NCBI GenBank assembly: GCA_964016885.1
Contig: CAXHJY010000184.1
Location: forward strand, 692,770-756,769
DNA length: 64,000 nt
Origin: Eledone cirrhosa
Lineage: Eukaryota
Direction: 5' to 3'
In this document: positions 1 to 64,000 of the stretch, piece by piece
How the letters are laid out: each line of letters begins with the position of its first letter
How positions within the stretch are numbered: the first letter of the stretch is position 1
Translations under genes and position numbers: made by a program
Notes under the pieces: model-generated
The model's input: only the letters and a program-made list of their open reading frames with translations
Database searches by the model: none
Told to the model about the DNA's origin: nothing

Positions 1-1733
1 CCTGCACTTTTTTATACAGCTGTCGTCTTTCATGCGCATCATGTGACCATACCAACGTAGTCTTCTCTCGAGTAAACAACATCTGATCCCTCTTATTTCT
101 AATTTTTCCCTTAGTTCATTTATGCTTTGCCGTTCACGTATATTACTATTACACATCCAGCGGAGCATGCAAGCTTCGTTTCTCTCCAGTCTGCGTATAT
201 CCTCTGCACACAATGCCCAGGTCTCACTGCCATGTAACATTGCTGTTCGTATGCAGGCATCATACAGCCTGCCTTTCATTTTTAGAGAGAACCCTTTAGC
301 GGCCAATAGTGGTATAAGCTCTCTGAACTTTTTCCATCCCGTTCTGACTCTAGCTACTGTACTTTCAGAGCACCCTCCCCGACTGCTGATTTTGTCACCC
401 AGGTAACGGAAGCTGTCCACTATTTCTATAGAACCATCTGTGCAATGGAATGAGCTAGTATTCTGTGGGCACTTGCTGCTACTTATTGCACCAGAGCACC
501 GGCCACATATAAAATCTATATTCTTAGTTAGTGATCCCACTACATCTTTTATGTACCCATACTTTGCATTTGGGACATAAAATGGAGTTTCTACCTACTC
601 CTTTCCTACACACTGAGCATGGCCATTTCCCAGATGGGACCGGCGCCCTATTTTCCTTCCTACAAACTAGAACTATAGTCTTAGACAAGTTAACTTTAAG
701 GCCTTTTGATTCTAGGCCATGCTTCCATGTTTGGCTGAACTAGAGAAGAAATTCCATTGATTCAGCTATGAGCATTAGATCATCTGCGTATAGGAGTTTC
801 CATGGGCAGCCGGTCTTGAACTCCTCTGTTATAGCCTGAAGGGCAATAATAAATAGTAGGGGGCTAAGAACGGAGCCCTGATGAACACCAACTTTTACAC
901 TAAACTCTTCACTATATTCGTTAATTCTAACCTTGCTGACTGTTTCTTTATACATGGCTTGTATAGCTCTCACAAGCCATTCATCAACACCTAGTTTTCT
1001 AAGAGCCCACCAGATAATGGAGCGGAGGACTCTGTGAAAGGCTTTCTCCAAGTCAACAAAAGCTAAGTATAGGGGTTTACTTTTAGCTAGGTACTTCTCC
1101 TGTAGTTGTCGTACAATGAAAAGAGCGTCTGTGGTACTTTTGCCTGACACAAACCCGAACTGCATTTCATCTAGATCAATTCTCTCTCTGATTAGTTGCG
1201 CTATTACTTTTTCCGTGACCTTCATGACCTGGTCGATTAATTTAATGCCTCTATAGTTACCCCTATCTAGGGCATCTCCTTTACCCTTATAACAGTTAAC
1301 GATGATGCTGCTACGCCAGTCCTTCGGAACAACCCCATTCTTTACGACTTGGTTAACTATCCGGGTGACCATGGTGTGTCCCACCGTACCAGATGCCTTC
1401 AGCATCTCGGCAACTATTTCCGAAGGTCCAGCCGCCTTACCCGTCTTCATATCTTTGATTGCCTTATTATACTACCCTCGACTAACACTGCTGGTCCCTC
1501 TATTGGGTCGATGTGGGGGGAGACTGTCTTTCTCCCATTTATTCTCCTCATTTAGTAGCCTTTAATAGAGACACTTCCAAGCTACCTTCTTATCAGCATC
1601 AGTGATGGCAAGTACGCCGTCATCGTTAAGTACACACCTCTCCCCGACAATATCACGGTTTTCTTTGACACATTGCCTAGCAATACTGAACACCTCACGT
1701 TTTTGGTCCTCGCGTTGTAGAACATGCTTGAAC
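1..1733 (-). mobile_element. RTE-clade LINE fragment (family A), 5'-truncated, runs off the left edge; decayed RT
   Basis: ORF 740-1450(-) has RT motifs (KAAGPS, NYRGIKL, QFGFV, FVDLEKAF, GVHQGSVLSPLLF, YADD). Downstream frames carry a Cys-rich finger and the MLHGSETW and RLRWYGHMMRM segments. Closely similar to the copy at 60409-63226. Ends at a (CA)/(TA) microsatellite at ~1734. Confidence 0.93.
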
Positions 1734-2042
1734 ACACACAGTATATATATATATACAGTATATATATATATACACACACACACAGTGTACCCCCCAGCAT
1801 TCACGCTCCCGGTTATTCACAGAATGTCCCTTAGAACCTAACTAATAATTGGAAACCACTGTATATTCACAGAATTGTAAATATGTTCCGCAATCTTTTT
1901 TAATGGCTTTTTCAGGGCAATATATTTTTTTTAACACTAAATTAATAATATACCATATTTGCTGGCCTACTGGACGCCCCTTTGTATAAGACGCTACCTC
2001 TTTTTTAAAAATTATATTTTTACATTTACAAATGTGTGCGTA

Positions 2043-2376
2043 TCATCATTATCATCATCATTTCATTTTACGTCCGCTTTTCCCTGCTTGCAAGGGTGGG
2101 ACGGGAACTGATTCTGGCTTGATTTCTACAGCTGGATGCCCTTCCTAACACCAACCTCATTTACAGTGAGTGCTGGGTGCTTTTTTGCCGTGGCACCTCC
2201 ACGACCACTTTACAGTGGAATGATAGGGTCCCCAGTCCCTATCATCTCATTTCTACAGCTGAGTAAACTGGAGCAATGTGAAATAAAGTGTCTTGCTCAA
2301 GGAAACAACACATCACCCGGTCTGAGAATTGAACTCACAACCTTTCGATGCTCTAACCAGTAAGCCATGTGCCTCC
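2043..2376 (-). mobile_element. tRNA-derived CORE-type SINE with RTE-derived 3' tail
   Basis: Minus strand has a tRNA-like head (GGAGGCACATGGCTTACTGGTTAGAG...GAGTTCAATTCTC) and a CORE-like segment (TCCTTGAGCAAGACACTTTATTTCACATTGCTCCAG). The tail matches the RTE 3' UTR at 5916-6003 and ends in (GAT)n. Near-identical + strand copy at 49578-49891. Confidence 0.85.
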
Positions 2377-2759
2377 ATATTAAATAGTTAAAGATGACAC
2401 TCAATCACATGACACAAGCAGCTTTGTGCTGATGTTTCCCTACTAATAATTTTAGACACACGCCAACACACTTGTAGTACTACCACAAGTGATGGCGAGG
2501 CTAAAGAACAGGAATAACCAAGTACTCTTACAGGCATCACCTGATATGTTGGTAATGCAAGCCACTAACGAGGACAAGAACTTCATTATCAATAGGTCTA
2601 GCTCTGCATTGAAACAGAGCAAGCTGTGTTTGACATTATTCATAAAACAAATCTCTTTTTAAACTGTCCTATATTCAAATGACAGTAAACTGTTTATAAA
2701 CACAGGACATATGACAGGAAATACATATGTAGTCTATTACTCCTCTTCCTATCACTTAG

Positions 2760-3215
2760 ACTGGCATCCTGTCCAGTGGGGGAGAGTCTTGTACTCTGTC
2801 ACTTAACACCACAGAAACTGGAATAATCACCGGTCTGATGAAACTATGGGCTCGAGACAGACTTTAACCCTATGATGGACTGGTGTCCTGCCCAGGAGTT
2901 ATTCTTGTAACTCCTGTCACTTAACACCAATGAAACTAAGACTTTAACCCTATGATGGACTGGTGTCCTGTCCAGGGGTAGTCTTGTACCCCCTGTCACT
3001 TAACACCAATGAAACTAAGACTTTAACCCTATGATGGACTGGTGTCCTGTCCAGGGGGTAGTCTTGTACCCCCTGTCACTTAACACCAATGAAACTAAGA
3101 CTTTAACCCTATGATGGACTGGTGTCCTGTCCAGGGGGGGGGGGGGTCTTGTACTGTCACTTCATGCCACAAAAACCGGGATAAGTACTGGCCTGATGAG
3201 TCTCTTAGAGACTCC
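2760..3215 (+). repeat. ~80-bp tandem repeat (~4 copies) derived from a SINE 3' segment
   Basis: Unit ACTTTAACCCTATGATGGACTGGTGTCCTGTCCAGGGG...TAACACCAATGAAACTAAG starts at 2861, 2941, 3020 and 3100. It matches the tail of the SINE at 28040-28310. Confidence 0.8.
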
Positions 3216-3348
3216 TCATCACTACATACACATCATCCTGGTCTGGTCCCTTCCTATTTTCATTGCTGAAGGTTAGGGACCATAAACAACTACATCAAAT
3301 CTCATCTATATGATGCTGTATGGCCATGATTCTTATCAGAGAAAAATG

Positions 3349-3468
3349 TGACGTCAGTGGATCCTAAATCATCTTCTGATCAATACTCAGAAGCTGGTTA
3401 TCAAACTGCAGCTCATCTGCCTTCAGAAGAGTGAGGTCATTGGCCACTTGAAATGTTACCATGGTAAC
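3349..3468. promoter_or_regulatory. Candidate regulatory module: CRE palindrome plus perfect RFX X-box
   Basis: TGACGTCA at 3349-3356 and the 14-bp palindrome GTTACCATGGTAAC at 3455-3468, in non-repetitive sequence. Motif match only. Confidence 0.3.
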
Positions 3469-4605
3469 TAAGGAGTCCCATCTACACCTGTTTTCACAGA
3501 CATATTGCCAACTATGGCTAACAAACTATATTTTTGTTGTTTTTTTAATACACTATTGGCAATTTATGGTCATGTCAAGCTTCAGCTTGTCACTGGTACC
3601 ATGCCCTGGTCTGGTGACAAGATTAAATGGAAAGTGGAACTCCAGCAAAAAAACAAAACAAAAAAGCTGTTAAAGGGGCAGATAAAGTCCTCAGAGTCAA
3701 CAGCCATCCACCCCAACTATGAGCTAAATAGCCTCACTAACCCACAACTGACCAAGGGTGGTGAGTACAGCTACACCCCTGAAGACATGACCAAAACCCA
3801 ACAGAAAGTGGCGGAGGTCAACCAGGGTGGGGTTCCACCAACAGGAGAAGGCCTTGTATTGGATTAGAGTGGATGGTCATTGACTATCCTCAGTTACTCT
3901 ACTAATTACATCAAACTATTATATAACATATCTATCCCTCTTGTAACCACCAACGACCAATAGAAATCAAACAACCAAACAAACAAGCAAAACTGTCTAA
4001 ACCAAGACATTCCTCCAACAATAGTAGGTTCTTACCCCATTTACCAACGTAGGAGACTGGTCGCTTGAACTGCTAGAAATAGTAGCCAAAGTTTTTTAAT
4101 CACACCTTACTGTCTTCAAGGACACATCAGATATGTGCTCATAACTCTTAATGGAGCACCATAGTAATGTACAGCATTTCTCAGCCATTCTTTAAACCTA
4201 GTGGATATCATCTCTCCACATCTGAACACAGATTTCTTTCAGAGGAAAGTGATAGATTGGCACCCCAATACTTGACTGGTACTTTTTTTTATCAACCTCG
4301 AAAGGATGAAAGGTAATGTTGACCTCAGTGGGATTTGAACTCAGAGTGTAGAGAGCCGAAACCAATACCACAAAGCATTCTATTTCACGCTCTAATGACT
4401 GCCAATTCACTGCTTAATTTTAGGTATACTATGTCTGAAAAAAACACAAAGAAAAAAGACAAGATGGTCACAGCTTGACAGCCTTTGTTTAAGATCTGTT
4501 CTACCAGGGATGACCTATAATCACCAACACACACAACACATATTGGTACGCAAGATTGATTTTGACGTGGTCCATCTGACCAATATTGAACTAATGGGTT
4601 ATTAC

Positions 4606-4781
4606 CTCCATGTGGATGTTCTCTGGTAGGTTGGAACACATCAAAAGTCAACGTGGCTCCATCTTCCATCTTTATTTCCCGCCTCTCTTTCCAGTTGTCC
4701 ACATCTTTATTTCGACCGCGCACACCACACACCAACGTCTGGAGATGACCATTTTTACCCCATAGTAACAATGGGATGTAA
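4606..4781 (-). CDS. ABHD2: Internal exon (176 nt) of an ABHD2-like monoacylglycerol lipase / alpha-beta hydrolase
   Basis: Translation YIPLLLWGKNGHLQTLVCGVRGRNKDVDNWKERREIKMEDGATLTFDVFQPTREHPHG resembles vertebrate ABHD2 YIPPLIWGKSGHIQTALYGKMGR...RKFITMSDGATSTFDLFEP (recalled from memory). Bounded on the minus strand by an AT-rich acceptor tattacag| and a donor |gtaata. Neighbouring exons not identified in the window. Confidence 0.88.
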
Positions 4782-5014
4782 CTGTAATATAAAATGAAAT
4801 ATAATGCCATATAAAATCCAATATATATTAATAAAAGTAAATACAAATAAATAAAATCATTAATCCAACATTATGGACATTTGGTGAGAATGTCTCAGGA
4901 AAGAATCTCTGGACAGATTTTACGAGCAAAACCAACCGGCAGGAGTAGACCCCATGCAAGATGGATGAATAACATCCATGATCTTGGTGTATATATATAT
5001 ATATATATATATGT

Positions 5015-6104
5015 GTCAACCTGACAAAGACTAAGTTTCTTGTAAATAGACGAGAAAACAGAACACAGATCCTCTCAGGGAAATGGCCTTGCTCAGTATG
5101 TAGGAAAGGTGTAGGTAGGAACTCCATTCTCTGCCCCAAATGCAAACAATGGGTACACAAGAGATATAGCGGGATCTCAGGAAGCTTAATTAAGAATGTA
5201 GGCTTCACATGTAGCAGCTGTGCTGGGACAGCAAGCAGCAAACAGCCACAGGACACAAGTACCACCAATCTCTGGGAGGGCTCTGTAGAAACAGTAGACA
5301 GCTTCTGCTACCTAGGTGACCGACTTAGCAGTGGAGGTGGGTGTTCAGAAAGTACAATAACTAGGGTAAGAACGAGATGGGAAAAGTTCAGGGAGCTACT
5401 GCCACTGCTAGCTGCAAAAGGCTTCTCCCTCAAAATGAAAGGCAGACTGTATGATGCATGCATACGAACAGCAATGTTACATGGAGGTGAGACCTGGGCG
5501 CTGAACGTGGAAGACTTACGTAGATTAGAAAGAAACGAAGCCAGCATGCTCCGATGGATGTGTAATAGTAATATACGCGAACGGCAAAGCATAAAAGAAT
5601 TGAGAGAGACTGAGCATAAGAGGAATCAAATGCTGTGTGCAGGAGAGGCGGTTGCGTTGGTATGGACATGTGATATGTATGAAAGATGACAGTTGCATAA
5701 AAAGGTGCAGAGCACTAGATGTCAATGGAAACCACGGAGTGGGGAGACCCAAGAAGACCTGGGATGAGGTGATAAAAGCCGACCTTACCCAATTGCACCT
5801 CACAAAGGTGATGACACACGACCGTGACTTCTGGCGTCACGCAGTAATACAGAGTACCCCCCCCCCCCGGGTACAAACCGAAGCATATAGACAATATGCC
5901 CCACACCCTCCCACTGCAAAAAAGCACCCAGCACTCACTGTAAATGAGGTTGGTGTTAGGTAGGGCATCCAGCTGTAGAAATCAAGCCAGAATCAGTTCC
6001 CGTATGAGCAAGACAAGGTCAGCTGACCAGACACTGCCCACAACAGGACAACCCGTCTAACCCATGCTAGCATGGAAGAACGGACGTAAAACGGTGATGA
6101 TGAT
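5015..6104 (+). mobile_element. RTE LINE 3' fragment (family A, second subfamily) with intact 3' UTR, between (TA)n tracts
   Basis: Frames encode a Cys finger, [20 protein letters not shown] and [14 protein letters not shown]...GRPKKTW. Ends CGGACGTAAAACGGTGATGATGAT. (TA)n at 4990-5012 and 6104-6128. Confidence 0.9.
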
Positions 6105-6904
6105 ATATATATATATATATATATATATGTATCAGTGTCCTACAATGCCTCTATAACTCAACCAAGAATTACAGCTACACACACACAAATATACATACAC
6201 ACAAGTACATGTTCATACATACACGCACACACACACAACTATACATACACCCCATACATATGTACATGCACACATACATAAACAAATATATACACCCACA
6301 ACCATACACAGTACCTTACCCCCCACCCCGTGACAGAGACCAGTCAAGGCAAGACTAACTTTGATCATAAGTTGAGTTGTTGAGAGTTAACCTGCGACAT
6401 CAAATGAGATAAGGTCAGAAACTAGGACATATATGTCAGAGTTTCTAGGTTATCAACAAATATGTCATACAATGGCCCTCAGTAGTACCACTTTCACTGC
6501 TGGATTTATTGCATGTATAATCCCACCCCACCACCCCCATTTATCTCCTACACCACCACCACCACATGTCTGCTCCCACCCGCCACCACTACCCCATTTA
6601 TCTCCTCGTCAGACCCCTTATAATGGTAATGGGAAAAATGAAAGTTACGCACACACACACACATTTATAACCATATAGTTTACCCCCAGTCAAGGGCTAC
6701 ATTCAAATATGTAGCCCCCCCCCCCCTCCCAACCAAGACGGGCTACATACAAATAAGTAACCCCCCCCACCAGTATTATATTACATTATATTACATATAT
6801 TCAGTTGAATGTAGAACATTTTACATATCAATGAAAATGTCAAGAAATGAAAGAACAAAAAAAAAACATTTTTGAAATAAGTTATATTACCATGTACTTT
6901 TATA

Positions 6905-7384
6905 TGTGTGTAGAGATAGCTGTACTGGTGTGTTGTGTAAATATAGCTCTACTGTTGGGTTGTGTGTAGATATAGCTGTACTGTTGTGTTGTGTGTAGAT
7001 ATAGCTGTACTGTTGTGTTGTGTGTAGATATAGCTGTACTGTTGTGTTGTGTGTAGATATAGCTGTACTGTTGTGTTGTGTGTAGATATAGCTGTACTGT
7101 TGTGTTGTGTGTAGATATAGCTGTACTGTTGTGTTGTGTGTAGATATAGCTGTACTGTTGTGTTGTGTGTAGATATAGCTGTACTGTTGTGTTGTGTGTA
7201 GATATAGCTCTACTGTTGTGTTGTGTGTAGATATAGCTGTACTGTTGTGTTGTGTGTAGATATAGCTGTACTGTTGTGTTGTGTGTAGATATAGCTGTAC
7301 TGTTGTGTTGTGTGTAGATATAGCTGTACTGTTGTGTTGTGTGTAGATTAGGCTCTAATGTTGTGTTGTGTGTAGATATAGCTG
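6905..7384. repeat. 29-bp minisatellite (~16 copies)
   Basis: Unit GTACTGTTGTGTTGTGTGTAGATATAGCT. Confidence 0.92.
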
Positions 7385-8345
7385 GCCTGTGTCTGCCTGC
7401 CTGCCTGCCTGTCTGTGTGTGTGTCTGTGTGTGTGTGTGTCTGTGTGTGTGTACATTGATATAGCTCTACAGTTGTGTGTGTGCCGTGTGTGTAATTGTA
7501 TATCTGAAAGAAATGGTGTCGCTATGTGCTTTTGTGTCACCACCATCATCACTGTCTCATTTTACGTCCGTTTTCTATGCAAACTTGCAACCATACGACT
7601 GACTCCAATTGTCTAATGACTGAGCCACCTGCCTCCACTGTAAAGTGGTATTAGGAAGGACATCCATCTGTAGAAACAATGCCATGGATTGCAGTATATG
7701 AAAGACATGGGTTATATTGACTAGTGTAAGAGTTACGGGGGATTTAGCAGAAATATGGGGGCTGGCAGCATTACTTCGTGTGAAAAAGGGATCAATGACA
7801 GAAGCTGCTTCAGTGACATATGTCAGATCGTTATCGTCAGTTATTACCCTTCCAAATATGAAATGGGAAACCTAAATTTGTTCCAGGCATGAAACTGGGT
7901 TCAACCATGAAGAGGGCAGAGAGGTGAGAGGAATATAAGGAGCTGTGGTGCCTCAGACCACCACTCAGATGAGATGAAATTCGCTCACTTTGCCAGCCCT
8001 GCCATATTTTTTACTCTTATCCACCGGCATAAATCCGTGAAAACTCTTCCCCACCGACACAGACTTTGATAAGATCAGAAATTGTTTGGCCAACCTAAAG
8101 TTCACCTCCAGACATGTCTACACTTCATGCTAGTCCAACAAACTATTAAAGCCAACATCGCAAGCAACTCTATTGATATCTTTAACAATGATTAATTATG
8201 TCATTATGTTTATATATATTTACTGCCACAAGATAAATTTAGGTTTAACAGATCAAAAGATAGGCTGCTGTGTATTGTAACTAACCAACTAAAATATTTC
8301 CTGTTTATTAAAGAGAGTGTGTGAGCTAACAGTAATGTTATTAAC

Positions 8346-8939
8346 AAGCCACTAAAATGTAAGGGGTTACTGAGAAGAGAGGACAAGACAGAGGGAACAT
8401 AGTCCCTAGTAAGGCAATAAAGCCACTAAAATGTAAGGGGTTACTGAGAAGAGAGAAGGACAAGACAGAGGGAACATAGTCCCTAGTAAGGCAATAAAGC
8501 CACTAAAATGTAAGGGGTTACTGAGAAGAGAGAAGGACAAGACAGAGGGAACATAGTCCCTAGTAAGGCAATAAAGCCACTAAAATGTAAGGGGTTACTG
8601 AGAAGGGAGAAGGACAAGACAAAGGGAACATAGTCCCTAGTAAGGCAATAAATCCACTAAAATGTAAGGGGTTACTGAGAAGGGAGAAGGACAAGACAGA
8701 GGGAACATAGTCCCTAGTAAGGCAATAAAGCCACTAAAATGTAAGGGGTTACTGAGAAGGGAGAAGGACAAGACAGAGGGAACATAGTCCCTAGTAAGGC
8801 AATAAAGCCACTAAAATGTAAGGGGTTACTGAGAAGGGAGGACAAGACAGAGGGAACATAGTCCCTAGTAAGGCAATAAAACCACTAAAATATAAGGCGT
8901 TACTGAGAAGGGAGAAGGACAAGACAGAGGGAACATAGT
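8346..8939. repeat. 77-bp minisatellite (~8 copies)
   Basis: Unit AAAGCCACTAAAATGTAAGGGGTTACTGAGAAGGGAGAAGGACAAGACAGAGGGAACATAGTCCCTAGTAAGGCAAT. Confidence 0.92.
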
Positions 8940-8949
8940 TCAAAGAGCG

Positions 8950-9715
8950 AGAAGATGATTGATGTTGCTTTTGAATTGTTGCAAATTATAATTAAAGGTT
9001 AGGAAAGTAAGAAGTTGGAAGAGAGTTACATAGGTGAGATGTGAGAGGGGAGAAACTGGGAGAGAGTTACATAGGTGAGATGTGAGAGGGAAGAAACTGG
9101 GAGAGTTACATAGGTGAGATGTGAGAGGGGAGAAACTGGGAGAGAGTTACATAGGCGAGATGCGAGAGGGAGGAAACTGGGAGAGTTACATAGGTGAGAT
9201 GCGAGAGGGAGGAAACTGGGAGAGAGTTACATAGGTGAGATGTGAGAGGGAAGAAACTGGGAGAGATGTGAGAGGGAAGAAACTGGGAGAGATGTGAGAG
9301 GGAGGAAACTGGGGAAGAGTTACATAGGTGAGATGTGAGAGGGAGGAAACTGGGAGAGAGTTACGTAGGTGAGATGTGAGAGGGAAGAAACTGGGAGAAG
9401 ATAGTTACATAGGCGAGATGTGAGAGGGAGGAAACTGGGAGAGTTACATAGGTGAGATGTGAGAGGGAGGAAACTGGGAGAGTTACATAGGTGAGATGTG
9501 AGAGGGAGGAAACTGGGGGAGAGTTACATAGGTGAGATGTGAGAGGGAAGAAACTGGGAGAGTTACATAGGTGAGATGTGAGAGGGAGGAAATTGGGGGA
9601 GAGTTACATAGGTGAGATGTGAGAGGGGATAAAGTATCAAAAGAGAATATATCATTACATTTAGGAACATCAACTGTAAATAGGTGAGACCTAGTTGCTA
9701 GTCTGGTGTGTTTAA
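8950..9715 (-). mobile_element. CR1-group LINE 3' end with an internal ~40-bp tandem expansion
   Basis: Minus-strand translation HTRLATRSHLFTVDVPKC...LTSHLCNS resembles the ORF2 C-terminus (S.FP.T..LWNSLP...FK..IN) of CR1-group LINEs. Unit GAGAGTTACATAGGTGAGATGTGAGAGGGAGGAAACTGG repeats about 15 times. Confidence 0.6.
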
Positions 9716-10154
9716 ACTTGTGAAAATGAAGCAACAAAGAGATATCAGAACAATTCCCATGAAAACATTTATAAAAGTAAATGGAACTAAGTGGAATAAC
9801 TTAAGCCATCAAACAGACATCCATATATGTGTACGTATATATATGTACTCATGTATGTGTACGTATATGTGTACCCATGTGTACATCTACCCATGTCTAC
9901 ATGTGTGCATGTATACGAGTACCCATGCCCATGTATGCATGTCTGTATATATGCATGTATATGTGTACGTATACTGCCACGATACATAGAAATATACATA
10001 TAGATAATATATATATATATATATACACACACTATATACATATACAACACACACACACACACACACACACATTCAAAGTAGGAACAAAGTCTCAGGATTG
10101 CATCATATTTAAACTTTGTGTGTGTTTATGAGACGGTGCGAGAATGTTTATGAG

Positions 10155-10400
10155 ACTGTGTGTATGTGAATGTGATTGTGTGTGTGCACGTGAATGTGAT
10201 TGTGTGTGTGCACGTGAATGTGTGTGCGTGTGTGTGCACGTGAATGTGATTGTGTGTGTGTGCACGTGAATGTGATTGTGTGTGTGTGTGTGATTGTATG
10301 TGTGCACGTGAATGTGTGTGTGTGCACGTGAATGTGTGTGTGTGCACGTGAATGTGTGTGCACGTGAGTGAATGATTGTATGTGTGTGTATGTGAGTATG
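10155..10400. repeat. (TG)n-derived minisatellite carrying about 8 CACGTG motifs
   Basis: Repeated TGTGTGCACGTGAATG. Confidence 0.85.
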
Positions 10401-10914
10401 TGTGATTGTATGTAGGTAGGTGAAGGTGATGTCATCACCAAAATCTGAGTGGGATGTTCCATTAAATGTCTTCAGTTTTCTGTTATTAACAGACAGGTCT
10501 AAGGTGACCATGACACACATATGCTGTTAAATACAGAGTCATGCACATCACACATGATTTCTGTGAATGTTAGCTAACGATACAGAGAGAATAGAGAGGA
10601 GCACACTCAACAAAGAGGAGCAATGCCTGCCACATTACGTTTTCACTCCTCCTCCTGGCAAACCAATATATTTCACTTTTCAGTTGGTTTCTATGCACAC
10701 TTCAGAATGGTTGCTAAGCATCTGCACCCTGTACACTGACAGAACACACAGCTTTGTCAAGTAGCAAGTCAACAAATAGATTGGTAGTGAGGGAACCACT
10801 CGTCGTGATGGTGAAAAGGCAGGTGCTCCCTTGCTACGGTCACCTACCCTACCACATCTAAACCCATCCTTCAGGGAACAGTTGACAAACAGTGAATAAA
10901 ACTGCCTAAACTCT

Positions 10915-11195
10915 AAAATCTATCTTAAGCCCGGAGGTTCATCTGGCTGGTGTTTATCCCACTTTCCTTGGTATTAAACAACTGAGAGAACTAGACTTCC
11001 TCCCCCCTGGACTGGACACCAGTCCATCGTAGGATTAAACCTTCAGTTATTGCTGGTACTCATTTTCAGCTGAGTATACTGGAGCAATGTGAAATAAAGT
11101 GTTTTACTCAAGAACACAACACACGACTCGGTTCAGGAATCAAACCCACAACATTATGATCTTAAGTTCAACACTAACCACGAAGCCATGCACCT
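10915..11195 (-). mobile_element. CORE-type SINE, tail type B
   Basis: Same head and CORE as 2043-2376 (CAGCTGAGTATACTGGAGCAATGTGAAATAAAGTGT on +), but with the GATGGACTGGTGTCCAGTCCAGGGGGG-type tail. Confidence 0.7.
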
Positions 11196-11465
11196 TCAGA
11201 AGAAGGAGAGAGAAAATCCTGGTCGGATGACATCAAAAGCTGGATAAGTCACAGCACCACAACCCTTCTACGCATGACAGAGAATAGGGACCTGGGGTGA
11301 CTGCTGACTGCAAAAACCTTTACAGTGGCACCCCAATTACTGGCGAACTTGATGATATATACACTAATGGATTTGTGCCATTAATAATGATGGCAATAGT
11401 ATTAAACTTATCTAATTCTTGGAGTCTAAGATTTTTATGCCATTTATACCGAGATTAAAAAAACT

Positions 11466-11780
11466 GAGGCACTCCGTTGGTTACGACGATAAGTGTTCCT
11501 GTTGATACGATCAACAGAACAGCCTACTCATGAAATTAATGTGCAAGTGGCTGAGCATTCCACAGACACGTGTACCCTTAATGTAGTTCTCAGGGATATT
11601 CAGCATGACATAGAATGTGACAAGGCTGGCCTTTCGAATTACAGGTACAACACATTTTTGCCAGCTGGGTGGACGTGAGCAACATGAAATAAAGTGTCTT
11701 GCTCAAGGACACAACACACCGCCGGGAATCAAACCGACAACCATACAATTATGAGCTGAATACCCTAACCACAAAGCTAC
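11466..11780 (-). mobile_element. CORE-type SINE, tail type C
   Basis: Shares GAAATAAAGTGTCTTGCTCAAGGACACAAC and the tRNA head with the other CORE SINEs. Distinct body GTGCAAGTGGCTGAGCATTCCACAGACACGTGTACCCTTAA. Confidence 0.72.
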
Positions 11781-11989
11781 AGGATTACTGGGTATATGAA
11801 CAATGATACTGGAAAATTGTGTCTTGATATTTTAATGGCTTGCATAAGGGTTATTGAAACACAGTAACAATATATACCATCATCGTTTAATGTCTAGTTT
11901 CCAAGCCAACCCTGCTATTTTATCATCTGAGAACTGGGCAAAAAATCCAAACCTTATTTACAAGACAGAGAATATAATTGAAAGAGAGA

Positions 11990-12455
11990 GATGATTGATG
12001 CTGGGTTTGAATTGTTGGAAATTGTAGTTAAAGGTTAGGGAAGTAAGAGAAGCTGGGAGAGTTACATAGATGAGATGTGAGAGGGAAGAAACTGGGAGAA
12101 GAGAGTTACATAGGCGAGATGTGAGAGGGAAGAAACTGGGAGAGAGTTAAATAGGTGAGATGTGAGAGGGGAGAAACTATGAGAAGAGAGTTACATAGGT
12201 GAGATGTGAGAGGGAAGAAACTATGAGAAGAGAGTTACATATGTGAGATGTGAGAGGGAAGAAACTATCAGAAGAGTTACATGGGTGAGATGTGAGAGGG
12301 AAGAAAACTGTCAGAAGAGAGTTACATAGTTGAGATGTGAGAGAGAAGAAAACTGTCAGAAGAGAGTTACATAAGTGAGATGTGAGAGAGAAGAAACTGG
12401 GAGAAGAGAATCTATGAATTTAAGTACTTCAACTGAAACTAGGTGAGACTTAGGA
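11990..12455 (-). mobile_element. Second CR1-group LINE 3' end with the same segment tandemly expanded
   Basis: Flanks (GATGATTGATG...TTGAATTGTTG...AAAGGTTAGG; CAACTG...AGGTGAGAC) are homologous to 8950-9715. About 8 copies of a ~42-bp GAGAGTTACATAGGTGAGATGTGAGAGGGAAGAAACT unit. Confidence 0.6.
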
Positions 12456-12722
12456 CTAAACAATTACCACCAGTTTTGTGGCCAAGTCAACACTGGTCAA
12501 GCTGATTTATGATCAAAGACCATCCAGTCCAGGAGGGCGATACCTCCTATATCATCTATCAGACAGGCTAATCCAAGACATTTTCAACATCTCAATTACC
12601 ATATTTGGATATACTTTACAAAAAAAAAAGAAAAAAAAGAAAAAGAAATTCACCGAGGGGAATCGAAAGCATGGTTAAATCATGTATTACTATTAGTATT
12701 ACTAATGCAGTAATACAATATA

Positions 12723-13200
12723 TCTATATATATAAAGTTGTAGTTCCTGTCTGTTTGTTCACAAACTCATATGGTTTTGGAGATAACCATATATATTCTG
12801 AAACCACACTGCCCAGAGTACTTGCATAAGTATATTTCATTTTAATCAAAGGGTTCCCCCGGGGCACAAACCCCCACCGAAAATTTTTTCCCTTCGATTT
12901 ATATGAAATTTAAACTATAGGCAAATTACAAGGTATGATGCCTATTCACAAAAGTTTTGAATTGATATTTTGAAAAAAATTATTTACAATAAACAAAATA
13001 AGAATAAGATTTAATAATGTAATTTTGATTTGATATATTACAAAAAATGTTTTCCAATTTTTCATGCCTTACATTTTACATTGAGTAATATTGAAATGCA
13101 GAGTTTTTCTCCATAAATTATATCACTGATTTAAAATCATTCATTTTTCTTACAAAAAAAAAATGAGTGAAACGCAGCAAGGCGCTGGTAATTCGGCTAG
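12723..13200 (+). mobile_element. Non-autonomous Helitron
   Basis: Starts TCTATATATATAAAG after an A. Ends with a short GC hairpin CAGCAAGGCGCTG followed by CTAG (13197-13200) before a T. No TSD. Confidence 0.65.
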
Positions 13201-13254
13201 TATAATATGAAGTCAAACTTTAGTACTGACTGAAAGAATATGATCACGAATACA

Positions 13255-13642
13255 AGCGTCCGAAATGGGCTTCCTCCAAAGGGTCTTTCAGCTACACACT
13301 CTATCAAGTAACATTATTTAGCTTGGAGATGAGAGAGTCACTCCAGGTAGAACTGCTACTACTCCAAATTGAGAGATCACAGCTCTGATACTATGGACAT
13401 GTGGTTAGAATGTCTCAGGAAAGAATTGCTGGACAGATTTTACAAGCAAAAGCAACTGACAAGAGACCCAGGGGTAGACCCCGAGCAAAATGGTTGGATT
13501 ACATCCATGAGTTTGGCTGGTTTTGCTTGGGAATCCAGCCGGCTCAGTTGGAGGAGGCTGTGTCTGACAGGACCCACTGGAAGGAGTGTTTGAAGACTTC
13601 ACCCCCACGACCCTCTCGGGAATAAGGTGAAGAAGATGATGA
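13255..13642 (+). mobile_element. RTE-like LINE 3' fragment (family B)
   Basis: Encodes YYGHVVRMSQERIAGQILQAK...RPRGRPRAKWLDYI and ends in GAAGAAGATGATGA. Related pieces at ~4870-4990 and 46085-47000. Confidence 0.75.
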
Positions 13643-14509
13643 CGAACTTATATAAGAGTTTCTGAAGATATAAACTAATGGCTTGACTAGAGCAAATCTT
13701 AACTACAGAAGAGGCAGCGAATTAGAGTTGTTAGAATGTCAGATAGAATGCTTTGCGGTATTCATTTCAGCTCTCTGAGTTCAAATCCTGTTGAGGTAAA
13801 CAAAAAAGTACCAGTCAAGTACTGGGGTCGATTTTTGCTCTATCTCTTTCTCACTTCCTTTCTGACACTCTTCTTTGAAAGAAATCTACTGTATTCAGAC
13901 CTGGAGAGGAGATGGGCTCTGCCAGGTTAAAAAAAAAAAAAAAAAAAAAAAAGCCCTAGACGCCATATTGAGATACGGCATCCTACGACTCCCTTAGAAG
14001 TCACGGATTCATACATACAACCTACAGAAGATATTGGTATATTCCTTACATTATTTACCTTCCATAACAATGGATGATGAATGTTCCTTAATGGCAGGCA
14101 ACTTTAATGAAGAATCTAAACACCAGTCACCATTTACATTGAGCAGACAACAGCAATGGTGCTGCACCCCCATTTCACAAATATGGGATCACAAAACATC
14201 ACAGGAGACAGCCAGAAGTTTCAAATCTTACTCCTAGTTTTTTGTAACCAAAACAAACAAGCAATGTACCAGTGGCTGTCATATATGAAGGGGCATGCAA
14301 TAGACCAGCATATATTGTAATATATATGAGGACAATTTTACTGTTATTTCTAGCTTGTCAAGTGACTATTTAGAGGTATTTCAATGGATCAGTGTTTGCG
14401 AGGTATACCATACATAGTATACCATACATAGTATACCATACATAGTATACCATACATAGTATACCATACATAGTATACCATACATAGTATACACAGGTAT
14501 ACTGTATAT

Positions 14510-17500
14510 CAGCAGTTGCCAACCTTTCGAACCTCACGGACCACTAATATGAATTTTTTTTTAAAGATAACACATGTAACATAATGACCAGAGAACTTCT
14601 ATTCTATTAAACAATACTGAAGTGTACCTGTGTCATATTGTCAATAGGTGATATATAGGTGTAACATAATGACCAGAGAACTTCTATTTTATTAAACAAT
14701 ACTGAAGTGTACCTGTGTCATATTGTCAATAGGTGATATATAGGTGTAACATAATGACCAGAGAACTTCTATTCTATTAAACAATACTGAAGTGTACCTG
14801 TGTCATATTGTCAATAGGTGATATATAGGTGTAACATAATGACCAGAGAACTTCTATTCTATTAAACAATACTGAAGTGTACCTGTGTCATATTGTCAAT
14901 AGGTGATATATAGGTGTAACATAATGACCAGAGAACTTCTATTCTATTAAACAATACTGAAGTGTACCTGTGTCATATTGTCAATAGGTGATATATAGGT
15001 GTAACATAATGACCAGAGAACTTCTATTCTATTAAACAATACTGAAGTGTACCTGTGTCATATTGTCAATAGGTGATATATAGGTGTAACATAATGACCA
15101 GAGAACTTCTATTCTATTAAACAATACTGAAGTGTACCTGTGTCATATTGTCAATAGGTGATATATAGGTGTAACATAATGACCAGAGAACTTCTATTTT
15201 ATTAAACAATACTGAAGTGTACCTGTGTCATATTGTCAATAGGTGATATATAGGTGTAACATAATGACCAGAGAACTTCTATTCTATTAAACAATACTGA
15301 AGTGTACCTGTGTCATATTGTCAATAGGTGATATATAGGTGTAACATAATGACCAGAGAACTTCTATTCTATTAAACAATACTGAAGTGTACCTGTGTCA
15401 TATTGTCAATAGGTGATATATAGGTGTAACATAATGACCAGAGAACTTCTATTTTATTAAACAATACTGAAGTGTACCTGTGTCATATTGTCAATAGGTG
15501 ATATATAGGTGTAACATAATGACCAGAGAACTTCTATTCTATTAAACAATACTGAAGTGTACCTGTGTCATATTGTCAATAGGTGATATATAGGTGTAAC
15601 ATAATGACCAGAGAACTTCTATTTTATTAAACAATACTGAAGTGTACCTGTGTCATATTGTCAATAGGTGATATATAGGTGTAACATAATGACCAGAGAA
15701 CTTCTATTCTATTAAACAATACTGAAGTGTACCTGTGTCATATTGTCAATAGGTGATATATAGGTGTAACATAATGACCAGAGAACTTCTATTCTATTAA
15801 ACAATACTGAAGTGTACCTCTGTCATATTGTCAATAGGTGATATATAGGTGTAACATAATGACCAGAGAACTTCTATTCTATTAAACAATACTGAAGTGT
15901 ACCTGTGTCATATTGTCAATAGGTGATATATAGGTGTAACATAATGACCAGAGAACTTCTATTCTATTAAACAATACTGAAGTGTACCTGTGTCATATTG
16001 TCAATAGGTGATATATAGGTGTAACATAATGACCAGAGAACTTCTATTTTATTAAACAATACTGAAGTGTACCTGTGTCATATTGTCAATAGGTGATATA
16101 TAGGTGTAACATAATGACCAGAGAACTTCTATTTTATTAAACAATACTGAAGTGTACCTGTGTCATATTGTCAATAGGTGATATATAGGTGTAACATAAT
16201 GACCAGAGAACTTCTATTCTATTAAAAAATACTGAAGTGTACCTGTGTCATATTGTCAATAGGTGATATATAGGTGTAACATAATGACCAGAGAACTTCT
16301 ATTCTGTTAAACAATACTGAAGTGTACCTGTGTCATATTGTCAATAGGTGATATATAGGTGTAACATAATGACCAGAGAACTTCTATTCTATTAAACAAT
16401 ACTGAAGTGTACCTGTGTCATATTGTCAATAGGTGATATATAGGTGTAACATAATGACCAGAGAACTTCTATTCTGTTAAACAATACTGAAGTGTACCTG
16501 TGTCATATTGTCAATAGGTGATATATAGGTGTAACATAATGACCAGAGAACTTCTATTCTATTAAACAATACTGAAGTGTACCTCTGTCATATTGTCAAT
16601 AGGTGATATATAGGTGTAACATAATGACCAGAGAACTTCTATTCTATTAAACAATACTGAAGTGTACCTGTGTCATATTGTCAATAGGTGATATATAGGT
16701 GTAACATAATGACCAGAGAACTTCTATTCTATTAAACAATACTGAAGTGTACCTCTGTCATATTGTCAATAGGTGATATATAGGTGTAACATAATGACCA
16801 GAGAACTTCTATTCTGTTAAACAATACTGAAGTGTACCTGTGTCATATTGTCAATAGGTGATATATAGGTGTAACATAATGACCAGAGAACTTCTATTCT
16901 GTTAAACAATACTGAAGTGTACCTGTGTCATATTGTCAATAGGTGATATATAGGTGTAACAATGACCAGAGAACTTCTATTCTATTAAACAATACTGAAG
17001 TGTACCTGTGTCATATTGTCAATAGGTGATATATAGGTGTAACATAATGACCAGAGAACTATTTTATTAAACAATACTGAAGTGTACCTGTGTCATATTG
17101 TCAATAGGTGATATATAGATGTAACATAATGACCAGAGAACTTCTATTTTATTAAACAATACTGAAGTGTACCTGTGTCATATTGTCAATAGATGATATA
17201 TAGGTGTAACATAATGACCAGAGAACTTCTATTTTATTAAACAATACTGAAGTGTACCTCTGTCATATTGTCAATAGGTGATATATAGGTGTAACATAAT
17301 GACCAGAGAACTTCTATTCTATTAAACAATACTGAAGTGTACCTGTGTCATATTGTCAATAGATGATATATAGGTGTAACATAATGACCAGAGAACTTCT
17401 ATTTTATTAAACAATACTGAAATGTACCTGTCATATTGTCAATAGGTGATATATAGGTGTAACATAATGACCAGAGAACTTCTATTCTATTAAACAATAC

Positions 17501-18213
17501 TGAAGTGTACCTGTGTCATATTGTCAATAGGTGATATATAGGTGTAACAATGACCAGAGAACTTCTATTCTATTAAACAATACTGAAGTGTACCTGTGTC
17601 ATATTGTCAATAGGTGATATATAGGTGTAACAATGACCAGAGAACTTCTATTCTATTAAACAATACTGAAGTGTACCTCTGTCATATTGTCAATAGGTGA
17701 TATATAGGTGTAACATAATGACCAGAGAACTTCTATTCTGTTAAACAATACTGAAGTGTACCTGTGTCATATTGTCAATAGGTGATATATAGGTGTAACA
17801 TAATGACCAGAGAACTTCTATTCTATTAAACAATACTGAAGTGTACCTGTGTCATATTGTCAATAGGTGATATATAGGTGTAACATAATGACCAGAGAAC
17901 TTCTATTCTGTTAAACAATACTGAAGTGTACCTGTGTCATATTGTCAATAGGTGATATATAGGTGTAACATAATGACCAGAGAACTATTCTATTAAACAA
18001 TACTGAAGTGTACCTGTGTCATATTGTCAATAGGTGATATATAGGTGTAAAATTCTTTCATGGATGTTAGTTCTTTACTGAGGAGAAACATTTTTTTATA
18101 TTTTAACCAAATATTTTTGTTTTATTATCAATAAAACATAAAAATTGCAAATAATGTCCAAAATTTTGTCTCGGACCGCCAGTGGTCCACGAACCACCGG
18201 TTGGCAACTACTG
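14510..18213. mobile_element. hAT-like MITE whose interior is an 85-bp satellite
   Basis: TIRs CAGCAGTTGCCAACC (14510) and GGTTGGCAACTACTG (ends 18213), with subterminal GGACCAC motifs. Flanks CTGTATAT and CCATATAT (6/8 match) look like a decayed 8-bp TSD. Confidence 0.75.
14576..18049. repeat. 85-bp tandem array (~41 copies)
   Basis: Unit GTAACATAATGACCAGAGAACTTCTATTCTATTAAACAATACTGAAGTGTACCTGTGTCATATTGTCAATAGGTGATATATAGGT, very homogeneous. Confidence 0.97.
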
Positions 18214-19053
18214 CCATATATGGTAGTTGTTAGAATATGTACAGACATGTATAGTAAACAGCAATACTCGCCACCTCACTCGTCACTACTCCACACCATC
18301 CCATTATCAGGTTGTTCACCAGGTAGATTTAATCAGCAATTTAAACAGGTAATAGAGACGTTAAGCAATGGATAAGACAATAATTCCTAACAAAGGTGTA
18401 TCAGACTGGTTCAATAGTTGCTGTCAGAATTTCTAAACCCCTTCCCCCTCTCACACACATCCCTCCCCCACTGACACACCCCTCACTCACCCCCTAACAC
18501 CAACTCTTTTTAGTTTTCAACAGCCACCATTACACACCAGTCTCCCTCTTTCAGAACTATTTAATTTTTTTACAGGCATAGTGCATCTAGGACTACATTA
18601 TCCAATGTGTTCTTTCTTTTCAAGACTAGGCTGGGATTTTAAGGATATTTGGCTGCTATTTCTAGCAAGTCCCCTCCTTCAGATTGAAGCTGTTGCAACA
18701 GGCCATAGGCAGATTTTAAGATTTGATTGCTATTTATAGCAGGTCTACCAACCATATTAATATCGTCCCCTCTCCTTCAGCTGTTACAACTTACCATAGG
18801 CTGAGATTTGGCTGTCATTTCTAGCAGGTCTACCAACTATTACAACTGGCCACACAGCTGAGGTTTGGCTGCTATTTCCAGCAGGTCTGCCAACTGGCTA
18901 TACAGCTCTGCTCTAATGGACATCTCCCCCTCTCGTCTTAATCAATAAAACTATTATGTTTTAAACTCTTAAAGCTTTTTTCTTCAATAGTTCTGATTAG
19001 TCACTGGCATATTTTATTTATTTTTTATATTGTTTTCCATTCAGCTCCTCCAT

Positions 19054-20388
19054 CCACCCCATTGGTAATACTATAGGTAAGATGTTGTGCTGATGGGTTT
19101 TGATCTTCCCCACCCCATTGGTAATACTATAGGTAGGATGTTGTGCTGATGGGTTTTGATCTTCCCCACCCCATTGGTAATACTATAGGTAAGATGTTGT
19201 GCTGATGGGTTTTGATCTTCCCCACCCCATTGGTAATACTATAGGTAAGATGTTGTGCTGATGGGTTTTGATCTTCCCCACCCCATTGGTAATACTATAG
19301 GTAAGATGTTGTGCTGATGGGTTTTGATCTTCCCCACCCCATTGGTAATACTATAGGTAGGATGTTGTGCTGATGGGTTTTGATCTTCCCCACCCCATTG
19401 GTAATACTATAGGTAAGATGTTGTGCTGATGGGTTTTGATCTTCCCCACCCCATTGGTAATACTATAGGTAGGATGTTGTGCTGATGGGTTTTGATCTTC
19501 CCCACCCCATTGGTAATACTATAGGTAAGATGTTGTGCTGATGGGTTTTGATCTTCCCCACCCCATTGGTAATACTATAGGTAGGATGTTGTGCTGATGG
19601 GTTTTGATCTTCCCCACCCCATTGGTAATACTATAGGTAAGATGTTGTGCTGATGGGTTTTGATCTTCCCCACCCCATTGGTAATACTATAGGTAGGATG
19701 TTGTGCTGATGGGTTTTGATCTTCCCCACCCCATTGGTAATACTATAGGTAAGATGTTGTGCTGATGGGTTTTGATCTTCCCCACCCCATTGGTAATACT
19801 ATAGGTAAGATGTTGTGCTGATGGGTTTTGATCTTCCCCACCCCATTGGTAATACTATAGGTAAGATGTTGTGCTGATGGGTTTTGATCTTCCCCACCCC
19901 ATTGGTAATACTATAGGTAGGATGTTGTGCTGATGGGTTTTGATCTTCCCCACCCCATTGGTAATACTATAGGTAAGATGTTGTGCTGATGGGTTTTGAT
20001 CTTCCCCACCCCATTGGTAATACTATAGGTAGGATGTTGTGCTGATGGGTTTTGATCTTCCCCACCCCATTGGTAATACTATAGGTAAGATGTTGTGCTG
20101 ATGGGTTTTGATCTTCCCCACCCCATTGGTAATACTATAGGTAGGATGTTGTGCTGATGGGTTTTGATCTTCCCCACCCCATTGGTAATACTATAGGTAG
20201 GATGTTGTGCTGATGGGTTTTGATCTTCCCCACCCCATTGGTAATACTATAGGTAGGATGTTGTGCTGATGGGTTTTGATCTTCCCCACCCCATTGGTAA
20301 TACTATAGGTAGGATGTTGTGCTGATGGGTTTTGATCTTCCCCACCCCATTGGTAATACTATAGGTAGGATGTTGTGCTGATGGGTTT
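19054..20388. repeat. 56-bp tandem array (~24 copies)
   Basis: Unit CCACCCCATTGGTAATACTATAGGTA[A/G]GATGTTGTGCTGATGGGTTTTGATCTTCC, with essentially one variable position. Confidence 0.97.
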
Positions 20389-20487
20389 TTATATGAAAGC
20401 CCTTTCTTTACCGTTAATTACTAAAATACTGGAGAAATGGATGGGACCTGTTTTGATCAAATGGAACTGTACAATAAATGGCTGTAA

Positions 20488-20752
20488 TTGTAGTAGTAGT
20501 GGCGGTAGTAGTAATAGTGGCAGTTGTAGTAGTAGCAGTTGTAGTAGTAGTAATAGCAGTTGTAGTAGTAGTAATAGCAGTTGTAGTAGTAGTAATAGTA
20601 GTTGTAGTAGTTGCAGTAGTAGTAATAGTAGTTGCAGTAGTAGTAATAGTAGTTGCAGTAGTAGTAATAGTAGTGGCAGTAGTAATAGTAGTGGCAGTAG
20701 TAGTAGTGGCAGTAGTAGTAGTAATAACAGTAGTAACAACAGCAGTAGTGGT
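20488..20752. repeat. Imperfect (GTA/GCA)n trinucleotide tract
   Basis: Direct reading; it produces the poly-S, poly-V and poly-L ORFs in the track. Confidence 0.9.
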
Positions 20753-21651
20753 ATTGTTTGCTCTATCCTTACCTGGATGTCCTCAATAGATTTAATCACT
20801 AAAGTCTAAATTCTAAGAGGTAAAACAAGAAGAAGGTTCCATTAATGAGAGGATATTTCCATTGTTTCTCCCCTATCTCCAGACCCAGCCCTCTTTCAGT
20901 AGGACTATACAAGTTCTGTCAATCCTCTTATTCAGACATTATGTATCTACTTGTGTCTTATCTAAAGTAACCTTAAAAATCAGCTTGTTTAATCATTATC
21001 ATCATTTAATGTCTATCTTCCATGCTAGCATAGGTTAGACGGGTTTGTCCTATTTAGAGGCAAGTTGGGTCGGGTGACCATGTCTTGCTCATATAGGACT
21101 GTTTCCGGCTGGTTTTCTACGGCTGGATGCCCTTCCTAATGCCAACCACATTTACAGTGTGTGCTGGGTGCTTTTTGCTGCATTTCTTACATGACCACTT
21201 TACAGTGTGAACTGGATGTTTAATAATGATAATGAAAATTGTGTAGTGCTCAGGTGCACTACAACTCATCAAATGTGCATGTGTAGTACATAGAATAATG
21301 TACAAATGTCAGGAAAGTGAACATTGTATGAGTCATGATATCCACACATATACATGCATGCGTGTGTATGGAGGGGGAATATCAGGTGTAGTGTTGGCAA
21401 ATTTCAGGAAGCATGGAAGTTTTGAAGGATGCAGTGTCCCGACCGCAGGACATTCAGTCTTAAAGTCCACTACCACATGAAACCCTACATTAGCAAGATA
21501 TTCTGGAAAAGTACAAAACAGTACTATGACTACATTGCTTTATATATTTAGGCCTTTATGACCCCCCACTCCTGCCTTGTGAGTGAAACTGGGTAAATGG
21601 AAAATGTTTTTAAGGTCCTCACATGAGCAATATTTGCAATTCCAAAGCCAT

Positions 21652-22444
21652 TCATCATCATCATCATCACCGTTTTACGTCCGTTCTTCCATGCTAGCAT
21701 GGGTTAGACGGGTTGTCCCGTTGTGTGCAGTGTCTGGTCGGCTGACCATGCCTTGCTCATACAGGAACTGATCATGGCTTGATTCCTACAGCTGGATGCC
21801 CTTCCTAACACCAACCTCATTTACAGTGAGTGCTGGGTGCTTTTTCGTGGCGCCTACACGTCCACTTTACAGTGTGCGCTGGGTGCTTTTTTGCCGTGGC
21901 ACCTCCACGACCACCTAGCGGAGGGGGGTGTGGGGGCATATTGTTTATATGCTTCAGCATGTACCCATGGGAGGTCGGGTACTCTGTATTACTGCGTGAC
22001 GCCAGAAGTCACGTTGTGTGTCATTGTCTTTGAGAGGTGTAATTGGGTAAGGTCGGCTTTTATCACCTCATCCCAAGTCATCTTGGGTCTCCCCACTCCG
22101 CGGTTTCCATCAACTTCTAGTGCTCTGCACCTTTTTATGCAGCTGTCATCCTTCATACGCATCACATGTCCATACCAGCGCAACCGTCTCTCCTGCAAAC
22201 AGCATTTGATTCCTCTTATGCTCAGTCTCTCTCTCAATTCATTTATGCTTTGCCGTTCGCGTATTACACATCCATCTGAGCATGTAGGCTTTGTTTCTTT
22301 CTAATCTACGTAAGTCTTCCACCTTCAGCGCCCAGGTCTCACTACCATGCAACATCGCTGTTCGGATACACGCATCATACAGTCTGCCTTTCATTCTGAG
22401 GGAGAAGCCTTTTGCAGCTAGCAGTGGTAGTAGTTCCCTAAATT
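21652..22444 (-). mobile_element. RTE LINE 3' fragment (family A)
   Basis: ORF 21989-22237(-) [27 protein letters not shown]...GRPKMTW. (GAT)n tail at 21652. Nearly identical to 56888-57643. Confidence 0.9.
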
Positions 22445-23439
22445 GTTTATATTTATCTAAAAACCTTCGATTACCATATTTCTAATAAAAAACAATGTGC
22501 ATGATTTTAAAATAATTTTGAAAAATAATTAAGAATTTGGAGGAAATTAGTAATATAACTCATTATCAAACTGGTGGATAATAACTTAAAGGTTCTCACA
22601 AACTTATGATGGAAGGTTTTTAGATGAATATAAACGCTTTAAAATAAACAGTTTTGTATTGTAAAACCAGGCAGTTTGGTATCAAAAGGGTTACAGTGAT
22701 CTTTGGAACATAACTTAAAGGTTCTTACATAAAATTTTTAGATAAATATAAACACTTTAAAATAAATAGTTTTGAATCACAGAACTAGGGGTGCTTTTAT
22801 GTAGTTTGGTATCTGGGACATAACTTAACAGAGGCCTTTACATAAACCTTTTATGGAAGATTTTTAGATAAATATAAACACTTTAAAAAATACAGTTTTG
22901 TATCATAGAACTAGGTGGTTTCAGAGAGTGTGGTATAAAATAAAGGTTAAAATTACAGAGAAAATTGCCTCTCTCTCTACCAGCCACGCACATTTGGAAG
23001 AAAGAATTTAGTATCTTAGTTAATCGGTTGACCGTTTTGTCACTGGAAGTGACTCAGACCAAAGACAATGACCAGTTAGGTTTTTATAATTACATATTTG
23101 GTGTTTTTGTGATTTGGTCTTGACATTTTAATTGTCCTATATATTTCATTTTATTTAATAAACAACTTCACAAGACACTTAGTAACTAACAAAGGAGCTT
23201 CTTGAAATGCTAGACATAACAGTCAAATACTCATCAAATCACACCCTATTCTGTATATATAGGCAGCAAATTGGCAGTGTCGTTAGAATGTTGGGTAGAA
23301 TGCTTCGCAGTATTTATTTCGGCTCTCTGAGTTCAAATCCCGCCAAGGTCAACTTTGCCTTTCATCCTTTCGAGGTCAATAGAGAGCTGGAACAAATACC
23401 ACAAAGCATTCTATCTCATGTTCTAACAACTGTCAATTA

Positions 23440-23715
23440 TCCAAATATAAAGATCTAGAGATAGAAATAACCTGAATGTGGATGAAGACAGAAACAATAG
23501 CTATAATAATTGATGCTCTAGGAATGATAAAACATCACAGATACATAGCCAACACCCCAGGACTTACAAATATATATGACAAAGATAGCACTACTAGGAA
23601 CTGCACACATTACAAAGAGTACTATCAATACAATAGAAACAACATCAAAAACCATATTGCACATACCCAAGGTGCACAGAGCTGTGCTTAGAAATGCAGT
23701 GATAATGCGCAAAAT
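23440..23715 (+). mobile_element. 3' fragment of an R4/Dong-type (restriction-like endonuclease) non-LTR retrotransposon
   Basis: Decayed KYKDLEIEIT*MW.KTETIAIIIDALGMIK...KIALLGTAHI, the typical C-terminus downstream of the RLE domain in R4-clade elements (family knowledge). Confidence 0.6.
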
Positions 23716-24371
23716 AATTGTTTCTACTTTTGGCACAAGGCCAGCAATTACCAGTGTATTACTGGTACTTTATTTTATCGACCCCGTAAGGATGACAAGC
23801 AAAGCTAACCGTGGCAGGATTTGAACTCAGAACGTAAAGGGCCGTAACTCTCTGCCGCAGAGCAGGGTGTCTGCTGCGCAAAATAATAAAACAGCTATTT
23901 TCCATCAAAACGTGTTATTTTATGATTTCCACTCCATATCAAAGCAATCCTAACCACAATTCTTTTGATCAATATTAACTACACAGCCATCTTTATTCCT
24001 CTTCTTTTCAAACTTATTCAGCCTCTGCCTATTTATAAAAGTCCAACCTCTATTATATCATTAATCATTTATTCTTCCAATCAATCAAGCCTAAATTTAT
24101 GCACCTGACTAATATAGGTACACAATGTTTAAACTAACAACTATTATTACACAGCCTTCGCCCCAGCCTCACACCACCCACCCCGCCTCACACCACTACA
24201 CCCTACTCCACCAATCTCACCCCACCCAGCCTCACACCACCCTACTCCACCAATCTCACCCCACCCAGCCTCACACCACCCCACCCTCACACCAACTGCT
24301 ATCTCCCTAAATCTCAGTTTTTAAATTATTTTTATCATTATTAAACCTGTTTACATGCAAAACCCAAATAC

Positions 24372-25125
24372 CAACACAAGACATACATACACACACCAAC
24401 TCAACAACACACATACATACATACACACACACCAACTCAACAACACACATACATACACACACACCAACTCAACAACACACATACATACACACCAACTCAA
24501 CAACGCACACATACATACACACCAACTCAACAACACACACATACATACACACACCAACTCAACAACACATACATACACACACCAACTCAACAACACACAC
24601 ATACACACACCAACTCAACAACACACATACACACACCAACTCAACACACATACATACACACCAACTCAACAACACATACATACACACACCAACTCAACAA
24701 CACACACATACATACACACACCAACTTAACAACACATACATACACACACCAACTCAACAACACACACATACATACACACACCAACTCAACAACACACACA
24801 TACATACAAACTCGACAACACACACATACATACACACACCAACTCAACAACACACACATACATACACACACCAACTCAACAACACACATACATACATACA
24901 CACACCAACTCAACAACACACATACATACATACACACACCAACTCAACAACACACACAGACCAACTCAACAACATACACACACAACACACCAACTCAACA
25001 ACATACACACACAACACACCAACTCAACAACATACACACACAAACACATACACACAACACACCAGCACACATACATACACACCAGCACACACAACACCAA
25101 CACACACAGACCAACATCCACATAC
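24372..25125. repeat. CA-rich ~30-bp minisatellite
   Basis: Repeated ACACACCAACTCAACAACACACATACAT. Confidence 0.88.
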
Positions 25126-25809
25126 ACTGTTTTGTCCTGTGTCATCCTAATGTTTTCTTAATGTTAACCCTTATGGCTAATAAAGACACCATTATTACTA
25201 TAGTGGTGGATTACCAGTAATGCACTGGGGTCGATTTAGTCAACTTTCCCCTCCTCAAAATTGTTGGCCTTGTATCTATATCAGAAACAACTCAGATGCG
25301 ACGTCTTCATATTTTTGTTGTTCCTATTTGTTGCTGTGCTCATAATTGTTTTGGCATTGATACACTGGTTGGCTGCCCTTCCTAACACCAGCGCCACTTT
25401 ACAGCATGGACTGGGTGCTTTTATTCGTGCCACCAGCACTAGAGAGGATGTCTTACTGGACTCATGGGCCCTCTCTACCCCTCCATTTTACAGCATGGTC
25501 ATAAAAAAACCCCACAAAAACCCCACTTATTGACACTCACGGCACACACACACACACACACACCAACACTCATGCATACAAACACACACACGCCACACAC
25601 ACACACACACACACACACATACATACATTACCGTCAGTACTGATACAAGATCATGTCAACTTGACTTTTACAGTTCAGTTTTTATATAATAATTGTTTCT
25701 ACTATTGGCACAAGGCCAGCAATTACCCAGTACATTACTGGTACTTTATTTTATCGACCCCGTAAGGATGAAAGGTAAAGTTAACCTCGCCTTTCATATA
25801 TAATAATAA

Positions 25810-26200
25810 TTGTTTGCTTTACAGCATAGAGCAACAGCCCTCCATGCTCTGGACCCAAAACAAGGCACCAGCAATCGCTGCCCAGTGCCAAAAAAAAAAT
25901 ACAGACACCACTAACGTTAACACTTCCCCAATAACATCAACATCAACCCCACAATCCCCAAAACGCAAACAACCTAAACAAAACCAAGAAGAAATAAACA
26001 CACAGTCACCACACCTACAACAAACAGACATACCTGAAACAACACCACTAAAACCATCACCACCACAGTCACCAAAACGAAAACAAATAAAACCACACCA
26101 ACAAAACATTAAAAACTTTGAGCTTGTCAGAAGGGCCAACGATAAATTGATGGCCCTCTTAGCACAAAGCAAGGACATCCAATCAGAGGGGGATCTTTGA
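25810..26200 (+). pseudogene. Possible remnant of a LINE ORF1 C-terminal region
   Basis: A/C-skewed, T/P/K/Q-rich ORF (PQSPKRKQ twice), compositionally like ORF1 of the Tx1 element at 39053-39835. No diagnostic domain. Confidence 0.3.
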
Positions 26201-28039
26201 ATTGAACACATTTTGCATGCCAGAAGATTTGCTTCTGGTGCAAATGTCGCTCAATTCCTACAAAGAAATTTGAGAGAGCATTGTGGCTAATAAATGAATT
26301 CACAATTATAGTTGTTTTCTCTTTAAGGCCTGATCGCTGGTGATGGTGGATGGTGTCAGTGATGGTAATGGCAGTTGTCGTTGCTGCTGCTGCCGTTGTT
26401 CATTTAACTGATGCTGCAGACAATGCTGTAGTCGCTGGGTTGAAATTTTGAAATTTGGTCGCTTCGCGTGTGTGATATATACACATTCAACACAGACAAT
26501 GGTGTTGCTGTGTTGAAATCTGGTCGCATCAACTGAGATATATATATATATGCAAAAGGGATATTCAATTTGTTGGTAATTCAACAAATATAAATGTATA
26601 TAACTGATCAGAGCACTCGACAGGTTTTCTAGAGTATAATATTCAATGATATTAAATAAATGGAAACTATATTTATAAAACCATATTTATTCTATTATAT
26701 AGAATAGGGTACCAAAACTTTGTATTTTATCTGATGAAAGCGTAACAAAGTTTGTTTTATAAATTTTGACATAACCAAGAAAAATACCTTAACGGTTCAA
26801 GTTTTCCTTGGATAGTTAAGGGATAAGAGAAGAAAAGTCAGATATTTCAATACGTTTTTTCCTCTCCTTTTGATATTCAAACTTTCACATCTTTCGACTA
26901 AAATAATTAATCTCACAAAATAATATATAATTTTCTCCTTATATTTTCTGAGTAAATCATTCATCAAATTTAACGGTTAACAAACAAGATTGGAGTTATC
27001 TTTCCCTTTTCAATCGTGCAAACAAACATAATATATGTACGATAAATTATATAACTTCGCTAAATTAACAATATTCTGAAAACATTTTCAATGTTGGAAC
27101 AAAATATTCAAATCTACAAAAATGCCTCAGAAGACAGACCAGTAGTCAACAGAGAGACAATCCACAAGGTGGGTGACAGGCAGATGAAATATAATGCCTC
27201 AGGACAGAGACTATCGGCCAGTGGTCAACAGAGACAATCCACAAGGTGGGTGACAGGCAGATGAAATATAATGCCTCAGAGGACAGAGACTATCGGCCAG
27301 TGGTGAACAGAGAGACAACCCATAAGGTGGGTGACATGAAATATAGAAAAGATTGAAAGGAGGAGGAGGACAAGGAGAAGTGACTGGAACAAGGAAATAA
27401 AGGTGATGTACAAGACAAGTTTACACACATCACCATCAGCTCTCAAACCAGCAGAATGGTTTCGCACAATTTAATTAACACCATTTTAAAATGTTGGATT
27501 ATGCAACAGAAATATAAATCTTTCTGCTGGTATGGTGTGTGATAAACCATAGTAATAACAATGAGGCAGTGTATTGGCAGTCATTTCAACTGCTAGAAAT
27601 AACCAGATAGCTCTAATTACAGTACCACACTACATGGACCATACACACCCACGCACAGACCCACCCACATACCACACCATACATGCAAGCCCACCAGACA
27701 TGGACAACGCACCACACAACACACTCCACACATACACCCACACACACCCAACGCACCACACAACACATGCACCCAACTACCAGACACACATGCAAACCCA
27801 CATTCAAACAAAGGCACACACCACACAAATATTAAGCTGAATTATATGACCCAGCAGTAATTATATAAACTATATCTAAAATGTAAATGAACTGCTTCAA
27901 CACTTCCTACAAAACACTAAAATTTGTAGACCCAGCCAACCATATTAAAACTAAACTATATAACTACATGGGAGTACATGACCCAGTGGTAAGGTGTTAA
28001 AGTTTTTATCATAATGTGGGTTTAATTCCTGAACTGGGT

Positions 28040-28310
28040 GATACGTGGCCTAGTGGTAAGGGTGTTGGACTTATGATCATAATGTTGTGGGTTTAATTCT
28101 TGGACTTGAAGTGTTTTACTGAAGAACACAACACAATCATTTCACATTGCTCCAGTAAACTCAGATGAAAATGGGTACCAGTGGTATCTGGGGGTTTAAC
28201 CCTGTGATGAACTGGCATCCTGTCCATGTATTGTACTTTCAGTTGCTTAACATCACAGAACCAGGACAAGCACCAGCCTGATGAGCCTCCAAGACATGAG
28301 ACAGACTTTA
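28040..28310 (+). mobile_element. CORE-type SINE, tail type B
   Basis: Head GTGGCCTAGTGGTAAGGGTG, CORE-like TTTCACATTGCTCCAGTAAACTCAG, tail TTAACCCTGTGATGAACTGGCATCCTGTCC...CCTGATGAGCC...AGACTTTA. Confidence 0.7.
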
Positions 28311-29554
28311 GATATTACTACAACTGTCACTTGCAATGGAGTATGACTTGGTAGCATGTATCATGCTTTCACTAAGGGTTTTAAGTGGTCATTCAGTTGT
28401 AAACAGACACATTCTTGGCCAGGAATCTCAAACTTGAAGACTCAAAAGGGCCATTAGGGAGAGGAACAGCTGGTCAAAAGTGAGATGAGGTATGATGTGA
28501 TATCCACCAGTTATAACACTAATCTATAATACAGTTGATATGTTGCTATTTATATATATATTACATCAAAATAAATATACATATGATAGTAAGTGGGGTA
28601 TGGGAATTAGTACAAAATGGAGAGAACAAATTTTTCATTTCAAATTTTCCTTAATTCCATTTTAACTTCTAGTAAATTCCAATGTTTCCAATTTATTGTA
28701 TTTCATGAGTAAATTACAATAAATATCAAAACAGAGACAACAGAATTATTCTGTCACAAAACATAGAAAAGTAATTTACAAGCAGTGTGTTTGAAACCCC
28801 TGGTATCAACCCTTAGAATGTGAAGCCTAAAAGAGAGAGAGAGCTGCACCAGCAACAAACTGATATTTTATCGACTCCGAAAGGATGGAAGGCAAAGTGT
28901 ACCTCAATTCACACTTGAAACTCGAAGCACAGGGAGAGAGCTTCCAAAGGAACAAAAGAAAGAAGAATCAGTTTATGAGATGAGAGTGTATAATTGTTGT
29001 TTTGTTCTTTAAGGAAGTACATGTAGTTCTTTCTTAATTCACTTTCTCTGCCTGTGAGAAGAAAAAAGCCCTTTATGTTGCGAGAGAGCTGCTTGTATTA
29101 AGTTGGTGTCTTATTGAAAAGATTGATTGAATATCATCTTAGGGCCATGAAACTGGAGATAAGAACACAGGCTCCCACGCATGTATAGAGAGAGAGGGGG
29201 GTGAGGTGAGAGGGGTGAGAGAAGAGGGGTGAGAGGGGGTGAGGGAAGAGGGGTGAGAGAAGAGGGGTGATAGTGGGGTGAGGGAAGAGGGTGAGAGGGG
29301 GTGAGGGAAGAGGGGTGGGGGGAGAGGGGGGTGAGGGGAGAGGGGGTGAGGGAAGAGGGGTGAGAGGAGGTGAGAATACAAGAGAGAGAGGAGGAGGTGA
29401 GGAAATGCAAGAGAGATAGAGAGACTATGAATGAATGAGAAGAAAACACACAAAGGGAGAAAAGGAAAGATTGAGAAAAGAATGAAACAAAGAAAAAAAG
29501 TGAAGGAGTGGTACATAGATATAAAAGAGAGGTGGGGGAGACCTCGCCCACATT

Positions 29555-29825
29555 CAAATTTGAAGCATCCCGTTCCGCAGTGGCAAACCCCTCGTCTGGG
29601 ATGCCACTTGCACCGACACTTTCTGCAGTCTGCGACTAACCCAGGTTCTGCTGCACGTCAGGCTAAGGAGGCCAAACTCTCCAAGTACCAGTCGCTCTCC
29701 GACAGGTTTGCGGTTGTACCCTTGGCAGTGGAGACTTCTGGTGTCCTTGGCCCTATTCACCATCATAGGTGCTGAGCTGGCCACGCGAGTTGGAGTGGGT
29801 GTCTTCCTTGCCGTCTGCCGGGACT
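29555..29825 (+). mobile_element. CRE-clade non-LTR retrotransposon fragment (restriction-like endonuclease region)
   Basis: Two frames give IPFRSGKPLVWDATCTDTF then SATNPGSAARQAKEAKLSKYQSLSDRFAVVPLAVETSGVLGP, the W-D-x-T...K..KY...P.AVET.G pattern of CRE-like elements. Confidence 0.75.
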
Positions 29826-30941
29826 GTGGGGGTGGGGTGGGGGTGGGGGTGGGGGGGGGCATCAATATGATTGACTGACTTATTTTATCAGTCAGATGAT
29901 CCATGCTTTTCCATTAACTTTGGTTCATGATATGAAATAGCAGTAGAGTGACAAGTCTCAAGAAATATGAAAACTAAAACAGTAATTTAATGACATGTAG
30001 CATACCTAGACATTTTAAAAATAAAAATTGATTTTTTTTTTTCTAAGCACAGAGCCCCCGCCCCCTTAGATTCTGGAATTTGCCATTTGTCTAGGAAAAA
30101 ATAACACTACTGTGTTATTTTTTCCTAGACAGTAATCTTGCGAACAAATATCGTCCGCACCCTGCATATATATAATGAAGAAAAAAATAAAGTTAACAAT
30201 TTAAATCCACTCTCTAATTTCTGTGCATGTTTCTGTACAGTTGACAATGGTACATGCATATGTAAATAAGTATGTGTGTGTGTGTGTGTGTGTGTGTATG
30301 TATATATATATATATATATACATACATACATACATACATACACATTTATGTATTTGTCCTGCAAGACATGTGAAACCATATGTTGAAACCAATAGTTATA
30401 TTTGGGGAGGGGAGTTATGTTGCCAATATTGCCAATAGAAAACAAGACGAAATGGAGTAAGAGATTAAGACCAGAAAGAAAAAGAGGCACAAAAGAGAAC
30501 AAATAGTCATTGAGGAGGTCACGATGTGTGACAAAAGAAATTCGCCAAACTAACCAAATTAATTGTTTCTACTTTTGGCACAAGGCCAGCAATTACCCCA
30601 GCACATTACTGGTACTTTGTTATCTATCCCCGTAAGGATGAAAGGCAAAGTTAACCTTGGTGGGATTTGAACTCGGACCATAAAGGGCCATAACTACGCT
30701 ACAAAACATGGTGTCCAATGCTCTACTGATTCTGCCAATCAATCAAATAACTAATAATAAAGATAGCACGAGTCATAAGTAACAGGGCAGTCCAACATTC
30801 ATATTCCAAATGATATTTACTAAAATTCTGGCCATCAGTATAACAAATACATCTAAACAAAAATAGTTAAAAAAAGTGTTTGAAAAGCTGACCCTGTTCC
30901 TCAATACATTATGTCTCACCAAGTGTATGTGTCATAATGAC

Positions 30942-30942
30942 T

Positions 30943-31036
<94 letters not shown>

Positions 31037-31049
31037 AAGAGAAAGAGAA

Positions 31050-31145
<96 letters not shown>

Positions 31146-31146
31146 T
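30942..31146. repeat. (GA)n microsatellite
   Basis: Direct reading; a similar GA-rich tract lies at 34615-34980. Confidence 0.95.
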
Positions 31147-32085
31147 GTGTGTGTGTGGTGATATATATATATATCACCATTTAATGTCCATTTTTTCAAG
31201 CTAGCCTGGCTTAGATGAGTTGTCCCCTTCTGAGGCAAATCAGATCAGGTGACCATGCCTTACAGAACTGTTTCTAACAGGATTTAAAATCAAAACATAA
31301 TGAGAGGTAACTATATGCTACAAAGCACGTTGTCCGATGCTCTACCAATTCTGCGATAACACACACACGTCTTATTAGTCAAAGAAAGAGAAAAAGGATA
31401 AATTTTATTTCATCTCCCTCCCAAGATGTTATCTACAGAATTGGTATTTTTTCTTCAGCATTTATATAAGAATGAAAGGCAAAGTTGACAAAGCCCCCCC
31501 CCCCCCACACACACACAATAACACTATGCCATAAACCACGTCAGACACTACCAATTCACTCCCGGTGGATTGGCAGTATCGGTAGAGGGTCGGACGCAAT
31601 GCTTTGCAGCAAAGAGTTACGGCCCTTTATGGTGCGAGTTCAAATCCCGCCAAGGTTAACTTTGCCTTTCATCCTTACAGGGTCGATAAAATAAAGTACC
31701 AGTAATGTACTGGGTAATTGCTGGCCTTGTGCCAAAAGTAGAAACAATTATTTTAAAATAATGGTTTCTGATTTAGGCACAAGGCTAGCAATTTGGGGTG
31801 GGGGCAAAGTCTAGTAAATCGACCTCAGTGCATTACTGGTACTTTATTTTATTGACCCCTGTAACTCAATGTCACAAAGCATGGCGTCCGACGCTCTACC
31901 AATTCTGCCAATACACAACCCTATTATACCAATAATAATTGTTTCTACTTTTGGCACAAGGCCAGCAATTATCCCAGTGTATTACTGGTACTTTATTTTA
32001 TCGACCCCGTAAGGATGAAAGGCAAAGTTAACCTCGGCAGGATTTGAACTCAGAATGGCAAGGGCCGTAACTATGCGTCAAAGTA

Positions 32086-32505
32086 TGGCGTCCGACCCTC
32101 TACCGATACTGCCAATCCACCACCCTAACATGGTGTCCGACCCTCTACCGATACTGCCAATCCACCACCCTAACATGGTGTCCGACCCTCTACCGATACT
32201 GCCAATCCACCACCCTAACATGGTGTCCGACCCTCTACCGATACTGCCAATCCACCACCCTAGCATGGTGTCCGACCCTCTACCGATACTGCCAATCCAC
32301 CACCCTAACATGGTGTCCGACCCTCTACTGATACTGCCAATCCACCACCCTAACATGGTGTCCGACCCTCTACCGATACTGCCGACCCTCTACCGATACT
32401 GCCAATCCACCACCCTAATATGGTGTCCGACCCTCTACCGATACTGCCAATCCACCACCCGAACATGGTGTCCGACCCTCTACCGATACTGCCAATCCAC
32501 CGCCC
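32086..32505 (-). repeat. 45-bp tandem repeat (~9 copies) of the SINE 5' head
   Basis: Unit TGGTGTCCGACCCTCTACCGATACTGCCAATCCACCACCCTAACA is the reverse complement of the SINE start GGTGGATTGGCAGTATCGGTAGAGGGTCGGAC seen at ~31564 and ~52120. Confidence 0.9.
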
Positions 32506-34903
32506 TATTATACAAATAATAATAATTGTTTCTACTTTTGGCACAAGGCCTGTAAAAAAAACCTCAGTGTATTACTGGTGCTTTATTTTATCATCGACCC
32601 CGTAAGGATGAAAGGCAAAGTTAACCTTGGTGGGTTTTAAACTCAGACCATAAATGGTCATAACTAAGTTGCAAAGCATGGCGTCCGACCCTCTACTGAT
32701 ACTGCCAAATAATAATACGACTACTAAATTACTGTCAGACATTACAGACACTAACAATACCACCAATACTACCAATCCACTGCACCTTTATAATAAATAA
32801 TAATAATAATACAACTAAATGAGATTAAAACAAAATTAGTCACTCAGCTATCGTCTTTTCCCCACTGCATAATTATTTTGAATTAGATTTTACAAGTTCA
32901 TTGGATTAGATATGTTAATACTAACTTAGCTGTTGTTTTTGCATGCAGATGAGTAATTAATAGTATTGATTTTTGTTTTGTTTTGTTTTTAAATAGTCAT
33001 ATTAGTTTAAGGCAGTGAATTGACAGAGTTGTTAGAACATTGGATAGACTGTTTTGTGGTATTTAGTAACGACTTACTATGTTCTGAGTTCAAATCATGC
33101 TGAGCTCAACTATATATGTTGCTCTCAGAGTTCAAATCCAACCAACTTTGACTTTTATCCTTCCAAGGTTGATAAAAACAATTAACCAGTCTAATACTGG
33201 GGTCGATTCTTCTATATCTCTTTCTCACTTCCTTTCTCTCACTCTCCTTCTCTGGAAGAAATTGGCTGTGTTCAGACCTTGAGAAGGGACAGGCTCAGCC
33301 AGGTTTTTAAAAAAATGCCTAAGAAACATTGTGAGTCATTAGGGCACCCCCTATGACTCCACTAGAAGTTATGGATCCATATAAATAATTGTTTCTACTT
33401 TTGGCACAAGGCAAGCAATTACCCAGTACATTACTGGTACTTTATTTTATCGACCCTGTAAGGATGAAAGGCAAAGTTAACCTTTATAATATTAGTTTAA
33501 CATTACTGTTGTTGAGCCTGAGACCCTCCCAGGTCCAGCAAGTCTTTACATATATCCAAAGAAAGGATGTATGTTCCTGTAACTCCTGAAGGAGTCGTAG
33601 AGGTGCCATATTGACACACAGCATTTCTAAGGCATTTATACCTGCTGGAGCCCATCTCCTCTCCAGGTTTTGCTCATATATGTGTATGTGTGTGTATATA
33701 TATATATATACATGCATACATATATCATATATTGGCATCAGTTGGATGGGATGTTTTGGGACAATGTTTTACGGTCCTTATTGGCCCTTACTGATGCCAA
33801 CAGTTTTGGGTCAATGTTTTACAGTCCTTCCTGGTGCCAACAGTGTTGGGACAATGTTTTACAGTTCTTATTGGCCCTTCCTGGTGCCAACATCTTTAGT
33901 CACTTCTTATGACATGCAGAGATACAGTGTTCCTTTTCTAAACCAGGTACAGGCGACATTAAAAATATATTTAAAGAATGTAATAACAAACCTAGATATT
34001 TTTTTAAAATTGTATTTTCGCTATAAATGTGTGTAGTGTGTGTGGTGGGTGGCGTGTGGGGTTTAAAATTCAAAATAGGGAGTGTACAGGACAAAGACAA
34101 TGGAAAAACAACAGAAAGATGGACAGTCTCATCTCCTCAGTCAACTTCTGGAAATTACAACAGTTTCGGTTATTTAAAGTCAATACCATTCATACCAATG
34201 CACATTGGGACATAAAACAGGTAGTGCCCCCAACTTTCTATTTTGAAATTATATTCTAAAAGACTTAGTCATGCAGGCTTTTCAATATAATCAATAATCA
34301 ACCCCAGTATTTGTCTGGTACTTTATTGACCTCAGAAGGAAGGCAGGCAAGTTGACTTTGGCATGATTTGAACTCAGAGCTCAAGGAACTGTAAGAAATA
34401 CTGCCACTGTCAATATATCACCCGTAATGTATAAAATATTGATTCCTACTTGAGGTGCAAGACCAGTAATTTGGGGGAAGTTTATATCTACCCCAGTACT
34501 TGACCTCAGAGGAATTTAAAACAAGAATGTAGAAGGATGTAACAATATGCTGAGAGAAAGAGACGTGTCATACAAATCTTGAAAACTTAATAGGTTAAAC
34601 GAAGGACAGAAAGAGTAAGTGAGTGAGAGGGAGAGAGAGAATGACAGAGAGAGGGAGAGGGAGTGAGTGAGTGAGAGAGAGAGATTGAGAGAGAGTGAGA
34701 GAGAATGGCAGAGTGACAGAGAGAGAGGCGAGGAGAGAGAATGGCAGAGTGACAGAGAGAGAGGCGAGGAGAGAGGGGGAGAGGGAGAGAGAGGGAAAAA
34801 GGGAAAGAGAGGAAGGGAAAGGGAAAGAGAGGAAGGGAAAGAGAGAGAGGGGGAGGGGGAGAAAGAGAGAGAGTGAAAGAGAGAGAGAGAGAGAGAGAGT
34901 GAA

Positions 34904-34938
<35 letters not shown>

Positions 34939-36122
34939 AAGAGGAGGGAGAGAGAGGGTGAAAGAGAGAGAAAGAGGGGTAAAGTGAAGAAAAGATATGA
35001 ATTAAGGAGTGTTATGTCAGTAGAAAAACAAATATACTTGAACTAAATAAGAAAACATTAGAAATAGAAACTACTTAGATAGGATTCATCATCACCGTTG
35101 TCATCATTATCACCACCACCATCATCAACACTGACATTACCACCACCACCGCCGCCATTCCATGCTTACATGGGTTGGACAGGTTCTTCTCAGCACAGCA
35201 TCTCTCTTCTTGTCACATTCCTTCGTCATCTCTGCCAGCCTTAGCAATTTGAGGTCAGCTCTCAACCTCTGCCCAGCTCTTTCTTGGTCTATTTCTACTG
35301 CGGTTTCCTTCCACTGGGATTTCCTGGCACTTCTTCACCCATCGATCATTGTCCAGGTGCATCACATGAGTCCATACCAACGGTCTCCTGCACCACACCA
35401 TCTTGGATTCCCCTTAAAGACAGCTTCTCCTTCAACTCATCCAAACCCTGCCTTTCTCTCATACATTGTTTGCGAGCCACAGTCATATATACAGTGTGGA
35501 GCTGGATGGCACCGCTATGAGTGGGACAGGCCAGTTGGCTGCACCGAACCCATCTCACAGCAGAACCCTAGTTTTGAAGCTGCGACCAATGCTACTATAT
35601 CTACTTGAATCTCCTACTCTGATTTAGCTTAAAATAACTTAACAGAAAACAAAAATGAATTCATTCTCACATCTGTTGGAGCTTCAGTATTAATTCTTCT
35701 TAACAGAAATATAACAATTAGTAAAGTATATAAGGTCGGAGTAAGAGCAGTTGTGGTAACGACAATACCTTATGTCCTCGGTATAAAAAAATCAAGGGTG
35801 ACAGCTGGTCTTCCACAAAAACATGTATGTTGACCCCAGTATTTTATTGAAATCCCAGTGGAGAGGACAGCCAAGAAAGGCCTGGGGAAAGGAGATGACG
35901 AAGGAACACGACTAGTGAAGACATGCTGTGCTCAGTAGGATCTGTCCAACCCATGCAAGCATGGGAAAACGGACATAAAAACGATGATTCCCCTGGAATG
36001 GTGAAAAGTAGAGCCGACCTTGGCATGATTTAAACACTGAACATAAGAGACAGTAATTAAATGCCATGAGAGATTTTGCCCGACGCTAATGATTCCACCA
36101 ATCCTCAATCCTTAACCCTTTA

Positions 36123-37903
36123 CCATTTACATTACTCTATATATACTACTGTATTTTCACAGTAAAGGCTTTACCTCACATAATATCTCATAACATTTAC
36201 ATTACTCTATATATACTACTGTATTTTCACAGTAAAGGCTTTACCTCACATAATATCTCACATAACATTTACATTACTCTATATATACTACTGTATTTTC
36301 ACAGTAAAGGCTTTACCTCACATAATATCTCACAACATTTACATTACTCTATATATACTATTATATTTTCACAGTAAAGGCTTTACCTCACATAATATCT
36401 CAACATTTACATTACTCTATATATACTATTGTATTTTCACAGTAAAGGCTTTACCTCACATAATATCTCACAACATTTACATTACTCTATATATACTATT
36501 ATATTTTCACAGTAAAGGCTTTACCTCACATAATATCTCACAACATTTACATTACTCTATATATACTATTATATTTTCACAGTAAAGGCTTTACCTCACA
36601 TAATATCTCACAACATTTACATTACTCTATATATACTATTATATTTTCACAGTAAAGTCTTTACCTCACATAATATCTCAACATTTACATTACTCTATAT
36701 ATACTATTATATTTTCACAGTAAAGTCTTTACCTCACATAATATCTCACAACATTTACATTACTCTATATATACTATTATATTTTCACAGTAAAGGCTTT
36801 ACCTCACATAATATCTCACAACATTTACATTACTCTATATATACTATTATATTTTCACAGTAAAGTCTTTACCTCACATAATATCTCAACATTTACATTA
36901 CTCTATATATACTATTATATTTTCACAGTAAAGGCTTTACCTCACATAATATCTCACAACATTTACATTACTCTATATATACTATTATATTTTCACAGTA
37001 AAGTCTTTACCTCACATAATATCTCAACATTTACATTACTCTATATATACTATTGTATTTTCACAGTAAAGGTTTTACCTCACATAATATCTCACATAAC
37101 ATTTACATTACTCTATATATACTATTGTATTTTCACAGTAGAGGCTTTACCTCACATAATATCTCACATAACATTTACATTACTCTATATATACTATTAT
37201 ATTTTCACAGTAAAGGCTTTACCTCACAACATTTACATTACTCTATATATACTATTATATTTTCACAGTAAAGGCTTTACCTCACATAATATCTCACAAC
37301 ATTTACATTACTCTATATATACTATTGTATTTTCACAGTCAAGGCTTTACCTCACATATCTCACATAACATTTACATTACTCTATATATACTATTATATT
37401 TTCACAGTAAAGGCTTTACCTCACATAATATCTCGCATAACATTTACATTACTCTATATATACTCTTGTATTTTCACAGTAAAGGCTTTACCTCACATAA
37501 CATTTACATTACTCTATATATACTATTGTATTTTCACAGTAAAGGCTTTACCTCACATAATATCTCATACCATTTACATTACTTTATATATACTATTATA
37601 TTTTCACAGTAAAGGCTTTACCTCACATATCTCACATAACATTTACATTACTCTATATATACTATTGTATTTTCACATTAAAGGCTTTACCTCACATAAT
37701 ATCTCACAACATTTACATTACTCTATATATACTATTGTATTTTCACAGTAAAGGCTTTACCTCACAACATTTACAGTACTCTATATATACTATTGGATTT
37801 TCACAGTAAAGGCTTTACCTCACATAATATCTCACAACATTTACATTACTCTATATATACTATTGTATTTTCACAGTAAAGGTTTTACCTCACATAACAT
37901 CTC
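36123..37903. repeat. ~70-bp tandem array (~26 copies) inside the MITE
   Basis: Unit ACATTTACATTACTCTATATATACTATTATATTTTCACAGTAAAGGCTTTACCTCACATAATATCTCACA. It resumes at 43499-43562 after the LINE. Confidence 0.95.
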
Positions 37904-38109
37904 GTATACGAGAGACGTGTTGACGTGTGTGAACAAGCTCGGCTACCGAGTTGGATTTACTTACTCAAAAGTGAGTTTTGATTTATTGTTTTTGTACTGT
38001 AATATACGTTAACCCCTTGCCTGGGTCGTCTGACTTTGAGTTTATTTATTCTCGCCCCTTTTTGGGGCGAATTTTACATTTAAAAATTGATTACGACAAA
38101 CTAATAGAA

Positions 38110-39835
38110 ATGGACGGAATTTTCACATCTCATCCTAACGAGAAAGCCACGCCCCCTAAGAAAGGTGATACAGAGAAGCTAGAAGCACAATGCTCTAAGT
38201 CTTCCCTCCTCACTTCTGCAAAAGAAACATGGAACACGGAATTAAAAGAAAAATTTGTAAAAATGGGTGAAAACCCAGAAAGTCACAAACGCAGACAAAA
38301 ACAACAATGACAATAACAGCACGACCAACAACAGCAATAGTCACAACACCAACCAAGAAAAAAAGGGAAAAAAATAACGATAACACCAAACAAAGCGAAC
38401 CCACTACTGTTGCCTCCTTTGCACAGGCGGTCCGAAAAACACAGACCTGCAAGCAACTGGACATTAAAACTCTGAGAGAAAAGATGAAGGAAGCAAAACA
38501 GTATGTAACTTTCAAAGAAGGAGGAGTCTTTACAATCACCTCCCCACAAGAAATCAAAAGAGACACGACACTAAGAACGATATCTTTCAGAACAATTTCC
38601 AACATAACAAGGAAACCAGCTCAATTATCCCAAAAAGAAATTGAGCTGGTCCTAAAAAATGTGTGGAGTGATATATCGTTCATACAAAAAGGGCCACTCT
38701 ATGGGAATATAATGGTGCTAATGAAGGATCAATTGACGGCCAGGAAATACTCTGTGGCGCCAATTGTTTCCAAGCTACACACATTTTTCCCCACATATTT
38801 AGGGAAAAGAACGCAAAAAATAAGAGTCTCCGGAATCCGGTCAAATGCATGCATTTCCTGGGTACTAACAGGATTTTTAGAAGACGAGGATGGAATCCTC
38901 TCAGTAGGAGAAGTCACCACAGACGTTTTCGGCGGTTTGAGCGTAGAGGTTCTGGTCCAAATGAGACCAGAACGAATAGCTAGAATACCACAGAGGGTGT
39001 CCCTCGATGGAGAAACATTTATATACATTTCAGCCGAGGGTAGGAGGCCCATATGTTACTACTGTTCAAGCAGGGGTCATCTAAGGGCTGCCTGTCCTCA
39101 ATTGACAAAAAGGCTCTTTTGCCTACACCCCACACACCACCACCGCCACCACCACCACTACAACAAAAACAACACAGAAAAATAACACAAGACACGGTCC
39201 CACCCAAAACAACTCCCAAAACACACACAAACACAACAAAACCCCAAAATACACCACTACCCGACAGCACGGACGAGGACCCAGCTGAAACGGCACCTAG
39301 TGACGAAGAGAGAGAACCCTTCCAACCTGTAAAAAGAAAAAAAAGAAAACACCACACGAACATAAACGAAACAAACACACAACCAACAAAAACAAAACAA
39401 ACAGAACAAACAAAATCCACCCCACCCCAAAACATAACACATACAACAAAACGCAAGCACACACAAGAACAAACAAACACAACACAAATAAAACAGTATA
39501 CATACATTAACACAAATAACAAAGAACTAGTAAAAACAATACACAAAGACCCTTCGGTGGAAACTGAAGGGCAATTCTTTGCAAGCGCGGCCAACAAACC
39601 GCATTTAAAAATGATAAGACTCCCAATGGACACCTATGCAAAACTAAGAGAGAACTTTCCTGAGGACATGGGGAAAACATGTACTCGACCCTATAACCGC
39701 GTCCTCTTCAAACGTTTCCCCACCCACACCTCACCAAACACCCCCACCCCACCACAGAACAACACCCCACCAAACAACCCCTCCAATACGCCCATGGATA
39801 TTGTGCAACCTGCTCCTCAGGAGCCGAACAGGTAG
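38110..39835 (+). pseudogene. Tx1-like ORF1 (gag-like, zinc knuckle), two apparent frameshifts
   Basis: ATG at 38110 (MDGIFTSHP...) joins the frames of ORFs 38307-39185 (CYYCSSRGHLRAAC = CX2CX4HX4C) and 39053-39835 (P/T/K-rich tail). The frame joins are inferred. Confidence 0.8.
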
Positions 39836-39856
39836 GTCCTTCCTCTTTTAACCAAC

Positions 39857-42800
39857 ATGGCTGATATAAGAGTTGGGTGTCTGAATGTACGCGGCCTGGG
39901 ACTGTCTTGGAAACAAGGCAAACTTTTAAACGATCTCAGGTCGCATAGAATGGATGTAATGGCTATTTGCGAGTCCAGGATCAGCAGCGAGCGCCAACTG
40001 GCGCCCCTCTTCGACGACTTTGAGATCTTCGCATCTCTCTGTCAACCGGGGGGTGGGGGTGGAGTTGTCGTTCTGCTGCGAAAACACCTGGGCCTCGCCA
40101 TACAGAAGGTGCACCTGGACCCGGAGGGTCGACTGGTGGTTTTAGTGAAAGTGGAGCCCTTAGACTAATTGTTGTGTACGCCCCTTTTGGGGCAGCGCGG
40201 TCGGACTACTTCCAACGTCTGGAAACTTTTCTGGGAACGTCCCGCTCCTTGCTTTTAGTGGGGGACTGGAATGGTATCCTGGATGCACGTTGGGACTATG
40301 TAGGGGCATGTGCCAATAGAGGGGGGTGTAAAAGCCTCAAAAGGTTAATCGGCCGATTTGACCTGGCCGATAGATATCGACTAGATTTTCCGACTGTACC
40401 ACTATGGACGTGGACCAATCGCAGCGGAACATCTAGGTCGTACCTAGATAGGGTCCTAGTTAGAGATAAGGATAGGGACACATTTAGCTGTCCAAAAATG
40501 TTCATGGTTGACTATTCGGATCACAAGTTAGTGACCTGCATAGTCAACCTTGATAGAACCCATAGACAGGGACCCGGTTACTGGAAGCTGAACTTGTCCT
40601 TACCGACAAGCAAAGCTTACAGTAAACGGATTAGCACGTTAATTAAGCAGAGTTTGACAGGGGCAATTGTCAACAACAGGTGGTGGAGCTCTCTTAAGAG
40701 AGCAATTAGAATAGAATCGATAGGTTTTAGTCAGGAATTAGCAAGGGATAGGAACAAGATGGAAAGGGAATTAGTAGATAGAGTAGAAGAGGCGATTAGG
40801 AGTGGAAATGTAGCCGACGTGCTGGCATCAAGAATGGCCTTAGACCAGTTCTTTGAGGTGAAGCATGAAGGCTGCGTTGTCAGGAGTAAAATACGTGCTC
40901 TGGGTAATGAGGGAGCCAAAGCTGTTAGCTGGGCCCGAGTGACAGGCAAAAAGTGGGAACAAGTCCACGATTCGGTCTTTGAAGGATCGGAATGGGCGTG
41001 TGATCCTTGAACCTGGGCAGATGTGTGCAGCCTTTCAGCGGCACTTTGCACGACTGTTCGAGAGGGGTGGCGCGCCGGGTGAGACTATGGATTTCAATCC
41101 GTACCTCGACGGTCTGCCACGCCTCTCGGACGCGGAGGCGAAGTCCTGCGAAAGGCCGATTTCAGCTGCTGAGATAGGGGCGGCGCTGAGCCAATGCGGC
41201 AAACGCAAATACCCGGGTCTCGATGGTCTACCATACGAGCTATATGTAGCGATGCCGGACTTGTTCTCCGATATCCTCGAAGCGGTCTACTGCAACTGGC
41301 AGCAGAATGGGAGAATTCCCAGTTCTGTGACCAAGGGCGTAGTTACGCTGGTGAGGAAGGATGAGAACAAGGGGGATGGCATAAGTAACTTCAGGCCCAT
41401 AACTCTGCTAAATACAGAGTTAAAGATTTTGGCCAAGGTGTTAGCGAAGAGGTTGGCGCTTGTCATCAGAAACCTGGTGGGAGAAGCGCAGACATGCGCA
41501 ATCCCGTCCAGGTCCATTCACGACAATCTCCACCTTATGCGTTACATCATAGAGAGGGTAGGGAATGAACCCGGCTTTGGTGGGGCCCTGATCAACTTGG
41601 ATCAATCTAAAGCTTTCGATAGGGTTGACCATCGTTACCTGGATGCGGTGCTTGCGGCGGCAGGCTTCGGACCCGTTTTCAGGGGTTGGATTGCTGCGAT
41701 GCACAGCAGCAACGTCTGCTCAAGGGTCAAGGTGAACGGCCACCTCTCGGAGCCGTTCCAAATCATGCGATCCCCTCTCTCCTCCCTTCTGTATGTGCTG
41801 GCTCTTGAGCCACTACTGCGGAAGTTGGAGCGGTTGCAGGGCATCCCTTTGGAACCGGGATTGCAGAAAGCGGCGTCGGCCTACGCCGATGACATGACAG
41901 TAATGGTGTCGAGAACCTCGCAAATCGGTGAGATCGGCAGCTTACTGGAGGAATATGAAAGGTTTACAGGAGCCAAGCTGAACCGGGACAAGTCCGTCGG
42001 TTTGCAACTCGGAACATGGAGAGGCAAACCGATGCCCTCCAACGACGTCGGACGCTGGACGGAGGGCCCGGTGAAGCTGCTTGGGATCTGGTTCGGACCA
42101 GACCTCCAGATGGAGAAAAACTGGAACGAGGTAACGGCCAGGGTGTTTGCACTCACCCAGAAGTGGGCCCAGTGCAAACTATCCCTGAAAGGTCGAGCGG
42201 AGGTGGCGAATACTTATATAGCATCCGTCATCTACTACCGCTTGACCGTCGTGCTTTGCCCAGTGAAAAGACTCGCCAAAATGGAGTGCGCGCTGTTCCA
42301 ATTTCTTTGGAACAAGCGGACCCCTTTGGTGAGGAGATCCATCTGCTGTCAACACCCTTTGAAAGGAGGGTTGGGGATGCCGTGGCTACAGATGCGTAAA
42401 CACGCATTAAGGCTACGGCACCTCCAGGTATTCCTCACCAGTCAACCGGTGTGGTCCCCGTTTGTGAGGCGAGCCTTTCCCAGACTCGTCTCGCTCACCG
42501 AGCTGCAATCCTGAGTCAAGCAAAGACCGAGAAAAGCGGGCGACTGGCACATTGCGTGTGCCCAGGCGCTCACGGCCCTCTGGAAAGCGGACCCAGCAAT
42601 CAGTGGAGACTCCACCTCGACATTCTATAGAGGGTTGGTACGCAACAGGTGCGACGATGCTCTCAGAGAAGCTCTAGGCATGGAGGAAGATGAACTGTCC
42701 AGTCTGTTCGGTAGGACGTTTGGCCCTGGACCGATGGACAACTTCCAAAAGTCCCTGGCTTGGCAGTGCTACCGAGGGGCTCTACCCGTTCGAGACAAGC

Positions 42801-43261
42801 TCCACAGGCATGGGAGCCTGGGTAGGGATCCTTTGAGTAAGATCTGTCCGAGATGCGTGCATGACGCCGAAACCGTTGCGCACGCATTCGTACACTGCCC
42901 AGGCATTGCTGACCTGTGGGGCTATGTGGAACGACTACTGTCGAGGGTGGGACCAATCCGGTTGACCACTGAGTCCATTGTCACGATCAAACCGCCTCCC
43001 CCTTTCAAAAACGAAGGAGAGGCGGTTTTTCTCTGTGTTATAGCCATGGCTAAAGAAGTTGTATGGTGGACGAGGCTGAAAGGGCTGAGGTCAGACACCT
43101 TTCTCTCCGGCCAACAACTGGTCCCCTTTTTCAAATACCATTTTAAAAGAAGGATCAGAATGGAGAGAGAGGTGCTCTACCCCAGCAAGTTTTATGAATG
43201 GTGAGTGAAAGTAGGGAGAATGGCCAGAGTGAATGGGTCTTCTCTCTATATCAGCCTGTAG
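39857..43261 (+). pseudogene. Tx1-like ORF2 (AP endonuclease, reverse transcriptase, CCHC finger), disrupted
   Basis: APE: VGCLNVRGL, GDWN, SYLDRV, SDHK, GYWKLN. RT: PGLDGLP, FRPITLLN, LDQSKAFDRVDH, YADD. Finger: CPRC...ETVAHAFVHC. Frameshifts near 40150 and 40960, in-frame TGA at 42512 and 43202, and the QG motif is missing before PLS. Confidence 0.9.
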
Positions 43262-44268
43262 GTGAAAGAAGAGGAAAAAGAGGAGACGAGGGAAGCACCT
43301 ACTCTTTGTGCTCCTGAGGAGAAGGGTTCCACATTTTTTCCGGGGTGTGTGCGACCCATGTTAATGCCCCCTCCCTATTGAGGACTTCGTTTGTTGTTGT
43401 TATTTCATTGTTATATTTTTGTACTCGTTAATTATATGTAAACTTCCCCCCTTGTATCTGTCCCTACCTTTTGTGCCCTAGTGGCAAATAAAGAAACCAC
43501 TCTATATATACTATTGGATTTTCACAGTAAAGGCTTTACCTCACATAATATCTCACATAATATCGAATCTGAGATTTTGATATTTATTTTGAGAACAATA
43601 CCTTAAAGTCGTAGGAAGGGAAAGTTATAGTCAGTTTGAACAGAAAAAGATGAGAAAATTCTGGCCGGATATGGCCGGTTTAAATGCTAAAGGGTTAAGG
43701 AACATTAATAAAGATTCGATCCTACAACACACAATGAACACAAACACACACAAGTAGTTGGGGAAATTAATGTAAAATTTGATTGTATAAAAATACATCA
43801 TTTTTAATACAAAGAAAGTATTTCTCTATTAATAAAATTCTTATCCAAGTCTCAGAGATGATTGGTAGATCATTAGGATTGTTATACGATGATAGCTTTT
43901 ACTGGACTGTGATCAAGTGCCCCACAAACTTGACTGATTCTTGGCATGATGTCAGCAACTGATTACAATTACAATCACGGGCTACCATGGCAACTAGTAT
44001 ACATAATAGATTACATTACTTATTGTTTAGCCACATGTCTGTTTTAGGTGAGTTTACTTATGATGAAAGGTCTTCCAATCATCATGTCCTCTTTTCAGGC
44101 GTTGCATACCTGTCTATCTGTCGATCTCTCTGCCCGTCCGTCTGTCAATCTGTGTCTGTATATTTTTATTGTTTAAGATGCTAAGATGCACTTTGAAGGA
44201 AATTTGGCTGCTATTTTTAGAAGCCATGTAGCAGCTTCCTCGATTCTTTAGTGAAAGGTATAGCTTAA

Positions 44269-44594
44269 CTCTTTAGTATTTAAACTGGCGCATCTGGCCA
44301 GATTTCTCTCACTTCTATCTCTTCAAACCAGCCACTCATACTGATGTTAAGGTATTGTTCTCAAAATAAATATCAAAATCTCAGATTCGATATTATGTAA
44401 CAAAGCCTTTACCGTGAAAATACAATAGTAAATATAGAGTAATGTAAATGTTGTGAGATATGTGAGGTAAAGCCTTTACTGTGATAATACAATAGTATAT
44501 ATAGAGTAATGTAAATATTTAAGATATTATGTGAGGTAAAGCCTTTACTGTGATAATACAATAGTATATATAGAGTAATGTAAATGGTAAAGGG
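44269..44594. mobile_element. Short sister copy of the piggyBac-like MITE (inverted, ~3 repeat units)
   Basis: TTAA at 44265-44268 and 44595-44598. Ends CTCTTTAGTATTTA and TAAATGGTAAAGGG. Contains the reverse complements of the 70-bp unit and of 43560-43605. Confidence 0.85.
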
Positions 44595-44924
44595 TTAAAG
44601 ATTGTGAAACCTTTACAATATTTGTCATTTGAAAAAGACAATGGTAGCAACAGGTCCACAAAACAGACATACAATTATCAACCTAGTATTCTACCTGTTG
44701 CCTTTTCTATCTCAAATTCTTTTTTATAATGTCTAAGGTAGTCAGGGGAAACTGGCTTGTTTGGCTTTCTGAGTGGCACACCTAATTAAAAATTACATTA
44801 AATATTTTTAGTAGTGTTGCCTGCCTTGTGATGAGGCATATGTCATGCGACCCTCAATCTGCTACTGGTACCATGTAACCCAGTACAACTTGTTTCAGGG
44901 TCGAGTGATCGGCAACTAAACTAT

Positions 44925-44948
44925 ATATATACATCTACTGTTATATGG

Positions 44949-45004
<56 letters not shown>

Positions 45005-45146
45005 CTCTACTGTTATATGGTAGTAATATATATATATATATACCTCTCTACTGTTATATGGTAGTAATATATATATATATATACCTCTCTACTGTTTTAT
45101 GGTAGTAATATATATATATATATACCTCTCTACTGTTTTATGGTAG

Positions 45147-45180
<34 letters not shown>

Positions 45181-45770
45181 CTCTACTGTTATATGGTAGT
45201 AATATATATATACCTCTCTACTGTTATATGGTAGTAATATATATATATATACCTCTCTACTGTTTTATGGTAGTAATATATATATACCTCTCTACTGTTA
45301 TATGGTAGTAATATATATATACCTCTCTACTGTTATATGGTAGTAATATATATATACCTCTCTACTGTTATATGGTAGTAATATATATATATATATATAT
45401 ATATACCTCTCTACTGTTTTATGGTAGTAATATATATATATATACCTCTCTACTGTTATATGGTAGTAATATATATATACCTCTCTACTGTTATATGGTA
45501 GTAATATATATATATATATACCTCTACTGTTTTATGGTAGTAATATATATATATACCTCTCTACTGTTATATGTAATATATATATATATATACCTCTCTT
45601 CTGTTATATGGTAGTAATATATATATACCTCTCTACTGTTATATGGTAGTAATATATATATATATACCTCTCTACTGTTATATGGTAGTAATATATATAT
45701 ACCTCTCTACTGTTATATGTAATATATATATATACCTCTCTACTGTTATATGTAATATAAATATACCTCA
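44925..45770. repeat. Minisatellite with a variable (TA)n spacer
   Basis: Unit CCTCTCTACTGTTATATGGTAGTA(AT)n, about 20 copies. Confidence 0.9.
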
Positions 45771-46101
45771 CTACTTCTTTCACGGGACCCTAGACACTCG
45801 TTTGCACGGAACCCACTTTGGGAACCACTGGCTTAGGGGTTAAGGTATTAATCTGATGGTTGTTAAGGTCATGGCTTGTGCACTGTATCCTTGAGCAAAG
45901 TATTTCAGTTTACGTTGCTCTAGTTCGTTCTCTTGATAAAATAAAAAATACCACCAACAAAAGCTGGGGTCGGGGGGGGGGGGGGTCAGGTTAAAGTTTC
46001 TTAACACCACATGTCATACATTAGCTCTGGTTTGTTGAGCCCTAGGTTCAAGACAGACTAACTTTAATTTTTAACTAAATTTCAGATTAATAATCTTTCG
46101 A

Positions 46102-46810
46102 GAGATCACAGCTCTGATACTACAGACATGTGGTTAGAATGTCTCAGGAAAGAATCTCTGGATTAAGAGATCACAGCTCTGATACTACAGACATGTGGTT
46201 AGAATGTCTCAGGAAAGAATCTCTGGATTAAGAGATCACAGCTCTGATACTACAGACATGTGGTTAGAATGTCCCAGGAAAGAATCTCTGGATTAAGAGA
46301 TCACAGCTCTGATACTACAGACATGTGGTTAGAATGTCTCAGGAAAGAATCTCTGAATTGAGAGATCACAGCTCCGATACTACAGACGTGTGGTTAGAAT
46401 GTCTCAGGAAAGAATCTCTGGATTGAGAGATCACAGCTCTGATACTACAGACATGTGGTTAGAATGTCTCAGGAAAGAATCTCTGGATTAAGAGATCACA
46501 GCTCTGATACTACAGACATGTGGTTAGAATGTCTCAGGAAAGAATCTCTGGATTAAGAGATCACAGCTCTGATACTACAGACATGTGGTTAGAATGTCTC
46601 AGGAAAGAATCTCTGAATTGAGAGATCACAGCTCTGATACTACAGACATGTGGTTAGAATGTCTCAGGAAAGAATCTCTGGATTAAGAGATCACAGCTCT
46701 GATACTACAGACATGTGGTTAGAATGTCTCAGGAAAGAATCTCTGAATTGAGAGATCACAGCTCTGATACTACAGACATGTGGTTAGAATGTCTCAGGAA
46801 AGAATTGCTG
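46102..46810 (+). repeat. 65-bp tandem array (~11 copies) derived from RTE family B coding sequence
   Basis: Unit GAGATCACAGCTCTGATACTACAGACATGTGGTTAGAATGTCTCAGGAAAGAATCTCTGGATTAA matches 13373-13432. The last copy continues into the RTE 3' end up to ~47000. Confidence 0.9.
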
Positions 46811-47761
46811 GACAGATTTTACTGGCAAGACCAACCAGCAGGAGACCCAGATGTAGACCCCAAGCAAGATAGTTGGATAACATCCATGAGCTAGTCTGGT
46901 CTCGCTTGGGGATCCTGCTGGATCAGTTGAAGACTTGCTGGAAGGAGTGTTTGAGGACTCTGCCCCCATGACCCTCGCAAGAATCAGTGGAAGAATAAAA
47001 AGAGTATTTTATGATTTTGTGTTGATATGTGTTGTTATTTAGCCGAAGGTCAGACCTAATCAAGCAGACCTCTGATCAAAGACATCCAACAACAGCTTGA
47101 GCAAGGATTTTTTTTAAAATTCATTCATCAGAAGCGATGACACAGGACCGTGACCTCTGGCGTCACGCAGTTATACAGAAGACCCGACTTCCCACAGGAA
47201 CAAGCCGAAGCTGAAGCATATAGACAATATATTAAACCCTGACATTTGAACATTATTCTATATACTATACATGCACCTTTGATGAGGTGTAGTGCACCTA
47301 AGCACTACACAATTTCATTATTATTTTACTATTTTATAAATTTATACAGAAACCATTAATAATAATAATAATTAGTATTATTATTTGTTGGACAATGTTT
47401 TGTGGCATATAATTACAGCCCTTCACATTCTGAGTTCAAATGCCACAAGGTTAGCTTTGCTTTCATCCTTACGGGGCCGATAAAATGAAATATCAGTAAT
47501 GCTCTGGGGGTCCATTTAATCGACTTTCCCCTCCTCCAAAATTGTTGGCCTTGTGCCTATATCAGAAACCATTGTTATTATTGATCATTTTGTTTACTAT
47601 GTTATCTAATTGGTTGAATATACAAGCCTGGCCTGACTATTTCCACATTTACAGCACTTCAGTTATGGTAGGTGTTATATATATATATATATATTTGCAG
47701 CACTTCAGTTATGGTAGGTGTGTTATATATATATATATATATCTCACTTCAGATATGGTAG

Positions 47762-47793
<32 letters not shown>

Positions 47794-47799
47794 CTCATT

Positions 47800-48955
47800 T
47801 GGAACACCCACAAAATTATTAACTATCTTGCTAACAACAAACCTGAGCACCTTTTTGATGTGTCTAACACACATGGGCATGCCTACAAAGTCAGAAAACA
47901 GTACAGTTCCCATGACTTTCGGAAACATTTTTCACACTCAGAGTTGCTGAAGCATGGAACAAACTACCTGCATCAGTTGTTAGCTGTCCAGACACTGCAT
48001 CCTTTAAAACGTCCATGGAACAAACTACCTGCATCAGTTGTTAGCTGTCTAGACACTGCATCCTTTAAAACCCCCATGGTATGAACTACCTGCATCAGTT
48101 ATTAGCTGTCAAGACATTGCATCCTTTAAAACCCCCATGGAACAAACTACCTGCATCAGTTATTAGCTGTCTAGACACTGCATCCTTTAAAACCTCCATG
48201 GAACAAACTACCTGCATCAGTTATTAGCTGTCAAGACATTGCATCCTTTAAAACTTCCATGGAACAAACTATCTGCATCAGTTATTAGCTGTCAAGACAC
48301 TGCATCCTTTAAAACCTCCATGGAACAAACAACCTGCATCAGTTGTTAGCTGTCAAGACACTGCATCCTTTAAAACCTCCATGGAACAAACTCCCTGCAT
48401 CAGTTGTTAGCTGTCGAGACACTGCATCCTTTAAAACGTCCATGGAACAAACTACCTGTATCAGTTGTTAGCTGTCTAGACACTGCATCCTTTAAAACCC
48501 CCATGGTACAAACTACCTGCATCAGTTATTAGCTGTCGAGACACTGCATCCTTTAAAACTTCCATGGACCAAACTATCTGCATCAGTTGTTAGCTGTCCA
48601 GACACTGCATCTTTTAAAACCTCCATGGAACAAACTACCTTCATCAGTTGTTAGCTGTCGAGACACTGCATCCTTTAAAACTTCCATGGAACAAACTATC
48701 TGCATCAGTTGTTAGCTGTCCAGACACTGCATCCTTTAAAACTTCCATGGAACAAACTACCTGCATCAGTTATTAGCTGTCCAGACACTGCATCTTTTAA
48801 AACCTCCATGGAACAAACTCCCTGCATCAGTTGTTAGCTGTCGAGACACTGCATCCTTTAAAACTTCCATGGAACAAACTACCTGCATCAGTTGTTAGCT
48901 GGCGTGACACTGCATCCTTTAAAACTTCCATGCTTCCTGAGATTTGCTAACACTG
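47800..48955 (+). mobile_element. CR1-clade LINE 3' fragment containing a 61-bp array (~16 copies, 47953-48932)
   Basis: HGHAYKVRKQYSSHDFRKHF...WNKLPASVVSCLDTASFK matches the CR1 ORF2 C-terminus, and the WNKLPASVVSC.DTASFK segment is the repeat unit. 3' UTR pieces of this family at ~21220-21445(-) and 51440-51655(+). Confidence 0.8.
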
Positions 48956-49229
48956 TGTGTGTGCGTGTGCGTGTGCGTGTGCGTGTGCGTGTGCGTGTGC
49001 GTGTGCGTGTGCGTGTGTGTCTCCGTATGTGGTTGATGGCCGAGAGCAAAGAATGCTCAATACCAAAGTAGAGTTTTAATCATTATATTAAGGCTAAATA
49101 ATGAATTTGTTCCACCTGTTTATCACAGAGATATCAGACCAGAATAGCCTGAAGACTGGGATAAACAGGTGAAACTCCACAGTGACAACACTCACCTTTT
49201 AGCCTTAATAAAATGAATACATTTTATAC

Positions 49230-49557
49230 CAGTGTTTCTCAACCTTTTTGACCCAACGGGCCCACTTATTTTACAAGCGTAAACTAGTGCTCAAAAATTA
49301 TTCTGGACTATAGCCCCCACATGATATATATACTAGTGCTTCTCAATCTTTTTGTTCTCCCGGCCCACTTTACTCCCTAGAAATTGCCAGGGTCAGTGCT
49401 CAAAGAGCATTCTGGAAAACTTACCCCCATATAATCCCGACTGCATTTAAATTTTGTGTGATCTTAAGTTCCAAGAAAGTCTGAAAAAATTTCCAGGCCC
49501 AGTGAAATTTCTCCGGGCCCACTGAGTGGACCCTTGGCCCACCGTTGAGAACCACTG
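49230..49557. mobile_element. hAT (Charlie-like) MITE with a perfect 8-bp TSD
   Basis: TIRs CAGTGTTTCTCAAC and GTTGAGAACCACTG. TTTTATAC duplicated at 49222-49229 and 49558-49565. Confidence 0.92.
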
Positions 49558-49577
49558 TTTTATACATATATATATAT

Positions 49578-49891
49578 GGAGGCACATGGCTTAGTGGTTA
49601 GAGCATTGGCCTTGCAATCGAAAGGTTGTGAGTTCAATTCTCAGACCGAGTGATGTGTTGTTTCCTTGAGCAAGACACTTTATTTCACATTGCTCCAGTT
49701 TACTCAGCTGTAGAAATGAGATGATAGGGACTGGGGTCCCTATCATTCCACTGCAAAAAAGCACCCAGCACTCACTGTAAATGAGGTTGGTGTTAGGAAG
49801 GGCATCCAGCTGTAGCAATCAAGCCAGAATCAGTTCCCGTCCCACCCTTGCAAGCAGGGAAAAAGCGGACGTAAAATGAAATGATGATGAT
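49578..49891 (+). mobile_element. CORE-type SINE with RTE tail, between (TA)n tracts
   Basis: A-box TGGCTTAGTGG, B-box-like GAGTTCAATTC, CORE segment, RTE-type tail and (GAT)n end. (TA)n on both sides. Confidence 0.88.
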
Positions 49892-52329
49892 ATATATATA
49901 CATACATTTATATATAGGAAGAAAATATTTGTTTTCCCTATATATATCAACTCTGCATTACTTTATGCATTGATTACAACTCTGATTAATGGTCTTTCTG
50001 AGCTTACCACCGCAGAAACTCACACACACACACACACACACGCGCACACACACACACAGCTACCAAGTTACTTTATCCATCTATCTCTCTATTTATCCAC
50101 CTATCTATCTACATATCTATTTATTTATCTGTATCTGCTTTCCTGCCTATCTAACTATATTATATATATATATACGTATATACACATATATACAATATAT
50201 ATATATATATACACACACACATATATACACATACATATATACATAGACACAGTCAACACTATCTAAAGTGTAACACACCTGTGTTCCATATAGGTATTTA
50301 TTTTTATATTAAAAGAAAGAAAGAAAGCAAGCTGCCAGGTACAAATCAGGAAAACAAGTAGATGTTGAAAAAAAAAAATTCTTCGGTCGCCCCACCCTGA
50401 CCACCCCCACTACCCACTCACGCCTAAACTACTTCTGTGAGCTGTCTAGCTGTAATAAGGAGGAAATAGTATACCATTTCATAAAACAATTCCAGCCAAT
50501 GAGGCAAAGATATATTACAAAAATTAAATCTTTTCCAAGATATATTTCCTGCCATCACAACCTTCCAAACTGTTAGAATTAATAATTTCTACTTTATGCA
50601 CAAGGCCAACAATTTGGGGAGGGAGAGAGCCGATTAACCCAGTGTGTTACTGGTACTTTATTGTAACAACCTCAGGAGGTTGAAAGCTAAAGTTGACCTC
50701 AGCAGGATTTAAACTCAGAATATAAAAAGCTGGAAAAATACTGCTACGCATTTTCCCCGAGACACTAACGACACTGCCAACTCCCACCTCATAACGGTTA
50801 TAATTAATATTAAAATGAAGATAATGAGTAGCAGTAATTGGTAGAGCAACAAACAAATTTTAAAAAATAGATTTATCAAATTCCTTGTGATATTTTATAG
50901 TGATCCTCCATCTTTATATCTTATCAGGGCAGATTCTTGTTTCATTCTTCTAGTGCCGATAATATCATCATCGTTTAACATCTTCCCCGCTAGCATGGGT
51001 TAGACAGGAGTTGTCCCACTTGAGGCAAGATTGGTCAGGCAAACCGTGTCTCGCTCGTATAGGACTATCTGGCCGGTTTTCTATGGCTGGATGCCCTTCC
51101 TAACACCAACCACATTAACAGCGTGGACTGAGAACTTTTTACCATGTTACCTACATGGCCACATTACAGTGTGGACTGTGTGTCGTGACACCTACACGAC
51201 CTCATTATCAGTAAAGTACCATGGTTGATCAAATCTATCTACTTCCCTTTACCAAATTTGTGGCATACTGCCTATGTTAGGAATCTTTGTTCCACCTCCA
51301 GACATTCTCAGTTCAAATCTTGGTGTCAATTGTCTTATCCTCCACAAGTTGACGAAATAAAGTCAAGCAGTGGGGGTTAATTTAACACACACCTCCACCG
51401 CCAACAAATTTGTTAGAAATGTTAGAAATTACTTGTTAGCTGCCAAGATACTACATCCTTCAAAACATCCACGCTTCCTGAAATTCACCAACACTACACC
51501 TGATATTCCCCCTCCATACACACGTGTCTATCTATGTATATCATGACTCATACACTGTTCACTTTCCTGAATTTGTACATTCTTCTATGTACCATGCATG
51601 CACCTTTGATGAATTGTAGTGCAACTGAGTACTGTACACAATTTTCATTATTACTATTTTATAAGAGTGGTGAATTGTCAGTAATCTGTAGAGCATTAAA
51701 CACCATGCTTTGTGGCATAGAGTTATGTCCCTTTACGTTCTCAGTTCAAACGTTAGCTTTGCCTTTAATCCTTACAAGTTTGATAAAATAAAGTACCAGT
51801 AATACATTGGGTTCATTTAATCGACTTTCCCTTCCACCATAATTGTTGGCCTTGTGCCTAAATCAGACACCATTATTACAATGCATGAGAGTGGTGAATT
51901 GGCAGAATTGTTAGTGTCGGACAATAGGTTCTGTGAGATTTGTCCGTGGTCCCTACATTGTCAATTGAAAGCCTGCTGAGGTGAAGTTTGCCTTTCATTC
52001 TTCTGGAGTCAAGAAAATAAAATACCAGTCAAGTACTGAGGTCGATTTAATCGACTTTCCTTTACCTTCGAAATTGCTGGCCTTCTGCCTAAATTAGAAA
52101 CCATCATTATTAGAATGTGGTGGATTAGCAGTATCGGTAGAGGGTCGGACGCCATACTTTGATGCATAGAGTTACGGCCCTTGCCATTCTGAGTTCAAAT
52201 CCTGCCTAGGTTAACTTTGCCTTTCATCCTTACGGGGGTCGATAAAATAAAGTACCAGTAATACACTGGGTAATTATTGGCCTTGTGCCAAAAATAGAAA
52301 CAATTATTAGAATGGATGGTAGGATGTGA

Positions 52330-53010
52330 GTCAGGCGTGTAATTAAGGAAAAATTTCCATAAGGTGCACACAGGTAATCTTTGGACGCACAAGTGATGTG
52401 AGATTGCAGACAGATTAATGGTATAGATGGACTTTGTATGTAACAGGAGAAGTAAGTACTAACAACACACAAGAAGTAGATTCCTTTAGTTGGCAGGGAA
52501 GTTCCTTAGAAGTGGTCGACAGCTTTTGTTACTTAGGAGATCAAATTAACAGTGGGAGAGGATGTTCTGAAAGTGTGATAGCCAGGATCAGAATGGACTG
52601 GAAGAAGTTTAGGGGGCTGATATGTCTACTGACAACAAAGGCTTCTATCAGAGTGAAGGGTAGACTATGATGCCTGCATGTGAACTGCAATAGACCTGAG
52701 AAGGCTAGAAAGAAATGACGAGAGTATGCTCTGATGGATGTGCCATGTTAGAATGAATGATGTAGTATTAGTGAACTGAGAGAAAAAGTTGACATAAGAG
52801 GAATTGGATGAATTGTGCTAGAGAGAAAACTGCGTTGGTATGGACATGCAACACTTAGAGAAGATAGCAGCTACATATAGAAATGGCAGTGGCTGGGACC
52901 TGAGGTAGACCCAAGAAGATTTGTAATGAGGTAGTGAAGACCAAGAAACTAAGCCTCACACCTGAGATGGAGTGAGGGCTGGTGCTAGGTTGTCATGGTG
53001 ACACACACTC
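52330..53010 (+). mobile_element. Old, decayed RTE 3' fragment
   Basis: LEVVDSFCYLGDQINSGRGCSESVIARIRMDWKKFRGL...RVKGRL and LRWYGH, with many stops. A similarly decayed minus-strand piece lies at ~35095-35520. Confidence 0.75.
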
Positions 53011-53029
53011 AAAAAGATAAAATATATAT

Positions 53030-53366
53030 ATCTCCCCGCTCGGACACCTCGCCTCCCTCTCCTCACTCCTCCCGCCACCCCTACACGCCCCACACCCTTC
53101 CACCACCTGTTTTACTTCATGTTTATTTTTATTTTTATCATGCTTTTATATTTAATTTCATTTGTACCGTTTCCTCTCACCCCCTTTTTTCTATGTCTCT
53201 CCACCACTCTCCTACACACCCTTGGAACTCTCTTCCCACACACTTTTCACCTGAAGCAGGGCTCATGCCCGAAACGTCGTTCCCCACCACCACGCCACTC
53301 CCAAGAGCATGAAACTAATAAACCTTTGTTCGTACTGCCTCTCTGTTTTGTTCCCGTTCAATTTTT

Positions 53367-53370
<4 letters not shown>
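53030..53370 (+). mobile_element. Penelope-like terminal repeat with a minimal hammerhead-ribozyme-like motif
   Basis: CTGAAGCAGGGCTCATGCCCGAAACGTC at 53251-53278 (CUGAnG core, GGGC/GCCC stem, GAAAC-GUC), then AATAAA. (TA)n on both sides. Confidence 0.55.
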
Positions 53371-53407
<37 letters not shown>

Positions 53408-54763
53408 AAAGTTCTATTTAAAATTGTTGGGATACAACAAGTAAATATTTTTATAACTGATATAAAGCACTCGACAAGTATTTGGAGTAGATATACGATA
53501 TTAATAAATGGAAACTATATTTATAAAACCATATTTATTTCATTATACATATTTCAGGGATACCAAATTAAATTATGGTATGGCTTCATCAGACAAAATA
53601 CAATATATAACAGTTTTACAAATAAGCTTTGACGTACCCTTTTAAAATGCGACCATTATTTTTGGAAGCCATCTGGATAGTGAATTGTTTATATTATTTT
53701 AATAAGTCTTAGTGTTAAGGACAATTAGAAAAAGACGGAGAGAAAAAAGATGGAGAGAGAGAAAAAAGAAAGAAAAAAAAGAAAAAAAAGAAAAAAAGAA
53801 AAAAAGAAAAAAAGAAAAAAAGAAAAAAGAAAAAAAGAAAGAAGAAGAAAGAAAAAAGAAAAAAGAAAAAAGAAAAAAGAAAAAAAGAAAACAAAAAACA
53901 AAAAAAAACGTGGAGAAATATCGGAGAGAAATGCATGGAGAAAAAAGGAAGAGATAAATAAAGACAGGAGGAAAGAAAGAAAAAAGAAAAAACATATATA
54001 TATACATATACATATATACATATATACATATATACATACATATATACATATATATATACATATATATATAACAATTAAGTCAAAGATGTACATCCATATA
54101 TGTATACTGAAATACTAGTATGTATATGAATACACACACGTATACATATGTAGATGTACCAAGTTTTTTTTTTTCACTGATCACTTTACTGTGAGTGGCC
54201 AGCTATTCTGTATGTAAACACACAGACAAACCGGTTTTTAGAGTCATACTGGTTTTTGAGGAAACACCTTTCCTCTATTCTCCAGAAAGCCAGACAAGGA
54301 ATATTGAGCGTCAGTCATACAAAAGTGAGTTACAAACGAAACGAAATTTAATTTCGTTTCGTTATTTGTTTGCATATATATATACATATACATATATACA
54401 TATATATATACATATATATACATACATATATATATACATATATATACATACATATATATATATATATATACATACATATATATATATATATATACATACA
54501 TATATATATACATATATATACATATACATATATATACATATATATATACATATATATATACATATATATACATATACATATATATACATATATATATACA
54601 TATATATACATATATATACATATATATATACATATATATATATATACATATATATATACATATATATATACATATATATATATATACATATACATATATA
54701 TATACATATATATACACATATATATATATATACATATACATATATATATACATATATATACAC

Positions 54764-54867
<104 letters not shown>

Positions 54868-54889
54868 ATACATATATATACACATATAA

Positions 54890-55135
<246 letters not shown>

Positions 55136-55215
55136 ATAATTAGCCGTCCAGAATTATCCGTCGAAACGGCTTGAGCTCAGCTGTCGGGGTCTTACTGGTT
55201 CCTATATATATATAC

Positions 55216-55247
<32 letters not shown>

Positions 55248-55248
<1 letters not shown>

Positions 55249-56239
55249 ACTTTGAATAACTTTGAAATGTTTTGGCCAGTATTGGCCCAGGCCATGTCTA
55301 ACTTAATAGCACCACCTGGCGAAGTCTTTCAATTCAGGATTTGGGCACCATGGCCCATTCGAGAAGAGAATTACTGTTTGCGGAGACATATCCGGGTGTG
55401 GGTGGTTTGTCCGGGATTACTTGGAGGAATTTGTCCAAAGACTTCTTGAATTTTGTGTGGTCAGTTTCTGTTTTGACGTGTCCTGGTGTGATGTTGAAGA
55501 GAGCAGGGCCGATTGAGGTGAAATAATTGTGCCGTATTGTTGTTATGAGTTGCGATTTAGATTTTTGAATGGGACGGATAGCACGGGGCCCAAGCCTTGG
55601 GTGTATCTTGAAGGCGATGCCAACATCATTTGGGCAGTGATGATGGAACATTTTCCACATCATGCAGATAATATAACGCTCACGGCGACGTTGGAGTGAG
55701 TAAAGTTTCAGGTTTTCTAATCGACCCCAGTAGTCAAGGTCTGACATGCCATCTATCTTTTTCGTGATTGCCCTTTGAGGAGCTTCAAGTTTCATGATAC
55801 TTTGTTTCGTGTGGGGAGACCACAGTGGACAACAGTATTCAAGGTGTGGTCGGGCGAAAGTAGAGAAGAGAAGGATAATGGTGCGGGAATCTCTCGACTG
55901 GAAGGTTCTGAGGATCCAGGAACACATTCTGCGGGCCATGTCAACTTTGCTGCTTATATGCGTGGTCCAGCTTATGTTGCTGTCCACGGTTACTCCCAAG
56001 TCTCTGATGTTGTTAGATGCCACGAGAGTTTCCCCGGAGGGAAGGGAGTACGGGAGTTTCAGAGCATCCTCTTTTCCAAAGTGGATCAGTTCGAATGTCT
56101 TCGTTCAGTAACATGTTGTTCTTTTCTGCCCATTGGGTAACAGCCAGTAGGTCTGACTGAAGGCTTATCCGGTCATCCACGCCATTGATGACCTTTTGGA
56201 GCTTGGAATCATCAGCGAAAATTTTAATGTTGCTGTGTT

Positions 56240-56242
<3 letters not shown>
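55248..56242 (-). mobile_element. CR1-clade LINE 3' fragment in (TA)n
   Basis: [10 protein letters not shown]...LQSDL, then ORF 55334-56023 RDLGVTVDSNISWTTHI...RPHLEYCCPLWSP...LYSLQRRRER. Short tandem tail TTCAAAGTTATTCAAAGTT. Confidence 0.88.
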
Positions 56243-56321
<79 letters not shown>

Positions 56322-56330
56322 ATATATATA

Positions 56331-56375
<45 letters not shown>

Positions 56376-56514
56376 ATATATATATATGTGTGTATATATA
56401 TATATATATGTGTATATATATATATATATATGTGTATATATATATATATGTGTATATATATATATATATATATACATATATATATGTGTATATATATATA
56501 TATATATGTGTATA

Positions 56515-56555
<41 letters not shown>

Positions 56556-56560
56556 GTATA

Positions 56561-56644
<84 letters not shown>

Positions 56645-56652
56645 CATATATA

Positions 56653-56698
<46 letters not shown>

Positions 56699-56716
56699 TA
56701 CATATATATATATATA

Positions 56717-56770
<54 letters not shown>

Positions 56771-56777
56771 TACATAT

Positions 56778-57643
<866 letters not shown>

Positions 57644-57656
57644 TATATATACATAT

Positions 57657-57939
<283 letters not shown>

Positions 57940-58011
57940 CATATATATATACATATATATATATGTGTATATATATATATATGTATATATATATACACAT
58001 ATATATATATG

Positions 58012-58084
<73 letters not shown>

Positions 58085-58091
58085 GTGTATA

Positions 58092-58128
<37 letters not shown>

Positions 58129-58133
58129 GTGTA

Positions 58134-58170
<37 letters not shown>

Positions 58171-58287
58171 GTGTATATATATATATATATATACATAACG
58201 AAGGAAATGTGGTAAGGAACCAGGTGGACCATAACGCACCAAAGTACTCAATACTTGAGGTAGTAGAGTGGGTAATAGGAACCAGTA

Positions 58288-58337
<50 letters not shown>

Positions 58338-58386
58338 GTATATATATATGTATATATATGTATATATATATATATGTATATATATG

Positions 58387-58439
<53 letters not shown>

Positions 58440-58450
58440 GTATATATATG

Positions 58451-58521
<71 letters not shown>

Positions 58522-58562
58522 GTATATATATGTATATATATATATATATGTATATATATATG

Positions 58563-58849
<287 letters not shown>

Positions 58850-58852
58850 GTG

Positions 58853-58993
<141 letters not shown>

Positions 58994-58994
58994 G

Positions 58995-59025
<31 letters not shown>

Positions 59026-59075
59026 GTATATATATATATGTATATATGTATGTATGTATATATATATATATATAT

Positions 59076-59682
59076 GGTGGCTGCCAACTCGTTTTCGAGT
59101 ACGGCCACTACTTTATATCCATGTAGGAGAACCCCTACCGATGCGCTGAACGAGTGTGACTTTTTAGTCCAGCCAGCGACTTGAAAACTCTGGTACAAAC
59201 ACTACACTTGTGACAATTACTGACACATAGTGCTGGGCCCATGGTACCATGTGACGACAAGTGCAGAGAGATCTCCAGATATAAAGCAATGCCTGTGCCG
59301 TGAAGCTTTTATAGTGAGCAAAGGCACTGCACAAAGCCAGTCCCACTCTCTTAACCAAGATGATATTTACCAAAAAGAAGAACAAGTCAACATCATTGGA
59401 TACCATCAGGGTTGCAGGTGTTATATCAGAGTTTTCCTTCTCCTAGAATTCTGCCTTGACAAAGGCTAAGGGGTCATCTCTCCCGGTGATTTTGGATGGC
59501 CATTGACTCTTAAGAGCTCCTTTGCCCTTTGACAGGTTTTGTTTTTAGTCCTGCAGGATGTCCAAAGTCACCCTCCTCACCAAGAAACCTTGGTGGGGTT
59601 GCCAGTTTAGTCGCCAACGACCCGACCATGGGACAGGTTGTACTGGGATACATGTTACCAGTAGCACCAACTGGTGACCTGA
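59076..59682 (-). mobile_element. Non-coding island, possibly the 5' region of an RTE-type element
   Basis: GC-richer island between (TA)n tracts. Minus strand has AAGGCAGAATTCTAGGAGAAGGAAAACTCTG and GCTACTGGTA motifs that I associate with RTE 5' UTRs (recollection, unverified). Confidence 0.35.
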
Positions 59683-59683
59683 C

Positions 59684-59717
<34 letters not shown>

Positions 59718-59732
59718 GTATATATATATGTA

Positions 59733-59769
<37 letters not shown>

Positions 59770-59785
59770 GTATATATATATGTAT

Positions 59786-59851
<66 letters not shown>

Positions 59852-59855
59852 TGTA

Positions 59856-59908
<53 letters not shown>

Positions 59909-59963
59909 GTATATATATATGTATATATATATATATACACATATATATATCTATATGTATATA

Positions 59964-60078
<115 letters not shown>

Positions 60079-60220
60079 GTATATATATATGTATATATAT
60101 ATATATACACATATATATATATATATGATAAATATATATGTATATATATACAAATATATATATATATACACATATATATACTATATATACACATATATAT
60201 ACACATATATATATATATAT

Positions 60221-60277
<57 letters not shown>

Positions 60278-60291
60278 CTATATATATATAC

Positions 60292-60364
<73 letters not shown>

Positions 60365-60377
60365 GCATATATATATA

Positions 60378-60408
<31 letters not shown>

Positions 60409-60409
<1 letters not shown>

Positions 60410-63226
60410 CATCATCATCATCATCAACGTTTAACGTCCGTGTTCCACGCTTGCATGGGTTTGGACGGGGGTAGTCCCACTTGAGGCAAGAGTGATTGTC
60501 TTGCTCGCATAGAACAGGCGGTACGATGCCCCCCCCCCCCCCACCCCGCCCCCGGCCACTTCGCGATGCCCCTTCCTAACACCAACCACATTTACAGTGT
60601 GGGTCTGGGAGGTTTTTACCGTGTTGCCTACACGGCCACATTACAGCGTGGACTGTGTGTTTTTTTGTCGTGACACCTACACGATCTCATTTGTTTCGGC
60701 CTCGATGGCGCGGCACCAACATAACTTTACATAGAACGGGGTGGTGTGGATCGGGTGGGGGTGGGGGTGGTGGGACGGGGTGTATTTTGTTAGAGATGCC
60801 TACTGGCTGGAGTAGGTTTTACTATATATTTAGGTAAGGCGGGTCTTCTCTGTTACTGAGTACCGCCAAAGGTCTCGGTCCAGTGACATTGTCTTGGAGA
60901 GGTGTAAGTGTGTGATGTCGGAGTTATCAGCTCGTCCCAGGTTTTTCTAGGTCTGCCTATTCCGTGACTACCGTCTATCTTTATTGCCCTGCACATTGTT
61001 ATACAGCTATCGACTTTCATGCGCATCACGTGTCCATACCAACGTAGCCTTCTCTCGAGTAAACAACATCTGATCCCTCTTATCTCTAATTTATTCCTTA
61101 GTTCGTTTATGCTTTGCCGTTCACGTATATTACTGTTACACATCCAGCGGAGCATGCAAGCTTCGTTCCTCTCTAGTCTGCGTATATCCTCTGCACACAA
61201 TGCCCAGGTCTCACTGCCATGCAGCATTGCTGTTCGTATGCAGGCATCGTACAACCTGCCTTTCATTTTTAGTGAGAACCCTTTAGCAGCTAATAGTGGT
61301 ATAAGCTCTCTGAACTTTTTCCAACCAGTTCTGACTCTAGCTACAGTACTTTCAGAGCACCCTCCCCACTGCTGATTTTATCGCCCAGGTAACGGAAGCT
61401 GTCCACTATTTCTATAGAACCCTCTGCGCAATTGAAAGAGCTAGTAGTTTGTGGGCACTTGCTGCTACTTATTGCACCAGAGCACCGGCCACATGTAAAA
61501 TCTATGTTCTTAGTTAGCTTACCTGTGATCCCACTACATCTTTTATGCACCCATACTTTGCATTTAGGACATAAAATGGAGTTTCTACCTACGCCTTTCC
61601 TACACACCGAGCACGACCATTTCCCAGAAGGGACCGCCGCCTTGTTTTCTTTCCTACAAACTAGTACTTTGGTCTTAGCCAGGTTAATTTTAAGTCCTTT
61701 TGACTCTAGGCCGTGCTTCCATGTTTGGAATTTCTTCTCTAGCTCGGCCATTGATTCCGCTATGAGTGTCAGGTCGTCTGCGTATAGGAGTTCCCATGGG
61801 CAGCCTGTCTTGAACTCCTCTGTTATAGCCTGAAGGGCAATAATAAATAGTAGTGGACTGAGAACAGAGCCCTGATGGACGCCGACTTTTACGCTAAACT
61901 CTTCACTATATTCGTTGTTAATTCTAACCTTGCTGACTGTTTCTTTATACATGGCTTGTATAGCCCTCACAAGCCATTCGTCAACGCCTAGTTTTCTAAG
62001 AGCCCACCAGATAATGGAGCGGGGGACTCTGTCGAAGGCTTTCTCCAAGTCGACAAAAGCTAAGTAGAGGGGTTTACCTTTAGCTAGGTACTTCTCCTGT
62101 AGTTGTCGTACTATGAAAAGAGCGTCTGTGGTACTTTTGCCTGACACAAACCCGAACTGCATTTCATCTAGGTCAATTCTCTCTCTGATTAGTTGCGCTA
62201 TTACTCTTTCCGTGACCTTCATGACCTGGTCGATTAATTTAATGCCTCTATAGTTACTCCTATCTAGGGCGTCTCCTTTACCTTATAACAGTTAACGATG
62301 ATGCTGCTATGCCAGTCCTTCGGAACAACCCCGTTCTGTACGACTTGGTTAACTATGCGGGTGACCATGGTGTGTCCCACCGTGCCAGATGCCTTCAGCA
62401 TCTCAGCAACTATTTCCGAAGGCCCAGCCGCCTTACCAGTCTTCATATCCTTGATTGCCTTACTTATTATACTGCCCTCGACTAACACTGCTGGTCCCTC
62501 TATTGGGTCGATATGGGGGAGACTGCCTTTCTCCCATTATTCTCCTCATTTAGAAGCCTTTCATAGTGACACTTCCAAGCTACCTTCTTATCAGCGTCGG
62601 TGATGGCAAGTGTGCCATCGTCGTTTAGTACACACTTCTTCCCCGACAATATCACGGTTTTCCTTGACGCATTGCCTAGCAATCCTGAACACCTCACGTT
62701 TTTGGTCATCGCGTTGTAGAACATGCTTGAACTTTCTTTCCTCAGCTTCCCTTCTTGCTAAGTACACTTGTCTCCTAGCTTCCCTCCTGGCCACTTGATA
62801 GTCCTCTCTACTTCCCCCATCCCGCCATACTTTCCAAGCCTGCTTTTTGGCCTTAATTGACCCCTCCACCTTACTGTTCCACCACCATGTTACTCTCCTC
62901 CTGCCTACAGGCCTGCTCCAGCCACAGACCTCGTCTGTCGCCAACAGCAGGTTTGCTTTCAGAAATTCCCACTCTCCCTCTATATTGTCCGACTCTAAAT
63001 GTTCTTCCTTACTGTCGAAAGCATCAAGTAATATGCTTTGAAATTTATTCCTGGCTGTGGGGTCCTTTAGCTTCCATATTTTCCTCCTGAGGATAGTCCT
63101 CTTCTGTTGTCGAGTACGTCTCGTCCTGACTATGAGGTCGCTAATTAACAGTCTATGTTGGGAGGTGCATTCTTCATGGGGGAGGGATTTAGTGTTAACA
63201 ACAGACACTCTGTCACGTCTTCTGGT
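60409..63226 (-). mobile_element. RTE LINE (family A), 2.8 kb, 5'-truncated at the end of the APE domain, in (TA)n
   Basis: Frameshifted ORF pieces: 62591-63208 (SQHRLL, IWKLK, TWWWN), 62264-62488, 61341-62222 (RT: FVDLEKAFDRV, GVHQGSVLSP, YADD; Cys finger) and 60853-61266. (GAT)n tail at 60409. Confidence 0.95.
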
Positions 63227-63245
63227 ACATATATATATATGTGTA

Positions 63246-63282
<37 letters not shown>

Positions 63283-63304
63283 GTGTATATATATATATTA
63301 TATA

Positions 63305-63338
<34 letters not shown>

Positions 63339-63523
63339 TATAATATATATATATATATATGATATATATATATATATATATATATATACTATTCATACAT
63401 ATATATATACATACATATATATATACATACATACATATATATATACATACATATATATATACATACATACATATATATTACATACATACATATATATATA
63501 CATACATATATATATATACATAC

Positions 63524-63572
<49 letters not shown>

Positions 63573-63598
63573 ATATATACATACATATATATATATAC

Positions 63599-63647
<49 letters not shown>

Positions 63648-63833
63648 CATACATATATATATATATATAAATATATATATATACAATATACATATATATA
63701 TATATACATACATATATATATATACATAAATTATATATACATATATATATATAATAACATATATATATATAATATAGTATAATGATATATATGTATATTA
63801 TATATATATATATATACATACATACATACATAC

Positions 63834-63865
<32 letters not shown>

Positions 63866-63924
63866 GTATATGTATATATATTATATATATATACATACAT
63901 ACATACATACATATATATATATAC

Positions 63925-63971
<47 letters not shown>

Positions 63972-64000
63972 CATACATACATACATACATAAACATATAT

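What the first reader, a model, noticed from the sequence alone, without database searches (positions are those of the whole stretch)
36112..44598. Three-layer composite: Tx1-like LINE inside a tandem array inside a piggyBac-like MITE, with an unexpanded sister MITE alongside
Seen: TTAA-flanked 14-bp TIRs enclose ~26 copies of a 70-bp unit, and a 5.6-kb L1/Tx1-type element interrupts the array one unit before its end. An inverted 326-bp copy of the same MITE with only ~3 units lies ~570 bp downstream and shows the likely ancestral state. Known: Tx1-group elements are often target-specific, and Xenopus Tx1L sits in internal tandem repeats of the DNA element Tx1D. Inference: this may be an invertebrate parallel, a LINE that targets a MITE-borne satellite and could be carried by piggyBac transposase. 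Caveat: no clean TSD. The junctions (...CATCTC | element | ACTCTATAT...) imply a ~14-bp target loss or an imperfect long duplication.
Basis: partly seen in the sequence, partly recalled or inferred. Interest (0 to 1): 0.75.

Follow-up and report, generated by a model that had tools for sequence, protein, structure and literature searches.

The report
Retrotransposon carrying its own landing sequence
A young jumping gene, probably from an octopus relative, sits at one exact base of a short tandem repeat inside another, older transposon in every copy examined, likely helped by a piece of that repeat carried on its own RNA; similar arrangements are known from frogs, crocodiles and flies, so this is a clean new example and not a new principle.

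Summary
The nested anatomy is real and the targeting is strict. 248 of 275 exact 3' ends and 295 of 310 exact 5' ends of this LINE family join the 72-bp unit at one fixed position; all 101 copies fetched by their 3' end share it. Full-length copies lack 7 bp of target (not ~14). Truncated copies mostly have 1-13-bp duplications (7 of 10). The ~25 bp before full-length copies lose array-local variants (0 of 16 loci keep them), so the RNA likely carries a target-derived leader that anneals to the site, as proposed for Drosophila R1A. The MITE shares ends with an intact piggyBac, but carriage by transposase is not supported: host MITEs differ by 18%, LINEs by 1.3%, uncorrelated. The three-unit sister is not the ancestral state; 19 of 30 MITEs have one unit. 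A sister LINE family with 84% identical ORF2 targets (TCTG)n instead. Closest known: Xenopus Tx1L in Tx1D. This scan already reported the family on other DNA (e1-8671301, e1-9516603). New variant of a known kind.

The parts
36112..36129 (+). TTAA target duplication and left 14-bp TIR of the host MITE
   Evidence: 17 of 18 bases shared with one end of an autonomous piggyBac
36124..37900 (+). Tandem array, 26 units of 57-72 bp, expanded from a segment that most MITE copies hold once
37890..37900 (+). Target-like 5' leader (short variant in this copy; 23 bp exact in 89 of 96 full-length copies), likely element-supplied
37901..43498 (+). Full-length LINE copy of family A; 14-bp palindrome at 37900-37913; AATAAA at 43487-43492; no poly(A) tail; 127 substitutions and 14 indels against intact copy L122
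38110..39835 (+). ORF1, one weak CCHC zinc knuckle; frameshifted here, 580 aa in intact L122
39857..43261 (+). ORF2 (APE endonuclease, RT, zf-RVT); broken here by frameshifts, an in-frame deletion in RT and two stops; 1,145 aa in intact L122
43499..43562 (+). Terminal unit, starting at the fixed insertion point ACTCTAT
43563..43698 (+). MITE body, right TIR (43681-43694) and TTAA
44265..44598 (-). Inverted second MITE copy, 326 bp between TTAAs, 3 units, no LINE; shares two small indels with the host body

Best explanation
This is a broken full-length copy of a young LINE family whose copies sit at one fixed base (TTACATT|ACTCT) of a 72-bp repeat inside older piggyBac-related MITEs, likely placed there one by one by target-primed reverse transcription from a sequence-specific nick, with an RNA that likely begins about 25-30 nt upstream in the repeat. 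Step 1 (shown): the MITE, about 228 bp with one unit in most copies, spread first, and in some copies the unit expanded. Step 2 (inferred): the APE endonuclease nicks the bottom strand at the fixed site and RT copies the RNA from there. Step 3 (inferred): if RT reaches the 5' end, the copied leader anneals to the matching upstream unit, overwrites its last ~25 bp and leaves the constant 7-bp loss. If RT stops early there is no leader, and joining uses a top-strand end 1-13 bp downstream, giving a short duplication. Each full-length insertion thus recreates the leader for the next round. The composite is copied further only passively, by tandem and segmental duplication.
For: Fixed site: 248 of 275 exact 3' ends; the 14 exceptions among the first 100 are point variants at the same site; 295 of 310 5' ends; 60 of 60 and 41 of 41 fetched copies. 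Independent arrival: 30 composites have MITE bodies 18% apart and LINEs 1.3% apart, Mantel r 0.01, p 0.49, with unrelated outer flanks and unit counts. Junction dichotomy: every copy with a 5' end has the -7 junction; 7 of 10 truncated copies have 1-13-bp duplications. Leader: 23-mer exact in 89 of 96 full-length copies, 2 of 7 duplication-bearing truncated copies (p 1.7e-4) and 328 of 760 empty sites. Array-local variants are kept at unit positions 18-30 (24 of 38 columns) but lost at 43-65 (0 of 55 columns; 0 of 16 loci for 41-65), while the downstream unit keeps them (47 of 54). L200/L201 lie in a different 43-bp satellite and carry two foreign 72-bp units at their 5' end. Activity: both ORFs intact in 28 of 96 full-length copies. 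The same pattern is described for melanogaster-type R1A (PMC2718515 passages).
Against: No RNA evidence for the start site and no nicking assay. Only 10 truncated copies: one (L125) has the -7 junction and two (L179, L189) are unresolved. Samples were drawn by exact patterns, so they favour young copies. Informative columns are not independent (deletions count many columns; L196/L197 share one array; L200/L201 may be one event). The homogenised stretch could also come from a sequence-specific top-strand cut at -7 that needs a consensus upstream unit. No ribozyme family matched the 5' end, so how the RNA start is set is unexplained.
Confidence: 0.72

Rival explanations
1. No leader on the RNA: the enzyme cuts the top strand 7 bp upstream in a sequence-specific way, and only units with a perfect upstream 23-mer accept full-length insertions.
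For: L125 is truncated yet has the -7 junction. R1A is proposed to cut at -9 as well as downstream.
Against: L200/L201 carry foreign 72-bp units into a 43-bp satellite. Truncated copies use sites without the 23-mer, including a single-unit MITE (L129). Selection over 8-30 bp from the nick only for full-length products is hard to obtain.
Confidence: 0.13
2. Full-length copies spread at the DNA level, by gene conversion or unequal exchange between similar arrays (homing-like), so the junctions are inherited.
For: About 90% of sampled copies keep the 5' end (91 of 101). Head-to-tail clusters of 5-6 copies 0.03-0.6% apart exist, two with identical 281-bp spacers.
Against: Homogenisation is one-sided: the 3' flank varies like empty units. 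Truncated copies with target duplications show true retrotransposition.
Confidence: 0.08
3. One reading: LINE-bearing MITEs were moved as a unit by piggyBac transposase.
For: A piggyBac of about 2.57 kb with intact 561-aa frames and matching TIRs is present; many composites keep both TIRs.
Against: LINE pairs 0.1-0.2% apart sit in MITE bodies 15-28% apart. Among 100 loci the only set with long shared arrays on both sides at separate places (L202-L204, with L230) shares about 10 kb beyond the TIRs, a segmental duplication.
Confidence: 0.05

Closest known systems
Xenopus laevis Tx1L in Tx1D (PMC4494074 and PMC1950540 passages; primary paper PMC85248 not held)
   Same: APE-type LINE at one site inside a non-autonomous piggyBac element.
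   Different: Invertebrate host. Full-length copies show a 7-bp loss and a target-like leader; I recall a 23-bp duplication for Tx1L (from no call). No Tx1L sequence was available, so shared descent of the targeting was not tested.
Crocodilian Tx1-Mar (Mariner-N4_AMi), Tx1-9_AMi (Harbinger); Kibi/Koshi and (TTCC)n/(TTTC)n families (PMC4494074 section 15 and passages)
   Same: Tx1 families that target DNA transposons or microsatellites; switches of target class within the clade.
   Different: Those are described as preferences; here the site is fixed to the base, and the two target classes are split between families with 84% identical ORF2.
Drosophila melanogaster-type R1A (PMC2718515 passages) and R2 with upstream 28S leader (PMC3774820 abstract)
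   Same: Precise target deletion in full-length copies, duplications in truncated copies, upstream target sequence on the RNA proposed to anneal.
   Different: Other clades, rDNA target, -9 instead of -7; R2 sets its 5' end with an HDV-like ribozyme, and none was detected here.

Membership tests
Tx1 clade (L1 group) non-LTR retrotransposons | Two ORFs; ORF2 with APE endonuclease, RT and C-terminal zinc motif | tested here: met
Tx1 clade (L1 group) non-LTR retrotransposons | RT phylogeny inside the Tx1 clade with named reference elements | tested here: inconclusive
   ORF2 scores 295-326 bits against four proteins named after Tx1 ORF2 and 184 against human L1 ORF2p. The 36-row tree lacks Tx1L, Keno, Kibi and an L1 outgroup; the family lies on a separate branch with an Argonauta protein.
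Tx1 clade (L1 group) non-LTR retrotransposons | Target preference (over 20% of flanks in one repeat type, criterion in PMC4494074) | tested here: met
   248 of 275 and 295 of 310 exact junctions
Tx1 clade (L1 group) non-LTR retrotransposons | Endonuclease nicks the target sequence-specifically | not testable with these tools
   needs an in vitro assay
piggyBac non-autonomous element (MITE) | TTAA duplication and CCC...GGG terminal inverted repeats | tested here: met
piggyBac non-autonomous element (MITE) | Ends shared with a transposase-coding piggyBac | tested here: met
   20 of 30 PF13843 loci have TTAA-CCCTTTAGC at both ends; 17 of 18 bases match at one end and 68-69% over 147 bp at the other
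Tx1C-like composite moved by transposase | Identical LINE-bearing MITEs at different TTAA sites | tested here: not met
   none among 30 complete composites or 100 loci compared by flank; sample only, not genome-wide
R1A/R2-type leader-guided 5' joining (works like; not a member) | Uniform full-length 5' junction, variable truncated junctions, upstream target carried to foreign sites | tested here: met
R1A/R2-type leader-guided 5' joining (works like; not a member) | Leader shown on the RNA; self-cleaving ribozyme | tested here: inconclusive
   no Rfam match at the 5' end; no RNA data

The most novel reading that the evidence does not exclude
The LINE maintains its own niche: by writing a consensus leader, and sometimes whole 72-bp units, into every site it enters, it homogenises, extends and occasionally seeds the satellite it needs. 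Its 5' UTR has adapted to base-pair with that leader, and a few endonuclease-loop changes plus a new leader were enough to switch between a (TCTG)n and a MITE-satellite target.
Probability: 0.2. Interest if true: 0.7.

Novelty: new variant of a known kind. Interest (0 to 1): 0.45.

Why it matters
Two young families with intact copies, 84% identical ORF2 and different strict targets make a natural experiment on how APE-type LINE specificity changes: three fixed differences lie in the hairpin loop that was grafted in L1 endonuclease work. About 90% of sampled copies are full-length with a precise 5' junction, a property sought in retrotransposon-based gene insertion. The variable array records how far the leader overwrites the target, which a uniform rDNA target cannot show. 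The principle (LINE inside a piggyBac repeat; leader-guided joining) is already described in other animals.

Tried and rejected
Long (65-bp) target duplication: rejected. Piggyback carriage by transposase: not found. L040/L229, where only 23 bp of target precede the element, first looked like proof of the leader; the array resumes about 1 kb upstream in register, so it is a later insertion and was not used. L202-L204/L230 first looked like a moved composite or a leader-linked subfamily; they are segmental duplicates, and three were dropped before the counts, as was L201. Rfam search for a 5' ribozyme: nothing at either family's 5' end. Folding: leader plus 5' UTR forms a hairpin pairing both CACAT sub-repeats (z -2.6, window chosen after seeing it); family B shows no such signal; a hint only. 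Expression: no RNA holder listed; three contig runs were laid and add nothing on RNA ends. Higher divergence of the endonuclease than of RT between A and B (22% against 12%) is not taken as evidence of selection. A rooted tree with Tx1L could not be built. The scan's sequence look-up returned nothing. No structure or complex job was run.

Full report
Observation. The window is G000:C211:692770-756769 of a 3.0-Gb genome. The nearest named relative of the LINE protein is from Argonauta hians (64% over 672 aa), so the host is probably an octopod (inference). A TTAA-flanked element with 14-bp TIRs spans 36112-43698. It holds 26 tandem units of 57-72 bp, a 5,598-bp LINE at 37901-43498, one terminal unit and a body of about 130 bp. 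An inverted 326-bp copy with three units lies 567 bp further on. The LINE copy is broken; an intact relative, L122, encodes a 580-aa ORF1 and a 1,145-aa ORF2 with APE, RT and zf-RVT domains.

Targeting. The 30 best 3'-end and 30 best 5'-end loci, each set including this copy, all join the unit at one position. The 3' query touched the junction, so I repeated the test with element-internal patterns. 248 of 275 exact 3' ends continue GAAACC|ACTCTAT, and the 14 exceptions among the first 100 listed are point variants at the same site. 295 of 310 5' ends are preceded by CACATAACAT. All 101 copies fetched by their 3' end and 8 fetched by their 5' end agree. The genome has 34,726 exact empty internal sites and 10,870 exact MITE left ends, so under 1% of sites are filled. 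These samples favour young copies because they were drawn by exact patterns.

Junctions. The empty site reads CATAACAT-TTACATT-ACTCTAT. All 91 of 101 copies that keep their 5' end lack the middle 7 bp. This is not a 65-bp duplication: the first 40 bp of the two flanking units are identical in 18 of 82 loci (14 skipped for indels), no more than ordinary neighbours (19 of 56, 20 of 51). Of 10 truncated copies, 7 have duplications of 1-13 bp, one has the -7 junction and two are unresolved (read by eye). So the 3' nick position is fixed and the 5' outcome depends on whether the copy is complete.

Leader. The 23 bp before the element are the exact common sequence in 89 of 96 full-length copies (four duplicates dropped), in 328 of 760 empty sites of the same arrays, and in 2 of 7 duplication-bearing truncated copies (p 1.7e-4). 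Where an array has its own variant, the unit before the element keeps it at positions 18-30 (24 of 38 columns) and loses it at 31-42 (2 of 12) and 43-65 (0 of 55); the unit after the element keeps it throughout (31 of 36, 10 of 12, 47 of 54). By locus, 0 of 16 keep a variant at positions 41-65. Two copies at the start of C20 sit in a 43-bp satellite and bring two 72-bp units with them; they may be one event. The simplest reading is an RNA that starts about 25-30 nt, sometimes further, inside the repeat, and whose cDNA anneals to the target and overwrites it (inference). Stage and Eickbush's account of melanogaster-type R1A has the same signs: a precise 9-bp loss in full-length copies, duplications in all truncated ones, and upstream target carried to foreign sites (PMC2718515, passages; author names recalled). 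R2 elements with upstream 28S leaders also have uniform 5' junctions (PMC3774820, abstract). No ribozyme was found here. The leader can pair with two GTGTG tracts of the 5' UTR, a weak post-hoc hint.

The MITE and its transposase. 19 of the first 30 MITE left ends on C1 have a single unit; the complete ones among them are 213-229 bp. The three-unit neighbour is therefore already expanded. It is no closer to the host over the whole body (83%) than other copies are (81-91%), but both share two small indels found together in 0 of 103 other bodies, which suggests a local conversion or a rare subfamily. A piggyBac of about 2.57 kb with intact 561-aa frames has matching ends, so the piggyBac label holds.

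Carriage by transposase. In 30 complete full-length composites the MITE bodies differ by 18% on average (minimum 5%) and the LINEs by 1.3%, with no correlation (Mantel r 0.01, p 0.49); outer flanks and unit counts differ. Among 100 loci the only separate places with the same arrays on both sides share about 10 kb beyond the TIRs. The LINE entered old MITEs independently. Head-to-tail clusters of six and five copies, 0.03-0.6% apart, probably mix repeated insertion and tandem duplication. Only one of 96 full-length copies (L095) could have entered a single-unit MITE, so arrays, not the MITE as such, are the usual home.

A sister family with another target. The shared 3' pattern has 503 hits; 16 of the first 30 belong to family B, which has 209 exact 3' ends. 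B is 78% identical in DNA over 5.1 kb and 84% in ORF2. Its 26 3' junctions continue into (TCTG)n-like repeats, with GTCT at positions 3-6 in 24-26 of 26 per position, and its 23 5' junctions end in TCT-type repeats even in TG-rich tracts, which fits a leader of its own. Both targets show W-S-T-C-T just after the junction. Three fixed differences (T191S, R193N, T196Q) lie in the stretch aligned to the L1 endonuclease hairpin loop, a loop shown by grafting to affect nicking (PMC1950540, passages). The direction of the switch is unknown.

Comparison and novelty. Tx1L in the non-autonomous piggyBac Tx1D, crocodilian Tx1-Mar and microsatellite-targeting Tx1 families are described (PMC4494074, passages and section 15). 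ORF2 scores higher against Tx1-named proteins (295-326 bits) than against human L1 (184), but the tree has no reference Tx1 elements, so clade membership is likely, not shown. Seven paper searches (listings only, apart from the papers named) did not show this family. An Octopus vulgaris repeat annotation lists 13 recently active L1-Tx1 families; its passages on Tx1 and piggyBac are counts only (PMC13282606), and its supplements and Repbase were not seen and may hold these elements. Earlier notes of this scan reached the same reading on other DNA; they are not independent evidence. Verdict: real, well-defined, a new variant of a known kind; targeting about 0.97, leader mechanism about 0.72, transposase carriage about 0.05; interest 0.45.

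Noticed in passing
G000 C1-C4, e.g. L151-L170, L226-L228: Sister LINE family B (209 exact 3' ends, 84% identical ORF2) inserts into (TCTG)n-like microsatellites and forms head-to-tail clusters; 5 of 19 fetched copies have an intact ORF2.
   Followed up: partly
G000:C20:1-16000 (L200, L201, L299-L301): A 43-bp satellite built from the MITE's left end (TIR plus unit start) fills the contig start and holds two family A copies with two foreign 72-bp units each.
   Followed up: partly
G000 C1-C3: Listed family A copies lie within about 31 Mb of the contig ends, whereas family B and the MITE also occupy the interior.
   Followed up: no
window 43563-43610 and 44340-44390: Host and inverted neighbour MITE are 96% alike over 48 bp with two shared indels but 74% over the rest: possible local conversion.
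   Followed up: partly
L263-L270 and other PF13843 loci: Young-looking autonomous piggyBac family, about 2.57 kb, 561-aa frame, near-identical ends among copies.
   Followed up: partly
L162:787-858: Hammerhead HH9-like match (39 bits, below the gathering score) in the flank of a family B copy.
   Followed up: no
L292, L294, L296 (G000:C20 3.48-3.87 Mb): Segmental duplication of at least 26 kb in three near-identical copies plus an older fourth; its MITE's last unit holds a SINE-like insert with a duplication of about 21 bp.
   Followed up: no
window 35160-35232 and 35892-35964: Two inverted, 82% alike copies of a short dispersed repeat just upstream of the MITE.
   Followed up: no
window 6905-20389, 46101-48932: Many further minisatellites (periods 29, 41, 44, 56, 61, 65, 77, 85 bp).
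   Followed up: no
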